Below the pieces are notes generated by a model. It saw nothing but the letters and a program-made list of their open reading frames with translations. It did no database searches and was not told where the DNA came from. Shown here piece by piece: positions 1 to 64,000 of a stretch of 64,000 nt of DNA (positions within the stretch are counted from its first letter, which is position 1; every line of letters begins with the position of its first letter). The position numbers and the translations under genes are program-made. This DNA comes from Escherichia coli (lineage in GTDB: Bacteria > Pseudomonadota > Gammaproteobacteria > Enterobacterales > Enterobacteriaceae). Where the stretch lies: the NCBI RefSeq assembly GCF_044324785.1, contig NZ_CP172127.1; one strand, given 5' to 3'.

Positions 1-2192
1 ATACTGTCGCCACTGTCACACCGGCACAATTGCGCCAATTTTATCAACGCTGGTATCAACCAAATAATATGACCTTTATCGTGGTCGGCGATATTGACAG
101 TAAAGAAGCGCTGGCGCTGATTAAGGATAATTTAAGTAAGCTTCCGGCTAACAAAGCCGCTGAAAATCGCGTCTGGCCGACAAAAGCAGAAAACCACCTG
201 CGCTTTAATATCATTAATGATAAAGAAAACCGGGTGAACGGCATCGCTCTCTATTATCGTCTGCCAATGGTACAAGTGAACGATGAGCAAAGCTTTATCG
301 AACAAGCTGAATGGAGCATGTTGGTTCAGCTGTTCAATCAGCGTCTGCAGGAACGCATACAGTCGGGCGAGTTGAAGACTATTTCTGGCGGCACTGCGCG
401 CAGCGTTAAAATTGCATCCGATTATCAGTCGCTGTTTTTCCGTGTAAATGCACGAGACGATAATATGCAGGATGCTGCGAATGCATTAATGGCAGAGTTG
501 GCAACTATTGATCAGCATGGTTTTTCTGCTGAAGAACTCGATGATGTCAAATCTACCCGCCTCACCTGGCTGAAAAATGCGGTTGATCAGCAAGCTGAAC
601 GTGATTTACGTATGCTGACCAGTCGCCTGGCATCCAGCTCATTAAATAATACGCCGTTCTTGTCGCCGGAAGAGACATATCAACTTTCGAAACGTCTGTG
701 GCAGCAAATTACCGTGCAAAGTCTGGCGGAAAAATGGCAGCAGTTAAGAAAGAACCAGGATGCATTTTGGGAGCAAATGGTAAACAATGAGGTTGCTGCC
801 AAAAAAGCATTGTCTCCTGCGGCTATCCTGGCGCTGGAAAAAGAGTACGCCAACAAAAAGCTGGCGGCTTACATCTTCCCAGGCAGAAATTTATCGTTAA
901 CAGTAGACGCTGACCCACAGGCGGAAATTAGCAGCAAAGAAACGCTGGCTGAGAATCTGACATCATTAACACTTTCCAATGGTGCCAGGGTTATTCTGGC
1001 AAAATCCGCGGGTGAAGAGCAAAAGCTACAAATTACTGCCGTATCTAATAAAGGCGATTTAAGTTTCCCTGCGCAGCAAAAATCACTTATCGCGCTGGCA
1101 AATAAAGCAGTAAGCGGAAGCGGCGTTGGTGAACTCTCCTCTTCCAGCCTGAAACGCTGGAGTGCGGAAAACTCGGTAACCATGAGCAGTAAAGTCAGTG
1201 GCATGAATACATTGCTCTCTGTTAGCGCGCGGACTAATAACCCTGAACCTGGTTTCCAGTTGATTAACCAGCGAATCACTCACAGCACGATTAATGATAA
1301 TATTTGGGCATCGCTACAAAATGCTCAAATTCAGGCGTTGAAAACGCTCGACCAGCGTCCAGCGGAGAAATTCGCCCAGCAGATTTATGAGACGCGCTAT
1401 GCTGATGACCGCACGAAATTACTGCAAGAAAATCAGATTGCACAGTTTACTGCCGCAGATGCGCTGGCTGCCGATCGCCAGTTGTTTTCATCTCCAGCGG
1501 ATATCACGTTTGTCATTGTCGGTGATGTCGCAGAAGACAAACTTCTTCCGTTAATTACGCGTTACTTAGGATCAATCAAACACTCTGATTCGCCATTAGC
1601 CGCAGGTAAACCATTAACTCGCGCGACGGACAATGCATCGGTTACGGTAAAAGAACAAAATGAACCTGTGGCACAGGTTTCACAGTGGAAGCGTTATGAT
1701 TCCCGGACACCTGTAAATCTGGAGACGCGTATGGCGCTCGATGCTTTTAACGTCGCACTGGCAAAAGATCTACGCGTTAATATTCGTGAACAGGCATCTG
1801 GAGCATACAGCGTTTCTTCTCGCCTCTCGGTTGATCCTCAGGCCAAAGATATCAGTCATTTGCTGGCTTTTACTTGTCAACCAGAACGACATGATGAACT
1901 GTTAACGTTAGCGAATGAAGTGATGGTTAAGCGTCTGGCTAAAGGGATCAGTGAGCAAGAACTGAATGAATACCAGCAAAACGTTCAGCGCAGCCTCGAT
2001 ATCCAACAGCGTAGCGTTCAACAATTAGCGAACACCATTGTAAATAGTCTTATTCAATATGACGATCCTGCAGCATGGACTGAGCAGGAGCAATTGTTGA
2101 AACAAATGACGGTAGAGAATGTTAACACTGCCGTTAAACAATATCTTTCTCATCCGGTAAATACTTATACCGGAGTATTATTGCCAAAATAA
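1..2192 (+). CDS. pqqL: M16-family zinc peptidase PqqL, C-terminal ~730 codons; 5' end lies upstream of the window
   Basis: Reading frame is open from base 3; track ORF 30..2192; translation matches the PqqL/insulinase-family C-terminal region; followed by the AT-rich gadB promoter region. Confidence 0.85.
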   Translation, partial: TVATVTPAQLRQFYQRWYQPNNMTFIVVGDIDSKEALALIKDNLSKLPANKAAENRVWPTKAENHLRFNIINDKENRVNGIALYYRLPMVQVNDEQSFIEQAEWSMLVQLFNQRLQERIQSGELKTISGGTARSVKIASDYQSLFFRVNARDDNMQDAANALMAELATIDQHGFSAEELDDVKSTRLTWLKNAVDQQAERDLRMLTSRLASSSLNNTPFLSPEETYQLSKRLWQQITVQSLAEKWQQLRKNQDAFWEQMVNNEVAAKKALSPAAILALEKEYANKKLAAYIFPGRNLSLTVDADPQAEISSKETLAENLTSLTLSNGARVILAKSAGEEQKLQITAVSNKGDLSFPAQQKSLIALANKAVSGSGVGELSSSSLKRWSAENSVTMSSKVSGMNTLLSVSARTNNPEPGFQLINQRITHSTINDNIWASLQNAQIQALKTLDQRPAEKFAQQIYETRYADDRTKLLQENQIAQFTAADALAADRQLFSSPADITFVIVGDVAEDKLLPLITRYLGSIKHSDSPLAAGKPLTRATDNASVTVKEQNEPVAQVSQWKRYDSRTPVNLETRMALDAFNVALAKDLRVNIREQASGAYSVSSRLSVDPQAKDISHLLAFTCQPERHDELLTLANEVMVKRLAKGISEQELNEYQQNVQRSLDIQQRSVQQLANTIVNSLIQYDDPAAWTEQEQLLKQMTVENVNTAVKQYLSHPVNTYTGVLLPK

Positions 2193-2454
2193 TAACAGCC
2201 TCGTCAACACATCGTTGGCGGGGATTTTATCAATATTCGCTATTTTTATGTAATAATTTTATAAATACGTTCAAAATAATAACCAAGTACTAATAGTGAT
2301 ATTTTAAGGTCTGATTTTTACGTGATAATTCAGGAGGCGTAGAAAGTGCATAAAAATAACAACATAAAACACCTTGCCACCACCCAAGAATTCAATAATA
2401 TATTGATTTTCAATGATAAAATATTATTCACATAATATCTCACGATAAATAACA

Positions 2455-2474
2455 TTAGGATTTTGTTATTTAAA
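2455..2474 (+). promoter_or_regulatory. GAD box (20-bp GadE-dependent activation motif) upstream of gadB
   Basis: Sequence TTAGGATTTTGTTATTTAAA lies about 80 bp upstream of the gadB ATG, matching the GAD box described for gadA/gadBC promoters. Confidence 0.6.
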
Positions 2475-2553
2475 CACGAGTCCTTTGCACTTGCTTACTT
2501 TATCGATAAATCCTACTTTTTTAATGCGATCCAATCATTTTAAGGAGTTTAAA

Positions 2554-3954
2554 ATGGATAAGAAGCAAGTAACGGATTTAAGGTCGGAACTACTCGATTC
2601 ACGTTTTGGTGCGAAGTCTATTTCCACTATCGCAGAATCAAAACGTTTTCCGCTGCACGAAATGCGCGATGATGTCGCATTCCAGATTATCAATGACGAA
2701 TTATATCTTGATGGCAACGCTCGTCAGAACCTGGCCACTTTCTGCCAGACCTGGGACGACGAAAATGTCCATAAGTTGATGGATTTATCCATTAACAAAA
2801 ACTGGATCGACAAAGAAGAATATCCGCAATCTGCAGCCATCGACCTGCGTTGCGTAAACATGGTTGCCGATCTGTGGCATGCGCCTGCACCGAAAAATGG
2901 TCAGGCCGTTGGCACCAACACCATTGGTTCTTCCGAGGCCTGTATGCTCGGCGGGATGGCGATGAAATGGCGTTGGCGCAAGCGTATGGAAGCCGCAGGT
3001 AAGCCGACCAACAAACCAAACCTGGTGTGCGGTCCGGTACAAATCTGCTGGCATAAATTCGCCCGCTACTGGGATGTGGAGCTGCGTGAGATCCCTATGC
3101 GCCCCGGTCAGTTGTTTATGGACCCGAAACGCATGATTGAAGCCTGCGACGAAAACACCATCGGCGTGGTGCCGACTTTTGGCGTGACCTACACCGGTAA
3201 CTATGAGTTCCCGCAGCCGCTGCACGATGCGCTGGATAAATTCCAGGCCGACACCGGTATCGACATCGACATGCACATCGACGCCGCCAGCGGTGGCTTC
3301 CTGGCACCGTTCGTCGCCCCGGATATCGTCTGGGACTTCCGCCTGCCGCGTGTGAAATCGATCAGTGCTTCAGGCCATAAATTCGGTCTGGCTCCGCTGG
3401 GCTGCGGCTGGGTTATCTGGCGTGATGAAGAAGCGCTGCCGCAGGAACTGGTGTTCAACGTTGACTATCTCGGTGGTCAGATTGGGACTTTCGCCATCAA
3501 CTTCTCCCGCCCGGCGGGTCAAGTGATTGCACAGTACTATGAATTCCTGCGCCTTGGTCGTGAAGGCTATACCAAAGTACAGAACGCTTCCTACCAGGTC
3601 GCTGCCTATCTGGCGGATGAAATCGCCAAACTGGGGCCGTATGAGTTCATCTGTACTGGTCGCCCGGACGAAGGCATTCCGGCGGTTTGCTTCAAACTGA
3701 AAGAGGGTGAAGATCCGGGATACACCCTCTACGACCTCTCTGAACGTCTGCGTCTGCGCGGCTGGCAGGTTCCGGCCTTCACTCTCGGCGGTGAAGCCAC
3801 CGACATCGTGGTGATGCGCATTATGTGTCGTCGCGGCTTCGAAATGGACTTTGCTGAACTGTTGCTGGAAGACTACAAAGCCTCCCTGAAATATCTCAGC
3901 GATCACCCGAAACTGCAGGGTATTGCCCAGCAGAACAGCTTTAAACATACCTGA
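2554..3954 (+). CDS. gadB: Glutamate decarboxylase beta (PLP-dependent), 466 aa
   Basis: Translation from [21 protein letters not shown]... matches GadB end to end; SD TAAGGAG 7 bp upstream; the track ORF begins at an upstream in-frame ATG (2485) that I regard as non-native. Confidence 0.95.
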
Positions 3955-4109
3955 TAACGTTTAACGGTAACGGTGTCCCGAAACGCACCCGTTTCGGGAC
4001 AATTTCCAAAGTCTGTTCACTGGCATTAGCAACGGAAAATATTGTTCTGAATACGCTACAGAACAAAACAGGTGCGGTTCCGACAGGAATACCGTTTTAG
4101 GGGGATAAT

Positions 4110-5645
4110 ATGGCTACATCAGTACAGACAGGTAAAGCTAAGCAGCTCACATTACTCGGATTTTTTGCCATAACGGCATCGATGGTAATGGCTGTTTATG
4201 AATACCCTACCTTCGCAACATCGGGCTTTTCATTAGTCTTCTTCCTGCTATTAGGCGGGATTTTATGGTTTATTCCCGTGGGACTTTGTGCTGCGGAAAT
4301 GGCCACCGTCGACGGCTGGGAAGAAGGTGGTGTCTTCGCCTGGGTATCAAATACTCTGGGGCCGAGATGGGGATTTGCAGCGATCTCATTTGGCTATCTG
4401 CAAATCGCCATTGGTTTTATTCCGATGCTCTATTTCGTGTTAGGGGCACTCTCCTACATCCTGAAATGGCCAGCGCTGAATGAAGACCCCATTACCAAAA
4501 CTATTGCAGCACTCATCATTCTTTGGGCGCTGGCATTAACGCAGTTTGGTGGCACGAAATACACGGCGCGAATTGCTAAAGTTGGCTTCTTCGCCGGTAT
4601 CCTGTTACCTGCATTTATTTTGATCGCATTAGCGGCTATTTATTTGCACTCCGGTGCCCCCGTTGCTATCGAAATGGATTCGAAGACCTTCTTCCCTGAC
4701 TTCTCTAAAGTGGGCACCCTGGTTGTATTTGTTGCCTTCATTTTGAGTTATATGGGCGTTGAAGCTTCCGCAACCCACGTCAATGAAATGAGCAACCCAG
4801 GGCGCGACTATCCGTTGGCTATGTTATTGCTGATGGTGGCGGCAATCTGCTTAAGCTCTGTTGGCGGTTTGTCTATTGCGATGGTCATTCCGGGTAATGA
4901 AATCAACCTCTCCGCTGGGGTAATGCAAACCTTTACCGTTCTGATGTCCCATGTGGCACCGGAAATTGAGTGGACGGTTCGTGTGATCTCCGCACTGCTG
5001 TTACTGGGTGTTCTGGCGGAAATCGCCTCCTGGATTGTTGGTCCTTCTCGCGGGATGTATGTCACAGCGCAGAAAAACCTGCTGCCAGCGGCATTCGCTA
5101 AAATGAACAAAAATGGCGTACCGGTAACGCTGGTCATTTCGCAGCTGGTGATTACTTCTATCGCGTTGATCATCCTCACCAATACCGGTGGCGGTAACAA
5201 CATGTCCTTCCTGATCGCACTGGCGCTGACGGTGGTGATTTATCTGTGTGCTTATTTCATGCTGTTTATTGGCTACATTGTGTTGGTTCTTAAACATCCT
5301 GACTTAAAACGCACATTTAATATCCCTGGTGGTAAAGGGGTGAAACTGGTCGTGGCTGTTGTCGGTCTGCTGACTTCAATTATGGCGTTTATTGTTTCCT
5401 TCCTGCCGCCGGATAACATCCAGGGTGACTCTACCGATATGTATGTTGAATTACTGGTCGTTAGTTTCCTGGTGGTACTTGCCCTGCCCTTTATTCTCTA
5501 TGCTGTTCATGATCGTAAAGGCAAAGCGAATACCGGCGTCACTCTCGAGCCAATCAACAGTAAGAACGCACCAAAAGGTCACTTCTTCCTGCACCCGCGT
5601 GCACGTTCACCACACTATATTGTGATGAATGACAAGAAACACTAA
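4110..5645 (+). CDS. gadC: Glutamate:GABA antiporter (APC family), 511 aa
   Basis: Full-length match to GadC ([26 protein letters not shown]...); multi-pass hydrophobic profile; immediately downstream of gadB. Confidence 0.95.
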
Positions 5646-5667
5646 CCATGTCTGAATGGTTATAAGA

Positions 5668-5699
5668 CAAGGGAGCGATAATTCATCGCTCCCTTTTTC
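5668..5699 (+). terminator. Rho-independent terminator after gadC
   Basis: GC-rich inverted repeat AGGGAGCGAT-AATTC-ATCGCTCCCT followed by a T5 run directly after the gadC stop. Confidence 0.55.
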
Positions 5700-5775
5700 G
5701 TGCTCGCTGTCGTATTGACTTAACCGGGATAAGTACGAGAATGAGCGCACATCTGTTTACCGGAAACCAGCATAT

Positions 5776-7095
5776 ATGGATATCTGCTCCCGAAACGAGA
5801 AATTAGCGATTAGAAGACCAGCGGTACTGGTTGCACTGGCACTTTTACTGTGTAGTTGCAAAAGCACGCCTCCAGAGTCAATGGTGACACCACCAACAGG
5901 TTCAAAGCCACCAGCCACGACGCAACAATCGTCACAACCGATGCGTGGCATCTGGCTGGCCACAGTGTCTCGCCTCGACTGGCCACCGGTTTCCTCGGTT
6001 AACATTAGTAACCCCACCAGCCGGGCACGTGTACAACAACAGGCGATGATCGACAAACTGGATCATCTGCAACGTCTCGGCATAAACACGGTCTTTTTTC
6101 AGGTCAAGCCGGATGGTACCGCCCTGTGGCCATCGAAAATTTTGCCGTGGTCCGATCTTATGACCGGTAAGATTGGTGAAAATCCAGGTTACGATCCGCT
6201 GCAATTTATGCTCGACGAAGCCCACAAGCGTGGGATGAAAGTACACGCCTGGTTTAACCCCTATCGCGTATCGGTTAATACGAAGCCCGGTACTATCAGG
6301 GAACTGAATAGCACTCTGTCTCAACAACCGGCTAGCGTCTATGTGCAACACCGCGACTGGATCAGAACGTCCGGCGATCGCTTTGTCCTCGACCCGGGCA
6401 TCCCTGAGGTTCAGGACTGGATCACATCAATAGTCGCAGAGGTGGTTTCCCGCTATCCGGTAGATGGCGTGCAGTTTGACGACTATTTCTATACTGAGTC
6501 ACCAGCTTCACGGCTAAATGATAACGAAACGTACCGCAAATACGGAGGCGCATTTGCGTCAAAAGCAGACTGGCGGCGCAACAATACTCAGCAGTTAATT
6601 GCGAAGGTATCGCACACCATTAAAAGCATTAAGCCGGAAGTCGAATTTGGCGTTAGCCCGGCAGGCGTGTGGCGTAACCGATCACACGATCCGCTCGGTT
6701 CCGATACCCGAGGCGCGGCAGCCTATGACGAATCCTACGCTGACACCCGTCGATGGGTGGAACAAGGATTGCTGGATTACATTGCTCCCCAAATTTACTG
6801 GCCGTTCTCACGGAGTGCCGCACGTTATGACGTTTTGGCAAAATGGTGGGCGGATGTCGTTAAACCGACCAGGACCCGCCTGTATATCGGTATCGCCTTC
6901 TATAAAGTGGGTGAACCTTCAAAGATAGAGCCAGACTGGATGATTAACGGCGGCGTACCGGAACTGAAAAAACAGCTCGATCTTAACGATGCCGTGCCAG
7001 AAATTAGCGGCACAATCTTGTTCCGTGAGGACTATCTGAATAAGCCACAGACTCAACAAGCGGTTAGCTATCTGCAAAGTCGTTGGGGCAGTTAA
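5776..7095 (+). CDS. yddW: Lipoprotein, glycoside-hydrolase-like (YddW/DigH family), 439 aa
   Basis: N-terminal signal peptide with lipobox (LLLCSC); length and sequence match E. coli YddW. Confidence 0.8.
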   Translation: MDICSRNEKLAIRRPAVLVALALLLCSCKSTPPESMVTPPTGSKPPATTQQSSQPMRGIWLATVSRLDWPPVSSVNISNPTSRARVQQQAMIDKLDHLQRLGINTVFFQVKPDGTALWPSKILPWSDLMTGKIGENPGYDPLQFMLDEAHKRGMKVHAWFNPYRVSVNTKPGTIRELNSTLSQQPASVYVQHRDWIRTSGDRFVLDPGIPEVQDWITSIVAEVVSRYPVDGVQFDDYFYTESPASRLNDNETYRKYGGAFASKADWRRNNTQQLIAKVSHTIKSIKPEVEFGVSPAGVWRNRSHDPLGSDTRGAAAYDESYADTRRWVEQGLLDYIAPQIYWPFSRSAARYDVLAKWWADVVKPTRTRLYIGIAFYKVGEPSKIEPDWMINGGVPELKKQLDLNDAVPEISGTILFREDYLNKPQTQQAVSYLQSRWGS

Positions 7096-7469
7096 ACTCC
7101 CATTCATACTTTGTAACAAGCCGGTGCTTTCCCCCGGCTTGTTACCCTCTTGAAATATCCCACTAGTAATCATGCTTACTTAAGTCAAATTAACTACGCA
7201 ATTAACCACACTTAGTTAAACAGTCATAAATCCCCTAATAAAAATGTATGAATATGAAAAAACATACGATATTCGCTGTCACCGAAAAATAATTACGATG
7301 GGCTATACTCTTCTGAAGAACAGTAGCGTAGATTGAAACTGTCCTAAGTCGCTTATTTGTTTTCAGTATATCTTCATATTTCAGGAGAATATGGTGCAGT
7401 TAGTCGATCTCGCACGTTGCGTTTCGTTTTGATTCCGTCTGCTTTCCCAGCCTTATAAGGGTGTGAATT

Positions 7470-8852
7470 ATGGAGATGTATTTTAAAAGAATGAAAGATG
7501 AGTGGACCGGGCTTGTCGAACAAGCAGATCCGCTCATTCGTGCTAAAGCCGCGGAAATTGCCGTTGCGCATGCCCATTATCTGAGTATTGAGTTTTACCG
7601 AATTGTCCGTATCGACCCGCATGCCGAAGAATTCTTGAGTAATGAACAAGTTGAGCGGCAGTTGAAAAGTGCGATGGAACGCTGGATTATTAACGTGCTT
7701 TCTGCCCAGGTTGACGATGTCGAAAGGCTAATACAAATCCAGCATACCGTTGCGGAAGTGCATGCCCGCATAGGAATTCCGGTAGAAATTGTCGAGATGG
7801 GGTTTCGGGTGCTGAAAAAAATCCTCTATCCAGTCATCTTCTCTTCGGATTATTCCGCCGCAGAAAAACTTCAGGTCTACCATTTCTCGATTAACAGTAT
7901 TGATATCGCGATGGAAGTGATGACTCGCGCGTTTACCTTTAGTGACAGTAGTGCCTCAAAGGAAGATGAAAACTATCGTATCTTCTCGTTACTGGAAAAC
8001 GCCGAAGAAGAAAAAGAACGGCAAATAGCCTCAATACTTTCATGGGAAATAGATATTATCTATAAAGTCCTGCTGGATTCTGATTTAGGCAGTAGTTTGC
8101 CTTTAAGCCAGGCTGATTTTGGCCTGTGGTTTAACCATAAAGGTCGACATTATTTTAGCGGCATAGCCGAAGTGGGCCATATCTCCCGTCTGATTCAGGA
8201 TTTCGACGGTATTTTCAATCAAACCATGCGTAATACCAGGAATTTGAATAACAGAAGTTTGCGGGTGAAATTTTTATTACAGATAAGAAATACCGTATCG
8301 CAAATTATTACCTTGCTGCGTGAATTGTTTGAAGAAGTATCGCGCCACGAAGTCGGTATGGATGTCCTGACGAAATTACTTAACCGCCGTTTCCTACCGA
8401 CGATCTTCAAACGCGAAATTGCCCATGCCAACCGGACCGGTACACCGCTGTCAGTGCTGATTATTGACGTTGATAAATTCAAAGAGATCAACGATACGTG
8501 GGGCCATAACACTGGCGATGAAATTCTGCGTAAAGTCTCTCAGGCCTTTTATGACAACGTCCGCAGTAGTGATTATGTTTTCCGCTACGGGGGCGATGAA
8601 TTTATCATTGTTTTGACTGAAGCTTCGGAAAACGAAACGTTACGTACCGCAGAACGTATTCGCAGTCGGGTGGAGAAAACCAAACTGAAAGCCGCAAACG
8701 GCGAAGATATTGCCCTCTCACTTTCCATCGGTGCCGCCATGTTTAATGGTCATCCTGACTATGAGCGCCTCATTCAAATAGCCGATGAAGCTCTGTATAT
8801 CGCCAAAAGACGAGGTAGAAACCGTGTTGAACTCTGGAAAGCCAGTCTTTAG
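7470..8852 (+). CDS. dosC: Globin-coupled diguanylate cyclase DosC (GGDEF), 460 aa
   Basis: Full-length match to DosC/YddV; GGDEF motif (RYGGDEF) in the C-terminal domain. Confidence 0.9.
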   Translation: MEMYFKRMKDEWTGLVEQADPLIRAKAAEIAVAHAHYLSIEFYRIVRIDPHAEEFLSNEQVERQLKSAMERWIINVLSAQVDDVERLIQIQHTVAEVHARIGIPVEIVEMGFRVLKKILYPVIFSSDYSAAEKLQVYHFSINSIDIAMEVMTRAFTFSDSSASKEDENYRIFSLLENAEEEKERQIASILSWEIDIIYKVLLDSDLGSSLPLSQADFGLWFNHKGRHYFSGIAEVGHISRLIQDFDGIFNQTMRNTRNLNNRSLRVKFLLQIRNTVSQIITLLRELFEEVSRHEVGMDVLTKLLNRRFLPTIFKREIAHANRTGTPLSVLIIDVDKFKEINDTWGHNTGDEILRKVSQAFYDNVRSSDYVFRYGGDEFIIVLTEASENETLRTAERIRSRVEKTKLKAANGEDIALSLSIGAAMFNGHPDYERLIQIADEALYIAKRRGRNRVELWKASL

Positions 8853-8876
8853 ATGCGCCAGGATGCAGAGGTAATC

Positions 8877-11276
8877 ATGAAGCTAACCGATGCGGATAAT
8901 GCCGCCGATGGCATTTTTTTCCCCGCCCTTGAGCAAAATATGATGGGTGCGGTGTTAATTAACGAAAATGATGAAGTGATGTTTTTCAACCCCGCCGCAG
9001 AGAAGCTCTGGGGGTACAAACGTGAAGAAGTCATTGGCAATAACATTGATATGCTGATTCCGCGGGATTTGCGTCCCGCGCATCCTGAATACATCCGTCA
9101 CAACCGTGAAGGCGGTAAAGCGCGCGTCGAGGGGATGAGTCGGGAGCTGCAGCTGGAGAAAAAAGACGGCAGTAAAATCTGGCCCCGTTTTGCGCTATCG
9201 AAAGTGAGCGCCGAGGGGAAAGTTTATTACCTGGCACTGGTACGGGATGCCAGCGTAGAAATGGCGCAAAAAGAACAGACCCGACAATTGATTATTGCCG
9301 TTGACCATCTCGACCGACCGGTGATTGTCCTCGATCCGGAACGCCATATTGTGCAGTGCAATCGTGCATTTACCGAAATGTTTGGTTACTGCATTAGCGA
9401 AGCCAGCGGTATGCAGCCCGATACACTCCTGAACATTCCAGAATTCCCTGCTGATAACCGCATTCGTTTACAACAGTTGCTATGGAAAACCGCCCGCGAT
9501 CAGGACGAATTTCTGCTGTTGACGCGCACCGGTGAAAAAATCTGGATTAAAGCCTCTATCAGCCCGGTCTATGATGTGCTCGCGCATCTGCAGAACCTGG
9601 TAATGACTTTCTCGGATATCACCGAAGAACGGCAAATCCGCCAGCTTGAAGGCAATATTCTCGCCGCCATGTGCAGCAGCCCGCCATTTCATGAAATGGG
9701 GGAAATTATTTGTCGTAACATCGAATCTGTACTCAACGAATCGCATGTTTCGCTGTTCGCGCTGCGCAACGGGATGCCGATACACTGGGCGTCATCTTCG
9801 CACGGTACAGAAGTTCAAAATGCGCAAAGCTGGTCAGCGACCATTCGTCAGCGTGATGGCGCGCCGGCGGGGATCCTGCAAATTAAAACCTCGTCAGGAG
9901 CAGAAACCAGCGCCTTTATCGAACGCGTGGCAGATATCAGCCAGCATATGGCCGCGCTGGCGCTGGAACAGGAAAAAAGCCGTCAGCATATTGAACAACT
10001 CATCCAATTTGATCCGATGACCGGTCTGCCAAATCGCAATAACCTGCACAATTACCTCGATGACCTGGTCGACAAAGCCGTCTCTCCGGTGGTGTATCTC
10101 ATCGGTGTTGACCATATTCAGGATGTGATTGATAGCCTTGGCTATGCGTGGGCCGATCAGGCATTGCTGGAAGTGGTCAATCGCTTTCGTGAAAAACTCA
10201 AACCGGATCAGTATCTCTGTCGTATCGAAGGTACGCAGTTTGTCCTCGTGAGCCTCGAAAACGACGTCAGTAACATTACCCAGATCGCCGATGAGCTACG
10301 GAATGTGGTCAGCAAGCCGATAATGATTGACGATAAACCATTCCCGCTCACCTTGAGTATTGGCATCAGCTACGACGTGGGTAAAAACCGCGATTACCTG
10401 CTCTCCACTGCTCACAATGCAATGGATTTTATTCGCAAAAATGGCGGTAACGGCTGGCAGTTCTTCAGCCCGGCGATGAACGAAATGGTAAAAGAGCGTT
10501 TGGTTTTAGGCGCGGCGCTGAAAGAAGCAATTAGCAATAACCAACTGAAACTGGTTTACCAGCCACAAATCTTCGCAGAAACGGGTGAACTGTACGGCAT
10601 CGAAGCCCTTGCTCGCTGGCACGATCCCCTGCATGGTCATGTGCCCCCTTCACGGTTTATTCCTCTCGCAGAAGAGATCGGTGAAATCGAAAATATTGGA
10701 CGCTGGGTCATCGCGGAAGCTTGTCGTCAGTTAGCAGAATGGCGTAGCCAGAATATTCATATCCCGGCGCTTTCCGTTAACTTGTCGGCGCTGCACTTTC
10801 GCAGTAATCAACTGCCTAATCAGGTGTCTGATGCAATGCACGCCTGGGGTATTGACGGCCACCAGCTGACGGTGGAAATAACGGAAAGCATGATGATGGA
10901 ACACGATACCGAAATCTTTAAGCGCATTCAGATCCTGCGCGATATGGGCGTGGGTTTATCGGTAGATGATTTTGGCACGGGCTTTTCCGGATTATCCCGC
11001 TTAGTCAGTCTTCCGGTAACGGAAATCAAAATTGACAAAAGTTTTGTCGATCGTTGTCTGACCGAAAAACGCATCCTTGCCTTACTTGAAGCCATTACCA
11101 GCATTGGGCAAAGCCTCAATTTAACCGTCGTGGCGGAAGGCGTCGAAACCAAAGAGCAATTTGAGATGCTACGCAAGATCCACTGTCGCGTTATTCAGGG
11201 ATATTTCTTTTCCCGCCCCCTGCCCGCCGAAGAAATTCCAGGCTGGATGAGCAGTGTGTTACCGCTGAAAATCTGA
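8877..11276 (+). CDS. dosP: Heme/oxygen-sensing c-di-GMP phosphodiesterase DosP (PAS-PAS-GGDEF-EAL), 799 aa
   Basis: Translation from MKLTDADNAADGIFFPALEQN... matches DosP; start chosen at the ATG 8 codons into the track ORF; adjacent to and co-oriented with dosC. Confidence 0.9.
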   Translation: MKLTDADNAADGIFFPALEQNMMGAVLINENDEVMFFNPAAEKLWGYKREEVIGNNIDMLIPRDLRPAHPEYIRHNREGGKARVEGMSRELQLEKKDGSKIWPRFALSKVSAEGKVYYLALVRDASVEMAQKEQTRQLIIAVDHLDRPVIVLDPERHIVQCNRAFTEMFGYCISEASGMQPDTLLNIPEFPADNRIRLQQLLWKTARDQDEFLLLTRTGEKIWIKASISPVYDVLAHLQNLVMTFSDITEERQIRQLEGNILAAMCSSPPFHEMGEIICRNIESVLNESHVSLFALRNGMPIHWASSSHGTEVQNAQSWSATIRQRDGAPAGILQIKTSSGAETSAFIERVADISQHMAALALEQEKSRQHIEQLIQFDPMTGLPNRNNLHNYLDDLVDKAVSPVVYLIGVDHIQDVIDSLGYAWADQALLEVVNRFREKLKPDQYLCRIEGTQFVLVSLENDVSNITQIADELRNVVSKPIMIDDKPFPLTLSIGISYDVGKNRDYLLSTAHNAMDFIRKNGGNGWQFFSPAMNEMVKERLVLGAALKEAISNNQLKLVYQPQIFAETGELYGIEALARWHDPLHGHVPPSRFIPLAEEIGEIENIGRWVIAEACRQLAEWRSQNIHIPALSVNLSALHFRSNQLPNQVSDAMHAWGIDGHQLTVEITESMMMEHDTEIFKRIQILRDMGVGLSVDDFGTGFSGLSRLVSLPVTEIKIDKSFVDRCLTEKRILALLEAITSIGQSLNLTVVAEGVETKEQFEMLRKIHCRVIQGYFFSRPLPAEEIPGWMSSVLPLKI

Positions 11277-11288
11277 CAAATTCCTCTC

Positions 11289-11312
11289 GCCCGCACTCGC
11301 GGGTTTTCATTT
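11289..11312 (+). terminator. Putative rho-independent terminator after dosP
   Basis: Short GC stem (CCCGC-ACTC-GCGGG) followed by TTTTCATTT just after the dosP stop. Confidence 0.4.
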
Positions 11313-11533
11313 AACGTGACACTGTCACTTAAATACTGTGATTTCAGCTACGATTCCGGGAGATTCCTTCCTTAACTTCCCCTCTTGCACCAAAACTGCA
11401 CTACGCTGCACAAATGTTGATCAAAAGTTAAAAAATATAACTTTAAGCCAGCATTCTGGCGCTTATCCCGGCATGGCATGAGATCTGCATAAGCGGAAAG
11501 CGCAGCAATTTTTGTCTTATACAGGAACCGTTT

Positions 11534-12115
11534 ATGTCGGATACCACCGAACTGGTTGATTTAGCCGTGATCTTCCCTGATCTGGAGATCGAACTGAAAT
11601 ACGCCTGCGCGGATAACATCACAGGTAAAGCTATTTATCAGCAAGCGCGTTGTCTGTTACACAAGGATGCGATTACCGCGCTGGCGAAAAGTATCAGCAT
11701 CGCCCAGCTGTCAGGCTTACAACTGGTGATTTACGATGCGTATCGCCCACAACAAGCACAGGCGATGTTGTGGCAAGCCTGCCCAGACCCGCAATATGTT
11801 GTTGATGTGACGGTCGGTTCTAATCACAGCCGTGGCACGGCGATCGACCTGACGCTTCGTGATGAGCACGGGAACATCCTGGATATGGGCGCAGAGTTCG
11901 ATGAAATGCACGAACGTTCCCATGCTTATCACCCTTCCGTCCCGCCCGCTGCTCAGCGCAATCGGCTGTTGCTGAATGCGATTATGACTGGCGGTGGCTT
12001 TGTCGGTATCCCGAGCGAATGGTGGCACTTCGAATTACCCCAGGCAGCGAGTTACCCACTACTCGCTGATCAATTCACCTGTTTTATATCCCCTGGCACA
12101 CAGCACGCCAGTTAA
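11534..12115 (+). CDS. ddpX: D-Ala-D-Ala dipeptidase, 193 aa
   Basis: Full-length match to DdpX (VanX-like); first gene of the ddp operon. Confidence 0.9.
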   Translation: MSDTTELVDLAVIFPDLEIELKYACADNITGKAIYQQARCLLHKDAITALAKSISIAQLSGLQLVIYDAYRPQQAQAMLWQACPDPQYVVDVTVGSNHSRGTAIDLTLRDEHGNILDMGAEFDEMHERSHAYHPSVPPAAQRNRLLLNAIMTGGGFVGIPSEWWHFELPQAASYPLLADQFTCFISPGTQHAS

Positions 12116-12128
12116 TCAGGAAACTGTC

Positions 12129-13679
12129 ATGAAGAGATCGATATCGTTTCGTCCTACATTGCTCGCGATCGTCCTTGCCACAACAATGCCGGTTGCGCAC
12201 GCCGCCGTACCGAAAGATATGCTGGTGATCGGTAAAGCTGCCGACCCACAAACCCTCGACCCAGCGGTGACAATTGATAATAACGACTGGACAGTGACCT
12301 ACCCGTCTTATCAGCGACTGGTTCAGTACAAAACGGACGGTGATAAAGGCTCAACAGACGTTGAAGGCGATCTGGCAAGTAGCTGGAAAGCGTCTGACGA
12401 TCAAAAAGAGTGGACGTTCACCCTGAAGGACAATGCTAAATTTGCCGATGGCACACCTGTCACTGCCGAAGCAGTAAAACTCTCTTTTGAGCGGTTACTA
12501 AAAATCGGCCAGGGGCCAGCAGAAGCATTTCCCAAAGATTTAAAGATTGATGCTCCCGACGAACATACGGTGAAGTTTACCCTTAGCCAGCCATTCGCAC
12601 CGTTCCTCTATACGCTGGCGAATGACGGTGCATCCATTATCAATCCGGCGGTCTTAAAGGAACATGCAGCGGATGATGCTCGCGGCTTCCTCGCGCAAAA
12701 TACCGCAGGTTCCGGACCATTTATGCTGAAAAGCTGGCAAAAAGGTCAGCAATTAGTTCTGGTGCCAAATCCGCATTACCCCGGCAATAAACCGAACTTT
12801 AAGCGAGTATCGGTAAAAATTATCGGTGAAAGTGCCTCCCGTCGCCTGCAGCTCTCCCGTGGTGATATTGACATTGCCGATGCGCTGCCAGTGGATCAAC
12901 TCAACGCCCTGAAGCAGGAAAACAAAGTCAATGTGGCAGAGTATCCGTCACTGCGCGTCACCTATCTGTATCTGAATAACAGCAAAGCGCCACTTAATCA
13001 GGCGGATCTGCGTCGGGCCATTTCCTGGTCTACCGATTATCAGGGTATGGTTAACGGCATTCTGAGTGGTAACGGAAAACAAATGCGCGGCCCGATTCCG
13101 GAAGGCATGTGGGGATACGATGCGACGGCAATGCAATACAACCATGACGAAACGAAAGCCAAAGCCGAATGGGATAAAGTGACGAGCAAACCCACCAGCC
13201 TGACGTTTCTCTATTCTGATAATGATCCGAACTGGGAGCCTATTGCTCTGGCGACACAATCCAGCCTCAACAAGCTGGGCATCAATGTGAAGCTGGAAAA
13301 ACTGGCGAACGCCACCATGCGCGACAGAGTGGGTAAAGGTGATTACGACATTGCGATTGGCAACTGGAGTCCGGATTTTGCCGACCCGTATATGTTTATG
13401 AATTACTGGTTTGAGTCAGACAAAAAAGGTCTGCCGGGTAACCGCTCGTTCTATGAAAACAGTGAGGTCGATAAGTTACTGCGCAATGCGCTAGCGACCA
13501 CCGACCAGACGCAGCGTACCCGGGACTACCAGCAGGCACAGAAAATCGTCATTGATGACGCTGCTTATGTGTACCTGTTCCAGAAAAACTACCAACTGGC
13601 GATGAACAAAGAGGTGAAAGGCTTTGTGTTCAATCCCATGCTGGAACAGGTCTTCAATATCAATACCATGAGTAAATAA
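12129..13679 (+). CDS. ddpA: Periplasmic D,D-dipeptide-binding protein of ABC transporter, 516 aa
   Basis: Starts MKRSISFRPTLLAIVLATTMPVAHA (Sec signal peptide); family-5 solute-binding protein; the track ORF starts further upstream at an alternative codon overlapping ddpX, which I regard as non-native. Confidence 0.9.
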   Translation: MKRSISFRPTLLAIVLATTMPVAHAAVPKDMLVIGKAADPQTLDPAVTIDNNDWTVTYPSYQRLVQYKTDGDKGSTDVEGDLASSWKASDDQKEWTFTLKDNAKFADGTPVTAEAVKLSFERLLKIGQGPAEAFPKDLKIDAPDEHTVKFTLSQPFAPFLYTLANDGASIINPAVLKEHAADDARGFLAQNTAGSGPFMLKSWQKGQQLVLVPNPHYPGNKPNFKRVSVKIIGESASRRLQLSRGDIDIADALPVDQLNALKQENKVNVAEYPSLRVTYLYLNNSKAPLNQADLRRAISWSTDYQGMVNGILSGNGKQMRGPIPEGMWGYDATAMQYNHDETKAKAEWDKVTSKPTSLTFLYSDNDPNWEPIALATQSSLNKLGINVKLEKLANATMRDRVGKGDYDIAIGNWSPDFADPYMFMNYWFESDKKGLPGNRSFYENSEVDKLLRNALATTDQTQRTRDYQQAQKIVIDDAAYVYLFQKNYQLAMNKEVKGFVFNPMLEQVFNINTMSK

Positions 13680-13680
13680 C

Positions 13681-14703
13681 GTGACCTTCTGGAGTATTTT
13701 ACGCCAACGCTGCTGGGGGCTGGTGCTCGTGGTGGCGGGCGTCTGCGTGATTACGTTTATTATCTCGCACCTGATCCCCGGCGATCCGGCGCGGTTACTG
13801 GCGGGTGACCGCGCCAGCGATGCTATCGTGGATAATATTCGCCAGCAACTGGGACTGGACCAGCCACTGTACGTACAGTTTTACCGCTACGTCAGCGACC
13901 TGTTTCAGGGTGACCTGGGAACATCCATTCGTACCGGGCGTCCGGTGCTGGAAGAGTTGCGCATATTTTTCCCGGCGACGCTGGAACTGGCTTTTTGTGC
14001 CCTGCTGCTGGCACTCCTGATTGGCATCCCGCTGGGCATACTCTCTGCAGTCTGGCGAAATCGCTGGCTGGATCATCTGGTGCGAATAATGGCCATTACC
14101 GGAATCTCCACACCTGCGTTCTGGCTTGGGCTGGGTGTCATTGTGCTGTTTTATGGTCATCTGCAAATTCTTCCCGGCGGCGGAAGGCTTGATGACTGGC
14201 TGGATCCACCAACGCACGTTACCGGCTTTTATCTGCTCGATGCGCTGCTTGAAGGTAACGGTGAAGTCTTCTTCAATGCGTTGCAACATCTCATCTTACC
14301 GGCATTAACGCTGGCGTTCGTTCACCTGGGAATTGTCGCTCGCCAGATCCGCTCAGCTATGCTGGAACAATTGAGTGAAGATTACATTCGTACCGCCCGG
14401 GCCAGCGGCTTGCCCGGCTGGTATATTGTTTTATGTTATGCGCTACCCAATGCGTTGATCCCCTCGATTACCGTATTGGGACTGGCGCTGGGCGATTTGT
14501 TGTATGGCGCAGTGCTCACCGAAACCGTTTTTGCCTGGCCTGGAATGGGTGCATGGGTAGTAACATCAATACAGGCGCTCGACTTCCCGGCAGTGATGGG
14601 CTTTGCCGTCGTGGTTTCATTTGCTTATGTGCTGGTCAACCTGGTGGTGGATTTGCTCTATTTGTGGATTGATCCGCGTATCGGACGTGGAGGTGATGAA
14701 TGA
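13681..14703 (+). CDS. ddpB: ABC transporter permease, 340 aa
   Basis: GTG start 1 nt after the ddpA stop; DppB-like permease; matches DdpB. Confidence 0.88.
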   Translation: MTFWSILRQRCWGLVLVVAGVCVITFIISHLIPGDPARLLAGDRASDAIVDNIRQQLGLDQPLYVQFYRYVSDLFQGDLGTSIRTGRPVLEELRIFFPATLELAFCALLLALLIGIPLGILSAVWRNRWLDHLVRIMAITGISTPAFWLGLGVIVLFYGHLQILPGGGRLDDWLDPPTHVTGFYLLDALLEGNGEVFFNALQHLILPALTLAFVHLGIVARQIRSAMLEQLSEDYIRTARASGLPGWYIVLCYALPNALIPSITVLGLALGDLLYGAVLTETVFAWPGMGAWVVTSIQALDFPAVMGFAVVVSFAYVLVNLVVDLLYLWIDPRIGRGGDE

Positions 14704-15596
14704 TGCTAAGCGAGGAAACGTCCGTCGTACGCCCACCAAAACAAACGCGATTTAACGGTGCAAAACTGGTATGGATGCTGAAAGGCAGTCCGCTCACCGT
14801 GACCGGCGCAGTCATCATTGTATTAATGCTACTGATGATGATTTTTTCACCGTGGCTGGCGACGCATGATCCCAACGCCATTGATTTAACCGCCCGCCTT
14901 TTGCCGCCTTCTGCGGCGCACTGGTTTGGCACCGATGAAGTGGGACGCGATCTGTTTAGCCGCGTACTGGTCGGCAGTCAGCAATCAATTCTCGCCGGAT
15001 TAGTGGTGGTCGCCATTGCGGGTATGATTGGTTCGCTACTCGGGTGTCTATCCGGTGTGCTTGGCGGACGCGCAGACGCCATCATCATGCGCATCATGGA
15101 CATTATGCTGTCGATTCCTTCGCTGGTGCTGACAATGGCGCTGGCTGCCGCACTTGGACCGAGTTTGTTTAACGCCATGCTGGCGATTGCTATCGTGCGT
15201 ATCCCGTTTTATGTGCGCCTGGCGCGGGGGCAAACATTAGTTGTTCGCCAGTACACTTACGTTCAGGCGGCGAAAACCTTTGGTGCGTCACGCTGGCATC
15301 TGATCAACTGGCATATTTTACGTAACTCCCTGCCGCCGCTGATTGTGCAGGCATCGCTGGATATTGGTAGCGCGATTTTAATGGCCGCCACGTTGGGATT
15401 TATTGGCCTGGGTGCTCAACAACCGAGTGCTGAATGGGGGGCGATGGTAGCGAATGGTCGCAACTATGTGCTCGATCAATGGTGGTATTGCGCATTTCCG
15501 GGGGCAGCGATTTTGCTTACCGCCGTCGGGTTTAATCTCTTTGGTGATGGTATTCGCGATCTGCTTGACCCGAAAGCAGGAGGAAAGCAGTCATGA
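14700..15596 (+). CDS. ddpC: ABC transporter permease, 298 aa
   Basis: Start overlaps the ddpB stop (ATGA coupling); DppC-like permease. Confidence 0.88.
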   Translation: MMLSEETSVVRPPKQTRFNGAKLVWMLKGSPLTVTGAVIIVLMLLMMIFSPWLATHDPNAIDLTARLLPPSAAHWFGTDEVGRDLFSRVLVGSQQSILAGLVVVAIAGMIGSLLGCLSGVLGGRADAIIMRIMDIMLSIPSLVLTMALAAALGPSLFNAMLAIAIVRIPFYVRLARGQTLVVRQYTYVQAAKTFGASRWHLINWHILRNSLPPLIVQASLDIGSAILMAATLGFIGLGAQQPSAEWGAMVANGRNYVLDQWWYCAFPGAAILLTAVGFNLFGDGIRDLLDPKAGGKQS

Positions 15597-16579
15597 CCCA
15601 ACCCGTTCTGGACATTCAACAGCTGCATTTGAGTTTCCCCGGTTTTAACGGTGATGTTCACGCGCTCAACAATGTGTCCTTGCAGATTAACCGCGGTGAA
15701 ATTGTCGGTCTGGTGGGAGAATCCGGCTCAGGTAAATCAGTCACTGCAATGTTGATTATGCGTCTGCTACCGACGGGCAGTTATTGCGTACATCGGGGGC
15801 AGATTTCACTGCTGGGAGACGATGTTCTTAACGCTCGGGAAAAACAGCTTCGTCAGTGGCGCGGCGCACGAGTGGCGATGATCTTTCAGGAACCGATGAC
15901 CGCCCTTAATCCGACACGTCGAATAGGTCTTCAGATGATGGACGTGATCCGCCATCATCAACCAATAAGTCGTCGGGAAGCCAGAGCTAAAGCGATTGCC
16001 CTGCTGGAAGAAATGCAAATCCCGGATGCCGTGGAAGTTATGTCGCGCTATCCGTTTGAGCTTTCAGGTGGTATGCGACAGCGGGTAATGATTGCGCTGG
16101 CATTCTCCTGCGAGCCGCAATTGATTATTGCCGACGAACCGACTACGGCGCTGGACGTCACGGTACAGTTGCTGGTACTGCGTCTGCTTAAACATAAAGC
16201 CCGCGCCAGTGGAACTGCGGTACTGTTCATCAGCCATGATATGGCCGTGGTGTCGCAACTGTGCGATAGCGTTTACGTGATGTATGCCGGAAGCGTGATT
16301 GAGAGCGGCGTGACGGCAGACGTTATCCATCATCCCCGGCATCCGTATACCATTGGTTTGCTGCAATGCGCACCGGAACATGGAATACCGCGCCAGCCAT
16401 TACCCGCCATTCCAGGGACGGTACCAAACCTCACCCATTTGCCTGACGGCTGCGCTTTTCGCGATCGTTGCTATGCGGCAGGTGCACAGTGTGAAAACGT
16501 CCCGGCGCTGACAGCGTGTGGTGACAACAACCACCGCTGCGCCTGTTGGTATCCTCAGCAGGAGGTCATTAGTGTCTGA
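15593..16579 (+). CDS. ddpD: ABC transporter ATP-binding protein, 328 aa
   Basis: Walker A GESGSGKS; start overlaps the ddpC stop. Confidence 0.88.
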   Translation: MTQPVLDIQQLHLSFPGFNGDVHALNNVSLQINRGEIVGLVGESGSGKSVTAMLIMRLLPTGSYCVHRGQISLLGDDVLNAREKQLRQWRGARVAMIFQEPMTALNPTRRIGLQMMDVIRHHQPISRREARAKAIALLEEMQIPDAVEVMSRYPFELSGGMRQRVMIALAFSCEPQLIIADEPTTALDVTVQLLVLRLLKHKARASGTAVLFISHDMAVVSQLCDSVYVMYAGSVIESGVTADVIHHPRHPYTIGLLQCAPEHGIPRQPLPAIPGTVPNLTHLPDGCAFRDRCYAAGAQCENVPALTACGDNNHRCACWYPQQEVISV

Positions 16580-17498
16580 TACGTTATTAACGTTACGCGA
16601 CGTCCATATCAATTTCCCGGCCCGAAAAAACTGGCTTGGTAAAACTACGGAACATGTTCATGCCATCAATGGTATTGATTTACAGATCCGTCGTGGTGAA
16701 ACCTTAGGGATCGTCGGTGAGTCAGGCTGCGGCAAAAGCACCCTCGCACAGCTTTTAATGGGTATGCTGCAACCTAGCCACGGGCAGTACATCCGTTCAG
16801 GATCACAACGCATTATGCAGATGGTGTTTCAGGACCCGCTCTCTTCGCTCAATCCGCGCTTACCGGTGTGGCGCATCATCACAGAACCGCTCTGGATTGC
16901 TAAGCGTAGTAGTGAACAACAGCGGCGAGCGTTGGCAGAGGAGCTGGCTGTGCAGGTGGGTATTCGTCCGGAGTATCTCGACCGCTTGCCTCATGCGTTC
17001 TCTGGCGGGCAGCGGCAACGTATCGCCATTGCCAGAGCACTCTCTTCGCAGCCTGACGTGATTGTGCTTGATGAGCCAACCTCGGCGCTGGATATCTCCG
17101 TGCAGGCGCAGATCCTCAATTTACTGGTAACGCTACAGGAAAATCGCGAGCTGACTTATGTGCTGATTTCACACAATGTCTCGGTGATACGTCATGTGAG
17201 CGATCGGGTGGCGGTGATGTATCTCGGGCAGATTGTGGAACTAGGAGACGCGCAACAGGTGCTAACGGCTCCGGCACATCCGTACACCCGATTATTGCTG
17301 GACTCCCTCCCCGCCATTGATAAACCGCTGGAGGAAGAATGGGCATTACGTAAAACGGATCTACCAGGAAACCGTACGTTGCCACAAGGCTGTTTTTTCC
17401 GCGAACGCTGCCCTCTGGCAACCCACGGATGTGAAGTCCGGCAATCATTAGCAATAAGGGAGGACGGACGTGAGATCCGGTGCTGGCGGGCGCTGTAG
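16572..17498 (+). CDS. ddpF: ABC transporter ATP-binding protein, 308 aa
   Basis: Likely GTG start (VSDTLLTLRDVH...) overlapping the ddpD stop; Walker A GESGCGKST; the track ORF extends 18 codons upstream. Confidence 0.85.
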   Translation: MSDTLLTLRDVHINFPARKNWLGKTTEHVHAINGIDLQIRRGETLGIVGESGCGKSTLAQLLMGMLQPSHGQYIRSGSQRIMQMVFQDPLSSLNPRLPVWRIITEPLWIAKRSSEQQRRALAEELAVQVGIRPEYLDRLPHAFSGGQRQRIAIARALSSQPDVIVLDEPTSALDISVQAQILNLLVTLQENRELTYVLISHNVSVIRHVSDRVAVMYLGQIVELGDAQQVLTAPAHPYTRLLLDSLPAIDKPLEEEWALRKTDLPGNRTLPQGCFFRERCPLATHGCEVRQSLAIREDGREIRCWRAL

Positions 17499-17534
17499 GA
17501 CGCGGCATCCGGCTATTGCATGTCTGCGGAAACG

Positions 17535-18425
17535 TTATGCGTCATAGGTTTTTTTTAACGTTTCCATCAACGCCTGCGCCGCAGTAGAAAGCTTATGGTG
17601 TGACGAACGCAGTACGCCTACTCGTCGCTCAATCACTGGATTATCCAGTTCCAGACACACTGCGCCCAGTTCGCTCATCTGCCTGCGGCACAGCGCAGGC
17701 ACAGCGCTTCCTCCCAAACCGTTTGCCACCAGCCGCCCAACCGTAACCAGTTGATGGCTTTCCAGCGCCACTTCCAGTTGCGTTCCACTTTGTGCCAACT
17801 GCTCCTCCAGCATCAACCTGACGGCTGACGGTCGCTGGAGGGTGATAAAATCGAGCGTCAGCAAATCCCGCCAACTCACGCGTTGCCGATTTGCCAGTCG
17901 TGAATCGGCTGGAACAATAGCGACAAACCGATCCACGCCCAGTGGGGTAAAATGCACATGGCCGCAATAGTCAGGTTCAAAGGCAATACCCATCTCCACA
18001 CGCCCTTCGCTCACCATTTCGATCACCTGCTCATTCACCACATCGTGCACGGTGACATTAATCCCTGAATAACAATCGCGGAAGGTTTTCAGCACCGGAG
18101 GCAGAACGTTGGCTGCAAATGACGGCATCGCTGCCACCGAGACTTTGCCCCGCCTGAGCGTGAATCGCTGACGCATGGCCTCCTCAGTGTTATCCCAGTC
18201 AGCCAGCAAAGGCCGTGCCATCGACAATAGCGTTTCCCCCTCCTGGGTTAATGTCACTTTTCGCGTAGTACGCAGCAGTAAAGCGCCCCCTAAGGCATCT
18301 TCCAGTCCTTTAATGGCAAGACTTAGCGCAGGCTGCGACATATTCAGCCGTTCACTGGCATGGGCAAAGTTCAGAGTGTGAGCTACCGCTAAAAACGCGC
18401 GTAACTGTTTGATGCTCATTTTCAT
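17535..18425 (-). CDS. LysR-family transcriptional regulator, 296 aa, divergent from the ketone-body operon
   Basis: N-terminal HTH (MKMSIKQLRAFLAVAHTLNFAHASERLNMSQPALSLAIKGLE) plus LysR substrate-binding fold; divergently oriented 140 bp from the next operon. Confidence 0.85.
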   Translation of the reverse strand: MKMSIKQLRAFLAVAHTLNFAHASERLNMSQPALSLAIKGLEDALGGALLLRTTRKVTLTQEGETLLSMARPLLADWDNTEEAMRQRFTLRRGKVSVAAMPSFAANVLPPVLKTFRDCYSGINVTVHDVVNEQVIEMVSEGRVEMGIAFEPDYCGHVHFTPLGVDRFVAIVPADSRLANRQRVSWRDLLTLDFITLQRPSAVRLMLEEQLAQSGTQLEVALESHQLVTVGRLVANGLGGSAVPALCRRQMSELGAVCLELDNPVIERRVGVLRSSHHKLSTAAQALMETLKKTYDA

Positions 18426-18566
18426 CTGGCACTCCGTTAACCTACTGAATACATTTAATTAACATTATATTGATAAATAATACAAATGAATGAGTCACAA
18501 ATTTAAAATTAACAAATCATTTTTTGCCCTTAATGATGTTGAAAAGGACAACTGGAGGGCAACTGT

Positions 18567-19274
18567 ATGGCTGGGTTGGATAAACGGGTCGCTACGTATC
18601 ACGAGGCGCTTGAAGGACTTACCAATGAGATGACGATTCTGGCAGGAGGTTTTGGCCTGTGCGGCATCCCGGAGAATCTGATTGCTGAAGTTCGCCACCG
18701 TGGAGTAACCGGATTAACGGTGGTTTCCAATAACTGTGGCGTAGATGGTTTTGGACTGGGTGTACTACTGGAAAGCCGACAGATCCGTAAAGTCGTCGCT
18801 TCTTATGTTGGCGAGAATGCTTTGTTTGAAAAACAGGTGCTTAACGGCGAACTGGAGGCGATTCTCACACCACAAGGAACCCTGGCAGAACAACTGCGCG
18901 CAGGCGGCGCGGGTATCCCGGCGTTCTTTACTGCCACCGGTTACGGTACTCCCGTTGCCGAAGGGAAAGAAGTCCGCGAATTCAACGGTCGCCCGTACAT
19001 CATGGAACAGGCTATCACCGGTGATTTTGCCCTGGTCAAAGGCTGGAAAGCCGACTGGTACGGCAACGTGATTTATCGTCATACCGCGCAAAACTTCAAC
19101 CCACTGATGGCGGCTGCCGGAAAAATCACCGTGGTGGAAGTGGAAGAAATCGTGCCACCTGGTGAACTTGATCCTGCCGCTATCCATACCCCGGGGATTT
19201 TTGTTAATCGCGTCATTCAGGGGCAATTTGAAAAACGCATTGAACAACGCACCCTTAGCCGCAAAGGAGCCTGA
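18567..19274 (+). CDS. 3-oxoacid CoA-transferase subunit A, 235 aa
   Basis: Conserved [12 protein letters not shown] motif of CoA-transferase family I alpha subunits. Confidence 0.85.
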
Positions 19275-19276
19275 CC

Positions 19277-19933
19277 ATGTTAACCCGTGAACAAATGGCG
19301 ATGCGAGTCGCCCGCGAATTGCGCGATGGCTATTACGTCAATCTCGGCATTGGTATCCCGACCCTGGTGGCAAACTACATTCCTGACGGGATGGATGTGA
19401 TGTTGCAGTCAGAAAACGGTTTGCTGGGAATGGGCGCATTTCCTACGGAAGACGAACTGGACGCCGACATGATTAATGCCGGTAAACAAACCGTTACCGC
19501 GCGGAAAGGCGCGGCAATTTTCGATTCGGCGCAATCATTCGCCATGATCCGTGGCGGTCATGTGGATCTGACTGTACTTGGCGCATTTGAAGTGGATGTG
19601 AATGGCAACATTGCCTCATGGATGATCCCCGGCAAGATGGTTAAAGGCATGGGCGGTGCCATGGATCTGGTTGCCGGTGCCGAGAATATTATTGTGGTAA
19701 TGACCCACGCCTCCAAATCCGGCGAATCCAAACTGCTTCCTGACTGTACCCTTCCATTGACCGGCGCCGGATGCATCAAACGCGTCTTAACCGACCTTGC
19801 TCTGCTGGAAATTGCTGACGGAGCTTTCATTCTGCGCGAGCGCGCGCCGGGAATCAGCGTTGCGGAAATCATCGCCAAAACCGCCGGTAAGTTGTTTGTG
19901 CCGGAACATGTCCCGGAAATGCAATTCAACTGA
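19277..19933 (+). CDS. 3-oxoacid CoA-transferase subunit B, 218 aa
   Basis: Beta-subunit signature with catalytic glutamate context (LQSENGLLGMG); starts 3 bp after the subunit A stop. Confidence 0.85.
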   Translation: MLTREQMAMRVARELRDGYYVNLGIGIPTLVANYIPDGMDVMLQSENGLLGMGAFPTEDELDADMINAGKQTVTARKGAAIFDSAQSFAMIRGGHVDLTVLGAFEVDVNGNIASWMIPGKMVKGMGGAMDLVAGAENIIVVMTHASKSGESKLLPDCTLPLTGAGCIKRVLTDLALLEIADGAFILRERAPGISVAEIIAKTAGKLFVPEHVPEMQFN

Positions 19934-19942
19934 GGAATCACC

Positions 19943-21148
19943 ATGCAGGACGTTGTTATTGTTGCCGCTACGCGCACACCGATTGGCTGTTTTCATGGCG
20001 CTCTCGCCTCACTTTCTGCGGTTGATCTCGGCGCTGCCACCATCCGTTCATTGCTGGAGAAAACAGCACTTGCAGCAGAACAGATCGACGAAGTGATTTT
20101 TGGTCAGGTCCTGACTGCCGGAAGCGGACAAAATCCGGCACGGCAATCGGCGCTCAAAGCCGGGTTAAGCCACGATACACCCGCCGTTACCATCAACCTG
20201 GTATGTGGTTCCGGTCTGAAAGCAGTACACCAGGCCGTACAGGCGATCCGTTGCGGTGATGCACAGATAATTATCGCAGGTGGCCAGGAAAGCATGAGTA
20301 ACGCGCCCTATTTTATTGATGGCGCACGGGCAGGTTTACGCCTCGGGCATACCAGCATGAAAGACAGCGTGGTGCATGACGGACTATGGGACGCTTTCAA
20401 TGATTACCACATGGGCATTACTGCAGAAAACCTGGCGCAAAAATATGCCATCAGTCGCGAGCGACAGGACACATTCGCGCTACGTTCTCAGCAAAAAGCC
20501 GCTGCCGCAATGGAAGCCGGGCGCTTTGCAGACGAAATTACTCCGGTCAGCGTACCACAAGGTAAAAAACCACCACGCAGGGTAAATACCGACGAACAAC
20601 CACGTTCCGGGACGCAACTGGAAAAACTAGCACAACTGAAACCGGCCTTTCTTCCGGGGGCGGGAAGCGTCACCGCAGGAAATGCTTCTTCCATCAATGA
20701 TGGTGCCGCCGCAGTCATGTTAATGCGCGCCAGCAAAGCTGCCGAACTTGGCCTCCCAGTGCTGGCTCGGGTGGCTGGTTATGCCGTTTCTGGCGTCGAT
20801 CCTGCCTTTATGGGCATTGGTCCGGTCGCCGCTACCCGCGAATGTCTTAAGCGTTGCGGATGGACGCTGGAAGATATTGATCTTATTGAAGCCAACGAGG
20901 CTTTCGCAGCGCAGGCGCTGGCCGTTGGCGACGAACTGAACTGGGATTGCGACAAAGTGAATGTTAACGGCGGCGCAATCGCACTTGGGCATCCTATTGG
21001 CGCTTCCGGTTGCCGCATTCTGGTCACTCTCATTTATGAAATGGCGCGACGTAATGCGCAAAAAGGGCTGGCGACGCTGTGCGTCGGTGGCGGTCAGGGC
21101 GTGGCGCTGACACTGGAAAGAACCACAGGAGAACACCATGCAAACTGA
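19943..21148 (+). CDS. Acetyl-CoA C-acetyltransferase (thiolase II), ~400 aa
   Basis: Thiolase motifs [11 protein letters not shown] (active-site Cys) and C-terminal [14 protein letters not shown]. Confidence 0.85.
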
Positions 21149-22061
21149 ACAATTTGCGGTACTGGGCGCCGGATTGATGGGCGTGGGGATTGCCACTCAT
21201 TTCGCCCGCTTTGGTCATGATATCTGGCTGTACGATACCGAGCAGAGCCGGATTGCAGAAATCCACGTAGTTGCAGGCGGAATTCTTGATGAGCTGATTA
21301 GCTGCGAACAGTTTACTGCCCCGGAAAAAGAGAATGTGCTTAAACGTCTGCACGGCACGACTTCTCTTGCAGACATCGCCGACTCGCAACTACTGATTGA
21401 GGCGATCCCGGAGCGACTTGAACTAAAACACGCATTATATACCGAGCTTGAAACGCTTATTTCTCCTGAGGCCATTGTCGCCAGCAATACCAGCGGTCTG
21501 CCGCCCGATGATCTGGCCGCGAAGATGCGCTACCCGCAACGACTGCTGATCGCCCATTTCTGGCATCCGCCGCACTTCATTCCACTTGTGGAGATTATCC
21601 CCGGCAGCGTTACCGAGCCAAAGCATTTGCACTGGCTGCAACACTTGCTTGTGTCACTGCAACTGGAAGCAGTGTTGCTGGATCGCGCTGCGCCAGGATT
21701 TGTCGGCAACCGTCTGCAATTTGCACTGTTGCGTGAAGCCCTGCATATCGTAAAAAGCGGCATCGCCAGTGCAGAAGTGGTGGATCAGGTGATGCGCGCC
21801 TCGCTTGGGCGACGTTATGCCATGGTCGGCCCGCTGGAGGCCGCCGACATGACCGGACTTTCGACGGTGCAGGATATTTGTCGCCATCTGCTCCCTGAAC
21901 TAGCGACTGGCAGCGACATGATGTCATTAGTTGCCGAAAAAGTGGAACGTGGAGACATCGGCGTACGTAGCGGTCAGGGATTTTACTGCTGGGATGAATC
22001 GCGGAAGCAGTACATCCAGCAGCGTCGGGAACATCAACTTCGCTTCGCCTTTAAAACATAA
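21138..22061 (+). CDS. 3-hydroxyacyl-CoA dehydrogenase (Hbd-like, NAD-binding), 307 aa
   Basis: N-terminal Rossmann motif [12 protein letters not shown]; overlaps the thiolase stop, suggesting translational coupling. Confidence 0.75.
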
Positions 22062-22106
22062 CTTCTCTCGCTGTACCCACTATAACAACGATATTGAGGA
22101 GTCCCG

Positions 22107-23498
22107 ATGAGTGTATTAATCGCCCTTGCCGCGCTTGGGCTGCTAATGCTGGCAGCCTATCGCGGATACAGCGTTATCCTTTTTGCCCCCATCGCAGCAT
22201 TAGGCGCTGTTCTTGTCACCGATCCGGGGGCCGTTGGCCCAGCATTTACCGGCCTGTTCATGGAAAAAATGGTCGGCTTCGTGAAATTGTACTTCCCGGT
22301 GTTTCTGCTCGGGGCCGTGTTCGGAAAACTGATTGAACTTTCAGGATTTTCTCGTTCGATTGTCGCTGCTGCAATCAACATTCTCGGCCGGCGGCATGCG
22401 ATTCCGGTGATTGTGCTGGTATGTGCATTACTCACCTATGGCGGAGTGTCGCTGTTTGTGGTGGCATTTGCCGTTTATCCGTTCGCGGCTGAATTGTTCC
22501 GCCAGAGTAATATCCCCAAACGGCTTATACCGGCAACGGTGGCCCTCGGAGCATTCTCTTTTACTATGGACGCTCTGCCCGGCACGCCACAAATTCAGAA
22601 CATTATTCCCACCAGTTTCTTTGGCACCAACGCCTGGGCCGCGCCGTGGCTGGGGCTTATTGGTTCACTGTTTATCATTGCCGTCGGGCTTATCTATCTG
22701 GAACGGCAGCGTCGTAAAGCACAGGCAAAAAATGAAAGTTACGGCACAGAGTTACTTAATGAACCTGAAACGCCGGACAACATCAATTTACCGAACCCAC
22801 TCATTGCGATTTCACCATTGATTCTGGTGGGGCTGTTGAACTTGTTGTTTACCTGGTGGATCCCTGTTTGGTACGGTGCGAGCCACCAACTGGAGTTGCC
22901 GGGACTTACTGCCCCGATTACCACAGATGTCGCCAAAATCACCGCAATCTGGGCCGTCGAAGCTGCGCTCATTGCCGGAATTTTGCTGGTAGTGATTTTT
23001 GGATATCGCAATATTCATGGAAGACTGGCAGAAGGAAGCCGTACAGCGGTAGGCGGCGCAATTCTGGCTGCGATGAACACCGCCTCAGAATATGGCTTCG
23101 GTGCGGTTATCGCCGCCCTACCCGGTTTTCTGGTGCTCTCAAAGGCGCTGGCCGCCATTCCTGATCCATTACTCAACGAAGCCATCAGCATCACCACACT
23201 TGCCGGAATTACCGGTTCAGCGTCCGGCGGGATGAGTATTGCTCTTGCGGCTATGTCCGACACTTTTATTGCCGCTGCGCACGCTGCCAATATTCCACTG
23301 GAAGTTTTTCACCGCGTGGCATCTATGGCCAGTGGCGGCATGGATACATTGCCCCATAACGGCGCTGTGATCACCCTGCTGGCAATTACTGGGCTGAGTC
23401 ACCGTCAGGCTTACGGCGGCATCTTCGCAATTACGATCATTAAAAGTCTGGCCGTGCTGTTTATCATCGGCGTGTACTACACCACCGGCATTGTCTAA
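22107..23498 (+). CDS. GntP-family permease (predicted 3-hydroxybutyrate/short-chain hydroxy-acid:H+ symporter), 463 aa
   Basis: Highly hydrophobic multi-pass protein with GntP-like architecture; embedded in the catabolic operon. Confidence 0.65.
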   Translation: MSVLIALAALGLLMLAAYRGYSVILFAPIAALGAVLVTDPGAVGPAFTGLFMEKMVGFVKLYFPVFLLGAVFGKLIELSGFSRSIVAAAINILGRRHAIPVIVLVCALLTYGGVSLFVVAFAVYPFAAELFRQSNIPKRLIPATVALGAFSFTMDALPGTPQIQNIIPTSFFGTNAWAAPWLGLIGSLFIIAVGLIYLERQRRKAQAKNESYGTELLNEPETPDNINLPNPLIAISPLILVGLLNLLFTWWIPVWYGASHQLELPGLTAPITTDVAKITAIWAVEAALIAGILLVVIFGYRNIHGRLAEGSRTAVGGAILAAMNTASEYGFGAVIAALPGFLVLSKALAAIPDPLLNEAISITTLAGITGSASGGMSIALAAMSDTFIAAAHAANIPLEVFHRVASMASGGMDTLPHNGAVITLLAITGLSHRQAYGGIFAITIIKSLAVLFIIGVYYTTGIV

Positions 23499-23509
23499 GG
23501 AAAATCATC

Positions 23510-24280
23510 ATGAATTTACAAGGTAAAACTGCGCTGGTGACGGGCTCCACCAGCGGTATCGGACTCGGTATTGCTCAGACACTGGCAAACGCTGGCGCGC
23601 AAGTGATCCTCAACGGCTTCGGTGATGTTGACGCGGCAATCAATGCGGTTTCTCGTATGGGTAAAACGCCTGGCTATCATGAGGCAGACCTCAGCGATGA
23701 ATCGCAAATTATCAACATGATGGCCTACGCACGGCGGGAATTTGGCGGTGTGGACATTCTGGTGAATAACGCAGGGATCCAGTATGTCTCCCCGGTTGAA
23801 TCTTTCCCTGTAGAAAAATGGAACGCCATTATCGCTATCAATCTCTCTTCTGTCTTTCACACCACGCGTCTGGCACTGCCAGAAATGCGCACTCGTAACT
23901 GGGGTCGGATCATTAACATTGCCTCTGTGCATGGGCTGGTAGCGTCGAAAGACAAATCAGCTTATGTTGCGGCAAAACATGGCGTGGTGGGACTCACAAA
24001 GACCATTGCTCTGGAAACTGCGCAGACGGGTATTACCTGCAACGCGCTCTGCCCTGGCTGGGTGCTGACGCCGCTGGTACAACAGCAGATTGATAAGCGC
24101 ATTGCGCAAGGCGAAGATGCGGAAAGCGCGCGTGACGCCTTACTGGCAGAAAAACAGCCTTCTCGTGAATTTGTGACTCCGCAACAACTGGGTGAACTGG
24201 CGCTGTTTCTCTGTTCGGATGCGGCAGCACAAGTGCGTGGGGTGGCGTGGAATATGGATGGCGGTTGGGTAGCGCAGTAA
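23510..24280 (+). CDS. D-3-hydroxybutyrate dehydrogenase (classical SDR), 256 aa
   Basis: SDR motifs TGSTSGIGLGIA (cofactor binding) and YVAAKHG (YxxxK); length and motifs typical of BdhA. Confidence 0.8.
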   Translation: MNLQGKTALVTGSTSGIGLGIAQTLANAGAQVILNGFGDVDAAINAVSRMGKTPGYHEADLSDESQIINMMAYARREFGGVDILVNNAGIQYVSPVESFPVEKWNAIIAINLSSVFHTTRLALPEMRTRNWGRIINIASVHGLVASKDKSAYVAAKHGVVGLTKTIALETAQTGITCNALCPGWVLTPLVQQQIDKRIAQGEDAESARDALLAEKQPSREFVTPQQLGELALFLCSDAAAQVRGVAWNMDGGWVAQ

Positions 24281-24286
24281 GTGTTC

Positions 24287-24308
24287 GCCGGATGACGCGT
24301 CATCCGGC
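24287..24308. repeat. Perfect 22-bp palindrome (REP-like) between the convergent dehydrogenase gene and osmC
   Basis: GCCGGATGACGCGTCATCCGGC is a perfect palindrome between two convergent stop codons; likely a bidirectional terminator or REP unit. Confidence 0.5.
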
Positions 24309-24314
24309 AACGCT

Positions 24315-24746
24315 TTACGATTTCAACTGGTAATCCAGCGTAATTTCCGCTTTCAGTACCTGTGAAACCGGACATCCTGCTTTTGCTTTCTGGATGATGC
24401 CGTCAAAGGTAGAGGCATCAATACCCGGCACCGCAACTTCACTCTTCAGTGCGATTTTCGTAATCGCAAAACCGGCATCCACTTTATCCAGCGACACATC
24501 GGCGATGGTATCAATCGATGTTGGCGTGAATCCCGTTTCCCCCAGCATTAATGAAAGCGCCATTGAGAAACATGCGGCATGCGCTGCGCCAATCAGTTCT
24601 TCAGGGTTGGTTCCTTTTTCGCCTTCAAAACGCGTGTTAAATCCATACGGCTGTTGGTTCAGCACGCCACTCTCGGTGGATACTGTTCCCTTCCCGCGTT
24701 TGATATCGCCTTCCCAGTGTGCCTGACCTTTCTTATGGATTGTCAT
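24315..24746 (-). CDS. osmC: Osmotically inducible peroxiredoxin OsmC, 143 aa
   Basis: Full-length match to OsmC (MTIHKKGQAHWEGDIKRGKG...). Confidence 0.93.
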   Translation of the reverse strand: MTIHKKGQAHWEGDIKRGKGTVSTESGVLNQQPYGFNTRFEGEKGTNPEELIGAAHAACFSMALSLMLGETGFTPTSIDTIADVSLDKVDAGFAITKIALKSEVAVPGIDASTFDGIIQKAKAGCPVSQVLKAEITLDYQLKS

Positions 24747-25090
24747 TGTTGCTCTCCTGTGGGCTTAAAAAGGAAATTATAGACTACGTGAGAAACAGCA
24801 CGAGGATAAGCAGGATATTCCGAATGAAATCCGGCGAAAACATTATCTCTGTACTTAAATTAAATTCCCACAATAGATAACAGGAAATATATGACTCAAA
24901 AGATATTGTATCAATATTAATCGATTCACACCAATAATAATCCCTATCAATATCATAGTGTTAAAATATAAAACTCATCAACCAGGACTAATCTTAACAA
25001 CGAAGCGGCAAATATTTGCCATGCTGAATGTGCTTTATAAATCTGCGATCCGTAGCAGACACCATAAATACACAGACACGGAGAATCACT

Positions 25091-25306
25091 ATGTTTACTT
25101 ATTATCAGGCAGAAAATTCAACAGCAGAACCCGCTCTGGTTAATGCCATTGAGCAAGGCCTTCGGGCAGAGCACGGTGTTGTCACTGAAGATGACATTCT
25201 CATGGAGCTGACCAAATGGGTGGAAGCTTCTGATAACGACATCCTCAGTGATATCTACCAGCAAACGATCAATTATGTGGTCAGTGGCCAGCACCCTACG
25301 CTTTAA
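25091..25306 (+). CDS. bdm: Biofilm-dependent modulation protein Bdm, 71 aa
   Basis: Translation MFTYYQAENSTAEPALVNAIEQGLRAEHGVVTEDDILMELTKWVEASDNDILSDIYQQTINYVVSGQHPTL; internal ATG of track ORF 25028..25306. Confidence 0.8.
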   Translation: MFTYYQAENSTAEPALVNAIEQGLRAEHGVVTEDDILMELTKWVEASDNDILSDIYQQTINYVVSGQHPTL

Positions 25307-25407
25307 GGTGCTATGCTTGATCGGCAACCTAATTTAGGGGTTTAGCACGTGTTTCTTCGCTACGGCGATGTTGTCCTTAAAACTAGCAACAGGATTGAGG
25401 AGTTAAA

Positions 25408-25545
25408 ATGAAATCGAACCGTCAGGCACGTCATATTCTTGGACTGGACCATAAAATTTCTAACCAGCGCAAAATAGTTACCGAAGGTGACAAATCCAGC
25501 GTGGTAAATAACCCAACCGGCAGAAAACGCCCCGCTGAAAAGTAA
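25408..25545 (+). CDS. sra: Stationary-phase ribosome-associated protein Sra (RpsV), 45 aa
   Basis: ORF below the track cutoff, read directly: [45 protein letters not shown]; SD GGAG upstream. Confidence 0.8.
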
Positions 25546-25575
25546 TTCATAACCATCAGTCCTCAATGACGATTA

Positions 25576-25610
25576 AACACCATTGCCTGCGCAATGGTGT
25601 TTTTGTTTTT
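25576..25610 (+). terminator. Rho-independent terminator after sra
   Basis: Inverted repeat AACACCATTGC...GCAATGGTGTT followed by TTTTGTTTTT. Confidence 0.6.
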
Positions 25611-25701
25611 ATCTGCTTTATACTTGGGGCCGACGCCCTGGCGGTAAAGCAAAGACGATAAAAGCGTGCCAGGGATGGATATTCAAAAAAGAGTGAGTGA
25701 C

Positions 25702-27399
25702 ATGGAACCAAAAACAAAAAAACAGCGTTCGCTTTATATCCCTTACGCTGGCCCTGTACTGCTGGAATTTCCGTTGTTGAATAAAGGCAGCGCCTTCAGC
25801 ATGGAAGAACGCCGTAACTTCAACCTGCTGGGGTTACTGCCGGAAGTGGTCGAAACCATCGAAGAACAAGCGGAACGAGCATGGATCCAGTATCAGGGAT
25901 TCAAAACCGAAATCGACAAACACATCTACCTGCGTAACATCCAGGACACCAACGAAACCCTCTTCTACCGTCTGGTAAACAATCATCTTGATGAGATGAT
26001 GCCTGTTATTTATACCCCAACCGTCGGCGCAGCCTGTGAGCGTTTTTCTGAGATCTACCGCCGTTCACGCGGCGTGTTTATCTCTTACCAGAACCGCCAC
26101 AATATGGACGATATTCTGCAAAACGTACCAAACCATAATATCAAAGTGATTGTGGTGACTGACGGCGAACGTATTCTGGGGCTTGGTGACCAGGGCATCG
26201 GCGGGATGGGCATTCCGATCGGTAAACTGTCGCTCTATACCGCCTGTGGCGGCATCAGCCCGGCGTATACCCTTCCGGTGGTGCTGGATGTCGGGACGAA
26301 CAACCAACAGCTGCTTAACGATCCGCTGTATATGGGCTGGCGTAATCCGCGTATCACTGACGACGAATACTATGAATTCGTTGATGAATTTATCCAGGCT
26401 GTGAAACAACGCTGGCCGGACGTACTGTTGCAGTTTGAAGACTTCGCACAAAAAAATGCGATGCCGTTACTTAACCGCTATCGCAATGAAATTTGTTCCT
26501 TTAACGATGACATTCAGGGCACTGCGGCGGTAACAGTCGGCACCCTGATCGCAGCCAGCCGCGCGGCGGGTGGTCAGTTAAGCGAGAAAAAAATCGTCTT
26601 CCTTGGCGCAGGTTCAGCGGGATGCGGCATTGCCGAAATGATCATCGCCCAGACTCAGCGTGAAGGATTAAGCGAGGAAACGGCGCGGCAGAAAGTCTTT
26701 ATGGTCGATCGCTTTGGCCTGCTGACCGACAAGATGCCGAACCTGCTGCCTTTCCAGACCAAACTGGTGCAGAAACGCGAAAACCTCAGTGACTGGGATA
26801 CCGACAGCGATGTGCTGTCACTGCTGGATGTGGTGCGCAATGTAAAACCAGATATTCTGATTGGCGTCTCAGGACAGACCGGGCTGTTTACGGAAGAGAT
26901 CATCCGTGAGATGCATAAACACTGTCCGCGTCCGATCGTGATGCCGCTGTCTAACCCGACGTCACGCGTGGAAGCCACACCGCAGGACATTATCGCCTGG
27001 ACCGAAGGTAACGCGCTGGTCGCCACTGGCAGCCCGTTTAATCCAGTGGTATGGAAAGATAAAATCTACCCTATCGCCCAGTGTAACAACGCCTTTATTT
27101 TCCCGGGCATCGGCCTGGGTGTTATTGCTTCCGGTGCGTCACGTATCACCGATGAGATGCTGATGTCGGCAAGTGAAACGCTTGCTCAGTATTCGCCGCT
27201 GGTGCTGAACGGCGAAGGTCTGGTACTACCGGAACTGAAAGATATTCAGAAAGTCTCCCGCGCAATTGCGTTTGCGGTTGGCAAAATGGCGCAGCAGCAA
27301 GGCGTGGCGGTGAAAACGTCTGCCGAAGCTCTGCAACAGGCCATTGATGATAATTTCTGGCACGCCGAATACCGCGACTACCGCCGTACCTCCATCTAA
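25702..27399 (+). CDS. maeA: NAD-dependent malic enzyme, 565 aa
   Basis: Translation from [22 protein letters not shown]... matches MaeA (SfcA); start taken at the internal ATG of the track ORF. Confidence 0.92.
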
Positions 27400-27532
27400 G
27401 CCTGCGCCCGGTGGTGAAAGCTGCCGGGCAATTTCCCTCTCCCTTTTTCAGATCTCATCCATACTGGGTAGTGGCGAATAAATCTCATTTGCCTCACCTG
27501 CTATGCAGAACATCATCCGAAAAGGAGGAACT

Positions 27533-28543
27533 ATGAAGGCTGCAGTTGTTACGAAGGATCATCATGTTGACGTTACGGATAAAACACTGCGCTCACTGAA
27601 ACATGGCGAAGCCCTGCTGAAAATGGAGTGTTGTGGTGTATGTCATACCGATCTTCATGTGAAGAATGGCGATTTTGGTGACAAAACCGGCGTAATTCTG
27701 GGCCATGAAGGTATTGGTGTGGTGGCAGAAGTTGGCCCAGGTGTCACCTCATTAAAACCAGGCGATCGTGCCAGCGTGGCGTGGTTTTACGAAGGATGCG
27801 GTCATTGCGAATACTGTAATAGTGGTAACGAAACCCTCTGCCGTTCTGTTAAAAACGCCGGATACAGCGTCGATGGCGGGATGGCTGAAGAGTGCATCGT
27901 GGTCGCCGATTACGCGGTAAAAGTGCCCGATGGCCTGGACTCGGCGGCGGCCAGCAGCATTACCTGTGCGGGAGTCACCACCTACAAAGCCGTTAAGCTG
28001 TCAAAAATTCGTCCCGGTCAGTGGATTGCTATCTACGGTCTTGGTGGACTGGGTAACCTCGCCCTGCAATACGCGAAGAATGTCTTTAACGCCAAAGTGA
28101 TCGCCATTGATGTCAATGATGAGCAGTTGAAACTGGCAACCGAAATGGGTGCAGATTTAGCGATTAACTCACGCACCGAAGACGCCGCCAAAATTGTGCA
28201 AGAAAAAACCGGTGGCGCTCACGCCGCGGTGGTGACAGCGGTAGCTAAAGCTGCGTTTAACTCGGCGGTTGATGCTGTTCGTGCAGGCGGGCGTGTTGTG
28301 GCAGTCGGTCTGCCGCCGGAGTCTATGAGCCTGGATATCCCACGGCTGGTGCTGGATGGTATTGAAGTGGTCGGTTCGCTGGTCGGCACGCGCCAGGATC
28401 TCACCGAAGCCTTCCAGTTTGCGGCCGAAGGCAAAGTGGTGCCGAAAGTCGCCCTGCGTCCGTTAGCGGACATCAACACCATCTTTACCGAGATGGAAGA
28501 AGGCAAAATCCGTGGCCGTATGGTAATTGATTTCCGCCGCTAA
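27533..28543 (+). CDS. adhP: Zinc-dependent alcohol dehydrogenase (propanol-preferring), 336 aa
   Basis: [15 protein letters not shown]...; zinc-ADH motifs (GHEGIG, CGVCHTD); SD AGGAGG upstream. Confidence 0.92.
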
Positions 28544-28688
28544 GAGGCCTTTGCTGCGACTGCCATGTTCGGGTCGCAGCATCGCACACTCTCCAACATG
28601 AAATGGCTAAATGGATTATTGTTGCGTAGGAAGGAACAATAATGATAGTGTTCCCAGTGAAGGAACGCTACTGAGAGTAAAGACACTA

Positions 28689-28973
28689 ATGAAAATGGCC
28701 AATCATCCCCGCCCGGGGGACATTATTCAGGAATCACTCGACGAACTTAATGTCAGCCTGCGCGAGTTTGCCAGAGCAATGGAAATTGCGCCCTCAACGG
28801 CAAGCCGATTGCTGACCGGAAAAGCAGCTTTGACGCCAGAAATGGCAATTAAACTTTCCGTGGTGATCGGCAGTTCGCCGCAAATGTGGCTGAATCTGCA
28901 AAACGCCTGGAGCCTGGCAGAGGCTGAAAAAACGGTGGATGTGTCGCGACTGCGCCGTCTGGTTACGCAATAA
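28689..28973 (+). CDS. yddM: XRE/HigA-like HTH DNA-binding protein, 94 aa
   Basis: HTH region ([35 protein letters not shown]); matches YddM; no intact partner toxin gene in the 145-bp upstream gap. Confidence 0.7.
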
Positions 28974-29003
28974 AAAAATGGCGCTTCTTAAAGCGCCATT
29001 TTC
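28974..29003. terminator. Bidirectional terminator between convergent yddM and fdnI
   Basis: Hairpin AATGGCGCT-TCTTA-AAGCGCCATT flanked by A-run on one side and T-run on the other. Confidence 0.55.
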
Positions 29004-29023
29004 AGCTTAAAGTTCAAAAGAGA

Positions 29024-29677
29024 TTATATCCCTTCTTCACTCTCTTTTTTCGCTTCCGCCTTCTCGATTTCACGATACCAGCGCGGATGGTGTTTCTTCG
29101 CCCAGCGACGGCTCACCTTCCCTTCGATCATCCCTTTAATCGACCCTTTCACCCAGAATGCCATATACATATGGATCAGGATGGCGTGGATCAGGATGAT
29201 ACCCGCAGCCGCGTGAATCAGCAGGCTGTAGCGGACAACCTGCATCGGGAAGTACTGCGCAAAGTACGGACGCCAGATAATCACCCCGGTCACCAACAGC
29301 ACGAAAATCATGCTCATGATCGACCAGAACATCATCTTTTGCCCGGCGTTGTACTTACCGACATCCGCCACTTTGTGCTCATTGCCTTTTAATACTTCGA
29401 CAATGTTCAACAGCCACGGAATATCTTTCTTATCCGGGATGTTGTGATGCACAAAACGCACAAACATAAACATCAGCGCGACGAAAATCGCAATGCCGAA
29501 GAACGGGTGCAAAATGCGTCCCATCTGCGGCGTACCGAAGGTTTGCGTCAGCCATTGCAGCGTCGGGAAGAAGAACGAAATCCCGGACAGCGCCACCAGG
29601 AAGAAGCAAATCACCACGGTCCAGTGACAGGCGCGATCAATAAATTTGGTGCGCACAATCATTTTCGACTTACTCAT
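29024..29677 (-). CDS. fdnI: Formate dehydrogenase-N gamma subunit (cytochrome b556), 217 aa
   Basis: Starts [21 protein letters not shown]...; multi-pass heme-b protein; start overlaps the fdnH 3' end. Confidence 0.9.
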
Positions 29678-30554
29678 GATGATCCTCCTCGTCATCGTCC
29701 ACTTCCTTATTCGGGCCAATACCGATGTAGTGGAAAATCAACCCGGCAAAAGTGGCAATAAAGCCAGCCGCTGCCAGCGGTTTCAACGCGCCTTTCCACA
29801 GGCTTACCGAGGTGTCGATCTTCGGATCTTTCGGCAGACCGTGATACAGCTCCGGCTGATCGGCATGATGCAACACGTACATAACGTGCGTACCACCGAC
29901 CCCTTCCGGGTTGTAGACGCCAGCATGTTCGTAACCACGCGCTTTCAGTTTCGCCACGCGCTGTTCCGCCAGCTCCAGCATCTCCTTCTTGGTGCCGAAG
30001 TGGATAGCCCCGGTCGGACAGGTTTTCACACAAGCCGGTTCCTGGCCGACGCTGACGCGATCGACGCAGAGCGTGCATTTATATACCCGGTTATCCTCTT
30101 TGTTGAGGCGCGGAATATTAAACGGACACCCGGCAATGCAGTAACCACAGCCGATGCAGTTTTCCGACTGGAAATCGACAATCCCGTTAGCGTACTGAAT
30201 GATTGCACCAGCAGACGGGCACGCCTTCAGGCAGCCCGGATCTTCACAGTGCATACAGCCGTCTTTACGGATCAGCCACTCCAGCTTGCCGTTCTGTTCG
30301 GTTTCGCTAAAGCGCATCACCGTCCAGGACTTGGCGCTCAGATCGGCGGGGTTATCGTAAACCCCGACGCAGTGCCCCACTTCATCACGGATGTCGTTCC
30401 ACTCCGAACACGCCACCTGACAGGCTTTACAACCGATACAGGTGGAAACGTCGATAAGTTTCGCGACTTCTGCTTTGTAATCACGCACCTGAGAAGGCGG
30501 CGTGATGGAGTTAGTTGCGGACCTTTTGATAATGTCCTGCGTTTCCATAGCCAT
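29670..30554 (-). CDS. fdnH: Formate dehydrogenase-N beta subunit (4x[4Fe-4S]), 294 aa
   Basis: Multiple CxxCxxCxxxCP ferredoxin motifs and a C-terminal transmembrane anchor. Confidence 0.92.
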
Positions 30555-30566
30555 CTGTTCGCCCCC

Positions 30567-33500
30567 TTACGCCTTCTCGATGTTTACTAAGAACGCTTTA
30601 TATTCCGGCGTTTGCGAGTTTGCATCACCGACATTAGGCGTCAGAGTGTTAGCGATATAACCTTTGCGCGCGACACCCTCAAAGCCCCAGTGGATTGGAA
30701 TACCCACCGTTTCAACCTGCTGACCGTTTACATTCAGCGGCTTCAGACGGCGCGTTACCACAGCCACCGCGCGGATAAAGCCACGCTTGCTGGATACGGT
30801 GACACGGTCGCCATTGGCGATGCCTTTCGCCGCCGCCAGCGTTTCGCTGATTTCTACAAACTGTTCCGGCTGAGCAATTGCGTTGAGCAACGCGTGCTTG
30901 GTCCAGGTGTGGAAGTGCTCGGTCAGACGATAGGTCGTACCCACATACGGGAACTGCTCTTTTTTACCCATCCGCAGCGCGTCTTGTTCATACAGACGAA
31001 CCACCGGGTTAGACACCACGTTCGGATGCAGCGGGTTAGTGCCCAGCGGCGTTTCGATTGGCTCGTAGTGTTCCGGGAACGGACCTTCCGCCATTTTGTT
31101 GATGGCAAACAGACGTCCCATCCCTTCCGGCTGCATGATAAACGGCCCGGTTGGCGTACCCGGTGCGGCATTGCCGAAGTCAGGAATATCGTTACCCGTC
31201 CACTTGCTGCCGTTCCACTGGATCAGCATCCGTTTCGGATCCCACGGTTTACCGTTGATATCCGCCGAAGCACGGTTGTAGAGTACGCGACGGTTGAGCG
31301 GCCACGCCCAGGCCCATCCCAGCGTATTCCCCAGACCGGACGGGTCGGAGTTATCGCGGTTAGCCATCTGGTTGCCCTGCTCTGTCCAGCTACCGGTGTA
31401 TATCCAGCAAGACGATGCGGTTGTACCGTCATCACGCAGATGCGCAAAGCTACTCAGCAACTGACCTTTCTTCGCAATCAGCACGCCATTAGCATCATAG
31501 AGATCTTCCAGCGCATAGCCGTTATTCTCTTTCGCCACTTCGTCAGACTGCGGTTCGTGCGGCTGCTTGTAGTTCCAGCTCATCTTCATCAGCGGTTCTA
31601 CGCCTTTACCACCTTCGGCCTGGTACAGCTCGCGCAGATGATGGTAGATACCCGCCAGAATTTCGCCGTCGTTACGCGCTTCGCCCGGCGCGTCCTGACC
31701 TTTCCAGTGCCACTGCAACCAGCGACCGGAGTTAGCAATAGAACCATCTTCTTCAGCAAAGCAGGTCGAAGGCAGACGGAATACTTCAGTCTGAATAGAC
31801 GCCGGATCGACATCGTTCGACTCGCCGTGGTTCTGCCAGAAGGTAGAAGTTTCAGTCACCAGCGGATCGATAACCACCATGTACTTCAGCTTGCTCAGGC
31901 AGCTAACCACTTTGTTTTTGTCCGGGAAGGACGCAACCGGGTTAAAGCCCTGGCAGAAATAACCGGTGACTTTGCCTTCATCCATCATGTTGAAATACTT
32001 GATGACGTCGTAGGTCTGGTCCCACTTAGGCAGCCAGTCGTAGCCCCAGTTGTTCTCTTTCTGCGCGGCATCGCCGTAGAAAGATTTCATCAGGCTAACG
32101 AAGAACTTCGGATAGTTGCTCCAGTAGTTCACCTGATCAGCCAGCGTCGCTTTCGGCGTGTTCGCTTCCAGATACGACTGCAAATCAACCTGTTTTTCTG
32201 ACGGCAGCGTCAGATAACCCGGCAGGCTGGTAGAGAGCAGGCCTAAGTCGGTCAGGCCCTGAATGTTGGAGTGACCACGCAATGCGTTCACACCGCCACC
32301 GGCCATACCCATGTTACCGAGCAGTAACTGGATCATCGCCATAGTACGGATGTTCTGCGCACCCACGGTGTGCTGCGTCCAGCCCAGCGCGTACAGGAAG
32401 GTGGTTGTGCGATCCGGTGCGCTGGTGGAGGCCAGCACTTCACACACTTTCAGGAAGTCGGCTTTTGGCGTACCACAGATGTTTTCTACTACGTCTGGCG
32501 TGTAGCGGGAAACGTGCGCTTTCAGCAGGTTCCACACACAGCGCGGATGAGTCAGCGTGTCATCGCGTTTCGCATAGCCGTTTTCATCGAACTGATAGTT
32601 CCAGGACGATTTATCGTACTGGCGTTTTTCAGCGTCATAACCGCTGAACAGGCCATCTTCGAAAGCAAAATCATCACGCACCAGCAGGCTGGCGTTAGTG
32701 TAATGCTTAACGTATTCGGCGTTGATTTTGTTGTTTTCGATCAGGTAGCGCAAAACGCCAGACAGGAACGTAATGTCCGTACCGGAACGAATAGGTGCGT
32801 AAATATCCGCCACAGAAGCGGTACGCGTAAAACGGGGATCGACAACGATCAAGGTTGCATCGTTGTTGTTTTTCGCTTCCATCGCCCAGCGGAAACCGAC
32901 GGGATGCGCTTCAGCAGCATTACCGCCCATCACCATTACGACGTTAGCGTTTTTGATATCCACCCAGTGGTTGGTCATCGCACCGCGACCAAATGTTGGA
33001 GCAAGACTTGCTACCGTTGGTCCGTGTCAGACGCGCGCCTGGTTGTCTACCGCCAGCATACCGAGGGAGCGGGCAAATTTTTGAGTCAGCATCCCGGTTT
33101 CGTTGCTGGCACCGGAGGCACACAGCATACCGGTAGAAAGCCAACGGTTTACCGTTACGCCCTGCTCGTTCTTTTCAATAAAGTTAGCGTCACGGTCAGC
33201 TTTCATCAGCTTCGCAATACGGGAGAATGCTTCTTCCCAGCTAATGCGCTGCCATTTGTCAGAACCTGGCGCACGATATTCCGGGTAGCGCAGACGGTTT
33301 TCGCTGTTGACGTAATCCAGCAAACCGGCCCCTTTCGGGCACAGCGCACCACGGCTTACCGGATGATCCGGGTCACCTTCAATGTGATAAATTGCTTCTC
33401 TGGCGTTTTTCGCGCCATCACCCAGGCTATACATCAATAGCCCGCAACCTACGGAACAGTATGTGCAGGTGTTACGGATCTCTTTAGCGCGTAATAATTT

Positions 33501-33614
33501 GTAGTTTCGCGCCTGAGCCAGTGCTTGCTTTGGGGCAAAGCCCAATGCCGCTACTGTTGTTCCAGCCATACCGCCCGCGCAGATTTTAAAAAATTGTCTG
33601 CGACTGACGTCCAT
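30567..33614 (-). CDS. fdnG: Formate dehydrogenase-N alpha subunit, selenoprotein, 1015 aa with an in-frame UGA (Sec) at 33027..33029
   Basis: Two track ORFs (33027..33614 and 30567..32978) are in the same frame, separated only by one TGA; N-terminal Tat signal MDVSRRQFFKICAGG; molybdopterin oxidoreductase motifs. Confidence 0.93.
32985..33026 (-). other. Predicted SECIS element directing Sec insertion at the fdnG UGA
   Basis: Bacterial SECIS hairpins lie immediately 3' of the UGA; the mRNA here (CACGGACCAACGGUAGCAAGUCUUGCUCCAACAUUUGG) has self-complementary segments; structure not computed. Confidence 0.4.
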
Positions 33615-44364: not shown

Positions 44365-45905
44365 AAATACGTTCGCAAGTCGGCATGGTGCTTAATCTCG
44401 ATAAATGTATCGGCTGCCATACCTGTTCGGTGACCTGTAAAAACGTCTGGACCGGACGCGAAGGCATGGAGTACGCATGGTTTAACAACGTCGAAACCAA
44501 ACCGGGCATTGGTTATCCGAAAAACTGGGAAGATCAGGAAGAGTGGCAAGGCGGCTGGGTGCGTGATGTGAATGGCAAGATCCGCCCGCGTCTGGGCAGC
44601 AAGATGGGCGTAATAACCAAAATCTTCGCCAACCCGGTGGTGCCGCAGATTGATGATTACTACGAACCTTTCACCTTCGACTACGAACATTTGCATAGCG
44701 CACCGGAAGGCAAACATATCCCTACTGCTCGCCCGCGTTCACTGATTGACGGCAAACGGATGGACAAAGTGATCTGGGGGCCAAACTGGGAAGAATTGTT
44801 GGGCGGCGAATTCGAAAAACGCGCCCGTGACCGCAACTTCGAGGCCATGCAAAAGGAGATGTACGGGCAGTTTGAAAACACCTTCATGATGTACCTGCCG
44901 CGCTTGTGCGAACACTGCCTCAATCCCAGTTGCGTGGCGACCTGCCCAAGCGGCGCTATCTACAAACGCGAAGAAGACGGCATTGTGCTGATCGATCAGG
45001 ATAAATGCCGTGGCTGGCGTTTGTGCATTAGCGGTTGTCCGTACAAAAAAATCTACTTCAACTGGAAAAGCGGCAAGTCAGAAAAATGTATCTTCTGTTA
45101 CCCACGAATTGAGTCAGGCCAACCCACCGTGTGCTCAGAAACCTGCGTGGGTCGCATCCGGTATCTGGGCGTGCTGCTCTACGACGCCGACCGCATCGAA
45201 GAAGCAGCGAGTACCGAACGCGAGGTTGATCTCTATGAACGCCAGTGCGAAGTGTTCCTCGATCCGCACGATCCCTCGGTGATCGAAGAAGCCCTGAAAC
45301 AAGGTATTCCACAAAACGTGATTGACGCTGCCCAGCGTTCGCCTGTCTACAAAATGGCGATGGACTGGAAACTGGCACTACCGCTGCACCCTGAATACCG
45401 CACCCTGCCGATGGTCTGGTACGTTCCTCCGCTGTCACCGATTCAGTCCTACGCTGATGCGGGAGGTTTGCCGAAAAGCGAAGGCGTGCTGCCCGCCATC
45501 GAAAGCCTGCGTATTCCGGTGCAATATCTCGCCAATATGTTGAGTGCCGGTGATACCGGTCCGGTACTGCGGGCGCTGAAACGGATGATGGCGATGCGCC
45601 ACTATATGCGTTCACAAACCGTGGAAGGCGTTACTGATACTCGTGCCATCGACGAAGTAGGCCTGAGCGTCGCCCAGGTCGAAGAGATGTATCGTTACCT
45701 CGCCATTGCCAACTATGAAGATCGTTTTGTTATCCCGACCAGCCATCGGGAAATGGCGGGCGATGCCTTCGCAGAACGCAACGGCTGCGGTTTTACCTTT
45801 GGCGACGGTTGCCACGGTTCGGACAGTAAATTCAACCTGTTCAACAGTAGCCGTATCGATGCCATCAACATCACCGAAGTGCGCGACAAAGCGGAGGGCG
45901 AATAA
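44361..45905 (+). CDS. narY: Respiratory nitrate reductase Z beta subunit (Fe-S), 514 aa
   Basis: Matches NarY/NarH; start overlaps the narZ stop. Confidence 0.92.
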   Translation: MKIRSQVGMVLNLDKCIGCHTCSVTCKNVWTGREGMEYAWFNNVETKPGIGYPKNWEDQEEWQGGWVRDVNGKIRPRLGSKMGVITKIFANPVVPQIDDYYEPFTFDYEHLHSAPEGKHIPTARPRSLIDGKRMDKVIWGPNWEELLGGEFEKRARDRNFEAMQKEMYGQFENTFMMYLPRLCEHCLNPSCVATCPSGAIYKREEDGIVLIDQDKCRGWRLCISGCPYKKIYFNWKSGKSEKCIFCYPRIESGQPTVCSETCVGRIRYLGVLLYDADRIEEAASTEREVDLYERQCEVFLDPHDPSVIEEALKQGIPQNVIDAAQRSPVYKMAMDWKLALPLHPEYRTLPMVWYVPPLSPIQSYADAGGLPKSEGVLPAIESLRIPVQYLANMLSAGDTGPVLRALKRMMAMRHYMRSQTVEGVTDTRAIDEVGLSVAQVEEMYRYLAIANYEDRFVIPTSHREMAGDAFAERNGCGFTFGDGCHGSDSKFNLFNSSRIDAINITEVRDKAEGE

Positions 45906-46600
45906 TGCAGATCCTCAAAGTGATCGGCCTGTTGATGGACTATCCGGACGAGCTGTTATGGGAATGTAAGGAGGACGCGCTGGCGTTGATCCGCCGCGAC
46001 GCACCGATGCTTACGGATTTTACCCGCAACCTGCTTAACGCGCCGCTGCTGGATAAACAGGCCGAATGGTGCGAAGTGTTTGACCGTGGACGTACCACAT
46101 CGCTGCTGCTGTTCGAACATGTTCATGCCGAGTCCCGCGATCGCGGCCAGGCAATGGTGGACCTGCTGGCGGAGTATGAAAAGGTCGGTCTGCAGTTGGA
46201 TTGTCGAGAACTGCCCGATTATCTGCCGCTGTATCTGGAGTACTTAAGCGTACTGCCGGACGATCAGGCGAAAGAAGGCTTGCTCAACGTTGCGCCGATC
46301 CTCGCCCTGCTTGGCGGACGCTTAAAACAACGCGAGGCACCGTGGTACGCGTTATTTGACACCCTGTTGCAACTGGCAGGAAGTACACTTTCAAGTGACA
46401 GTGTCACAAAACAGGTGAACAGTGAGGAGCGCGATGACACCCGCCAGGCACTGGATGCGGTGTGGGAAGAGGAACAGGTGAAGTTTATTGAAGATAACGC
46501 CACGGCGTGTGACAGCTCGCCGCTTAATCAATATCAGCGACGCTTTAGCCAGGATGTCGCGCCGCAGTATGTCGACATCAGTGCGGGAGGTGGGAAATGA
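45905..46600 (+). CDS. narW: Nitrate reductase Z assembly chaperone (NarJ-like), 231 aa
   Basis: Matches NarW; start overlaps the narY stop. Confidence 0.9.
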
Positions 46601-47277
46601 TTCAGTATCTGAACGTCTTTTTTTATGATATCTACCCGTACATTTGTGCGACGGTGTTTTTCCTCGGCAGCTGGCTGCGCTACGACTACGGGCAGTACAC
46701 CTGGCGCGCCTCCTCAAGTCAAATGCTCGATAAACGCGGGATGGTGATATGGTCGAATCTGTTCCATATTGGCATTTTGGGGATTTTCTTCGGGCACCTG
46801 TTCGGCATGTTAACGCCGCACTGGATGTACGCGTGGTTTTTGCCAGTGGCAGCGAAACAACTAATGGCGATGGTACTCGGCGGCATTTGTGGTGTGTTGA
46901 CGTTGATTGGCGGCGCAGGACTGCTGTGGCGCAGGCTGACTAATCAGCGCGTGCGTGCAACTTCCACTACGCCGGATATTATCATCATGAGCATTTTGCT
47001 GATCCAGTGTCTGCTGGGGCTAAGTACCATACCGTTTTCAGCACAGTATCCTGATGGTAGCGAAATGATGAAGCTGGTGGGTTGGGCGCAAAGCATTGTC
47101 ACTTTCCGTGGTGGATCGTCAGAAATGCTTAACGGCGTAGCGTTCGTTTTCCGCCTGCATCTGGTATTGGGAATGACCATCTTCCTGCTCTTCCCGTTCA
47201 CCCGACTGGTGCATGTGTGGAGCGCTCCGTTTGAGTACTTTACTCGTCGGTATCAGATTGTGCGTTCGCGGCGATAA
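46597..47277 (+). CDS. narV: Respiratory nitrate reductase Z gamma subunit (cytochrome b), 226 aa
   Basis: Matches NarV/NarI; multi-pass membrane protein. Confidence 0.9.
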
Positions 47278-47286
47278 TTTTCACCC

Positions 47287-47314
47287 TGGCCGGATAGCCC
47301 TTCGCTCTCCGGCC
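47287..47314. repeat. GC-rich stem-loop (REP-like/terminator) after narV
   Basis: Inverted repeat TGGCCGGA...TCCGGCCA directly after the narV stop. Confidence 0.35.
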
Positions 47315-47356
47315 ACTTGCAGGCTATGATAGTTCTCCAGCCACAGGAGAACGTTA

Positions 47357-48250
47357 ATGAAACCGCAGGTGTACCACGTCGATGCTTTTACATCACAACC
47401 GTTTCGCGGCAATTCTGCCGGTGTTGTTTTCCCCGCCGATAATCTCAGTGAAGCGCAAATGCAGCTTATTGCCCGCGAATTAGGTCATTCGGAAACTGCT
47501 TTTCTGCTGCACAGCGACGACAGCGATGTGCGCATCCGCTACTTTACGCCAACGGTTGAAGTTCCGATTTGTGGCCACGCGACAGTAGCTGCGCACTATG
47601 TACGTGCAAAGGTGTTAGGTTTAGGAAATTGCACGGTCTGGCAAACGTCACTGGCAGGAAAACACCGCGTGACTATCGAAAAGCATAACGATGATTATCG
47701 TATTTCGCTGGAACAAGGTCCGCCGGGCTTTGAGCCACCGCTGGAAGGTGAAACACGTGCAGCGATTATCAACGCGCTTCATCTCACTGAGGACGATATT
47801 CTGCCAGGCTTGCCAATTCAGGTGGCAACAACAGGACACTCAAAAGTGATGATCCCGTTGAAACCAGAAGTGGATATCGACGCCCTTTCGCCTGATCTTG
47901 CTGCGCTGAGCGCTATCAGCAAACAGATTGGCTGCAATGGTTTCTTCCCGTTCCAGATCCGCCCAGGCAAAAACGAAACCGATGGTCGTATGTTCTCGCC
48001 TGCCATTGGTATTGTGGAAGATCCGGTGACTGGCAATGCCAATGGCCCGATGGGTGCATGGTTGGTACATCACAACGTATTGCCCCACGATGGCAACGTG
48101 TTGCATGTTAAAGGCCATCAGGGGCGCGCATTAGGGCGTGACGGCGTGATTGAAGTGACGGTGACAATTCGCGATAACCAACCGGAGAAAGTCACCATTT
48201 CTGGCACAGCGGTGATTTTGTTTCATGCCGAATGGGCAATTGAATTCTGA
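47357..48250 (+). CDS. yddE: PhzF-family isomerase-like protein, 297 aa
   Basis: Matches YddE (PhzF/DapF-like fold). Confidence 0.85.
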   Translation: MKPQVYHVDAFTSQPFRGNSAGVVFPADNLSEAQMQLIARELGHSETAFLLHSDDSDVRIRYFTPTVEVPICGHATVAAHYVRAKVLGLGNCTVWQTSLAGKHRVTIEKHNDDYRISLEQGPPGFEPPLEGETRAAIINALHLTEDDILPGLPIQVATTGHSKVMIPLKPEVDIDALSPDLAALSAISKQIGCNGFFPFQIRPGKNETDGRMFSPAIGIVEDPVTGNANGPMGAWLVHHNVLPHDGNVLHVKGHQGRALGRDGVIEVTVTIRDNQPEKVTISGTAVILFHAEWAIEF

Positions 48251-48359
48251 AACCGTTGCCTGGTGCGCTTCTCTTATCAGGTCTACAACCGAGCTAACGT
48301 ATGCCGGATAAGGCGTTTGAACTGCACCCCAAATGTTGGACATAATCTGACATCTGAAG

Positions 48360-48890
48360 GTGCAGTTTATGAAACATTCATTTGAAGTAAAACTTGCCGC
48401 TGTAAATCATTACCTGGCTGGTCATGCAGGCATCATTTCTACGGCAAAACTCTTTCAACTTTCTCACACCAGCCTCTCACACTGGATTAATCTTTTTCTT
48501 CTTCACGGTCCTCGGGCACTGGATTGCAGACACAAGCGTAGCTATTCTCCTGAAGATAAACTTTGCGTGGTTCTTTATGCTCTCGGGCATTCTGAGTCTC
48601 TACCCCGGGTAGCTGCCCGGTTTAACATTCCCAGCCACAACACGGTTAAAAACTGGATAAAAGGCTACCGCAAATCTGGTAATGAGGCCTTTATCAGGCG
48701 CAGGAAGGAGAAAAGCATGACCCGTTCTGATGATACCCATGAAAACGAGGCAAACATGACGCCGGAAGAGATGAAGAATGAGCTGCGTTATCTTCGCGCA
48801 GAAAATGCATATCTGAAAGCCATGCAGGAGCATCTCCTGGAAAAAAAGCGCCAGGAGCTGGAGAAAAAACGAAAGTCATCCGGAGCCTGA
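48360..48890 (+). CDS. IS3-family transposase OrfA (HTH), 176 aa
   Basis: HTH/leucine-zipper OrfA; slippery heptamer A-AAA-AAG at about 48842..48848, in frame. Confidence 0.85.
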   Translation: MQFMKHSFEVKLAAVNHYLAGHAGIISTAKLFQLSHTSLSHWINLFLLHGPRALDCRHKRSYSPEDKLCVVLYALGHSESLPRVAARFNIPSHNTVKNWIKGYRKSGNEAFIRRRKEKSMTRSDDTHENEANMTPEEMKNELRYLRAENAYLKAMQEHLLEKKRQELEKKRKSSGA

Positions 48891-48994
48891 GGTGCGGACA
48901 CTGCCAGTCTGACCTGTTAAAGGCTGCAGGGCTGGCCAGAAGCACGCTGTACTACCAGCTGTCACTGCAGAAGGCTAAGGACAAGTATGCTGAT

Positions 48995-49749
<755 letters not shown>

Positions 49750-49780
49750 GTTTACGCCGCATCCGGCAACCTGACATAAA

Positions 49781-50626
49781 TTATTTTCCCGCCTCCGGGT
49801 GCGTATCAAACGCCGCCATCACCAGCGCTAACTCATCCACGGTAAAGCCATGTTTCGCATCATCCACCCCCAGACCAAACTGTTCCTGCATCACGGCATA
49901 TAACGACGCCACATCTGGTAGATTTCGCTGCTCCACCGCGTGCCCATTTTCATAATGGGTAAAATGAAAATTGGTCAGTGTCAGCTTGCCGCCGTCCGGC
50001 AAATGGCGGCACATCAGCAAATGATGGCGAAAATGCGACTGCGGCCAGTGCGCAGACCAGAAATTGCCCATTACATAATCGCTTTGTTGCTGCTCGCAGA
50101 GATCAAAACGGTACATCGACTGCCAGTGCTGATGATGATTAAACTGCAACACCCAATCATCACCCGCCTGTAACAACCGATACTCTCCGTGTGGCGTGAT
50201 CTGCACGAGATCGGGAACTAAACGAATCGGCGCGGTTAGCGTCTGTCCACCGAAACCGACATCAGCAATCCATTTTTCCCCTTCCAGTTCCACCAACAAC
50301 AAACGATGGGTGCGCGGCGGTAATGCTGGCGGATTTGATAACACTACGCGCCCTAACAAGCTGCGAACGTTAAACCCCAGCTCGCGTAACACCCGCTCAA
50401 ACACGCCATTCTGCTCAAAACAGTAACCGCCACGACGGGCTATCACCAGTTTCTCTTCCAGCGATTGATCATCAAGCTGTATTTCCCTCGGCAGCAAAAC
50501 GTCGAGATTTTCAAACGGAATGGTGCAATTGTGTTTCAGGTGCAATGCACGCAGCGTATCAATATTGGCCGCAGCAGCTCCCGACCAGTTAATACGGGCA
50601 AAATAATGATTCAGAATGGGCGTCAT
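49781..50626 (-). CDS. nhoA: N-hydroxyarylamine O-acetyltransferase, 281 aa
   Basis: Matches NhoA (arylamine N-acetyltransferase family). Confidence 0.9.
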   Translation of the reverse strand: MTPILNHYFARINWSGAAAANIDTLRALHLKHNCTIPFENLDVLLPREIQLDDQSLEEKLVIARRGGYCFEQNGVFERVLRELGFNVRSLLGRVVLSNPPALPPRTHRLLLVELEGEKWIADVGFGGQTLTAPIRLVPDLVQITPHGEYRLLQAGDDWVLQFNHHQHWQSMYRFDLCEQQQSDYVMGNFWSAHWPQSHFRHHLLMCRHLPDGGKLTLTNFHFTHYENGHAVEQRNLPDVASLYAVMQEQFGLGVDDAKHGFTVDELALVMAAFDTHPEAGK

Positions 50627-50798
50627 CAGGCGTTTCCCTTAGTGGTTTTCTCAACTTATAACCTGGAATAGACGCCGCACCGGCTATTTTGTGCGATCGC
50701 GGACATGCATCACGTTTGCAAATCGCCAATCCCGTTAATTTCGTTACTTATTGCGTTACGGGCTACGCTTAAAAAAACCTTCTTCGCGAGGCGATACC

Positions 50799-51368
50799 AT
50801 GAGCCGATTTATCCCCGTCGAATTACACCATGCCAGCCGTCTGTTAAATCATGGCCCAACTATTTTGATAACAACTTTTGATGAAAAATCACAGCGACGT
50901 AATGTGATGGCTGCGGCCTGGTCGATGCCGGTAGAGTTTGAACCGCCACGTGTTGCGATCGTGGTAGATAAATCGACATGGACCAGGGAGTTGATTGAAC
51001 GTAACGGTAAATTTGGCATCGTTATCCCGGGCGTTGCAGCAACTAACTGGACGTGGGCGGTGGGAAGTGTGTCGGGGCGTGATGAAGATAAGTTTAATTG
51101 CTATGGTATTCCGGTTGTGAAAGGTCCGGTACTTGGTTTGCCTCTGGTCGAGGAAAAATGTCTGGCGTGGATGGAGTGTCGCCTGCTACCTGCGACTTCT
51201 GCGCAAGAAAAATACGACACACTGTTTGGCGAGGTAGTATCAGCAGCGGCAGACGCACGGGTATTTGTCGAAGGCCGCTGGCAGTTTGATGATGATAAAC
51301 TCAATACACTACATCATTTAGGTGCTGGCACGTTTGTTACCAGCGGCAAGCGAGTCACCGCGGGCTAA
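50799..51368 (+). CDS. yddH: Flavin reductase-like protein, 189 aa
   Basis: MSRFIPVELHHASRLLNHGPTILITT...; internal ATG of track ORF 50751..51368. Confidence 0.8.
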   Translation: MSRFIPVELHHASRLLNHGPTILITTFDEKSQRRNVMAAAWSMPVEFEPPRVAIVVDKSTWTRELIERNGKFGIVIPGVAATNWTWAVGSVSGRDEDKFNCYGIPVVKGPVLGLPLVEEKCLAWMECRLLPATSAQEKYDTLFGEVVSAAADARVFVEGRWQFDDDKLNTLHHLGAGTFVTSGKRVTAG

Positions 51369-51997
51369 AGAATCATATGCAGCAACCAAGTTGCTTAAGC
51401 AATGTTTCAATATGAGTTAAAAGCATATTTTATCTCACGATTGCATATTTTTAGTGAAGATTAATTTATCCTCACCAACATCATAGTAATTGCGTATTAT
51501 AGCTTCATTGATAAAGCCCTGTTTTGTATAAAATGCGCGGGTGGCACTAAAATCGATATGGCTGGAAGTCTCTACTAAAAGTAGTCTTGCGTGATTGGGA
51601 CAGGTCAAGAAAAAGCAGTTTTGCAGTTTTTTATTTTAGGGCACAGTTGCGAAAATTGAATCCCTTATGGACTAATGTGAGAAAATCCCGAGGTATGACT
51701 GTTTTGATATAGTGGACAATCAAGCGTCTCGAATTAACAATGAATTTCAGGTGCCAAGCCTTACAATTTGTAGCATGACGGATATAGGACAACATTAGGA
51801 AATCGGACAGAAAATTCATCATAATAAAATGACAACTTATCTCTTTCTCTCACTTTCTGAGAAATTTCACAAAAGTATAAACTGAGCCAATATGCCTTTA
51901 TATATAAAAAATACTCATGTTTATTATTATCGGAAAAAGCCAAGATTTGATTAAGGTGTATTAGTCGCGACTTGATCTGACACTGAGCCCTGAAAGG

Positions 51998-52243
51998 TTG
52001 AGAGTTACCGGTTTTGATATGGGTGTCGAATCCTTATACAAAACACGGGTAACTCTCATGCTTCATACTACCAATCCCGTTATCAAACACAAAGCCAGTT
52101 TGCTCAATCTGGCTGAAGAACTCAGCAACGTATCAAAAGCCTGTAAAATCATGGGCGTTTCGCGTGATACGTTTTATCGTTACCGCGAACTGGCCGATGA
52201 AGGCAGGGAAAGATTACGAAAGCCCGCTCCCTGCAAGGACTGA
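51998..52243 (+). pseudogene. Transposase N-terminal HTH fragment (IS remnant), truncated at the H-repeat element
   Basis: Short ORF with a transposase-like HTH (KACKIMGVSRDTFYRYRELADEG) ending where the H-repeat gene ends; no catalytic domain follows. Confidence 0.4.
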
Positions 52244-53350
52244 CGCCAGGTAGTTTCTGTCCATGGCTGCTTTTCGCATCTTACGTCTTAACCCTGCCTT
52301 GAATACCTTATCATTCGTTAAAATATTAATAGCGATGTGCCGTATCCCTGAAAATAATTCTGCTGCATTTCCTCTTCTTATTTTGCAGTCGTCTTCATTC
52401 ATTACCACGTCCAGACGCCAGTGCAGCTTATTCTCCACGTGCCAGTGATTTCGGATCGCTGTGGCGAACTTCTCAGCGGTTAAATCAGCAGAACTGATGT
52501 AATATCTGACCGTCATTTCTGGCTCTTTCTTTTGTTCTGCTATTATGGACCGAAAGGAGACTGCCACGCATAATTTCTTCAGTCCTTTCCATTCAAACGT
52601 GAAATCAATAAGTTCATCAGGGACATCGCAAACAATATGAAGACGGATTTCTTCTCTGCCTTGACTTTTTTCACTAATTGCGTAACTGTCATGCTCTGGA
52701 TTATTTAATTCTTTCAGTGGGAATTTTTCCTCAAAGGCTTTATTAAGCCGCCCCTGATTTCCTTTTACAGCGAATAAATAATCACCGCCCTGTTTTTGTA
52801 TCTTCTCTGCGATATCTTTCTGGCAACCCATCGCATCAGTTGTGATAATTTTTCCTTTAATATCCAGCATGTTAAGAAGTTCAGGGATAGCTGTGATCTC
52901 ATTGGATTTCTTATCCGTCCTGATCTGTCCGATGACAAGACTGTGCATTGTTGAGAACGCACTAATGACATGAATCGCTCCCCTGCGGCGACTCTTGTCA
53001 TAAGAATGCCGGAGCGTTTTTCCATCAATTGCAATAACGTCTTTATCATCTGAAGAATGGCAGTCACGCATCCCGTTAATAAAGCACTCGTGAAATTTTA
53101 CAGGACTGATACAGGATACAACTCTGGCAATGGTATCGTGAACAGGAATACCATTTTCAAAATCACCATATTGCTTCAAAAAATCGAGATGTGTTTCCCC
53201 AAAATCCTCTATATCTTCCCAGCATTCTGCACCAGAAATAACGGCACAAATAGTCAACAGTAGAATATCCGACAATTTATGTTCCACTTTCTAGGCTTGT
53301 CTGTAATCGGGGATAATAGAAATATGTTCCATCAATTTTTTCAGTTCCAT
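52214..53350 (-). pseudogene. H-repeat-associated (ISAs1-family) transposase gene with an in-frame amber codon at codon 20
   Basis: Track ORF 52214..53287 matches the YhhI/YdcC-type H-rpt protein from [21 protein letters not shown]...; the in-frame sequence upstream reads [29 protein letters not shown] (ATG at 53348..53350, TAG at 53291..53293, where intact homologs have TGG). Confidence 0.75.
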
Positions 53351-53630
53351 TTTGTTCTCCTTAATTATGTAAGGAGTATTTGATCATGTATACGCAATAA
53401 AAAACAGCTTTAGGTAATAAGGAATATCTCAATTTTTAAACATAAAATGCGAATTATTTAGTACAAAAAGTGAACTTCTGATGATCTTTCCCTGCCCATT
53501 GGGTTCATTAAGATCAAGAATAATGGGAATATGCTCAAGAAGACTTTGAATGTTCACCAGACGTCCTTTTCTAATATATTTAATTATTTGGCGATTAAAT
53601 TTTAATCAAATCAACAAGGTAAAACCAAGA

Positions 53631-53660
53631 TTAAAGTTGTGATGATAATCACAACTTTAA
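53631..53660. repeat. Perfect 13-bp-arm inverted repeat (TTAAAGTTGTGAT-GATA-ATCACAACTTTAA)
   Basis: Perfect palindrome in the AT-rich spacer between the H-repeat element and the rhs-associated immunity ORF. Confidence 0.5.
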
Positions 53661-53696
53661 TGATCTTCCCCTGATTCCTCCAGTCCTTTTATTTGG

Positions 53697-54071
53697 TTAC
53701 TCTAATGGTTTTATTAATTGTAAATTTTTAAATGTCATGCTTAATAAGCCATCAGAAAAATAAAGAAAAAATTTATATATCCTTTTGTTTTTTAATTTCT
53801 TTATATACCCATTACTTATATTACCTGACTTGTGATTATCGATTAACTCAGCAGAATCCATAGCGAACACTAAATCATCTACATCAGAAAATTCAACTAT
53901 CATTTTTTCCCTAATGTTCTCATTTTTATAAATGTCAATAAATAACGTCATGTTAAAATGAGATTCTTTGAATGTCGTTTTTACTTCTAACAAAACCCCA
54001 TCATGCCAGTCAATTGAACTCACAATGTCAAAATCGCTCATTATATAATCTCCATTATCCGTTTTAATCAT
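53697..54071 (-). CDS. Candidate immunity protein for the downstream Rhs C-terminal domain, ~124 aa
   Basis: Small low-GC ORF starting at or just after the stop of the rhs C-terminal domain; no signal peptide; alternative start at 54041. Confidence 0.55.

Positions 54072-64000: not shown

Follow-up and report, generated by a model that had tools for sequence, protein, structure and literature searches.

The 361 bp between the stop codon of pqqL (2192) and the ATG of gadB (2554) raise a simple question. Is this spacer the gadBC control region as it is known from Escherichia coli K-12, with the GAD box and the promoter in their functional arrangement, or does it merely carry a conserved motif as a passive landmark? 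We addressed this question in a window of 64 kb, by which we mean the whole stretch of DNA that was analysed. A first-pass annotation of this DNA had described a 360-bp AT-rich region upstream of gadB. Its coordinates, its AT-richness and its assignment to gadB, not gadA, agree with our results, but its length needs a small correction: according to the open reading frame list the spacer runs exactly from the pqqL stop to the gadB ATG (2193-2553), which is 361 bp. The GC content of the spacer is 28.8%, versus 50.7% for the whole 64-kb window. Three genes flank or follow the spacer:

1-2192, plus strand: 3' part of pqqL (M16 metalloprotease), from the open reading frame list; the start of the window cuts the gene
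2554-3954, plus strand: gadB, glutamate decarboxylase B, 466 aa, intact, from comparison of its translation with K-12
4110-5645, plus strand: gadC, glutamate:GABA antiporter, 511 aa, intact, from comparison with K-12

The order at pqqL matches that of K-12 (pqqL, b1494) and the annotation of the collinear strain 7CC. The product of 2554-3954 has the N-terminus of the GadB type (K3, Q5, V6, L9, S22), not that of the GadA type, and 464 of its 466 residues are identical to K-12 GadB, with D153N and D384E as the only differences. Likewise, GadC differs from its K-12 counterpart by a single substitution (I417V) across the 481 residues compared. Exactly the same GadB protein is recorded as E. coli/Escherichia glutamate decarboxylase in 407 contigs, and the exact GadC protein is also recorded as GadC of E. 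coli/Escherichia. Both genes have a very low dN relative to K-12. Intact genes with such low dN suggest that the operon is still in use.

A megablast search recovered the spacer from 5,404 of 5,426 complete E. coli genomes, once in each genome and always unannotated. Its K-12 MG1655 counterpart, NC_000913.3 1572046-1572406 (minus strand), is flanked by pqqL (b1494) and gadB (b1493), and gadB is followed by gadC (b1492). Judged from this sequence comparison, 2193-2553 is almost certainly the orthologue of the K-12 gadBC promoter region. The region thus anchors the window to the pqqL-gadBC part of the E. coli chromosome. For the first 25 kb of the window, the closest complete E. coli genome in the 5,426-genome collection matches at ~98.7%; by its sequence, the source strain is clearly E. 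coli (or Shigella), without a near-identical relative among the complete genomes.

Other parts of the window show features of their own. Between ddpF and osmC, which are adjacent in K-12, a cluster of seven genes occupies 17514-24280. It encodes a LysR regulator, CoA transferase A and B, an acetyl-CoA acetyltransferase, a 3-hydroxyacyl-CoA dehydrogenase, a GntP permease and a 3-hydroxybutyrate dehydrogenase. Collinearity over at least 80% of window 1-25000 was found in only 229 of 5,426 genomes. At the other end, 50001-64000 contains Rhs core proteins, VgrG, an ISAs1-family transposase (ydcC), nhoA and yddH; only 302 genomes are collinear here, and one strain, N3, reaches a match of 99.4%. By contrast, the top match for 25-50 kb reaches just 97.9%, a discrepancy that suggests a mosaic history of the window. 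The sole Rfam family above threshold in the window is SECIS_3 at 32974-33032 on the minus strand (84 bits), which presumably serves fdnG as its selenocysteine insertion signal. In 2100-2700, Rfam returned no family, even at E <= 1.

In K-12, GadE activates gadA and gadBC via the GAD box, whose centre is 63 bp ahead of the transcription start site, with 16 bp separating the box from the -35 element (PMC2887963). The proximal part of the spacer contains the following elements, with signed positions counted from the start site:

2455-2474, plus strand: GAD box TTAGGATTTTGTTATTTAAA, the RcsB/GadE activator site; exact 20-mer at -72 to -53, centre -62.5
2491-2496, plus strand: -35 element TTGCTT, 16 bp after the box and identical to K-12
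2503-2512, plus strand: TCGATAAATC, putative H-NS site, 9/10 relative to the high-affinity motif tCGATAAATT; overlaps the RcsB box
about 2504-2516, plus strand: RcsB box CGATAAATCCTAC, a repression site; overlaps the -10 element, has approximate boundaries and equals that of K-12 gadB
2514-2519, plus strand: -10 element TACTTT, placed by published numbering and alignment, with a 17-bp spacer from the -35 element
2526-2528, plus strand: transcription start, placed by homology; likeliest 2527, 27 nt before the ATG
2542-2547, plus strand: Shine-Dalgarno sequence AAGGAG, 6 nt before the ATG and invariant in 11 Escherichia promoters

The GAD box had been reported by the first-pass annotation at 2455-2474, and it is indeed present there on the plus strand with 0 mismatches. 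With up to 3 mismatches allowed (chance expectation 0.01), TTAGGATTTTGTTATTTAAA still has a single match in the 64 kb, and it agrees at 20 of 20 positions with the published GadE site TTAGGAttTTgTTATTTAAa (PMC4918353). Alignment with the K-12 gadB promoter, which the annotation had named as a check, was ungapped and gave an identical box at the same distance from the ATG. The annotation had also stated that a box off the conserved distance would count against its reading; this distance, from the start of the box to the ATG, is 99 nt in the window and likewise in both gadB and gadA of K-12. In line with expectation, the -35 element TTGCTT follows the GAD box after 16 bp, the distance published for gad promoters. 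Every G of the box is kept, including one whose mutation kills binding and activation, as the box is identical to that of K-12. Furthermore, the K-12 GadE ChIP-exo peak on gadBC maps to window 2448-2479, bracketing the box. The printed ChIP-exo GadE motif TTARGAWWWWAAATA gave no match to the box within 2 mismatches, because this motif is not colinear with the 20-mer. All testable features of the GAD box were found, and the view of this site as expected biology and a landmark holds: this is the known gadBC promoter. The promoter and its GAD box are an ordinary landmark here, already known, and nothing new follows from their presence.

The core promoter adds further detail. The first four bases of the -35 element (TTGC) are invariant in 11 Escherichia gadA/gadB promoters, and the last two vary in some promoters of the gadA type. 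The -10 element TACTTT is invariant in 11 Escherichia promoters, yet it matches TATAAT at only 3 of 6 positions. This poor match explains why a generic sigma-70 scan, which found 4 sites versus 3.5 expected, missed the gadB promoter. [quoted passage not shown] The RcsB box of the window shows this published C-for-G difference from gadA. Moreover, the left half of the GAD box, TTAGGATTT, recurs in inverted orientation as AAATCCTA within the RcsB box (inverted repeat I4). The left half of the GAD box was also likened to an RcsB half-site by the authors of the K-12 study (PMC2887963).

The start site was transferred from K-12, using primer names and one table, and the three sources agree within 1 nt. 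The primer numbering of the gadA fragment -101/+24 (Castanie-Cornet et al. 2010, PMC2887963) puts the start at 2527 in the window. The gadB primers -173/+77 (PMC3050690, after Tramonti 2002) give 2527 or 2528, and the ChIP-exo table of Seo et al. 2015, which lists the GadE peak at -62.5 from the start site, gives 2526.

H-NS silences the AT-rich gad region of K-12 (PMC4918353, PMC2094087). The homologous gadA sequence CGGATAAATC of the putative H-NS site at 2503-2512 is an experimentally determined H-NS site that was used to derive the motif (PMC2094087, Table 1). A second match to the motif (9/10) is found on the opposite strand at 2497-2506. One-mismatch matches to the motif are common in the window, with 14 seen versus 5 expected. 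Binding of H-NS at 2503-2512 of gadB may be inferred by analogy with gadA.

Is the proximal promoter conserved by selection, or only by descent? Our within-species alignment consisted of the window and 12 E. coli sequences, chosen in even steps down the similarity ranking. Among these 13 sequences, the 109 bp at 2445-2553 contain 2 segregating sites (2475 and 2476, just past the box; pi 0.008), and the GAD box itself is invariant. Between the window and K-12, none of the 109 positions differs, whereas synonymous divergence in the flanking genes amounts to 0.068 for pqqL, 0.133 for gadB and 0.054 for gadC. By our own arithmetic, the chance of 0 differences in 109 positions is ~7e-4 to 3e-7 at a neutral rate of 0.065-0.13. 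A somewhat longer core of 121 bp has a match in 5,406 E. coli records, and 3,756 of these reach an identity of 99% or more. On the basis of these alignments, we consider that the proximal promoter is under strong purifying selection.

The cross-species scan extended this comparison to one genome each from 100,044 species (298 Gb), searched for the exact 20-mer. It yielded 11 loci, 8 of them in Escherichia and 3 elsewhere. The 8 Escherichia loci belong to five genomes, namely E. albertii, E. whittamii, Escherichia sp. E1V33 and two named E. coli. In all 8, the box lies 79-80 nt before an ATG of the gadA or gadB type and exactly 16 nt before the -35 element; identity of the box itself is by construction in this set, since the 20-mer was selected, but the fixed spacing and the other elements are not. 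The 3 other exact matches, in metagenome-assembled genomes of Lentisphaeria/Bacteroidales, were rejected as chance: no gad gene is nearby, and their surroundings are unrelated. An estimated 0.5 or more chance matches of a 20-mer are expected in 298 Gb.

These data bear directly on the possibility that the identity of the box reflects recent common descent or gene conversion between gadA and gadB, in which case the box would be a passive landmark and not a functional site. Exchange is plausible, because the coding regions of gadA and gadB are nearly identical (5 amino-acid differences), and the selection of the Escherichia loci for an exact 20-mer makes identity of the box uninformative by itself. 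However, the box, the 16-nt spacing, the RcsB box and the -10 element have remained fixed, even though the sequences on either side of the box have changed from gadA to gadB and from species to species. Within E. coli, too, a hypervariable block adjoins an invariant box. Mutation of the box also abolishes activation by GadE in K-12 (PMC2887963). We therefore give the passive-landmark explanation almost no credence, and favour a box maintained as a functional site.

How would this promoter operate? The mechanism was established in K-12, from which the start site, the binding proteins and the directions of effect given here are taken over. Transcription of gadB-gadC would start ~27 nt before the ATG (~2527), from a weak promoter with -35 element TTGCTT and -10 element TACTTT that would be served by both sigma-S and sigma-70 holoenzyme. 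H-NS would silence this promoter via the AT-rich DNA. For activation, GadE (a LuxR-type regulator) and RcsB (a response regulator) would have to occupy the GAD box at 2455-2474 as a heterodimer. A small extra stimulation would come from GadX and GadW, two regulators of the AraC type that would bind further upstream (about 2281-2362, motif 2307-2326).

Several observations in K-12 underlie this scheme. [quoted passage not shown] Conversely, RcsB alone at high concentration binds the RcsB box and represses (PMC2887963). Messenger RNA of K-12 gadB drops ~2^6.4-fold without gadE but only ~1.5-fold without gadX, and RpoS is involved (PMC4918353). With proximal cis elements identical to those of K-12, the same mechanism is very probably the best explanation for the promoter studied here.

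An older model holds that the box is recognised by GadE alone, as a homodimer, or by GadX/GadW. Earlier papers indeed reported that GadE alone binds the box and that GadX and GadW compete (summarised in PMC2887963, PMC6128205). Yet, GadE free of RcsB neither binds nor protects the box, while RcsB and GadE together protect -50 to -76, and the earlier binding by GadE alone has been attributed to contamination with RcsB (PMC2887963). Furthermore, the K-12 GadX ChIP-exo peaks on gadBC are located at -225, -184 and +66, not at the box. This makes the older model very improbable; by current evidence, the binding species is the RcsB/GadE heterodimer and not GadE alone (PMC2887963). An alternative of a different kind is that the cis elements are intact but the circuit does not run as in K-12, either through altered gadE, rcsB, rpoS, gadX/W or evgAS-ydeO, or through a distal block that changes the control by H-NS or GadX. 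Variation in rpoS and in gad regulation is common in natural E. coli. None of the regulators named here is in the window, which extends from pqqL to the Rhs/nhoA region: gadE, rcsB, gadX, gadW, rpoS and hns are all outside its 64 kb, and so is evgAS-ydeO. Moreover, the distal block is unlike K-12 at 15 of 108 positions and the GadX-footprint stretch at 7. Against such an alteration stand the intact gadB and gadC with their very low dN, the occurrence of the window's distal haplotype in other natural strains (strain 104, CS6L), and the contribution of GadX in K-12, which is <2-fold versus >50-fold for GadE (PMC4918353). We regard an altered circuit as decidedly unlikely, and prefer the K-12 mechanism. 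The first-pass annotation had gone further, in that it concluded that acid-resistance regulation is conserved in this strain. This can be upheld for the proximal cis elements but not for the trans-acting genes, which lie outside the window, so that only the cis half of a conserved regulation is shown.

Further features of the spacer and of the start of gadB, some of them placed by mapping of K-12 data, are as follows:

2199-2223, plus strand: terminator-like hairpin of pqqL with a 10-bp stem and a 5-nt loop, followed by ATTTTAT, from the terminator scan
2281-2362, no strand assigned: stretch homologous to two upstream K-12 GadX ChIP-exo footprints (centres -225 and -184), from the ungapped alignment
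2281-2321: GadX peak with centre -225, mapped from K-12 ChIP-exo
2307-2326, plus strand: predicted GadX/GadW site, motif match AKGKCTGWTWTTWWYMYVAK/AGGTCTGATTTTTACGTGAT, 19/20; 20-nt motif from PMC4918353
2322-2362: GadX peak with centre -184, mapped from K-12 ChIP-exo
2337-2444, no strand assigned: hypervariable distal block, 108 bp, -190 to -83 from the start site
2572-2612: GadX peak with centre +66, mapped from K-12 ChIP-exo

The two upstream GadX peaks of K-12 were published at 1570302-1570342 and 1570261-1570301 (Seo 2015, Supplementary Table 3). These coordinates refer to an older genome version and were moved with an inferred offset of +1976, which puts the GAD boxes of both gadA and gadB inside their own GadE peaks. 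Across 2281-2362, the window differs from K-12 at 7 positions, none of which is inside the GadX/GadW motif. The motif at 2307-2326 sits at the junction of the mapped footprints 2281-2321 and 2322-2362, is identical to K-12 and has 2 segregating sites among the 13 strains. It is the sole match in the window at <=2 mismatches, but a weak one, as 0.26 matches are expected by chance and a match turned up in 22 of 100 shuffles.

The pqqL hairpin folds as RNA at -15.6 kcal/mol (z -5.5), versus -18.6 kcal/mol for the K-12 copy. At 2201 the window has a private T, which forms a G-U pair, whereas all 12 other strains have a C. The hairpin is 3 kcal/mol weaker than that of K-12 because of this C-to-T change.

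The distal block at 2337-2444, situated between the GadX sites and the GAD box, differs from the rest of the spacer. It contains 43 segregating sites among the 13 E. coli sequences (pi 0.146). In six strains with long flanks, pairwise K between haplotype groups was 0.12-0.23, versus a flanking dS of 0.014-0.13. The divergence of the block exceeded the dS of pqqL, gadB and gadC in 14 of 14 between-haplotype pairs (15 pairs in total), while the window and strain 104, a pair with the same haplotype, showed no excess over dS. Segments on either side of the block were less divergent than the flanking dS. The haplotype of the window in this block matches strains 104 and CS6L. One might speculate that the block consists of old, recombining regulatory haplotypes that tune the control of gadBC by H-NS or GadX differently from lineage to lineage, but we consider this a doubtful suggestion. 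Alternatively, a lack of constraint and a high mutation rate in an AT-rich spacer, or alignment noise, could account for the divergence of the block.

Within this part of the spacer, a 41-aa open reading frame on the minus strand (2330-2455) was considered as a gene and rejected, as it has stops or frameshifts in 7 of 12 other strains. The strains with a broken frame are K-12, RM13322, CFSAN061761, O157:H7 and three that share the ST131 haplotype.

A number of natural variants affect the same locus. In E. coli AR_0085 (L029, NZ_CP029741.1, ~1480-1510), the gadB promoter is joined to a truncated sulfatase gene. Homology to the window begins at 2466, so that the GAD box is gone save its last few bases; the -35 element, the -10 element and gadB are intact despite the deletion. 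In E. coli MSI001 (L030, NZ_CP076645.1, 274-1500), the insertion of an IS5-like element (ISKpn26 family) separates the GAD box from the gadB -35 element and shifts the box ~1.2 kb from the promoter. The ST131 sequences (L013/L026) have pqqL annotated as a 5'-truncated pseudogene, adjoining ydeM and ydeN, and in strain R12 gadB is annotated as frameshifted.

The gadB gene itself (2554-3954, compared with 3362-4762 of the K-12 sequence L001) has a dS of 0.133, about twice that of pqqL and gadC. Its first 116 nt are without any difference from K-12, and a cluster of differences is found at 441-459, including D153N. Possibly, this pattern is a trace of gene conversion or recombination between gadA and gadB.

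Our results show an intact cis half of the main acid-resistance circuit in this strain, with a proximal promoter identical to the one studied in K-12. The analysis also produced two mildly useful by-products: a clean phylogenetic footprint of the promoter, and a hypervariable block right beside it.

The closest known system is the gadBC locus of K-12, which has the flanking genes pqqL, gadB and gadC in common with the window. The K-12 spacer is also 361 bp long and aligns without gaps; 19 substitutions leave an identity of 94.7%. No difference is found in the last 121 bp (2433-2553), which include the GAD box, the -35 element, the RcsB box, the -10 element, the 5'UTR and the Shine-Dalgarno sequence, so that the close likeness to K-12 is confined to the third of the spacer nearest the promoter. 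In contrast, 15 of the 19 differences fall in 2337-2444, and 7 are in the GadX-footprint stretch (one position in both). Given these substitutions in the distal block and the GadX stretch, the quantitative behaviour of the promoter could differ from that of K-12.

The gadA promoter of K-12 is the system in which the RcsB/GadE mechanism was established (PMC2887963). It shares with the window an identical 20-bp box, a distance of 79 nt from box to ATG, the -35 and -10 elements and most of the RcsB box. [quoted passage not shown] The GadX/GadW site is also said, in work by Tramonti from 2006, to be nearer in gadA, at about -110 versus about -220 in gadB.

The other Escherichia species (E. albertii, E. 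whittamii and Escherichia sp. E1V33) follow the same plan, in which the exact box is followed by the -35 element after 16 nt and by the ATG after 79-80 nt. Their gadA/gadB promoters have kept the RcsB box, the -10 element and the Shine-Dalgarno sequence, whereas the spacers between these elements and the upstream sequence diverge. The only change in length is found in some of them, where the T-run that follows the -10 element is longer by one T. A more distant comparison is offered by the boxes of the RcsAB type. These are likewise asymmetric, with one half resembling an RcsB half-site and a partner protein supplying the rest. In the gad system this partner is GadE, not RcsA, and the affinity of RcsB/GadE is ~10-fold higher than that of RcsA/RcsB (PMC2887963).

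Follow-up and report, generated by a model that had tools for sequence, protein, structure and literature searches.

What is the seven-gene block that lies between ddpF and osmC in this Escherichia coli, and how did it come to be there? ORF calls over the window (the whole stretch of DNA analysed, 64,000 nucleotides) delimit a block of ~6.8 kb at positions 17535-24280, in which all seven ORFs are intact. We think it probable that these genes form a functional C4 ketone-body operon under a divergent LysR-type activator, and that the cassette is an old, polymorphic resident of the ddpF-osmC interval that has been spread by recombination. As a catabolic operon it is of an ordinary and well-understood type; what it takes as substrates, which compound induces it, which one donates CoA and what its HAD-family enzyme does, we infer from its sequence.

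Gene content and layout of the ddpF-osmC interval

The left flank of the block is the core gene ddpF (16572..17498, + strand), which closes the ddp operon for D-Ala-D-Ala dipeptides and whose product shares 98-99% amino acid identity with the annotated ddpF of K-12 and of carrier strains. The last 500 bp of ddpF are unusually variable among strains. The right flank is the core gene osmC (24315..24746, - strand; TIGR03562 200.8 against a cut-off of 85.8), annotated as such in all genomes compared. A preliminary description of the locus had placed between these two neighbours of K-12 a divergent LysR gene and then six tightly packed genes on one strand. This picture holds: all seven coordinates proved exact, and in MG1655 (K-12) the block is absent, leaving a ddpF-osmC spacer of 55 bp. 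The gaps between successive + strand genes are 2, 9, -11 (an overlap), 45 and 11 nt, a spacing that fits a single operon, and RefSeq annotation of carrier strains gives the same seven genes. Beyond the last gene, a strong palindromic hairpin (24277..24318; core GCCGGATGACGCGTCATCCGGC) lies between the convergent bdh and osmC genes, with a minimum free energy of -24.3 kcal/mol (z = -5.25; 0/200 shuffles fold as well); it is probably a terminator shared by the two.

Predicted enzymes of the cassette

The first two + strand genes encode subunit A (ScoA-like, 235 aa; 18567..19274; TIGR02429 244.8 bits, cut-off 128.5) and subunit B (ScoB-like, 218 aa; 19277..19933; TIGR02428 327 bits, cut-off 243.55) of a 3-oxoacid CoA-transferase, subunit B containing the SENG motif with the catalytic glutamate at residue 45. 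The closest solved structures to subunit A are the succinyl-CoA:3-ketoacid CoA-transferases 3rrl and 3cdk (E~1e-91), whereas 1k6d, the alpha subunit of an acetate CoA-transferase, matches at 1.5e-50, and subunit A scores below the cut-off of the AtoD equivalog NF007394 (198.9 against 315). Judged by these matches, the enzyme is of the succinyl-CoA:3-ketoacid type and not AtoDA, in agreement with the earlier view that the system is distinct from atoDAEB. The third gene (19943..21148, + strand) encodes an acetoacetyl-CoA thiolase (acetyl-CoA C-acetyltransferase, 401 aa; TIGR01930 501 against 240.55) with the motif residues Cys88, His350 and Cys380. Its scores on PRK05656 (677.9 against 688) and on the PcaF model (only 394 against 597) indicate that it is AtoB-like, not PcaF-like. 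The last gene (23510..24280, + strand) encodes a BdhA-like SDR of 256 aa, a D-(R)-3-hydroxybutyrate dehydrogenase as first described: it passes two NCBIfam cut-offs (NF009093 371 against 258; TIGR01963 343.5 against 307.05), is near-identical over its full length to the solved 3-hydroxybutyrate dehydrogenase 5yss (E=1.4e-146), matches the beta-D-hydroxybutyrate dehydrogenase 2q2q at 3.8e-116, and contains TGSTSGIG, NNAG, Ser139-x-His141 and Tyr152-xxx-Lys156.

On which substrate does the remaining enzyme act? The fourth + strand gene (21138..22061), which shares its first 11 nt with the end of the thiolase gene, encodes a HAD-family NAD-dependent dehydrogenase of 307 aa, previously called a 3-hydroxyacyl-CoA dehydrogenase; the family assignment stands, and it is the CoA-ester substrate that our analysis speaks against. 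The protein is a member of the 3-hydroxyacyl-CoA dehydrogenase family (its Klebsiella orthologue has Pfam 3HCDH_N and 3HCDH), conserves the catalytic Ser/His/Glu/Asn (Ser117, His138, Glu150 and Asn188), matches clostridial Hbd structures (E~1e-38 to 1e-39) and is encoded next to the CoA-transferase and thiolase genes, all of which is consistent with a classical (S)-3-hydroxybutyryl-CoA dehydrogenase, the CoA-transferase first activating (S)-3-hydroxybutyrate with CoA before it is oxidised. We regard this as possible but doubtful. The protein reaches no NCBIfam equivalog cut-off (the best being FHMPC dehydrogenase, 220 against 500) and misses all those for 3-hydroxyacyl- or 3-hydroxybutyryl-CoA dehydrogenases widely. 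Its closest solved structure, 4om8 (8e-49), is an enzyme with a non-CoA substrate, the clostridial Hbd 4kug coming next (2e-39). At the two positions where Hbd contacts CoA, Lys56 has become Gln and Asn221 has become Arg, the latter within an 11-residue motif that is invariant across genera, and loss of these two contacts is the pattern reported for a free (S)-3-hydroxycarboxylate dehydrogenase (PMC10470551). Because the CoA contacts are replaced and the closest relative is a non-CoA enzyme, a free (S)-3-hydroxy acid is the likelier substrate, and we predict that the enzyme more likely acts on such an acid, for example (S)-3-hydroxybutyrate, than on a CoA ester. This assignment draws on two residue positions and on relative similarity; the orthologue in a divergent Escherichia (L004) keeps Lys at the first of the two.

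The enzyme CsTfD of Clostridium scatologenes (PMC10470551) has the same HAD fold, keeps the His of catalysis as well as the Ser and Asn of stereo-recognition, and, like the window enzyme, is without the CoA-contact residues Lys56 and Asn221; we liken the two through this residue pattern. In the reverse direction CsTfD favours (S)-3-hydroxybutyrate over the (R) form; in phloroglucinol degradation, its physiological role, it acts on (S)-3-hydroxy-5-oxohexanoate (PMC10470551).

Transporter and regulator

The fifth + strand gene (22107..23498) encodes a secondary transporter of 463 aa, which its relatives and its fold place in a divergent GntP/IT-superfamily subfamily. The permease itself has no Pfam or NCBIfam match, so that the earlier label of GntP-family permease finds no direct domain hit and is sustained through relatives and structure: GntP_permease PF02447 matches 27/40 diverse relatives, the fold of the AF2 model (pLDDT 92.1) resembles PDB structures of elevator-type IT-superfamily transporters, and AFDB entries for GntP or D-beta-hydroxybutyrate permeases align with it at TM 0.75-0.92. 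Both the permease and the dehydrogenase have close relatives in Pseudomonas permease-bdh pairs, to which they are 76-79% and 69-74% identical, respectively, and PP_3074 (bhbP, the D-beta-hydroxybutyrate permease of P. putida) would appear to belong to the same family as the window permease.

The LysR-type transcriptional regulator (296 aa; 17535..18425, - strand) is transcribed divergently from the operon and is predicted to be an activator. Many NCBIfam LysR models match it over its full length, none at an equivalog cut-off, and its Klebsiella orthologue, also of 296 aa, contains Pfam HTH_1 and LysR_substrate. Its gene has a dN/dS of ~0.03 against divergent Escherichia; in PCN033 and 19KM1776 a 1-nt indel yields a 303-aa C-terminal variant. 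The predicted divergent promoter/operator region (141 bp; 18426..18566) is conserved and holds a promoter-like site, a predicted sigma-70-like promoter with TTAACA at 18509-18514, a 17-nt spacer and AATGAT at 18532-18537; the most conserved block, ~18489-18523, overlaps its -35 element. This region is 139-142 bp long; E. coli, Citrobacter, Enterobacter and Pluralibacter conserve it strongly, Azomonas in part. A search of the promoter region for a convincing T-N11-A dyad found none, the candidates at 18502 and 18450 being weak.

Distribution and origin of the cassette

How common is the block, and is it foreign? Counting as carriers the genomes whose match spans 80% or more of the block, we find it in 230 of 5,426 complete E. 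coli genomes (4.2%), always on the chromosome; a search for plasmid copies in E. coli found none. Of the genomes, 3,965, K-12 included, have an empty junction of the K-12 type, and those with neither allele, such as ST131, mostly lack the ddp operon entirely. The carriers, placed by their strain names, come from several lineages and the distribution is sporadic, which bears out the claim that the block is strain-variable.

The preliminary description had also called the block a metabolic island, that is, acquired DNA. A horizontally acquired genomic island, recently received from a different genus (Citrobacter or Klebsiella, for instance), would fit the sporadic presence in several lineages and the imperfect 15-bp direct repeats at both ends of the block: a REP-like 15-mer at the left junction (GACGCGGCATCCGGC; 17499..17513) matches at 14/15 positions the one at the right junction (24294-24308), which lies within the hairpin at 24277..24318. 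It would also fit the Klebsiella cassette, which is found beside apparent bud acetoin/butanediol genes and not between ddpF and osmC, so that the cassette moved at some time in Enterobacterales history. We nevertheless consider a recent acquisition unlikely. GC, GC3 and codon usage of the block are native, and integrase, transposase and tRNA genes, looked for at the block, are absent, as are plasmid copies. In the divergent Escherichia L004 and in four species of Citrobacter, the ddpF-osmC interval holds the same block in the same gene order, and in either comparison the dS of the island is equal to that of the flanks, although dS against Citrobacter is saturated (>1) and that comparison by itself is therefore compatible with an ancient transfer. 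Moreover, the E. coli and Citrobacter copies share only 78.5% nucleotide identity (77-96% for the proteins), and no Citrobacter-like allele was found in E. coli genomes.

Thus, the cassette has the look of a long-standing occupant of the ddpF-osmC interval, since lost from most E. coli, and not of a foreign island. We propose a presence/absence polymorphism in which one deletion allele would now predominate and the occupied allele would be passed among lineages through homologous recombination. At the empty junction, unrelated strains have one and the same 55-bp sequence, which shares the last 22 bp of the hairpin. The K-12 spacer is no clean deletion product of the occupied allele, for the first 33 bp of the spacer lack a clear counterpart there. 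Within E. coli, the cassette is spread also by homologous recombination. For example, ECC-1470 and O145:H28 differ at 0-4 positions per 500 bp within the island, whereas their flanks differ by 1-2%, and mosaic alleles are present within the island. Similarly, 15/23 differences private to the window cluster in a short recombination patch in the permease gene (22494..22910), and 9 of these 15 match the divergent 2013C-4282 allele.

It is very improbable that E. coli retains the block only as a decaying remnant without function: most E. coli have lost it, BEC1-S17-ESBL-07 is deleted from mid-permease onward, Z1323HEC0108 carries a ~1.2-kb insertion and some carriers have the C-terminal LysR frameshift, but the seven window ORFs are full length compared with their Klebsiella and Citrobacter orthologues, dN/dS against divergent Escherichia is 0.03-0.12 for all seven genes, every catalytic motif checked in the cassette enzymes is intact, and the promoter region is conserved.

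Comparison with known systems

The seven-gene cassette is also present in Klebsiella pneumoniae, Pluralibacter and Azomonas. The Klebsiella copy has an identical gene order (proteins of 296, 235, 218, 393, 307, 464 and 256 aa; permease 89% identical to that of the window) and appears common, the cluster of its permease having 4,763 members, whereas the E. coli cassette is a minority allele. Enterobacter sp. MGH 24 (L009) has a six-gene form without the HAD gene. The atoSC-atoDAEB system of E. coli likewise activates acetoacetate with a family I CoA-transferase, cleaves the product with a thiolase and encodes a transporter. In contrast to that system, the window CoA-transferase is of the SCOT type, as its NF007394 score and its structure matches indicate, the regulator is LysR and not the two-component AtoSC, the transporter belongs to a different family from AtoE, and two dehydrogenases are added, through which 3-hydroxybutyrate can enter the pathway. 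P. putida PP_3073-PP_3075 (hbdH, bhbP and a sigma-54 regulator) and PP_3122-3 (atoAB) include a permease-dehydrogenase pair of the same families, with a sigma-54 activator instead of LysR and with CoA-transferase and thiolase genes elsewhere; most Pseudomonas loci that we retrieved have the permease-bdh pair only. P. putida mutants in the D-3-hydroxybutyrate dehydrogenase, the co-operonic bhbP or a 3-oxoacid CoA-transferase lose fitness where 3-hydroxybutyrate is an intermediate (bioRxiv 10.1101/2020.07.04.188060).

In gene order, the cassette resembles P. aeruginosa PA1998-PA2003 (dhcR, dhcA, dhcB, atoB, PA2002 (atoE), bdhA), likewise headed by a divergent LysR-type gene, from which it differs by the additional HAD dehydrogenase between thiolase and permease; we liken the two by gene order and take PA2003 to be bdhA. 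That operon has been studied in the context of carnitine breakdown. The LysR-type DhcR controls dhcAB-atoB-PA2002 (PMC6235884, PMC3602303) and is reported to respond to 3-dehydrocarnitine (PMC3602303). Could the cassette serve carnitine catabolism, its HAD enzyme being a carnitine dehydrogenase and its CoA-transferase acting on 3-dehydrocarnitine or its products? The shared order of LysR, CoA-transferase A and B, thiolase and permease (PMC6235884) and the membership of carnitine dehydrogenase in the HAD family would suit such a role, which is nonetheless highly unlikely: on the two NCBIfam models for carnitine dehydrogenase the HAD protein reaches 112 (cut-off 414) and 142 (cut-off 592), the block is without the beta-keto-acid cleavage enzyme needed in that route (PMC12482172) and contains a bona fide 3-hydroxybutyrate dehydrogenase, and the Pseudomonas CoA-transferase most plausibly handles released acetoacetate, the same chemistry that we propose for the cassette.

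Proposed function

How would a carrier use the cassette? We propose that the divergent LysR-type regulator switches the operon on and that the permease, a divergent GntP/IT-superfamily protein of elevator type, imports 3-hydroxybutyrate and probably also acetoacetate. BdhA would oxidise (R)-3-hydroxybutyrate to acetoacetate with NAD+, and the HAD-family enzyme would most likely convert the (S)-enantiomer, as the free acid, to the same product. The ScoAB-type CoA-transferase would then transfer CoA from succinyl-CoA to acetoacetate, and the thiolase would cleave acetoacetyl-CoA to two acetyl-CoA, which would enter the TCA cycle and the glyoxylate shunt. The homology of BdhA, ScoAB and the AtoB-like thiolase upholds the LysR-controlled pathway suggested at the outset, by which 3-hydroxybutyrate or acetoacetate would yield acetyl-CoA. 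Our literature search found no growth or expression experiment for any E. coli carrier. As judged from its genes, the cassette should allow the import and use of 3-hydroxybutyrate and acetoacetate, and the activity of the HAD-family enzyme on a free acid, if true, would add the second enantiomer of 3-hydroxybutyrate.

Layout and occurrence of the block

What lies between ddpF and osmC in this strain, and how widespread is it? The open reading frame (ORF) list agrees to the base with the seven-gene layout claimed in the preliminary description. A LysR-type gene on the minus strand (17535-18425) is followed on the plus strand by genes for CoA-transferase subunits A (18567-19274) and B (19277-19933), a thiolase (19943-21148), a HAD-family dehydrogenase (21138-22061), a permease (22107-23498), and an SDR 3-hydroxybutyrate dehydrogenase, bdh (23510-24280); the spacings between these six plus-strand genes are 2, 9, −11, 45, and 11 nt. 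The block is bordered by ddpF, which ends at 17498, and by osmC (24315-24746, minus strand). In K-12 MG1655 the two flanking genes are 55 bp apart.

A BLAST check of the ddpF-osmC junction bears out the proposed accessory status. Among 5,426 complete E. coli genomes, megablast detects a nearly full-length block in 230, chromosomal in every case, while 3,965 genomes have the empty junction found in K-12. Approximately 1,230 of the 5,426 have neither type of junction, and most of these, ST131 for example, lack the whole ddp operon. Carriers include PCN033, ECC-1470, O145:H28 EHEC, and O166:H15 strains, which presumably represent different phylogroups. We found no plasmid copies in E. coli; the only such records are four from Klebsiella at approximately 73% identity, two of them chromosome-sized. 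Our literature search for E. coli returned no description of the block. B2/ST131 genomes, which lack both the entire ddpXABCDF operon and the block, represent a third allele at this locus. In ST131 strain 2822, for instance, the locus segment 6434-9454, corresponding to approximately 11500-24314 of the window, places dosP directly beside osmC; the two abut in ST131-like genomes because the ddp operon is absent.

Probably ancestral DNA subject to loss

Is the block an acquired island? The preliminary description called it a strain-variable metabolic island. The variability stands: the distribution is patchy (230/5,426), and carriers differ in their flanking backgrounds, as would be expected of a horizontally acquired genomic island. 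The acquired origin is not supported. A GC and codon-usage comparison shows no atypical composition: the island (GC 0.539, GC3 0.545) matches its flanks (GC 0.520, GC3 0.575) and the per-gene codon distances of island and flank genes fall in one range. The ORF list contains no integrase or transposase, the 64 kb of the window are free of tRNA genes, Rfam and tRNA scans returned nothing within or beside the block, defence-system models gave no matches, and the only repeat shared by the two block ends is an imperfect REP-like 15-mer. Moreover, four Citrobacter species carry the same seven genes in the same ddpF-osmC interval, as does a divergent Escherichia (a strain labelled E. coli SCPM-O-B-8794) that is 86-97% identical to the window at the nucleotide level. 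Relative to this divergent Escherichia, Nei-Gojobori dS is 0.25-0.44 for island genes and 0.11-0.59 for flanking core genes, values that we report as equal; relative to Citrobacter, island and flank are both saturated (approximately 1.1 and above). The native composition, the synteny with Citrobacter and the divergent Escherichia, and the agreement of dS with that of the flanks together indicate that the block has the same age as the genes around it, and the empty state of K-12 is best read as a loss. Island dN/dS values of 0.03-0.12 against the divergent Escherichia point to purifying selection on the island genes. The E. coli and Citrobacter copies share only 78.5% identity; we found no Citrobacter-like allele among the E. 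coli genomes, and one megablast record matched the block at 80-90% identity.

Unrelated strains carry the empty allele as the very same 55-bp sequence, suggestive of a single deletion that subsequently spread. A simple deletion between the imperfect REP-like 15-mers present at both block ends was rejected: within the K-12 spacer, a counterpart in the occupied allele exists for the final 22 bp only. Since the junction itself is not decisive, we read the direction of change from outgroup synteny and dS.

Recombination and decay within E. coli

Comparison of strains indicates that lineages pass the occupied allele to one another through homologous recombination, the breakpoints lying close to the junctions. 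Tiles within the island are 99.7-100% identical between the window and ECC-1470 or O145:H28, and flanking tiles are 96-98% identical. Similarly, ECC-1470 and O145:H28 differ at 0-4 positions per 500 bp within the block and at approximately 1-2% of positions outside it. ECC-1470 and the empty-site strain 2011C-3911 differ at 0-2 positions per 500 bp in the distal flanks, compared with 30 per 500 in the last 500 bp of ddpF and 18 per 500 in osmC. The genes themselves are mosaic: the thiolase gene exists in two forms approximately 2.3% apart, and the permease gene of the window contains a private 420-bp patch matching the divergent allele of 2013C-4282. It is this combination of a near-identical island in diverged flanks, divergent junctions, and mosaic genes that argues for recombination.

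The sides of the junction are unusually divergent among E. coli more generally, with 17-32 differences per 500 bp at the 3′ end of ddpF (window 17000-17498) and 18-25 in osmC (24315-24800) in strain pairs that differ by just 0-2 per 500 bp in the distal flanks. This divergence could reflect recombination breakpoints or old haplotypes tied to the presence/absence polymorphism.

Further decay is evident in some carriers, in the form of a deletion, an insertion, and a frameshift variant of the LysR C-terminus. In BEC1-S17-ESBL-07 (locus segment 8608-9393) an independent deletion removed the 3′ two-thirds of the permease gene together with bdh, osmC, bdm, sra, and maeA; its far end lies just short of adhP. 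In Z1323HEC0108 (H87) the block lies in two pieces across 8,031 bp, suggesting an insertion of approximately 1.2 kb. Finally, a 1-nt indel (window 17516-17537; an extra G at 17518-17519 on the plus strand, just 5′ of the T run 17520-17527) yields two C-terminal forms of the LysR protein: 296 residues in the window, ECC-1470, O145:H28, O166:H15, and Klebsiella, and 303 residues in PCN033 and 19KM1776.

Predicted ketone-body enzymes

The product of the last gene of the block (23510-24280) scores above the curated cut-offs of two 3-hydroxybutyrate dehydrogenase models (NF009093, 371 vs 258; TIGR01963, 343.5 vs 307.05) and matches two solved enzymes end to end, 5yss (E = 1.4e-146) and the beta-D-hydroxybutyrate dehydrogenase 2q2q (3.8e-116). 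Its cofactor and catalytic motifs are intact: TGSTSGIG at residue 11, NNAG at residue 86, Ser139-x-His141, and Tyr152-xxx-Lys156. By these family tests it is a bona fide member, predicted to be an NAD-dependent D-3-hydroxybutyrate dehydrogenase (SDR, EC 1.1.1.30) that converts (R)-3-hydroxybutyrate to acetoacetate.

Likewise, both CoA-transferase subunits (18567-19274 and 19277-19933) score above the ScoA/ScoB-PcaI/PcaJ cut-offs (TIGR02429, 244.8 vs 128.5; TIGR02428, 327 vs 243.55), and subunit B contains at residue 45 the SENG motif, which holds the catalytic Glu of family I CoA-transferases. Subunit A misses the AtoD equivalog cut-off (NF007394, 198.9 vs 315), and its matches to succinyl-CoA:3-ketoacid CoA-transferase (SCOT) structures (approximately 1e-91) surpass that to an acetate CoA-transferase alpha subunit (approximately 1e-50), which we take to be E. 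coli AtoD. The missed AtoD cut-off and the SCOT-type structural matches thus uphold the earlier claim that this system is distinct from atoDAEB, and, judged by relative similarity to SCOT structures, the enzyme would draw its CoA from succinyl-CoA and not from acetyl-CoA.

The thiolase (19943-21148) exceeds the TIGR01930 cut-off (501.3 vs 240.55), narrowly misses the narrower PRK05656 (677.9 vs 688), and carries the catalytic triad motifs CGSG (Cys88), GHPIGASG (His350), and CVGGGQG (Cys380); we classify it by these family matches as a predicted AtoB-like enzyme (acetoacetyl-CoA thiolase, thiolase II). An assignment as PcaF-like was rejected (score 394 vs cut-off 597), which counts against a beta-ketoadipate role for the block.

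Substrate of the HAD-family dehydrogenase

What does the HAD-family enzyme (21138-22061) oxidize? The preliminary description named it a 3-hydroxyacyl-CoA dehydrogenase, a designation that its catalytic residues favor and that its CoA-contact residues and every family cut-off oppose. All 21 matching NCBIfam models score well below cut-off (for example, PRK05808, 180.9 vs 408; PRK06129, 199 vs 347). The best solved relative is the FHMPC dehydrogenase 4om8 (8e-49), whose substrate is not a CoA ester, and the clostridial 3-hydroxybutyryl-CoA dehydrogenases come second (approximately 1e-39). A dehydrogenase of this family that acts on free (S)-3-hydroxycarboxylates keeps the clostridial residues His138, Ser117, and Asn188 and lacks Lys56 and Asn221, which in the clostridial enzyme touch the CoA 2′-phosphate and pantetheine (PMC10470551). 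We aligned the window protein and six orthologues with 4kug and 4om8, using C. butyricum numbering. Ser117, His138, Glu150, and Asn188 do not vary anywhere in this alignment. Among the window protein and its six orthologues, position 56 is Gln in six of the seven sequences and Lys only in the divergent Escherichia; position 221 is Arg in all seven, within an invariant motif [11 protein letters not shown] whose small insertions are also present in 4om8. Because the CoA-contact residues are replaced, the catalytic ones are kept, and 4om8 is the nearest relative, a free (S)-3-hydroxy acid is predicted as the substrate, most simply (S)-3-hydroxybutyrate. This prediction draws on two positions and on relative similarity, and we consider it about evenly balanced with the reading in which the substrate is a CoA ester. 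An enzyme acting on free (S)-3-hydroxybutyrate would complement the (R)-specific SDR enzyme. An (S)-3-hydroxybutyrate dehydrogenase is said to exist in Desulfotomaculum ruminis; our literature search for it found nothing. We note that in Pluralibacter gergoviae ATCC 33028 the HAD-family gene (locus 9031-9934) is split into two frames, 9031-9459 and 9446-9934, through pseudogenization by a frameshift or through an error in the sequence, and that in Enterobacter sp. MGH 24 it is absent.

A divergent relative of the GntP permeases

RefSeq labels the permease (22107-23498) a 'GntP family permease', the name also used in the preliminary description. Its best direct Pfam match is to an unrelated DUF (E = 0.015), and it matches no NCBIfam model. 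An exhaustive search returned 3,276 cluster representatives at E ≤ 1e-3, and in an alignment of 40 diverse full-length relatives (31-70% identity) 27 match the Pfam GntP_permease family PF02447 at E ≤ 1e-3 (best 9e-17). The AlphaFold2 model built from this alignment (pLDDT 92.1, pTM 0.89) resembles the solved elevator-type transporters MleN, TRAP SiaQM, YdaH, VcINDY, and NaS1, which we recognize as members of the ion-transporter (IT) superfamily, and GntP permease, H+/gluconate symporter, and D-beta-hydroxybutyrate permease entries of AFDB (TM 0.75-0.92). A model from a shallower alignment was unusable (mean pLDDT 42). The PF02447-matching relatives and the shared fold place the protein in a divergent GntP-superfamily subfamily that current HMMs miss. 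The GntP designation therefore survives by way of intermediate sequences and fold, at the superfamily level only.

Regulator, putative promoter, and possible terminator

The divergent LysR regulator of the preliminary description is borne out: 52 NCBIfam LysR models cover the protein over its full length, none above its equivalog cut-off, and the gene is oriented away from the operon across a 141-bp spacer. The Klebsiella orthologue contains HTH_1 and LysR_substrate domains. The spacer is 139-142 bp and strongly conserved in all Enterobacterales examined, and its best-conserved stretch (approximately 18489-18523) overlaps the −35 element of a sigma-70-like site, TTAACA-17-AATGAT, at 18509-18537. 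This position fits a putative activator-binding site. A search of the spacer for a T-N11-A operator returned no convincing dyad (candidates have 4/6 dyad pairs), just short inverted repeats. Consensus scans found no excess over shuffled sequence of promoter-like (5 vs 6.6) or terminator-like sites (6 vs 9.3), and of the former we retained only the one within the conserved intergenic stretch. A strong hairpin between bdh and the convergent osmC (−24.3 kcal/mol, z = −5.25) is plausibly a shared terminator.

Related systems and proposed pathway role

The same cassette is present in Pluralibacter and Azomonas and, at a different locus, in Klebsiella pneumoniae. In Pseudomonas, a permease of the same family (76-79% identity) lies directly upstream of bdh. 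RB-TnSeq of P. putida on 1,3-butanediol, whose oxidation yields 3-hydroxybutyrate, gave fitness values of −2.5 for PP_3073 (D-3-hydroxybutyrate dehydrogenase), −0.9 for PP_3074 (bhbP, the co-operonic permease), and −2.9 and −3.0 for PP_3122-3 (3-oxoacid CoA-transferase) (bioRxiv 10.1101/2020.07.04.188060); we infer that such a permease-bdh pair is formed by PP_3074 and PP_3073. P. aeruginosa has a dhcAB-atoB-PA2002 operon under the LysR-type regulator DhcR (PMC6235884, PMC3602303), and the six genes of Enterobacter sp. MGH 24, lacking the HAD-family gene, resemble it in gene order. In most fluorescens-group Pseudomonas loci a dipeptide-type ABC ATPase pair, 35-45% identical to ddpD/ddpF, lies approximately 2.6-3.5 kb upstream of the permease gene. 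The arrangement recalls the neighbouring ddpF of E. coli and Citrobacter, perhaps by coincidence.

Given the family cut-offs exceeded and the motifs retained by its enzymes, the block would provide the route from 3-hydroxybutyrate or acetoacetate to acetyl-CoA that had been proposed for it, with three corrections concerning its ancestral origin, the HAD-family enzyme, and the permease. A role in carnitine breakdown is unlikely, since the block lacks the beta-keto-acid cleavage enzyme that this route requires (PMC12482172) and the HAD-family protein falls far below both carnitine dehydrogenase cut-offs; the Citrobacter carnitine study itself deals with different genes (FadIJ, KCE), and the cassette plays no part in it.

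Could both enantiomers be substrates? We regard as possible, if rather doubtful, a scheme in which the cassette is a two-enantiomer module, the SDR enzyme serving the (R)-form and the HAD-family protein being an uncharacterised proteobacterial free-acid (S)-3-hydroxybutyrate dehydrogenase, and in which the occupied and empty alleles are an old polymorphism kept by niche-dependent selection, on host ketone bodies for example, rather than by drift. The divergent junction sequence would fit long-lived alleles.

Other variable loci in the window

At 34987-38835 of the window, an intact porin ORF of 366 aa precedes two ORFs of approximately 420 aa. At the matching site PCN033 and 19KM1776 have an intact porin ('ompC') and leucine-rich-repeat (LRR) proteins, and K-12 and ECC-1470 have yddL, a porin pseudogene, with just one LRR gene. 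Between strains, the tiles of this region are either absent or share 82-97% identity; for tile 38001-39000 the identity is 92.5-95% in every comparison. In the adhP-yddM spacer (28001-29000), identity to the E. coli strains compared is only 94-96.5%. A RelE/ParE-family toxin gene lying upstream of yddM, which encodes the HigA antitoxin, is intact in 2013C-4282 and frameshifted in ST131, and we interpret the spacer as a decaying toxin-antitoxin locus. The sole Rfam family to reach its gathering score in the 64-kb window is SECIS_3 (32974-33032, minus strand; 84.3 bits vs 63), inside fdnG, where a SECIS is expected at the selenocysteine codon of formate dehydrogenase-N.

Implications

The block holds no new kind of biology: its biochemistry is textbook ketone-body utilisation, RefSeq annotates the cassette routinely, and work on Pseudomonas has covered related operons. 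Its value for annotation is twofold: the current models of Pfam and NCBIfam fail to detect a 'GntP family permease', and the substrate of a '3-hydroxyacyl-CoA dehydrogenase family protein' is probably not a CoA ester. The locus also offers a clean case of a 'strain-specific island' that is ancestral DNA under loss, a caution for pangenome studies that accessory does not mean acquired. If carriers, which include EHEC O145:H28 and reported swine ExPEC and bovine mastitis isolates, truly grow on 3-hydroxybutyrate and acetoacetate, then approximately one E. coli in 25 would have a carbon source missing from K-12 and most clinical lineages. Since (R)-3-hydroxybutyrate is a ketone body of the host as well as the building block of bacterial PHB, such growth could influence fitness in ketotic hosts, neonates, or the environment.

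Follow-up and report, generated by a model that had tools for sequence, protein, structure and literature searches.

Introduction

The best described relative of the locus studied here is the HigB-HigA module of Rts1. Dimers of Rts1 HigA bind two operators that lie over the -35 and -10 elements, and HigA alone represses the promoter Phig about 211-fold, the toxin being unneeded; in Rts1 HigB, H54A has been used experimentally as an inactivating mutation (PMC12266136). The HigA of Pseudomonas aeruginosa (PA4674) binds palindromes in its own promoter, in mvfR and in pel, and is thus a transcription factor for other genes (PMC6987408). Its action beyond its own operon is a precedent for additional targets of the E. 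coli protein YddM. In E. coli, strains HS and K-12 carry only the antitoxin partner at the TA20 locus (PMC7232551, 2020). The same study found YbaQ to be solo in K-12 and HS as well, with the partner parE-1 present in NRG857c and a pseudogene in CFT073. YbaQ has also been studied as an uncharacterised transcription factor, and ChIP-exo in K-12 confirmed that YddM is a DNA-binding transcription factor and yielded a motif for it (PMC6237786).

The HigA-family name of YddM in RefSeq, its crystal structure and the antitoxin-only state of K-12 and HS (PMC7232551) are already known. Here, we add the synteny of the locus across genera, the frequencies of its alleles in E. coli, the retained operators, an operator inversion allele, a count of the ST131 frameshift and an estimate of selection on yddM.

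Results

Locus and protein

The window, the whole stretch of E. coli DNA analysed (64,000 nucleotides), contains an E. coli-type region with the gene order maeA-adhP-yddM-fdnIHG. The alcohol dehydrogenase ORF (27533-28543, plus strand) is annotated as adhP in all matching E. coli records, and its stop codon forms the left edge of a gap of exactly 145 bp (28544-28688). The yddM gene follows on the plus strand (28689-28973; ATG at 28689, stop at 28971-28973) and encodes a 94-aa HigA-family antitoxin with an XRE-type HTH domain. Its convergent downstream neighbour is fdnI (formate dehydrogenase-N gamma subunit; 29024-29677, minus strand), which serves as a conserved anchor for the higB-yddM pair in different genera. 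Between them, a bidirectional terminator hairpin at 28975-29002 is shared by yddM (plus) and fdnI (minus). Folding gave -16.2 kcal/mol for the plus strand (z -4.2) and -17.6 kcal/mol for the minus strand, followed by U7; the hairpin can terminate in both directions because an A-run and a U-run flank it. The ORFs and this hairpin confirmed the surroundings given in a preliminary description of the locus, with adhP upstream and a terminator and fdnI downstream.

Between yddM and fdnI, strains differ in the number of copies of a 178-bp unit that contains REP/BIME sequences and a duplicate of the terminator hairpin: no copy is present in the window (28974-29023), one in O157:H7 and two in tandem in K-12-like strains (L003:2185-2558; L004:2175-2401). 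Over 10 kb (24000-34000), none of 5426 complete E. coli genomes exceeded 98.4% identity to the window; PCN033, SCU-102 and 7CC came closest, so the source lineage of the window is absent from that collection. Of the 1011 sites of its adhP gene (27533-28543), 31 differ from the closest allele, yet the AdhP proteins are 100% identical by tblastn.

YddM was HigA-like in profile searches, as the preliminary description had it. It matched the NCBIfam equivalog TIGR02607 (antidote_HigA, HigA family addiction module antitoxin) with 93.7 bits against a cutoff of 47.7; residues 3-81 covered profile positions 1-80 of 81, a full-length match. Pfam PF01381 (HTH_3) was matched with an E value of 7.6e-10 and 39.1 bits (cutoff 23), indicating an XRE/Cro-type helix-turn-helix domain. 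The crystallised "antitoxin HigA" (PDB 2ICP/2ICT), of which the 2ICP structure is attributed to E. coli CFT073 (PMC6987408), is YddM itself, with 100% identity over all 94 residues; the next-best solved relatives in the PDB search were HigA chains from Proteus vulgaris (Rts1), with E values of about 1e-18. A single RefSeq protein, WP_000781370.1, is annotated for YddM in strains in which the toxin is absent, frameshifted or intact. The gene of a HigA-family protein is expected directly downstream of a HigB (PF05015) gene. This is not the case for yddM in the window, whereas at the orthologous locus 1331 E. coli genomes and over 25 representatives of other species have yddM paired with HigB. 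The window thus has no complete type II toxin-antitoxin module, which would include an intact co-transcribed toxin ORF, and shows instead the features of a solo antitoxin, with an intact antitoxin ORF, no toxin beside it and a toxin at orthologous loci. YddM belongs to the HigA family by descent and is solo in the window.

Search for a toxin in the window

The preliminary description had reported that no RelE/HigB-like gene lies beside yddM. With 12 HigB orthologues as queries, including Rts1 HigB, a permissive tblastn of the whole 64-kb window indeed gave nothing significant in 28400-29100 (best E value 0.72). The best HigB match anywhere in the window (E value 0.003, 50141-50317) was rejected as chance; it lies inside a 281-aa ORF (49781-50626) that we take to be nhoA. 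The ORF list, local alignment and tblastn likewise revealed no toxin ORF and no detectable or translatable toxin remnant in 28544-28688 or its flanks. An Rfam scan of 28300-29200 returned only sub-threshold, terminator-like matches and no known RNA in the gap.

The gap begins with a hairpin after adhP (28552-28581, plus strand), which was found by repeat search and folding and has perfect 9-nt arms (TGCTGCGAC/GTCGCAGCA). In the toxin-less allele (28552-28590) it is followed by AUCGCACAC and has no U-tract, whereas in the toxin-bearing allele (L002:1753-1790) it is followed by CUGUUUUG. Since the U-tract is missing, adhP transcription may read through into yddM in the lineage of the window. An allele-specific spacer comes next (28582-28614, plus strand); in the toxin-bearing allele its place is taken by about 80 bp of different sequence, with which it could not be aligned. 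In a consensus promoter and terminator scan of 28450-29100, nothing reached the threshold; the terminator hairpin was found by folding instead, and the position of the yddM promoter is one that we infer.

As the preliminary description noted, the 145-bp gap contains a 14-codon ORF (28598-28642, plus strand), which is nested in a 25-codon ORF starting at 28565. One could imagine that the shorter ORF or its longer form (28565-28642) encodes a small toxic peptide that now pairs with YddM as a replacement toxin. However, the ORF overlaps the putative operator O1 described below and is absent from toxin-bearing alleles. It is not conserved among toxin-less alleles either: in the type represented by L048 (1061 E. 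coli genomes) its ATG is ATT, and the upstream ATG falls in a rearranged hairpin loop. We judged the ORF to be spurious and give a replacement toxin practically no credence.

Partner toxin at orthologous loci

The comparison with other Enterobacteriaceae that the preliminary description had suggested did reveal an intact higB-higA pair at the same fdnI-adjacent position. An intact toxin gene next to yddM was found only in other genomes and not in the window. In strain SW070912, a 92-aa toxin (WP_000605676.1) is encoded between adhP and yddM, and its stop codon overlaps the yddM start codon (TGATG). RefSeq labels the toxin at this position "type II toxin-antitoxin system RelE/ParE family toxin" and marks it as frameshifted in strain uk_P46212. 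WP_000605676.1 matched Pfam PF05015 (HigB-like_toxin) with an E value of 1.4e-17. In a comparison with Rts1 HigB (4MCT; E value 8e-32), 52 of 92 residues (57%) were identical, including H54 and the C-terminal YEDYH.

One genome per species was scanned with YddM, which gave 41 loci, and these were then searched by tblastn with AdhP, FdnI, MaeA and the toxin. The higB-yddM pair lay beside fdnI in E. albertii, in three other Escherichia representatives and in about 13 Citrobacter genomes, and also in Pluralibacter, Enterobacter sp. CC120223-11 and 'Enterobacteriaceae bacterium 89'. Most of the more divergent homologues, as far as those in MAGs of Deltaproteobacteria, were paired too. Since the pair occupies the same fdnI-adjacent site in other genera, the comparison of loci indicates that the higB-higA pair is ancestral at this site and that the toxin-less allele of the window is derived, by loss and not by gain. 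The preliminary description had left a choice between an orphan antitoxin-like regulator and the remnant of a pair whose toxin gene was lost; with intact higB genes at orthologous loci, both are right and are the same thing.

Allele classes in E. coli and toxin decay

When 28300-29100 was compared by megablast with the 5426 complete E. coli genomes, 5413 had the locus, which fell into several length classes. Toxin DNA was present in 1331 of the 5426 (24.5%), among them the type strain ATCC 11775, Nissle 1917, S88, UM146 and ST131. The toxin-less gap of the window type was found in 3024 genomes, and the K-12 gap is identical to it; the inversion type (L048) was found in 1061, which include O104:H4, O111:H8, O103:H2 and ETEC strains. 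In 545 genomes, two of which are labelled O25b:H4-ST131, the toxin gene has one and the same -1 frameshift (ACGCCACC-ACTCGC; L001:2019-2032), which cuts the toxin after about 33 codons. With this ST131-type frameshift, E. coli has arrived at a solo YddM a second time and independently. Roughly, the toxin ORF is missing in 75% of E. coli genomes and frameshifted in 10%, so that an intact one is possible in at most 15%.

Damage to the toxin next to an intact antitoxin was also observed outside E. coli, where it is independent of the E. coli deletion. The toxin has an internal deletion in Citrobacter sp. FP75 and a frameshift in both C. portucalensis A60 and Xenorhabdus lircayensis, and is reduced to a C-terminal stub in X. 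khoisanae and Chimaeribacter californicus.

These data also bear on the opposite history, in which yddM was ancestrally solo and B2-type E. coli acquired the upstream toxin gene. Such a gain would fit the minority status of toxin-bearing alleles in E. coli (24.5%) and their enrichment in extraintestinal and AIEC pathogens. However, the pair occurs at the same fdnI-adjacent site in E. albertii, other Escherichia, many Citrobacter, Pluralibacter and Enterobacter, toxin identity drops in parallel with antitoxin identity across the outgroup loci, and the solo states outside E. coli retain visible toxin remnants. We therefore regard a gain of the toxin as highly implausible and the loss of an ancestral toxin as the direction of change.

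Some single-strain rearrangements were seen at the locus. E. coli GDSC2239PM (L050:829-2975) has lost the 3' part of adhP and the whole of yddM to IS3 and IS150, which stand in their place, and an IS200/IS605 transposase lies within the locus in E. coli W46 (hit H22). The O157:H7 strain TR01 (L006:1102-1246) has a mosaic gap, also of 145 bp, consisting of 34 bp of toxin-allele spacer, 29 bp of the normal allele and 45 bp of the toxin 3' end. It was considered as an intermediate that retains 45 bp of the toxin 3' end and rejected, occurring in 1 of 5426 genomes. Because the replaced segments (34 and 45 bp) equal the normal-allele lengths exactly and in one genome, the mosaic is probably an assembly or polishing artefact; it could also be a real recombinant.

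Operators and deletion junction

The gap contains two 19-bp palindromes that are putative operators, O1 at 28620-28638 (TGTTGC-N7-GGAACA) and O2 at 28649-28667 (TGTTCC-N7-GGAACG). They are separated by ATAATGATAG, and their centre-to-centre distance in the window is 29 bp. We aligned 17 loci from Escherichia, Citrobacter, Enterobacter, Pluralibacter and one other Enterobacteriaceae genome (five genus-level groups). The half-sites of O1 (GTTGCG and G(G/C)AACA) were invariant or nearly so and the motifs GTTCC and GA(A/G)GGAAC of O2 invariant in this alignment; the surrounding sequence varied.

A perfect 9-nt inverted repeat (ATTATTGTT/AACAATAAT; 28615-28643) flanks an 11-bp core of O1 (28624-28634). 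The core reads GCGTAGGAAGG in the window and is replaced by its exact reverse complement CCTTCCTACGC in the L048 type (L048:1816-1844, approximate), that is, in 1061 of 5426 genomes (~20%). The inversion exchanges the GTTGC and GTTCC half-sites. The L048 type shares the allele-specific flanks of the window, and thus the same deletion is present in both toxin-less types. A single row, E. coli AST215 (L049:2464-2579), showed the loss of 29 bp between direct GGAAGGAAC-like repeats. This loss joins O1 (left half) to O2 (right half), resulting in one hybrid operator and a 116-bp gap.

In alignments, the adhP-yddM interval measured 463 bp in toxin-bearing alleles versus 145 bp in the window. Local alignment of the gap segments with both strands of the 463-bp toxin-bearing region found only the operator core to be homologous; the 34-bp left segment (p 0.77-0.94) and the 21-bp right segment scored no better than shuffles. 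Since the gap outside the operators is unalignable, the event was more complex than one clean excision. The junction and the yddM leader occupy 28668-28688 on the plus strand (CTACTGAGAGTAAAGACACTA). MAFFT placed the junction at an ATGAA microhomology common to the toxin start and the yddM start. A clean deletion between these microhomologies was rejected as the sole explanation, the L048 sequence CACTGATG and the anchored alignments slightly favouring the toxin 3' end. In L048-type alleles, CACTGATG stands directly before yddM, exactly as the last codon and stop of the toxin do. Right-anchored alignment of the 21 nt before the yddM ATG to the toxin 3' end gave p 0.09 for the window and p 0.02 for L048, versus no support for a match of the same 21 nt to the toxin leader (p 0.12-0.75). 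Segment 28668-28688 may be what is left, in degenerate form, of the final toxin codons with the stop (TGA in L048, TAA in the window). The resemblance to the toxin 3' end in the window is weak and spans at most about 25 nt.

Selection on yddM

Among ten Escherichia alleles of yddM, pN/pS was 0.03 for the six toxin-bearing alleles and 0.06 for the toxin-less ones, an estimate from four sequences only. Summed over pairs, the toxin-less alleles had 32 synonymous and 6 non-synonymous differences. At the protein level, YddM does not change between E. albertii and K-12-like strains, although their genes differ by 12-13 synonymous substitutions. These data indicate that yddM is under strong purifying selection.

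The low pN/pS argues against a drifting relic, namely a yddM that became functionless on loss of the toxin and is decaying slowly towards a pseudogene. This reading has some points in its favour: yddM is dispensable in the laboratory, where Keio and lambda-Red deletion mutants exist, a few natural strains have lost it through an IS3/IS150 rearrangement, and no yddM phenotype has been confirmed by complementation. However, besides the pN/pS of 0.06 in toxin-less alleles and a protein unchanged through up to 13 synonymous differences, the locus was kept in 5413 of 5426 genomes, yddM carried no pseudogene flag in any of 10 E. coli records, and the operator half-sites were retained. We consider neutral decay very unlikely. 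The survival of the operator module through the deletion and an antitoxin that is under strong purifying selection rather than decaying go beyond what the preliminary description had proposed.

Selection could also act on YddM as an anti-addiction factor, which would be kept for neutralising a HigB encoded elsewhere, on a plasmid or the chromosome, and not for regulation. Such a role has been put forward for orphan antitoxins in reviews (PMC7354431). The YddM that accompanies the B2 toxin has the identical sequence, so neutralisation of that toxin is to be expected, and HigB homologues were found on 539 plasmid records, 99 of them from Escherichia. However, the closest plasmid HigB was 56.5% identical, with all 536 records below 60% once three at 90-100% identity were set aside; of these three, the one listed is 4.9 Mb and resembles a chromosome filed as a plasmid. 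Cross-neutralisation at 56.5% identity is unproven. Furthermore, a toxin homologue is absent from the 64-kb window, and there was no K-12 HigB/HigA chain among the PDB matches of YddM or the toxin, so the ygjN-ygjM pair is not detectably related. An anti-addiction role appears unlikely on balance, and it would be compatible with the history of toxin loss preferred here.

Discussion

Our results make it very probable that yddM is the surviving antitoxin of an ancient chromosomal, toxin-first higB-higA operon, from which the toxin was deleted while the operators were kept, leaving what would be a self-repressing solo regulator. The proposed sequence of events starts from a type II higB-higA operon beside fdnI, a position that the operon occupies in Escherichia, Citrobacter and related genera. 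A net deletion of about 320 bp took the 92-codon HigB ORF and the upstream spacer in the lineage of the window, and with it in about 75% of complete E. coli genomes. The deletion left both putative operators, now 21 bp upstream of the yddM start codon. Bound to O1 and O2, YddM dimers would repress their own promoter with no need of the toxin; we infer this autorepression from the analogy with Rts1 HigA and from the retention of both palindromes through the deletion. The gene would thereby persist as a low-level, self-regulated solo HTH regulator. Since toxin-carrying strains make the very same protein, YddM should still be able to neutralise its cognate HigB in a strain that regains the toxin allele.

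Several published observations concern transcription and function of yddM in present-day strains. In support of the proposed autorepression, a SELEX peak of the sigma-70 holoenzyme has been mapped between adhP and yddM in K-12, whose gap is that of the window (PMC3946193). Further chromosomal targets of YddM have been reported from ChIP-exo and CRISPRi work in K-12. A CRISPRi preprint of 2025 described new regulatory connections and expression changes at putative YddM sites (bioRxiv 10.64898/2025.12.20.695731). In addition, yddM belongs to a multi-stress differential-expression set (PMC9501238), genetic-interaction data tie it to stress regulators (PMC9283627), and the Keio yddM deletion strain is hypersusceptible to epetraborole, as seen without complementation (PMC12457515). 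A more far-reaching reading is that the host has adopted YddM as a stand-alone, stress-linked transcription factor with a small regulon of its own and a promoter re-tuned after toxin loss, which we hold to be conceivable but doubtful. The loss of the U-tract of the adhP terminator, the replaced spacer and the flipped 11-bp operator core (about 20% of genomes) may be signs of such re-tuning. If so, the three natural promoter alleles would lead to different YddM levels and regulatory outputs.

Toxin loss followed by retention of a self-repressing antitoxin, which we prefer, makes the locus a clean, datable case of the decay of a chromosomal toxin-antitoxin module, although no new kind of system is revealed. 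In at least six lineages the toxin was lost first, by deletion, frameshift or internal deletion, while the antitoxin and operators stay under selection. For annotation, the name "HigA antitoxin" at this locus does not imply a working toxin-antitoxin system, and B2, ExPEC and AIEC strains differ from K-12-like strains in carrying the toxin. The locus also offers a natural experiment, with three promoter alleles and with the toxin present, absent or frameshifted, in which a solo antitoxin can be viewed as a regulator or as an anti-addiction factor.

Comparison with known systems places the locus close to TA20 (parE-2/higA-2) of AIEC strain NRG857c, in which a 279-bp toxin gene abuts a 285-bp HigA gene, the same sizes and arrangement as in the toxin-bearing alleles. 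Unlike TA20 and the CFT073 HigA locus, the window has no toxin ORF, and the putative operators, the antitoxin and the terminator remain. The paralogue YbaQ of E. coli K-12 (PDB 2EBY; E value 5.6e-9) is XRE/HigA-like as well; however, it is encoded at another locus, has 113 aa and is distant in sequence. The HigA of P. aeruginosa (PA4674) has the fold of CFT073 HigA, which is YddM, with a Z score of 12.6 to 2ICP (PMC6987408). However, it retains its toxin and binds a palindrome, TTAAC GTTAA, that bears no relation to the GTT(G/C)C...GGAAC of the window. The Rts1 module from Proteus vulgaris has the toxin-first order, a 92-aa HigB 57% identical to the lost toxin and a HigA that resembles YddM in the N-terminal HTH domain (E value 1.3e-18). 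Its promoter has two operators and is repressed by HigA alone (PMC12266136), and the window has two putative operators. The Rts1 operators differ from these in sequence and in spacing, which is about 22 bp by the published contact positions versus 29 bp centre to centre in the window. Finally, the Rts1 module is plasmid-borne and complete, whereas that of the window is chromosomal and has lost its toxin.

Follow-up and report, generated by a model that had tools for sequence, protein, structure and literature searches.

The UGA at codon 196 of fdnG in the window, the 64-kb stretch of Escherichia coli DNA analysed here, is almost certainly a selenocysteine recoding site with a bacterial SECIS element on its 3' side, and not a stop, which leaves the gene intact. 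A preliminary description of the sequence had read it as a selenocysteine site rather than a sign of a pseudogene, and the conserved TGA, the intact downstream frame and the score of the SECIS_3 covariance model back that reading. The feature is an ordinary one, already described, and biologically it brings no novelty: that a UGA encodes selenocysteine in fdnG has been textbook material since 1991, and its SECIS element is a known, curated Rfam family. The practical value lies in annotation, where two open reading frames (ORFs) should be merged into one coding sequence with a translation exception and residue 196 entered as selenocysteine. Coordinates are collected in Table 1.

Table 1 Features of the fdnG recoding site and its operon in the window.
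Feature	Position	Strand	Basis or detail
fdnG, complete CDS, formate dehydrogenase-N alpha subunit	30567..33614	-	1015 aa + stop, read through UGA196
Upstream ORF	33614..33027	-	195 aa + TGA stop; ORF listing
Downstream ORF	32978..30567	-	803 aa, begins at ATG; ORF listing
UGA codon 196, almost certainly decoded as selenocysteine; presumed Mo-ligand position	33027..33029	-	Sequence and homologous-site codons
ATG of Met213 (GAMTNHW motif)	32976..32978	-	First start codon 3' of UGA; ORF listing
SECIS element, full Rfam SECIS_3 (RF01989) match	32974..33032	-	84.3 bits; model positions 1-59 of 59
Apical (minimal) SECIS hairpin, GGUAGCAAGUCUUGCUCC	32998..33015	-	nt 15-32 counted from U of UGA
Block with extreme conservation of nucleotides and synonymous sites, holding UGA and SECIS	32962..33032	-	71 nt; fdnG/fdoG identity run
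fdnH, Fe-S beta subunit	29670..30554	-	294 aa; TIGR01582, 482.1 bits (cut-off 334.7); fdnH in relatives' annotation
fdnI, cytochrome b gamma subunit	29024..29677	-	217 aa; NF007558, 486.9 bits (cut-off 339)

A single in-frame UGA interrupts fdnG

Read directly from the sequence, a TGA at 33029..33027 on the minus strand splits fdnG into two ORFs, within the codons ...GCG CGC GUC UGA CAC GGA CCA... and the residues ...NQARV-U-HGPTVASLAPTFGR. The gap between the ORFs (33026-32978) is 48 nt, or 16 whole codons, and both ORFs therefore lie in one frame. Translation of 33614..30567 gives 1016 codons, with the TGA at codon 196 as the sole internal stop, a TAA at the end and 819 codons 3' of the UGA free of any further stop. 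The preliminary description had claimed just this arrangement, and held that it would fall if the frames differed or the stop were not TGA; the ORF listing and the translation agree that the frame is the same and the stop is TGA. The span that it gave (32976-33030) needs correcting, as the Met213 ATG ends at 32976 and the RNA element does not. Because no start codon lies between the UGA and that ATG, ORF finders begin a false 803-aa 'downstream gene' there.

The UGA is conserved far beyond this strain. K-12 and KE55 share the TGA, as do essentially all E. coli, with at least 99% identity over the surrounding 121 nt in 5406 E. coli records. Across many phyla, the homologous codon is TGA in 114 of 117 sequences, TGT in two and TGC in one, with no other codon. 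The only alternative to UGA over the 117 sites is thus Cys, as is characteristic of selenoproteins. This pattern argues that the TGA is no chance stop. Since three homologues carry Cys at the UGA position, a Cys enzyme is viable. Of these Cys homologues, only three in our sample and hence too small a set for a contrast with Sec homologues over hairpin loss, one (L013) is clearly without the hairpin described below, and another (L023) still folds a GC-rich stem.

A bacterial SECIS hairpin follows the UGA

Scanning the whole 64 kb against Rfam returned one hit at the gathering threshold, the SECIS_3 match at the UGA (84.3 bits, E=1.3e-20; gathering score 63). The UGA occupies model positions 4-6, and the element lies inside the coding region, with the frame verified. 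The related model SECIS_2 reached only 28.8 bits on the window (gathering 70). In E. coli-type elements, the UGA is followed after 11 nt by the minimal hairpin, in which U17 and G23/U24 are tied to SelB binding (PMC8659212). We found the same spacing here, with the bulged U17 at 33013, the loop bases G23 at 33007 and U24 at 33006, and G15 at 33015; U17, G23 and U24 hold the same positions as in K-12 fdhF. The hairpin also agrees throughout with the general bSECIS model, which calls for an apical loop of 3-9 nt with G in the first two loop positions, an upper stem of 4-16 bp, a UGA-to-loop distance of 16-37 nt and a minimum free energy (MFE) of -7.5 kcal/mol or lower (PMC13188914 Fig. 2). Its loop comprises either GUC (3 nt) or AGUCU (5 nt), making G23 the first or second loop base, its upper stem has 7 bp and one bulge, and the loop lies 18-19 nt from the UGA. 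The MFE runs from -13.8 kcal/mol (nt 4-47) to -17.4 (57 nt), the 18-nt hairpin alone accounting for -4.5.

A hairpin directly 3' of the UGA, as the preliminary description proposed, is thus supported by the SECIS_3 score, the published spacing, the determinants U17, G23 and U24, and covariation. The RNA folding that it called for does yield a structure, but one whose stability is ordinary for its composition: the 57-nt MFE has z = -1.06, and equal or better folding occurs in 36 of 200 shuffles. With z at only -1.06, we do not use thermodynamic stability as an argument for the element; its support comes from the covariance model and the comparative data.

Alignment with fdoG and fdhF had also been suggested, and both comparisons bear the element out. 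From codon 195, K-12 fdnG (b1474) has the same 60 nt as the window, leaving the element without any difference, and K-12 fdoG carries them too; codon number, frame, operon and neighbours in K-12 fdnG are all as in the window. The apical hairpin plan is common to fdhF (formate dehydrogenase-H), the experimentally dissected SECIS prototype. The two share GUC UGA CAC GG.CC, G15-G16 pairing with CC, the bulged U17, an apical loop with G23/U24 and a GC core stem. They differ in the lower stem sequences and in the apex, where the minimal hairpin of fdhF has 17 nt (15-31) and a GGUC loop, whereas that of the window has 18 nt (15-32) and the loop A-GUC-U, to be read as 5 nt or as 3 nt closed by A22-U26. 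Selenocysteine is encoded by codon 140 of a 715-aa cytoplasmic enzyme in fdhF, as against codon 196 in fdnG.

Covariation supports the apical helix

We measured covariation in 43 distinct FdnG/FdoG-type (HGP/HAP-class) sequences. The apical helix is 98% paired across them, whereas slide controls reach at most 49%. Pair 21-33 is G-C in 32 sequences, A-U in 8 and G-U in 2, and at pair 24-30, 34 sequences have A-U and 8 have C-G; the compensatory changes at both pairs fall on third-codon, synonymous positions. None of 500 shuffles reached the observed pairing or covariation score, in a control that ignores relatedness, and RNAalifold independently recovers the same helix. With alignment columns counted from the G of GUC, all 43 sequences have U17 (col 20) and U24 (col 27), and at least 90% of them have G23 (col 26). 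The lower helix is weaker, at 86.8% paired overall and in an ambiguous register. Rfam's register of the E. coli lower stem contains non-canonical A-C and A-G pairs, and ViennaRNA prefers a one-nt shift; covariation gives clear backing to neither register, and we did not adopt the Rfam one. Because of this ambiguity, we claim the apical helix alone as demonstrated.

The SECIS_3 structure does not extend to all 114 UGA homologues. Selenocysteine-containing formate dehydrogenase alpha subunits of Desulfovibrio and other non-enterobacterial taxa (PDB 6sdr, 8cm4, 1h0h) are homologous (E ~1e-238) and have the UGA at the homologous position, but downstream of it, in this ...I-U-HS[A/S/P]TVA... class, the apical pairs of SECIS_3 are not maintained, with pairing of 0-76% at individual pairs. 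This HS[A/S/P] class, drawn from Desulfobacterota, Chloroflexi, Firmicutes and others, probably belongs to another SECIS class. Since it does not fit SECIS_3, its 49 distinct sequences were left out and the covariation test was limited to the HGP/HAP class.

Decoding of the UGA

A near-cognate tRNA for Trp or Cys might instead read the UGA, the hairpin merely stimulating generic read-through without Sec-tRNA(Sec) or SelB. The three homologues with Cys at this site fit such decoding, which gained no computed support. We consider it very improbable, given that the SelB determinants sit at the exact published positions, a curated SECIS model is matched, and the exclusive alternation of UGA and Cys codons is a selenocysteine signature. 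In addition, selAB are universal at the species level (5425/5426 E. coli genomes); the 64-kb window itself contains no tRNA, nor is there a sel gene among the syntenic annotations. Berg et al., cited in PMC13188914, are reported to have shown in 1991 that the fdnG UGA encodes selenocysteine.

In the mechanism that we favour, selenocysteine decoding, FdnG would be made as the catalytic subunit of the respiratory, nitrate-inducible formate dehydrogenase-N of an E. coli-type chromosome. The mRNA just 3' of the UGA would fold into the bacterial SECIS hairpin, the apical part of which (nt 15-32) would serve as the docking site for elongation factor SelB bearing Sec-tRNA(Sec) plus GTP. On bringing the UGA into the A site, the ribosome would unwind the lower stem, and the tethered SelB would hand over Sec-tRNA(Sec), competing with release factor 2 (RF2). 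Selenocysteine would then become residue 196, the molybdenum ligand, and translation would continue to give a single 1015-aa Tat-exported protein. We infer SelB binding, RF2 competition and Mo ligation by Sec196 from established knowledge. For SelB binding and the need for it in UGA decoding, the published basis is the K-12 elements (PMC8659212, PMC13188914).

The frame is continuous across the UGA

Both parts of the gene match one protein family. The upstream part covers positions 1-194 of the equivalog model TIGR01553 (279.5 bits), and the downstream part alone covers positions 196-1009 (1315.8 bits; cut-off 814.2), a colinear coverage across the UGA that identifies the protein as formate dehydrogenase-N alpha. 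The Pfam Molybdopterin domain (PF00384) is likewise divided by the TGA and continuous across it. The N-terminus, MDVSRRQFFK, carries a twin-arginine signal, and residues 197-1015 of PDB 1kqf_A are matched at E=0. Residue 196 of 1KQF is, we take it, a selenocysteine that coordinates molybdenum. Codon differences from K-12 number 7 synonymous and 0 nonsynonymous upstream of the UGA, and 56 synonymous and 5 nonsynonymous downstream; these counts indicate purifying selection on both sides, strong downstream.

Were the TGA a true nonsense mutation, fdnG would be a truncated pseudogene yielding only a 195-aa fragment. ORF finders do split the gene in this way, and the exact 195-aa and 803-aa fragments are on record as separate proteins, each on at least 1000 contigs. 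Yet the TGA is shared by nearly all E. coli and by almost every cross-phylum homologue, the stop-free downstream codons show the substitution pattern just given, and the SECIS score lies far above the Rfam threshold, making a nonsense mutation extremely improbable. No better prospects attach to a split gene, in which a 195-aa Fe-S domain protein would be followed by an 803-aa catalytic protein re-initiated at ATG 32978. There is indeed an in-frame ATG 16 codons past the stop, but its Met belongs to the conserved GAMTNHW motif, and the 16 intervening codons (HGPTVASLAPTFGRGA) are kept in frame across taxa. Continuity of the Molybdopterin domain and of TIGR01553 across the TGA also speaks against two proteins, as does the solved FdnG chain, a single 1015-residue polypeptide.

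The gene is fdnG

Identity to K-12, synteny and the FdnI gamma-model score establish that the gene is fdnG. The read-through protein matches K-12 FdnG at 1011/1015 aa (97.7% nt). The gene as a whole differs from that of K-12 at 70/3048 nt and 5 aa, the latter at positions 342, 352, 366, 666 and 933; all are outside the element. Neighbours are fdnH, fdnI, yddM, adhP and yddG, a synteny specific to fdn, and fdnG is found in 5425/5426 E. coli genomes. Among the 5426 complete genomes, the best identity is 98.7-99.0%. On NF007558 ('formate dehydrogenase-N subunit gamma'), FdnI reaches 486.9 bits, as against 268.4 on the other gamma model, NF007924. A promoter and terminator scan of 28900..33900 did not exceed the hit frequency of shuffles, and the UGA site had no hit.

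Over the 60-71 nt around the UGA, fdnG shows no difference from its paralogue fdoG (formate dehydrogenase-O), where selenocysteine is likewise codon 196, and the SECIS element alone is therefore not enough to distinguish them. There is nonetheless next to no chance that the gene is fdoG: K-12 fdoG reaches only 74.7% nt identity and 782/1016 aa and sits in another operon (fdoGHI-fdhE, beside fdhD), whereas the window has the fdn neighbours, not fdhD or fdhE, and its FdnI is best matched by the Fdh-N gamma model.

A conserved block extends past the hairpin

Synonymous change is locally suppressed around the fdnG recoding site. The longest run of perfect identity between fdnG of the window and K-12 fdoG is 71 nt and includes the UGA and the SECIS element; the next longest is 35 nt. 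Within the run, synonymous codons are identical at 20/20 positions, against a background of 58%. Across 20 Enterobacterales relatives, third-position identity is 0.90-1.00 over codons 195-217 and mostly 0.05-0.8 in the flanks. The block extends ~20 nt 3' of the hairpin end, and several enterobacterial genera have it in identical form.

The nearly frozen synonymous sites of codons 195-217 raise the possibility, in our view an unlikely one, that the functional RNA element exceeds the canonical SECIS hairpin. The block may mark an added, so far undescribed constraint, such as contact or spacing at the ribosomal mRNA entry site, protection of the SECIS from misfolding, or a regulatory interaction. 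Alternatively, optimal-codon preference together with gene conversion between the paralogues could account for the ~20-nt 3' extension without any further function. That gene conversion by itself produced the identity of fdnG and fdoG can be rejected, because one 66-mer is common to 17 loci from several genera.

Annotation of split fdnG

Splitting of the gene is still a common annotation error. The preliminary description had warned that automated callers mis-annotate the site as a truncation; this is true of many pipelines, as the widely recorded fragments attest, but not of RefSeq/PGAP, which annotates orthologous fdnG as a single 3048-nt CDS. Antisense or overlapping ORFs at 32370..33440 (+), 32863..33084 (+) and 32944..33144 (-) were without Pfam matches, and we treated them as mechanical ORFs rather than genes. 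Among the recorded split fragments, one bears the name sulfate transporter protein.

An in-frame UGA in a continuous fdnG reading frame

The fdnG gene of the window, encoding the alpha subunit of formate dehydrogenase-N, carries an in-frame UGA followed by a SECIS hairpin with SelB determinants at canonical positions; the hairpin is maintained among homologues, and selenocysteine (Sec) alternates with cysteine at the UGA codon. On the minus strand, the sequence around the codon reads GCG CGC GUC UGA CAC GGA CCA ACG GUA GCA AGU CUU GCU CCA ACA UUU GGU CGC GGU GCG AUG ACC (TGA at 33029..33027). Translation of 33614..30567 yields 1016 codons, with codon 196 as the sole internal stop. The preliminary description had placed two ORFs in one frame on either side of a single TGA, and both the ORF list and the translation bear this out with correct coordinates; the 32976 that it took as a start is the last base of the Met213 ATG that opens the second ORF. 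This UGA with its SECIS is an already known feature: UGA-encoded Sec in fdnG was reportedly described by Berg et al. in 1991, as cited in PMC13188914.

Features at the fdnG UGA and elsewhere in the window
Feature	Position	Strand	Basis
Upstream ORF, 195 aa, ending at the TGA	33614..33027	-	mechanical ORF list
Downstream ORF, 803 aa, beginning at the ATG 16 codons past the TGA, same frame	32978..30567	-	mechanical ORF list
SECIS, Rfam SECIS_3 (RF01989)	32974..33032	-	59/59 model positions, 84.3 bits (gathering 63), E=1.3e-20
Lower stem of the SECIS	32984..33026	-	
Constrained codons 211-217, 3' of the hairpin	32962..32983	-	
Gene cluster between ddpF and osmC	~17514..24280		
Intact porin ORF, 366 aa	34987..36087	+	
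Variable region	~52000..64000		

Structure of the SECIS element

RF01989 was the only Rfam family to reach its threshold in the whole 64-kb window. Numbering from the U of UGA, G15-G16 pair with C31-C32, U17 is bulged (33013), A18-G19-C20-A21 pair with U27-G28-C29-U30, and the loop holds G23 (33007) and U24 (33006). A review of the experimental literature takes as defining features an upper stem-loop placed 11 nt away from the UGA, a bulged U17 and an apical G23/U24, and names U17 and G23 as SelB contact sites (PMC8659212). Loop, stem, loop G, spacing and minimum free energy all fall within the limits of the bSECIS model (PMC13188914). That energy is nevertheless ordinary for the composition (z = -1.06), and stability is therefore not counted as evidence. 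The hairpin proposed in the preliminary description accordingly stands on the Rfam match and the conserved apical helix, whereas folding energy alone is unremarkable.

Known elements provided further comparison. The SECIS elements of K-12 fdnG and of its paralogue fdoG (formate dehydrogenase-O) are identical to the one in the window, a full-score SECIS_3 member. The experimentally dissected prototype, K-12 fdhF, shares the positions of U17, G23 and U24 and differs only in its minimal hairpin length (17 nt, against 18 nt in the window), with a GGUC rather than an A-GUC-U loop, and in its lower stem.

Covariation and synonymous-site constraint

We scanned the genomes of 100,044 species with a degenerate DNA pattern for GAMTNHW, a protein motif immediately 3' of the hairpin; the pattern leaves every third-codon position free, and it recovered at least 120 loci. 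At the 117 usable sites among the matches listed, the codon homologous to the UGA is TGA in 114 and TGT or TGC in 3, with no other codon. Forty-three distinct FdnG/FdoG-type sequences (V/I-U-H[G/A]PTVA) aligned without gaps, and their apical helix is 98% paired. Two of its pairs covary at synonymous third-codon positions: 21-33 is G-C in 32, A-U in 8 and G-U in 2 sequences, and 24-30 is A-U in 34 and C-G in 8. Overall pairing, 91.7% as aligned, falls to at most 49% when the 3' partners are slid by 1-3 columns, and none of 500 shuffles, which ignore kinship, matches the observed pairing or covariation score. RNAalifold independently returns the same apical helix. The lower helix is weaker (86.8% paired), in keeping with the literature view of a dispensable stem that the ribosome must melt (PMC13188914, PMC8659212); of the two helices, we regard only the apical one as demonstrated. 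With the Rfam register, the lower stem of the E. coli sequence includes the non-canonical pairs A-C and A-G, and ViennaRNA prefers an all-canonical register shifted by one; covariation favours neither.

Synonymous sites also show constraint at the RNA level. The longest perfect identity between the window's fdnG and K-12 fdoG is 71 nt (33032..32962), lying exactly over the UGA and SECIS, and the next longest is 35 nt. Across codons 195-215, the paralogues use the same codon at 20 of 20 degenerate same-amino-acid positions, against 58% gene-wide (~2e-5 under a simple binomial). The window's 66-mer is exactly common to 17 loci among the matches listed, from Photorhabdus, Providencia, Citrobacter, Yersinia, Enterobacter and E. 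albertii. Across codons 195-217, a set of 20 distinct close relatives has third-position identity of 0.90-1.00, compared with mostly 0.05-0.8 elsewhere. E. coli itself keeps at least 99% identity over the 121 nt surrounding the site in 5406 records. The constraint reaches ~20 nt past the hairpin into codons 211-217 (third-position identity 0.90-1.00), both among 20 FdnG/FdoG loci of Enterobacterales and from one paralogue to the other; the synonymous positions of these codons vary in more distant relatives. Codon preference could account for this extension, as could a small enlargement of the functional element.

Other homologues differ. A class reading I-U-HS[A/S/P]TVA, found in Desulfobacterota, Chloroflexi, Firmicutes and other phyla, keeps UGA at the homologous codon; the sequence that follows lacks the fit to SECIS_3 apical pairs, and this class presumably carries a different SECIS class. 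Among the three Cys homologues sampled, one from a Dehalococcoidia MAG, whose codon for the Sec position is TGT, can still form a GC-rich hairpin where the SECIS would lie, which may be a relic, and a Shewanella homologue has no such hairpin.

Decoding of the UGA

Generic read-through of the UGA is disfavoured by the specific SelB determinants in the hairpin and by the Sec/Cys pattern. For Sec insertion, established E. coli knowledge (summarised in PMC13188914) suggests that SelB·GTP·Sec-tRNA(Sec) would bind the apical hairpin and that the approaching ribosome would unwind the lower stem. With the UGA in the A site, SelB would deliver Sec-tRNA(Sec) in competition with RF2, and Sec196 would become the Mo ligand of the Tat-exported enzyme. 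The 64-kb window contains no tRNA gene, and its syntenic annotations include no sel gene; 5425 of 5426 E. coli genomes carry selAB.

Integrity and identity of the gene

A nonsense mutation leaving a pseudogene, or a split gene re-initiating after the TGA, can be excluded for practical purposes: the TGA, the 16 intervening codons and the downstream frame are all conserved, and domain and structure matches continue across the TGA. The claim that the gene is intact thus holds. On NCBIfam TIGR01553 (formate dehydrogenase-N alpha), the upstream ORF covers positions 1-194 and the downstream part 196-1009 (1315.8 bits, cut-off 814.2). The TGA splits the Pfam Molybdopterin domain, and residues 197-1015 align to the same residues of PDB 1kqf_A (E=0). 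Codons that differ from K-12 comprise 7 synonymous with 0 nonsynonymous changes before the UGA and 56 synonymous with 5 nonsynonymous after it, an excess indicating purifying selection on both parts as protein. Antisense ORFs overlapping the site had no family matches, and a promoter and terminator consensus scan gave nothing above chance.

Sequence identity, synteny and the match of FdnI rule out fdoG. The read-through product, beginning MDVSRRQFFK, is identical to K-12 FdnG at 1011 of 1015 residues, against 782 of 1016 for FdoG (74.7% nucleotide identity). FdnH and FdnI are both intact, and FdnI scores 486.9 bits on the Fdh-N gamma model versus 268.4 on the other gamma model. RefSeq gives the orthologue as a single 3048-nt CDS lying between yddG and the genes fdnH, fdnI, yddM and adhP. 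With 4 kb spanning the site as query, fdnG-fdnH adjoining yddG was matched in 5425 of the 5426 complete E. coli genomes (best identity 99.0%).

The remark that automated callers mis-annotate the site applies to many pipelines, PGAP excepted, which gives one CDS. Public collections list the exact 195-aa and 803-aa fragments as proteins in their own right, each on at least 1000 contigs (P0001, P0002, P0005). Among the 195-aa entries, EFN8991448.1 bears the name 'sulfate ABC transporter substrate-binding protein'.

Elsewhere in the window

Best identity to the 5426 complete genomes is only 98.7-99.0% (4-25 kb queries), and the lineage is unrepresented there. A few E. coli plasmids carry fdnG-like copies, including the SECIS region, ~93% identical to the window (for example NZ_CP170379.1, 294 kb, at 127285..127402; about 7 other plasmid places). 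Window 1-25000 is covered to at least 80% in only 229 of 5425 E. coli genomes, which marks the ddpF-osmC cluster as an accessory island; it encodes a LysR regulator, both CoA-transferase subunits (A and B), a thiolase, a GntP permease and two dehydrogenases, for 3-hydroxyacyl-CoA and for 3-hydroxybutyrate. For 39001-64000 the best genome covers only 94%. The variable region there holds an ISAs1 transposase remnant, a T6SS VgrG gene and two RHS core-protein genes that are pseudogenes in the closest genome. The porin ORF adjoins yddG and is named ompC by PGAP in relatives; at its position K-12 has only yddL/yddK/yddJ remnants.

Follow-up and report, generated by a model that had tools for sequence, protein, structure and literature searches.

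Gene order and composition beside yddH

The window analysed here, a 64 kb stretch of Escherichia coli DNA, carries at its yddH-proximal Rhs boundary, in order, nhoA, yddH, a spacer (51369-51997), a helix-turn-helix (HTH) pseudogene, an ISAs1-family ydcC pseudogene, a small ORF and the Rhs core (Table 1). yddH is an intact flavin-reductase-family gene of 189 aa; the heavily rearranged Rhs/vgrG island reaches up to its stop codon, which forms a fixed border. The spacer is AT-rich, as the first-pass annotation of this DNA had described it, with a GC content of 0.35-0.39 against 0.47-0.52 in the flanks. It is 100% identical to the corresponding sequence of E. coli strain N3 (NZ_CP031609), in which the RefSeq annotation (PGAP) places no feature under the spacer and leaves three pseudogene fragments unannotated. 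Identity between the window and N3 runs from 51318 to at least 53400, and 44 SNPs separate the two within 50717-51317, an interval that takes in the promoter of yddH and two-thirds of the gene from its 5' end and looks like a recombinant patch of ~600 bp. The window is accordingly DNA of an N3-like strain and not of N3. An IS1397-like (IS3-family) element at ~48286-49749, between yddE and nhoA, is not found in N3; E. coli EF5-18-41 also carries an IS1397-like element in the yddE/nhoA intergenic region, in the orientation opposite to that of the window.

Table 1. Features at and around the spacer, with positions in the window
Feature	Coordinates	Strand	Basis
nhoA	49781-50626	minus	
yddH	50799-51368	plus	ORF; strain N3 RefSeq annotation; Pfam Flavin_Reduct E 1e-21
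pptA vestige, last ~16 codons	51369-51416	minus	position-anchored alignment
Linker of 18 nt between pptA vestige and GNAT stop codon	51417-51434		alignment against pptA-type alleles
GNAT N-acetyltransferase 3' remnant, codons 105-155 plus stop (51435-51437)	51435-51590	minus	tblastn
Junction of 463-bp deletion relative to LHM10-1 (L001 ~4229-4691)	51597-51598		blastn and four-way MAFFT
Former intergenic DNA between GNAT gene and 211-aa gene	51598-51760		homology to L001 4692 onward (90.9%) and L003 4226 onward (97%)
3' remnant of 211-aa hypothetical gene (WP_001032567.1 family), codons 148-211 plus stop (51761-51763)	51761-51955	minus	tblastn
IS481-family left end, K-12 ylbG-like, starting TGTATTAGTCGCG	51957-52203	plus	95% identical to ylbG in ~3000 genomes
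ISEc1 (ISAs1 family, 'H-repeat', ydcC), complete at 1291 bp, transposase pseudogenised	52204-53494	minus	K-12 comparison

Alignments against the corresponding loci of E. coli LHM10-1 (L001), EF5-18-41 (L003), K-12 (L004) and ATCC 25922 (L005) resolve the spacer into juxtaposed fragments. By these alignments it is a composite scar, made up of a pptA vestige, the 3' remnant of a GNAT gene, the remnant of a gene for a 211-aa protein and the left end of an IS481-family element. The first-pass annotation had recognised the GNAT remnant among these, and had not seen the second gene remnant or the IS end.

Gene remnants and insertion sequences in the spacer

In K-12, the 77 codons of pptA run convergently to yddH, the two genes sharing 4 bp at the 3' end of yddH, and ydcC lies ~100 bp upstream of pptA. 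Its product, PptA (YdcE, b1461, 77 aa), we take to be an enzyme of the 4-oxalocrotonate tautomerase family, in which the N-terminal proline is the catalytic residue. On the strength of the K-12 map, the first-pass annotation had expected this gene beside yddH and reported that no ORF for it was present, and a tblastn search with K-12 PptA (MPHIDIK...) bears this out, returning nothing better than E 6.8 from the whole 64 kb window. None of the spacer ORFs resembles PptA, and a homologous ORF of ~60-77 aa with an N-terminal proline, as is typical of the family, is lacking. What that annotation overlooked, in finding no pptA in the spacer, is the 48-nt 3' vestige that follows the yddH stop at the genomic position of K-12 pptA: the gene is absent, with 61 of its 77 codons lost, including those of the N-terminus, and its very end remains. 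Read in the pptA frame to the stop codon, the vestige gives ...THIETLLKQLGCCI, against ...PQMEALIKKPGYSMNA in K-12. An anchored alignment finds 30-33 identities over these 48 nt with the intact pptA 3' ends of K-12, of the E. coli representative genome and of E. albertii, a score (z = 5-7) attained by 0 of 2000 shuffles, and the next 48 nt score at chance level against pptA in the same anchored test. The homology of the vestige rests on this position-anchored test, given that an unanchored local search is not convincing (score 30, barely above shuffles that reach 26). The direct alignment of the window with K-12 extends to 51402.

The left breakpoint of the replacement falls within the short linker that follows the vestige, a linker common to all the GNAT-type alleles compared (the window, LHM10-1, EF5-18-41 and ATCC 25922). 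The distance between the yddH and GNAT stop codons is likewise the same 66 nt in all four of these alleles. A breakpoint common to every GNAT-type allele examined points to a single replacement event, as far as can be read from the alignments. The vestige is slightly more diverged from the Escherichia pptA ends (30-34 of 48) than E. albertii pptA is from that of E. coli (36-39 of 48), and the replacement may therefore be old, or its junction may have arisen in a different lineage and reached this one by import; a simple, recent replacement in situ is perhaps too simple an account. A search of 80 yddH loci of other species for a donor of the vestige turned up none nearer to it than E. coli or E. 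albertii. Compared with K-12 and the other alleles, nhoA-yddH diverges in a mosaic pattern, with 75-100% identity per 120 bp and no clean gradient toward the junction.

The minus-strand frame that had been likened to the C-terminal end of a GNAT-type acetyltransferase proves to have a close relative. In a tblastn comparison, positions 51438-51590 are identical to residues 105-155 of the GNAT protein WP_000470660.1 at 49 of 51 sites (E 3e-29), and homology to the intact gene at the DNA level extends to 51597. The parent, of 155 aa, was located in E. coli LHM10-1 by megablast against 5426 complete E. coli genomes; there it is annotated as intact, occupies the corresponding site and runs convergently to yddH as the remnant does, and its stop codon lies as far from the yddH stop as it does in the window. 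It passes the Pfam cut-offs of three GNAT models, namely Acetyltransf_7 (PF13508, 39.7 bits against a cut-off of 27), Acetyltransf_1 (PF00583, 33.5 against 20.7) and Acetyltransf_10 (PF13673, 26.7 against 23.6), and carries the acetyl-CoA-binding motif A of the beta4-alpha3 region, (Q/R)-x-x-G-x-(G/A), as QRQGVG at residues 84-89. In sequence comparison, its closest match among solved structures is PDB 2r7h, a 'putative D-alanine N-acetyltransferase of GNAT family' (parent residues 2-150, E 1.4e-14), and its score against RimI is 37 bits, below the cut-off of 86.

In contrast to this parent, the window keeps only the last third of the gene, the N-terminal 104 residues and the upstream region being gone. 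A deletion of 463 bp relative to LHM10-1 took GNAT codons 1-104, with the QRQGVG motif among them, together with ~155 bp upstream. The GNAT frame upstream of the remnant runs into stop codons because this sequence is deleted, which explains why the first-pass annotation could see no upstream continuation. No direct repeat or microhomology is seen at the deletion junction in the four-way MAFFT alignment, in which EF5-18-41 has a junction identical to that of the window. What is left is an ORF of 57 codons (51435-51608, minus strand) with a TTG start at 51608. The 57-aa translation, too short for the purpose, matches no Pfam family at E values up to 10, and hence no GNAT domain above a curated cut-off. 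Its frame is open in both deletion-type sequences read (the window and EF5-18-41), with 5 synonymous and 3-4 non-synonymous differences, too few to test for selection. Given its near-identity to a bona fide GNAT gene and flanking DNA collinear with the intact locus, the fragment is, by homology, a GNAT pseudogene remnant rather than a member enzyme.

Beyond the former intergenic DNA lies the second gene remnant, which is identical at 62 of 64 residues to the 211-aa hypothetical protein (tblastn, E 3e-42), the intact gene for which is annotated in EF5-18-41. Searches of Pfam and NCBIfam gave no domain for this protein, and homologues of it turned up in E. coli, E. albertii, Shigella and Pseudocitrobacter alone. 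The remnant ends at the IS481-family fragment, for which a first blast had suggested an end at ~51945; base-by-base comparison with full-length copies replaced this by 51957, the base at which these copies and K-12 ylbG begin. The N-terminus of an HTH transposase is encoded from 52058 (Pfam HTH_29, E 1.9e-12), and the NCBIfam model transpos_IS481 is matched at E 1.2e-6 with 28.3 bits against a cut-off of 224 bits, a shortfall expected of a 61-aa fragment. The element is incomplete, consisting of the left end and the HTH N-terminus alone, with the rest cut off by ISEc1, and RefSeq labels it 'helix-turn-helix domain-containing protein, missing C-terminus'. Its junction with the second remnant (51956/51957) occurs in one of the 5426 genomes, that of strain N3.

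ISEc1, labelled 'ISAs1 family transposase, internal stop' in RefSeq, shares 96.4% identity with the K-12 ydcC element over 1291 bp and cuts the IS481 fragment at 52203/52204. The terminal repeats CAGGGAAAGAT are present at both of its ends, and a target-site duplication is absent, the flanks being unrelated (left, GATGAAGG; right, CCATTGGG). The flanks were therefore probably joined by recombination between ISEc1 copies, which linked this piece to the Rhs element, and not by simple insertion. The arrangement resembles that of K-12 RhsE with its H-repeat (ISEc1/ydcC), where an Rhs core tip, a small ORF and ISEc1 are likewise followed by yddH-nhoA-yddE-narV, and an IS481-family fragment (ylbG) is also found at the edge of K-12 RhsD. 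At the K-12 RhsE boundary, however, ISEc1 stands ~100 bp upstream of an intact pptA, whereas in the window it abuts the IS481 fragment, followed by the two gene remnants and the pptA vestige.

Distribution and ancestry of the pptA-type and GNAT-type alleles

pptA is covered at 80% or more in 4084 of the 5426 complete E. coli genomes (about 75%), and ~569 genomes (about 10%) retain the last 59 nt of the gene alone. In the one example of the latter allele that was read, SCAID WND1-2022 (L087 3854-5060), ISEc1 truncates pptA, and between ansP and yddH the entire Rhs/vgrG island is missing. The GNAT-type allele accounts for about 12% of genomes. The 5' segment of the GNAT gene is present in 435 genomes, about 17 of which have the undeleted segment as in LHM10-1, and ~418 a B2-type version at ~95% identity (represented by UTI89, ATCC 25922 and NGF1). 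The 463-bp deletion allele is carried by ~220 genomes, a number estimated from spacer coverage and not junction by junction (237 genomes with at least 80% of the spacer, minus up to 17 with the undeleted segment). In ATCC 25922, the one strain of the B2 type in which lesions were read, the GNAT gene (L005 4067-4534) carries W72stop together with a 1-bp deletion, and a G of motif A is changed to R; RefSeq gives just a 71-aa 'hypothetical protein' at this position. Judged by these lesions and by the deletion, the GNAT gene is one that has been inactivated independently at least twice, and by the same reading it is intact in well under 1% of genomes and nearly always dead. pptA is dispensable: about one in four complete E. 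coli genomes has lost it or carries it truncated, and this came about in two or more independent ways. No paper describing the pptA/GNAT polymorphism was found in the literature.

The direction of change was assessed in an outgroup scan for relatives of yddH, taking one genome per species, which yielded the 80 loci mentioned above. In every Escherichia locus among them, namely those of two E. coli-like representatives, E. whittamii, Escherichia sp. E1V33 and E. albertii (a partial match), pptA follows directly after yddH in convergent orientation. It likewise adjoins yddH in Citrobacter youngae, C. braakii, Kluyvera, Kosakonia and Pluralibacter; in all these loci, those of Escherichia included, the pptA homologue lies within about 10-130 bp of the yddH stop, and in many others within a few kb. 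A GNAT gene stands at yddH in none of the 80 loci of other species. Because the outgroup loci carry pptA and never GNAT, and the GNAT-type alleles have a vestige of pptA within them, comparison of gene order shows the pptA-yddH arrangement to be ancestral and the GNAT-type allele derived.

Full-length homologues of the GNAT protein, at 69-84% identity, are scattered over several hosts. They include Salmonella enterica, where the gene sits in an integrase / AlpA / CbtA-CbeA island, Phytobacter, where its neighbours are a MarR-MFS pair and an IS3 element, a plasmid of Enterobacter, and further hosts such as Kluyvera, Serratia and Aeromonas. At the DNA level, similarity to the E. coli locus is limited to the coding sequence (73-76%), and no matches to the neighbouring hypothetical genes of E. 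coli were found at the Salmonella and Phytobacter GNAT loci. Homology confined to the coding sequence is as expected for mobile cargo, and on this distribution the GNAT gene is best described as mobile single-gene cargo.

Formation of the scar and competing readings

In our reading, to which we give a probability of roughly 90% on comparative sequence evidence, the spacer has no function and is a composite scar that several rearrangements, one after another, have left at the edge of the variable Rhs/vgrG island that faces yddH. The gene decay and the replacement near the Rhs boundary that the first-pass annotation had suspected both find concrete form here: GNAT codons 1-104 are deleted, the 211-aa gene is cut by the IS481-family element, and pptA, except for its last 48 nt, has given way to an AT-rich module with the GNAT gene. 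The two outcomes that could have overturned that suspicion, a pptA homologue in the spacer and a GNAT-like frame without a significant match, both failed to appear, and the alignment of the spacer with K-12 and other strains that it called for separates pptA-type from GNAT-type alleles and maps the deletion. As an initial step, an AT-rich accessory module ending in the GNAT gene would have replaced the ancestral pptA, with a breakpoint 48-66 nt inside the pptA 3' end; the change of state is visible between alleles, and its mechanism is what we infer. In the lineage of the window, the 463-bp deletion seen in the alignments then removed motif A with the N-terminal part of the gene and also the upstream region where the GNAT promoter would lie, leaving a promoterless 3' third. 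Finally, an IS481-family element entered the 211-aa gene, by insertion or by recombination, sparing its last 64 codons, after which a full ISEc1 would have truncated the IS481 element, and recombination between ISEc1 copies probably joined the piece to the Rhs element. The junctions of this last stage are observed in the sequence, and their order is proposed. Promoter-like and terminator-like sites in the spacer show no excess over shuffle expectation, and 51369-51997 is expected to encode no working product.

Alternative readings give some part of the spacer a function or reverse the direction of change. If the 57-codon ORF were a functional small protein, it would consist of six new N-terminal codons joined to the C-terminal beta-strands of the GNAT fold; the frame is intact in both the window and EF5-18-41, and the deletion allele is estimated to occur in ~220 genomes. 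Such a protein would, however, be without motif A and without any of the N-terminal half of the GNAT fold, and has no Pfam match. Its TTG start is preceded by no Shine-Dalgarno-like sequence, the upstream (promoter) region of the parent is deleted and no minus-strand promoter-like site was found, PGAP leaves the ORF unannotated, and the independent inactivation of the full GNAT gene in ATCC 25922 and matching B2-type strains argues against selection on the locus. We regard a functional small protein as very improbable. It is hardly credible that E. coli started from the GNAT-type arrangement and that K-12-like lineages acquired pptA by a later insertion. B2 is often placed as an early-branching phylogroup, and the presence of the GNAT-type allele in B2 strains (UTI89, ATCC 25922) would suit that order of events; it is incompatible with the convergent pptA after yddH in all Escherichia loci and in several other genera, with the lack of GNAT at all 80 outgroup loci and with the pptA 3' vestige that GNAT-type alleles carry.

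A functional non-coding RNA or regulatory element, either a psRNA2-like sRNA or an antisense partner regulating yddH in the way that transcription of pptA may in K-12, is improbable for reasons of a different kind. The Rfam family psRNA2 (RF02349) does match 51868-52055 on the minus strand (49.7 bits, E 1e-10), and pptA-yddH is listed among the convergent overlapping gene pairs ('excludons') of K-12 (PMC12288877). The score nevertheless falls below the gathering score of 65 required for membership, and the match aligns well within the IS481 left end (51957-52055) alone, with the 3' third of the model falling in the unrelated remnant of the 211-aa gene; the match is therefore a truncated copy of an IS-associated sequence. 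The same alignment suggests that the psRNA2 family itself may correspond to IS481-end sequence, such as that upstream of K-12 ylbG. Moreover, promoter-like and terminator-like sites are no more frequent than in shuffled sequence, and the junction is unique to one of 5426 genomes, so that no conserved element is involved. We attach a similarly slim chance to a broader proposal, in which the yddH 3' flank would be a site of partner exchange, occupied by either pptA or GNAT, with the vestige and the GNAT tail kept as the 3' end of the yddH transcript or as the remnant of an antisense 'excludon', or in which the 57-codon ORF would be a functional microprotein.

The composite scar, then, is ordinary debris of an already-known kind, pseudogenes and insertion sequences at the boundary of a hypervariable island, and it opens no new biological question. 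Its use lies in typing of the Rhs/vgrG island and in the choice of pptA or yddH as markers, and is otherwise mostly a matter of annotation hygiene.

The island itself varies in content. In many GNAT-type strains, among them EF5-18-41 (L003 4393-8588) and ATCC 25922 (L005 4317-8221), a vgrG/tssI gene and an M35 peptidase gene stand beside yddH, together with several domain-less hypothetical genes, and the vgrG module takes the place of the Rhs core; type VI secretion (vgrG) modules and Rhs modules are therefore alternatives at one chromosomal site. In the window, where the Rhs core is present, a 135-codon ORF of low GC content (0.26) lies on the minus strand at 53697-54104, without a Pfam or NCBIfam match, and its position directly downstream of the Rhs C-terminal tip (54068-56089) suggests a candidate cognate immunity gene.

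Follow-up and report, generated by a model that had tools for sequence, protein, structure and literature searches.

In this Escherichia coli genome, an H-rpt transposase gene interrupted by an amber codon abuts a truncated fragment of another transposase gene, and the locus raises two connected questions: whether the H-rpt copy is still capable of movement, and which of the two elements arrived at the locus before the other. We analysed the surrounding 64-kb stretch of DNA (hereafter, the window), in which an earlier sequence-only reading had noted a probably inactive H-rpt element, suggested to be inserted into an older insertion sequence (IS) remnant.

The ISEc1 element and its Rhs locus

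The transposase gene (52214..53350, minus strand; 379 codons counting both stops) is the equivalent of K-12 ydcC by its translation, Pfam and NCBIfam matches and RefSeq annotation. With codon 20 repaired, its product matched the NCBIfam model of ISAs1 family transposases (NF033564) with 400.7 bits (cutoff 70), and the Pfam domains PF13808 (DDE_Tnp_1_assoc, 2.8e-31) and PF01609 (DDE_Tnp_1, 3.7e-30), which bears out the assignment of the gene to H-rpt and the ISAs1 family in the sequence-only reading. In RefSeq, close copies bear the name “ISAs1-like element ISEc1 family transposase”. The gene is contained in a complete ISEc1 element of 1291 bp (52204..53494, minus strand), the limits of which are given by exact homology breaks against independent copies. 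Homology breaks at the same nucleotides (52204 and 53494) in SC418, SCU-171, 2014C-3338 and K-12 (ydcC); each of these copies is 1291 bp long and 96.4–98.8% identical to the window copy, and those of SCU-171 and 2014C-3338 are located at the yafV locus. The right terminal inverted repeat (CAGGGAAAGAT..., 52204..52214), at the 3′ end of the transposase gene, is the perfect 11-bp complement of the left terminal inverted repeat (...ATCTTTCCCTG, 53484..53494), and both repeats are identical to those of all copies compared. The last base of the right terminus is the terminal C of CAGGGAAAG. No further ISEc1 copies or fragments were found in the window; the genome of strain N3 (NZ_CP031609.1) contains five ISEc1-like places.

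The window ISEc1 has no target-site duplication, as its flanks (...GATGAAGG and CCCATTGG...) do not match, and the copies of strain 1190 and K-12 likewise have none. This absence fits a rearranged junction and is no argument against family membership. The closest relative of the window copy, an intact ISEc1 in SC418 that differs from it at 15 of 1291 bp (about 99% identity), is flanked by a clean 10-bp target-site duplication (ACCTGACTGC), which shows that simple insertions by the family have occurred in nature. Transposition of H-rpt has never been observed experimentally (PMC3032704); its comparative traces consist of one copy with a duplication and of multiple insertion sites. At the yafV locus of SCU-171, extra partial ISEc1 ends bracket the ISEc1 copy (L005, 1480..1500 and 2792..2817), with ACGAAAGCCCGCTCCC located before the right end and GATCTTTCCCTGA 12 bp past the left end, an arrangement that suggests repeated insertion into, or beside, earlier ISEc1 ends.

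The locus corresponds to that of RhsE/ydcC in K-12, with ISEc1 located between yddH and an Rhs toxin tip; the neighbours on one side are yddH, nhoA, yddE and the nitrate reductase Z genes (narZ operon). ISEc1 lies downstream of the Rhs core and C-terminal tip and of a small open reading frame (ORF), as expected of an H-rpt that belongs to an Rhs element. The Rhs C-terminal fragment (54068..56089, minus strand) matches the Pfam families RHS, RHS_repeat and Tox-WTIP, the last of which is its toxin domain, and the small ORF downstream of it (53697..54104, minus strand) encodes 135 residues. The Rhs region is 94% identical to K-12 rhsE and is annotated in N3 as “RHS element core protein”. Synteny with the RhsE locus and the adjoining Rhs C-terminal toxin thus uphold the description of ISEc1 as the classic H-rpt component of an Rhs element. 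The 135-residue ORF next to the Tox-WTIP ORF is possibly its immunity protein. In N3, two consecutive Rhs core genes (54068..58242 and beyond; L001, 10169..17801) are annotated as pseudogenes, with frameshifts or internal stops. The region 51403..51956, which separates yddH from the IS elements, takes the place of K-12 pptA and contains the truncated 3′ part of a gene for a 211-residue hypothetical protein that is intact in E. coli 042 (L010, 2482..3117); the short ORF at 51435..51608 has no Pfam match. The arrangement with pptA and this region are thus alternative alleles.

On the 5′ side of the transposase gene, ISEc1 is followed by a stretch (53495..53673, minus strand) that, judged by eye, is probably the left end of a second, older ISAs1-like element. 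This stretch ends in an inverted-repeat-like sequence (ATGATCTTCCCCTG, 53660..53673) that matches the ISEc1 left inverted repeat at 13 of 14 positions. An ORF start (MNIQSLLEHIPIILD) at 53557, 116 nt inside the inverted-repeat-like sequence, resembles the N-terminus of H-rpt; its 42-residue ORF has no Pfam match. The remnant is common to 1190 and about 356 genomes. The search for a full-length relative yielded none, only syntenic copies and one ~73%-similar stretch, located in ECNB21-M121 (L009, ~2960..3125) beside an ISEc1-like element of an unrelated T6SS/M23-peptidase locus, and the association of the remnant with ISEc1 appears to recur at different loci. Between the IS remnant and the small ORF (53697..54104), a perfect inverted repeat of 14 bp that encloses a 4-nt loop (ATTAAAGTTGTGAT/ATCACAACTTTAAT, 53630..53661) and is followed on the minus strand by a T-rich run looks like a terminator; a promoter and terminator scan gave no more hits than shuffled sequence did.

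Among 5,426 complete genomes, N3 alone is 100% identical to the window over 51900..53700. The identity extends, with 0 differences, over 51318..54087, and the two sequences diverge by 1.5–4% to the left of 51317 (57 differences in 49750..51317). Homology to K-12 extends only as far as 51402, where yddH has its 3′ end. The interval ~51317..51402 thus looks like a recombination boundary, and the IS/Rhs block like one shared between otherwise different strains. On the identical N3 sequence, RefSeq (PGAP) annotates ydcC (AXA56_RS16805) as a pseudogene, “ISAs1 family transposase, internal stop”, and AXA56_RS16800 as an incomplete “helix-turn-helix domain-containing protein” missing its C-terminus. 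Elsewhere in the window, a ~1.46-kb insertion between yddE and nhoA (48286..49749) is absent from N3 and 1190; its two ORFs, with HTH_28/HTH_Tnp_1 and rve/rve_2/HTH_21 matches, have the usual IS3-family layout.

The amber codon and the state of the transposase

Translation of the minus strand from 53350 to 52214 gave one internal stop, at codon 20, and the normal stop at the end. The internal stop is the amber codon that had been noticed from the sequence (TAG, 53291..53293, minus strand; CTA on the plus strand). Codon 20 is TGG in all intact copies compared, namely the syntenic copy of 1190 and those of SC418, SCU-171, 2014C-3338 and K-12 (ydcC), and the proposed change of TGG to TAG was thereby confirmed against five of five intact E. 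coli copies. A 75-nt query around codon 20 matched at 13,392 places, spread over 4,766 genomes, and was matched exactly only in N3, one of the 5,426 complete E. coli genomes; thus, the amber mutation is private to the N3-type lineage. A single-base difference that is present in so few genomes could reflect an error of sequencing or assembly. However, the same TAG is found in the window and in the independently assembled N3 genome, which differ elsewhere, and six further private substitutions are present in the same gene. The occurrence of the codon in two independent assemblies argues that it is not a sequencing artefact, and we regard the probability of an error as negligible.

The tryptophan that the sequence-only reading expected at this position is a feature of intact proteins of the ISEc1 clade, not of the family at large. 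In an alignment of 126 full-length homologs, obtained by a search of 1.84 billion cluster representatives, position 20 is occupied by R in 61 sequences, G in 14 and W in 8, with H also present, and family-wide conservation of Trp20 was rejected. The stop at codon 20 still matters, because two near-invariant residues, D15 (123/126) and R17 (126/126), are located just upstream of it. The N-terminus with the D15/R17 region is present in all 126 homologs, and hence none of them begins at an internal methionine. In the window copy, there is no Met23 from which translation could restart; the first in-frame start past the stop is GTG at Val22. Reinitiation has no other nearby candidate than this codon (53285..53287, minus strand), which lies 3 nt past the TAG and begins an ORF of 357 codons (53287..52214); K-12 ydcC has ATG at codon 22. 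Direct reading of the sequence upstream of GTG22 revealed no Shine-Dalgarno-like motif.

Comparison with all five intact copies identified seven coding-region substitutions private to the window/N3 copy: one nonsense (W20*), five missense (G43C, A84V, W93G, E147K and H230Q) and one synonymous (at L3). The resulting 6:1 ratio of nonsynonymous to synonymous changes differs from that of the remaining differences from the syntenic copy, which comprise 7 nonsynonymous and 35 synonymous changes (Fisher p = 7e-4). Two of the missense changes, W93G (TGG to GGG, 53072..53074, minus strand) and H230Q (CAC to CAA, 52661..52663, minus strand), affect residues that are Trp in 118 and His in 115 of the 126 homologs, respectively; 2 conserved positions among 5, against about 0.8 expected, are not statistically compelling alone. 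The simplest reading of these changes is that the transposase is a pseudogene that evolves without constraint, and repair of the amber codon by itself might be insufficient to restore activity.

Read-through of the amber codon, or reinitiation at GTG22, could in principle keep the transposase functional and the copy alive. The long ORF opened by the GTG speaks for this possibility, as do the candidate catalytic residues D109, D172 and E306, which are intact in the window copy, and the NCBIfam ISAs1 model, which begins only at residue 29 and leaves the lost N-terminus outside the curated core. However, the restart product would lack both D15 and R17, no start beyond this motif is seen among the 126 homologs, and the GTG is not preceded by a Shine-Dalgarno-like motif. 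In addition, W93G and H230Q fall on positions conserved in >90% of homologs, and the private nonsynonymous excess indicates lost constraint. We therefore consider a functional transposase very unlikely. Probable inactivity, as put forward in the sequence-only reading, thus stands in so far as the gene is decaying and carries an internal stop, and the restart codon named there is replaced by GTG22. Ribosomes would yield a 19-residue peptide from the gene, and any product from GTG22 would, besides lacking the two near-invariant N-terminal residues, carry two damaged conserved ones. We infer that the window ISEc1 is a non-autonomous, decaying element that would be movable only with transposase supplied in trans by another ISEc1 copy; such mobilisation is conceivable because both inverted repeats are intact.

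The IS481-family fragment and the order of events at the junction

The 81-residue ORF that meets the transposase gene (51998..52243, plus strand) encodes a transposase-type helix-turn-helix (HTH), as had been noted, with Pfam matches to HTH_29, HTH_23 and HTH_28. The ORF is a chimera of 20 codons of 5′ UTR, 49 genuine codons and 12 codons of ISEc1 antisense, and it overlaps the stop codon region of the transposase gene by 30 nt because it reads these 12 codons into the ISEc1 antisense strand. Its genuine part belongs to the 5′ remnant of an IS481-family element (51957..52203, plus strand), which retains about 247 of 1201 bp: the left inverted repeat, the 5′ UTR and codons 1–49 of the transposase (HTH only; 52058..52204, plus strand, with the start ATG at 52058), 48 of which are identical in the intact protein. 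The reference for this assignment is an intact element in CFSAN018748 (L003, 2511..3711; 1201 bp), which has 26-nt inverted repeats and a 7-bp duplication (ATTAAGG), and the left end of which is 98.8% identical to 51947..52204. Its transposase (WP_107236064.1) matches NCBIfam NF033577 with 290.9 bits (cutoff 224). Base 52204 can be assigned to either ISEc1 or the IS481 fragment. Homology ends at codon 49 (nt ~247), and no more IS481 sequence was found within 51300..54200. The fragment, which has neither the DDE (rve-type) catalytic domain nor the right inverted repeat, is a remnant and not an element.

The native target of the IS481-family insertion, ATTAAGG, is located at 51950..51956 (plus strand), and the empty site in E. 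coli 042 (L010, ~2671..2677) reads ...TTGATTAAGG, followed directly by CCATC.... The element stands after the same heptamer, within TTGATTAAGG, at two unrelated loci (window, 51950..51956; L003, 2504..2510 and 3712..3718 as the 7-bp duplication), which suggests target-site specificity. An Rfam scan of 51300..54200 gave only a sub-threshold match, to psRNA2 (RF02349; 51868..52055, minus strand; 49.7 bits, gathering score 65, E = 3e-10), which covers the 5′ end of IS481. Where the alignment is good, this match runs antisense to the 5′ UTR and the left repeat of the IS481-family element, and the intact element gives the same match (L003, 2453..2610); the psRNA2 family may be partly derived from IS481-type ends.

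At the junction, the ISEc1 3′ terminus is joined to the IS481 fragment to the nucleotide, and no IS481 DNA is present beyond 53494, on the far side of ISEc1. In 042, the empty IS481 target is followed by 54 bp (CCATC...CAATA) and then by 1.4 kb more native DNA before the ISEc1 right end; in 1190, the flank is the same and is likewise followed by these 54 bp, which run straight into the ISEc1 terminus. The Rhs-side ISEc1 junction is identical in the window and in 1190, which is without IS481. The flank/IS481 junction occurs in 1 of 5,426 genomes (N3 only), and the 1190-type arrangement in about 125. The absence of a duplication and of a second IS481 half, together with the presence of the Rhs-side junction in IS481-free strains, implies that IS481 arrived after ISEc1. 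The joint best explanation, to which we assign a probability of roughly 0.8, is that a complete, dead ISEc1 copy is joined to an IS481-family element that arrived later and was then truncated by a deletion reaching the ISEc1 terminus.

The proposed order begins with ISEc1, which would have been resident first at the locus. Next, in the N3-type lineage, the IS481-family element would have entered at ATTAAGG, leaving 54 bp between itself and the right end of ISEc1, and ~1.0 kb would then have been lost, comprising (i) ~954 bp of IS481, (ii) the second ATTAAGG (7 bp) and (iii) the 54 bp, with the deletion end-point falling exactly on the terminal nucleotide of ISEc1. The difference between 042 and 1190 would represent another deletion, of 1.4 kb, with the same end-point. 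Most likely, the mechanism was adjacent deletion mediated by the ISEc1 transposase, that is, intramolecular transposition of the right end; it is favoured because the deletion that separates 1190 from 042 ends at the same ISEc1 terminus. This mechanism is drawn from the precision of the end-points in three genomes, of which 042 also differs on the Rhs side and is not a proven ancestor, and it assumes that an ISAs1-family transposase can make adjacent deletions. No intermediate genome with an intact IS481 at this site was found among the 5,426.

The sequence-only reading had it the other way around, with nested insertion into an older IS remnant; on this view, ISEc1 would have transposed into an IS481-type element and the HTH fragment would be one of the two halves. 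A junction that is exact at the ISEc1 terminal nucleotide is indeed what an insertion produces, and ISEc1 is capable of simple insertion with a 10-bp duplication, as in SC418. However, no IS481 sequence is duplicated or present beyond the left end of ISEc1, where the flank (CCCATTGGGTTC...) is the same as in the IS481-free 1190, and the flank/IS481 junction is restricted to a single genome whereas the ISEc1/Rhs-side arrangement is found in about 125. These observations contradict nested insertion as a single-step event, and simple nested insertion of ISEc1 into IS481 was rejected on the missing duplication, the missing far half and the shared Rhs-side junction; the IS481 fragment is the younger of the two, and splitting of an older element is highly improbable. 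A two-step route, in which a second ISEc1 hopped into IS481 in the same orientation and recombination between the direct copies deleted one of them and the ~1 kb between, predicts the observed junction exactly and without a duplication. It would also fit the greater similarity of the window copy to the non-syntenic SC418 copy (about 99%) than to the syntenic copies of 1190 and K-12 (96.4%). However, the flanks are also 2–6% diverged from 1190, so that 96.4% is not anomalous, and the differences from SC418 are not clustered as in a chimera; a search along ISEc1 for the chimeric pattern expected of recombination between copies showed nothing clear. This route needs two events where one suffices, and no tandem intermediate was found among the 5,426 genomes. 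We consider it unlikely, and prefer a single deletion ending on the terminus of the resident ISEc1.

Significance and comparison with known systems

The object in the window is of a known kind, an H-rpt/ISEc1 copy in an Rhs element, and has little importance beyond correct annotation; its transposase gene and the neighbouring HTH fragment are both already annotated as pseudogenes in RefSeq (N3). A modest added value lies in the order of events, in which insertion of IS481 at ATTAAGG would be followed by a deletion ending on the ISEc1 terminus. At this locus, the ISEc1 right terminus is abutted by 1.4 kb of native DNA in 042, by a 54-bp stub in 1190 and by the truncated IS481 in the window and N3, and none of these arrangements has a target duplication. 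Several deletions that share the ISEc1 anchor constitute indirect evidence of past enzymatic activity of H-rpt in natural E. coli. More tentatively, and at odds that we place somewhat below even, the H-rpt transposase may be, or may recently have been, active, reshaping the margins of Rhs toxin loci by catalysing one-ended adjacent deletions. If so, the series of junctions would be a natural record of H-rpt transposase activity in E. coli.

Among the known copies, the ydcC pseudogene of N3 and the adjoining AXA56_RS16800 are the same as their window counterparts throughout the block 51318..54087; the neighbouring core genes of N3 and of the window strain differ, and N3 has no IS3-family insertion at 48286..49749. 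K-12 ydcC shares with the window copy the locus (yddH/nhoA to rhsE), the 1291-bp length, the termini, the orientation, 96.4% identity and the lack of a target-site duplication. By contrast, the K-12 gene, with TGG at codon 20, is intact and has pptA beside it in place of the IS481 fragment, and its Rhs side carries the yncI pseudogene where the window has the ~180-bp ISAs1-like remnant. The IS481-family element of CFSAN018748 agrees with the window fragment in the left inverted repeat, the 5′ UTR, codons 1–49 and the ATTAAGG target, whereas the fragment keeps only about 247 of 1201 bp and has lost the DDE domain and the right inverted repeat.

IS-mediated adjacent deletions are classically described for IS1 and other elements. 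Like them, the window locus exhibits an end-point on an IS terminus, no duplication and nested deletions with the same anchor. Unlike for IS1, adjacent deletion is not known to have been demonstrated for ISEc1 or H-rpt. Even transposition of H-rpt is described as unobserved (PMC3032704).

Follow-up and report, generated by a model that had tools for sequence, protein, structure and literature searches.

Host proteins are known to act at several insertion sequences (IS). At the outside end of IS10/Tn10, the host factor IHF bends the DNA at a site about 30-40 bp from the tip, and CRP is likewise a protein that bends DNA sharply. At the level of RNA, both IS10 and IS50 have a fold-back hairpin that sequesters the Shine-Dalgarno sequence of the transposase, and it forms only in transcripts started outside the element. 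Transcription of the IS50 transposase is affected by Crp (PMC4265352), and the IS5 transposase promoter can be driven by an upstream Crp site (PMC11894529). Our literature search on ISAs1, ISEc26 or IS1358 in connection with CRP returned nothing relevant. In Escherichia coli K-12, however, Table 1 of a 2026 Footprint-seq study lists the palindrome atTGTGAtgtaaaTCACGatt upstream of the pseudogene yncI (centre 1530492) as a "novel" site to which CRP binds in vitro, the Kd being estimated at 0.6 nM (PMC12871828). This K-12 interval has also been described as an H-NS-bound "promoter island" (PMC3661553), so that H-NS may cover the site in vivo. The pseudogene yncI lies beside ydcD in RhsE.

Here we describe a sister of this palindrome in an E. 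coli window, by which we mean the whole stretch of 64,000 nucleotides that was analysed. A perfect inverted repeat, TTAAAGTTGTGAT-GATA-ATCACAACTTTAA, had been predicted at 53631-53660 from the sequence. It lies exactly there, and a repeat finder extends the pairing by one base on each side (14+4+14 bp, 100% complementary), so that the arms are 14 bp long instead of the predicted 13 bp (Table 1). The palindrome occurs once in the 64-kb window and is longer than any other perfect inverted repeat there. Arms of 14 bp exceed chance expectation: among 100 shuffles of local composition, the longest arm was 13 bp once and at most 12 bp otherwise, and 14 bp was reached in none (0/100). The surrounding DNA is indeed very AT-rich (GC 0.25-0.31 across 53300-53900), but it is not the non-coding spacer of approximately 300 bp that the original prediction described. 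Nearly all of it is IS sequence: positions 53351-53494 are the leader of an H-repeat (ISEc1), and 53495-53673 belong to a second IS, likewise of H-repeat type. Only 23 nucleotides (53674-53696) are true intergenic DNA. An Rfam scan of 52900-54300, with E-values allowed up to 10, returned nothing above noise, its matches being miRNA and snoRNA models at 12-21 bits.

Table 1. Features at and around the palindrome (positions in the window)
Feature	Position	Strand	Details
Palindrome arms	53630-53643 and 53648-53661		4-nt spacer; from the sequence and a repeat finder
CRP-type half-sites	53638-53642 (TGTGA) and 53649-53653 (TCACA)		Within the palindrome, 53630-53661
Relic IS left end, ISEc26 subgroup, ISAs1 family	53495-53673	-	179 bp; alignment with intact elements
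Left terminal inverted repeat	53657-53673	-	CAGGGGAAGATCATTAA, tip at 53673; matches ISEc26 IRL CAGGGCAAGATCATGAA at 15/17
-35-like TTGGTT	53628-53623	-	Just downstream of the CRP-type dyad
Second small conserved palindrome	53593-53607	-	GATTAAAATTTAATC; contains -10-like TAAAAT, 53604-53599
Shine-Dalgarno AAGGA	53568-53564	-	Precedes the relic transposase start
Truncated transposase N-terminus	53495-53557	-	GTG plus 20 codons, VNIQSLLEHIPIILDLNEPNG; within ORF 53429-53557
ISEc1 (H-repeat)	52204-53494	-	1,291 bp; inverted repeats CAGGGAAAGAT(C/T)A at 52204 and 53494
Presumed immunity gene	53697-54041	-	114 aa; annotated as hypothetical protein WP_001279013.1 in strain N3
Rhs core protein, C-terminal part, frameshifted	54068-56089	-	ORF; in strain N3 annotated as frameshifted RHS element core protein with an internal stop

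The second IS is a relic and not a functional element. It is colinear with the left ends of the ISEc26 subgroup through the terminal inverted repeat (IR), the dyad, the leader blocks, the Shine-Dalgarno sequence, the start and approximately 20 codons, as seen when it is aligned with K-12 yncI (L007) and with three intact elements, one of Salmonella (L089), one of metagenomic origin (L091) and ISEc26 of O157:H7 strain Gim1-1 (L008, 2501-3805). The Salmonella and metagenomic elements are its nearest relatives. A remote BLAST match to the relic falls in an annotated ISEc26-family transposase. From the tip inward, the order is the IR, the palindrome, a conserved block CTTGGTTTTA, a second conserved block GATTAAAATTTAATC, the Shine-Dalgarno sequence, the start codon and 21 codons. 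The family IR, CAGGGNAAGATCATGAA, heads 58 of 79 family leaders, and the left IR of the relic conforms to it; its innermost five nucleotides overlap the outer arm of the palindrome. The N-terminus of the relic transposase is closest to that of a Salmonella protein (P0002, MNIQSLLDHISIIPDLRQQ), with NIQSLLEHIPII in the relic against NIQSLLDHISII in the protein, while Pfam gave no match to its 21 amino acids, which are too few for such a search. The reading frame ends after these 21 codons at the ISEc1 terminus (53494/53495), and homology to multicopy ISEc1 stops at 53494/53501. A complete DDE transposase gene (PF13808 plus PF01609) and a right inverted repeat are both absent from the relic; beyond ISEc1 we find an HTH_29 gene fragment and no right end of the relic. 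ISEc1 itself has a transposase gene (ATG at 53350) with a premature TAG at codon 20; in strain N3 (NZ_CP031609.1, locus near 3396250) its annotation is a transposase of the ISAs1 family that has an internal stop.

On its other side the relic abuts an rhs module. The C-terminus of the Rhs protein ends in a Tox-WTIP toxin domain (PF15654, E = 3e-13), and the 114-residue protein encoded next to it, for which Pfam returned no family, is presumed to be the immunity protein solely from the place of its gene directly after the toxin domain. The stop codon of this gene lies 23 nt from the tip of the relic IS and 35 nt upstream of the palindrome. The same arrangement is found for ISEc26 and yncI, which also sit directly behind an rhs immunity gene and are cut by ISEc1. 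They share with the relic the IR (15/17), a dyad that starts at IR position 13, the leader blocks, the Shine-Dalgarno sequence and the transposase N-terminus. The relic nevertheless represents another lineage, with the arm ATTAAAGTTGTGAT instead of ATGAAAATCGTGAT and with 179 bp left.

Several other identities for the segment or its parts were considered. A duplicated ISEc1 end or target-site duplication, suggested by the repeated CAGGGRAAGATCA, was dropped once the segment had been aligned with ISEc26-type left ends. A group II intron remnant or target was rejected, as the intron of strain ATCC 8739 is inserted in a variant of an ISEc1-like IR, and its sequence is unlike that of the segment. 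A small upstream ORF from an ATG inside the IR (MKxPY...) is unconserved, with stop codons that vary between elements when compared by eye, and an outward ORF like YncO exists in K-12, but its frame in the window ends after 11 codons. Dispersed palindromic repeats (REP/BIME, MITE-like) do not fit a palindrome with one copy in the window and exactly one place per genome in 379 of 379 carriers.

Does the palindrome recur at other Rhs elements, a question raised with the original prediction? It is kept at the same locus in about 360-379 E. coli genomes, and sister palindromes stand at the equivalent spot behind other rhs immunity genes, for example behind ydcD at RhsE in K-12; it is neither unique nor without conservation at equivalent positions. 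These sisters recur behind rhs immunity genes because the IS recurs there, and not as a part of the Rhs element. The suggestion that the palindrome is the terminal repeat of a decayed mobile element at the Rhs boundary was right about the element, a decayed ISEc26-like IS of the ISAs1 family, and wrong about the repeat. The palindrome is subterminal: it starts at IR position 13, is self-complementary and has no partner at the right end of intact ISEc26. The actual terminal repeat is the neighbouring CAGGGGAAGATCA(TTAA). The palindrome is a leftover of a mobile element and not an Rhs feature.

The dyad is a conserved part of the ISEc26 subgroup. In intact relatives the same 14+4+14 dyad is centred 28.5 bp from the IS tip and approximately 88 bp upstream of the transposase start, directly before the conserved promoter-like blocks. 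The window shows this geometry too: the dyad centre, at 53645.5, is 28.5 bp away from the tip of the relic and precedes the start of its transposase by 88.5 bp. At this position the ISEc26 of O157:H7 carries ATGAAAATCGTGAT-GTAA-ATCACGATTTTCAT, again without a mismatch. Several intact elements keep the dyad in place with transposases only approximately 80% identical, and the distance from IR to dyad is fixed, free of indels, in every variant. Across eight dyad variants, 91.8% of the cells of the 14-bp helix are paired, compared to 34-52% in slid controls. Four arm pairs have changed on both sides with pairing kept, the inner five pairs are invariant, and the core GTGAT-N4-ATCAC is identical throughout; the diverged IS#A, too, retains this core while its outer arms no longer pair. 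The right arm tracks base changes in the IR (ATGAA/TTCAT, ATTAA/TTAAT, ACAAA/TTCGT), and there are variants with single mismatches of both kinds (T.G in K-12, C.A in SCU-301). A metagenome scan for further dyad variants returned 69 contigs with six distinct sequences, none of them new. A full-length or intact copy with the exact dyad of the window was found neither in 5,426 E. coli genomes nor in the metagenome scan.

The conserved core matches the binding site of CRP. Compared with the CRP operator consensus AAATGTGATCTAGATCACATTT, both half-sites in the window are perfect, their 6-bp spacing is right and the spacer is flanked by T/A. The dyad contains the only perfect TGTGA-N6-TCACA in the window, where 0.037 would be expected. 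We built a CRP position weight matrix (PWM) from 40 experimentally defined Footprint-seq sites with Kd of at most 10 nM. By this PWM the dyad is the top-scoring site in the window (16.1 bits, or 15.9 bits when the yncI site is omitted), and it falls at the median of the leave-one-out scores of the 40 sites (7.5-21.3, median 16.0). CRP-like sites of at least 12 bits occur in 9 of 60 ISAs1 leaders; these 9 leaders all belong to the ISEc26 subgroup, and each has its site centred 28.5 bp from the tip. Intact ISEc26 has a single CRP-type site, which is on the left; the runner-up reaches 4 bits, and the right end has no such site. Two other host proteins were considered and rejected: the half-sites are GTGAT, of CRP type, instead of the TTGAT-N4-ATCAA of FNR, and the matches to the IHF consensus all have one mismatch and are unconserved in ISEc26.

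How might CRP act here? The -35-like TTGGTT and -10-like TAAAAT form a candidate transposase promoter, inferred because it is homologous to the clearer TTGACC-17-TGaTCTTAT of short-leader ISAs1 elements; a consensus scan for minus-strand promoters between the dyad and the relic start codon found none. Relative to this promoter, the dyad centre would fall near -52.5. Classical activating sites of class I or class II do not lie there, and the predicted position is atypical beside the sites of CRP-regulated promoters (e.g., -41.5, -61.5, -72.5). CRP might therefore act on the transposase in either direction, if it acts on it at all.

On balance we lean towards the reading that the palindrome is probably the left-end control element of a relic ISEc26-like IS, a consensus CRP site that is vestigial here. 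The original prediction had offered an operator for a dimeric regulator among its options, and both the perfect-core CRP site and the in vitro binding of CRP to the K-12 sister palindrome speak for that option. We infer that CRP would bind the copy in the window and that binding might regulate the transposase, in either direction. In this reading, an ISEc26-like IS first landed 23 bp downstream of the rhs immunity gene, and ISEc1 later truncated it after transposase codon 21. Most likely, a CRP-cAMP dimer would bind the dyad and bend the DNA beside the left IS end, tying transposase transcription, and possibly the activity of the left end, to the carbon and energy state of the cell. With its transposase lost, the element in the window is vestigial, but the predicted CRP binding would still be expected. 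RNA reading through from the rhs immunity gene would fold into a hairpin at the palindrome.

Some observations do not fit CRP easily. The symmetry of the dyad is 5 bp longer on each side than the 22-bp CRP site, and its outer positions covary; the covarying arm positions 2 and 3 sit 13.5-14.5 bp from the centre, outside the base-specific contacts of CRP. The wider family has stem-loops of unrelated sequence at the same position (e.g., CCCTTATGGAATAAGGG in the Vibrio type, and an IR with an inverted IR in L093), which speaks for a requirement of structure and not for CRP. The evidence for CRP binding is in vitro and comes from the sister site only.

These observations lead to a second reading, in which the palindrome acts in RNA as an insulator or terminator: transcripts entering from outside would fold at the IR into a long hairpin that stalls or ends them, or marks their 3' end, and the transposase would not be expressed from foreign promoters; in the window the palindrome would be the 3'-end hairpin of the rhs-immunity transcript. 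The hairpin lies on the same strand as the immunity gene, closely behind its stop. It had been noted that the palindrome is not followed by a T-run; this holds for the plus strand, whereas on the minus strand the stem of 14 pairs is followed by the tail CTTGGTTTTA and is called terminator-like by a simple scan. The predicted fold is strong (-17.8 kcal/mol, z = -5.5), with z-scores of -5 to -7 in all members of the ISEc26 subgroup. Two of the four compensatory pairs are outside the CRP footprint. A six-pair extension, in which AAGAUC of the IR pairs with a downstream GGUUUU, is 89.6% paired and has two invariant G.U pairs; these form in the sense RNA only, so that the extension counts for an RNA function, although its helix has no double changes. 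Of the unrelated stem-loops in other ISAs1 lineages, the one in L093 is GC-rich and followed by CTTTTATTT. The likely IS promoter is downstream of the dyad, and the hairpin would therefore form only in foreign transcripts. Like the IS10/IS50 type of fold-back, it is placed ahead of the transposase start, inside the IS tip, and would be confined to transcripts started outside; unlike that type, it leaves the ribosome-binding site free, and its score as an intrinsic terminator is poor. A U-rich tail directly follows the hairpin, but the tail is interrupted and the stem is not GC-rich (GC 0.35). A hairpin-plus-tail discriminant, which serves as a rough guide, has a value of d = -22.5 on the plus strand and of -25.3 on the minus strand, whereas three GC-rich hairpins elsewhere in the window reach +18 to +35. 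The supplement of a K-12 Term-seq study has no 3' end at ydcD/yncI, a weak objection as the locus is poorly expressed. ISEc1 and the short-leader ISAs1 elements do not have this hairpin and instead have one that sequesters the Shine-Dalgarno sequence, as in IS10 and IS50. Strong folding z-scores are confined to the ISEc26 subgroup; those of the Vibrio type are moderate, and ISEc1 and the short-leader classes have none, so a subterminal hairpin is only in part a family-wide feature. Finally, pure structure would not be expected to keep GTGAT/ATCAC invariant in elements such as IS#A, whose outer arms have decayed. We consider a purely RNA-level role rather unlikely.

Alternatively, the dyad could be an architectural site of left-end transposition, at which a host factor bends the DNA (CRP in the place of IHF at the outside end of IS10), or a cruciform or second transposase site. 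The likeness to IS10/Tn10 is that a host protein which bends DNA would have its site near the tip of one IS end only, at a fixed distance that is similar in the two cases. The constant 28.5-bp spacing and the overlap with the IR, whose inner bases the right arm follows, are in keeping with such a role. However, the putative protein would be CRP instead of IHF, and our literature search found no transposition data on the ISEc26 subgroup. The right end has no counterpart, whereas subterminal transposase sites are usually present at both ends, and the closely related ISEc1 has no such dyad. A site of this kind appears improbable to us.

The dyad could also be an inert fossil. Template switching turns imperfect inverted repeats into perfect ones ("quasipalindrome correction"), and such mutation could keep or restore symmetry without selection and would mimic compensatory change; the CRP match would then be a by-product. 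The copy in the window does lie in a dead IS, without demonstrable selection: all copies are approximately 99% identical, at one locus and truncated. Variants with single mismatches of both kinds also agree with template switching. On the other side, the dyad is kept in place across several intact elements of diverged transposase sequence, its core fits the CRP consensus far beyond chance, the sister site is bound at sub-nanomolar Kd, and mutation bias alone would not fix a CRP core while the loop and outer arms change. We regard this explanation, too, as having little chance of being correct. A recombination site, offered in the original prediction as well, found no support.

It is tempting to extend our preferred reading, a vestigial CRP operator, to the whole ISEc26 subgroup, although the following is a speculative proposal that may well be wrong. 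These ISs might carry a nanomolar CRP site 28.5 bp from the left tip as a host-factor switch, where the CRP-cAMP bend would gate transposase expression or transpososome assembly, and allow mobility only under carbon starvation. Their relics might seed orphan CRP sites and hairpins behind rhs toxin-immunity modules, and the long covarying dyad might serve both CRP, in DNA, and fold-back, in foreign read-through RNA.

The element is ordinary in kind; what is modestly new is the link between an IS end and CRP. Our analysis removes a false lead: instead of a signal specific to Rhs, a recombination site or a repeat that bounds an element, the palindrome is a piece of a fossil IS nested against an H-repeat. 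For annotation, this means that stacked IS left ends in the same orientation can be concealed in the "spacers" that separate rhs immunity genes from H-repeats. The "novel" CRP site of yncI gains a context as well: it is the left-end dyad conserved in an IS subgroup that about half of E. coli genomes carry. If CRP truly controls these elements, they would be a clear case of an IS hard-wiring its transposition to carbon starvation, and their relics would spread strong CRP sites around rhs loci.

The palindrome behind the presumed immunity gene of the rhs locus reads ATTAAAGTTGTGAT-GATA-ATCACAACTTTAAT, with a 4-nt spacer and arms of 100% complementarity. The original prediction was right that it is present and perfect, and understated its length: the arms are 14 bp, not 13. 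It occurs once in the window, where it is the longest perfect inverted repeat, and none of 100 shuffles that kept local composition gave 14-bp arms. The surroundings are AT-rich, as had been claimed (GC 0.25-0.31). The accompanying statement that no T-run follows is correct for the plus strand alone. Read along the minus strand, on which rhs and the immunity ORF lie, the stem runs into CTTGGTTTTA, and a consensus scan finds the site terminator-like.

Features of the locus, in window coordinates
Feature	Coordinates	Strand	Remark
ORF with HTH_29/HTH_23 domain	51998-52243	plus	N-terminus of another transposase-like protein; cut at 52204 by the ISEc1 right IR
ISEc1 (H-repeat)	52204-53494		
ISEc1 leader hairpin CTCCTTAATTATGTAAGGAG	53357-53376		anti-SD pairs with the transposase Shine-Dalgarno sequence
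Relic IS left end	53495-53673	minus	
Candidate transposase -10, TAAAAT	53604-53599	minus	inferred by homology
Candidate transposase -35, TTGGTT	53628-53623	minus	inferred by homology
Palindrome (dyad)	53630-53661		
Presumed immunity gene, 114 aa	53697-54041	minus	downstream of an Rhs C-terminus whose toxin tip is a Tox-WTIP domain
rhs, split frame (locus 54068-57973)	54068-56089; 56150-57973	minus	

We compared positions 53290-54110 with 5,426 complete E. coli genomes by BLAST. Multicopy ISAs1/ISEc1 (H-repeat) sequence takes up the first ~205-212 bases. The segment 53495-53673 is found once per genome in 379 genomes and has weak (71%) similarity to a site annotated as an ISEc26-family transposase. 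With that site and others it shares a layout: a terminal inverted repeat (IR; CAGGGCAAGATCATGAA), a long palindrome at once, two conserved blocks (CCTGG(Y)TTTA, then GATYAAAAYTTAAYC), a Shine-Dalgarno sequence and the transposase start. In a multiple alignment of left IS ends that also takes in the K-12 pseudogene yncI, the minus strand of the window aligns in colinear order with intact elements from Salmonella, a metagenome and E. coli O157:H7 (ISEc26, 1,305 bp) at their left ends. This colinear stretch begins at the IR tip (53673), takes in a GTG start (53557) plus 20 codons (VNIQSLLEHIPIILDLNEPNG; nearest N-terminus, MNIQSLLDHISIIPDL of the Salmonella transposase) and stops at the ISEc1 terminus (53494). 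The dyad thus sits in the remains, 179 bp long, of another ISAs1-family IS that lies nested against the H-repeat. The supposed spacer between H-repeat and immunity ORF is thus mostly IS sequence; 23 nt (53674-53696) remain between the relic and the immunity-gene stop codon. Among E. coli genomes and 16 metagenome contigs, all copies of the exact dyad lie at this one locus, all truncated, with two junction types. The majority allele (strain 600) has an 89-bp filler in place of relic codons 11-21 (locus positions 3215-3303), holding a plus-strand terminator-like hairpin, TGTCCAT...ATGGACA then TTATTTTTG.

The dyad is conserved in relatives. In intact ISEc26 it is ATGAAAATCGTGAT-GTAA-ATCACGATTTTCAT, again a perfect 14+4+14 palindrome, which begins at IR position 13; the proposal of a terminal repeat therefore does not hold. 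Three arm positions differ from the window dyad, and all three are compensated on the opposite arm. Counted over eight distinct variants, 91.8% of the 14-pair helix is paired (slid partners, 34-52%), with pairs changed on both sides at arm positions 2, 3, 7 and 9 and the inner five pairs (GTGAT/ATCAC) invariant. The spacer is free (TATC, ATCA, GTAA, GCAT), and a diverged ISAs1-family element, IS#A, keeps the core only. A search of the ISEc26 right end for the dyad gave nothing similar; the dyad is left-end specific.

The invariant core and its spacing spell TGTGA-N6-TCACA, the consensus of the cAMP receptor protein (CRP), of which the perfect form has this one instance in the 64-kb window (0.037 expected). 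Table 1 of a Footprint-seq preprint (PMC12871828) includes the homologous K-12 palindrome (atTGTGAtgtaaaTCACGatt) as a previously undescribed CRP site with centre 1530492 and associated gene yncI; its estimated in vitro Kd of 0.6 nM is the second tightest there. Converting the coordinates of our K-12 locus gives a centre of ~1530498, a difference that the preprint's own positional error covers. We turned the 40 sites of that table into a position weight matrix; on it the window dyad scores 16.1 bits (leave-one-out median of the 40 sites, 16.0), the top site in 64 kb. When yncI is left out, the ISEc26-subgroup dyads all still score 16-23 bits and no other ISAs1 leader exceeds 7 bits; all matches among ISAs1 leaders have their centre at 28.5 bp from the IS tip. 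CRP would be expected to bind the window's own copy as well. The K-12 ydcD/yncI interval is an H-NS-bound promoter island (PMC3661553), and H-NS may limit CRP occupancy there in vivo. The catalogued small ORF yncO has its GTG start inside the K-12 palindrome and extends outward to the 3' region of ydcD (BW25113 locus 2350-2535; MG1655 1530319-1530504), ydcD-yncO being listed as an overlapping-transcription pair; the equivalent window frame stops after 11 codons.

On balance we lean towards the dyad being a left-end CRP operator of ISEc26-like elements. In intact copies cAMP-CRP would act there on transposase expression, and possibly on end activity; in the window the dyad would be vestigial. 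The suggestion of an operator for a dimeric regulator thus pointed in the right direction, as did that of a decayed mobile element. Relative to the homology-based promoter CRP would be bound at about -52.5; since such a position is atypical, repression is as conceivable as activation. An effect of CRP on IS transposase promoters has precedents: IS50 transposase expression is higher in crp mutants (PMC4265352), and the IS5 promoter is driven by an upstream chromosomal Crp site (PMC11894529). In our literature search no paper described an IS end with a consensus CRP site of its own, and none connected ISAs1 or ISEc26 with CRP. CRP does not explain the covariation at positions 2 and 3, which lie 13.5-14.5 bp from the dyad centre, outside its base-specific contacts.

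A role as an RNA hairpin, shielding from read-through transcription or bringing it to an end, is rather unlikely, and would be compatible with CRP binding. The sense RNA of the window allows six extra pairs between the IR (AAGAUC) and downstream GGUUUU, two of them invariant G.U, but this extension shows no double change. Against a terminator, the stem is AT-rich and the tail interrupted; by a hairpin-plus-tail discriminant, a rough guide, the site scores -22 to -25 whichever strand is read, where three GC-rich hairpins of the window reach +18 to +35; the K-12 Term-seq tables consulted have no 3' end at ydcD/yncI; across the family, folding z-scores are strong in the ISEc26 subgroup only; and ISEc1 and the short-leader class carry a Shine-Dalgarno-sequestering hairpin instead. 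An architectural site for transposition at the left end, also compatible with CRP binding, seems improbable. We give as little credence to an inert fossil with symmetry kept by mutation bias; template-switch "quasipalindrome correction" can yield apparent compensatory changes without selection.

Other ISAs1 lineages carry other stem-loops, for which CRP does not account either. Among 80 loci from other genera, an unrelated one stands at the dyad's position in a large class (Vibrio, Zobellella, Photobacterium, Oceanisphaera), directly after CAGGGCAAGATCATGAAAA (e.g., GCCTTATGGGACAAGGC, CCCTTATGGAATAAGGG, CTTGCGTGGCAAG). Its consensus in the first 50 nt, CCTTAT-GGR-AYAAGG with some compensatory variants, continues on the antisense strand with TTTTTCATGATC and therefore resembles an outward-facing terminator more than an inward one. 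In another lineage the IR pairs with its own inverted copy, then CTTTTATTT. Many short-leader elements share the anti-SD hairpin of ISEc1 and have a promoter TTGACC-17-TGaTCTTAT with GATC within the extended -10. In IS10 and IS50 a hairpin sequesters the Shine-Dalgarno sequence, and by analogy these leaders may be similarly protected from read-through. The left IR, and not the right, contains a GATC Dam site both in ISEc1 (53484-53487 vs 52204-52216; AAGATCATC vs AAGATTACG) and in O157:H7 ISEc26 (locus 2501-2517 vs 3781-3797; AAGATCATG vs AAGAGCATG), recalling Dam control of IS10, IS50 and IS903.

The adjoining ISEc1 is exactly 1,291 bp, because CAGGGAAAGATTA at 52204 mirrors CAGGGAAAGATCA at 53494. 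In its transposase gene codon 20 is a premature TAG (53291-53293; TGG in other copies), and the element lacks a target-site duplication (flanks GATGAAGG and CCCATTGG), so this copy is probably immobile and rearranged. In E. coli SCU-301 three same-orientation ISAs1-family left ends are stacked (IS#A, then ISEc26-like, then ISEc1; locus 2060-2930, minus), each cutting the preceding transposase gene. The window repeats this pattern with the relic and then ISEc1, which points to repeated insertion into resident members of the family or to one-ended deletion from them. In ATCC 8739 (NZ_CP033020.1), which is without the palindrome segment, the same immunity gene borders directly, with an identical junction (GGAGGAAT|CAGGGGAAGATCA), on an ISEc1-like H-repeat. 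A group II intron (ltrA reverse transcriptase/maturase, WP_001100282.1; ~1115-3000, minus) is inserted ~15 nt within the left IR of that H-repeat, equivalent to window 53661-53673. The immunity ORF matches no Pfam family, and in the near-identical strain N3 the annotation gives rhs a frameshift and an internal stop.

The proposals of a recombination site and of an Rhs boundary signal did not hold up. The find is of an ordinary kind, the end of a relic IS with a transcription-factor site in it. The modestly new link lies at yncI, whose recently reported high-affinity CRP site is the left-end dyad that an IS subgroup conserves.
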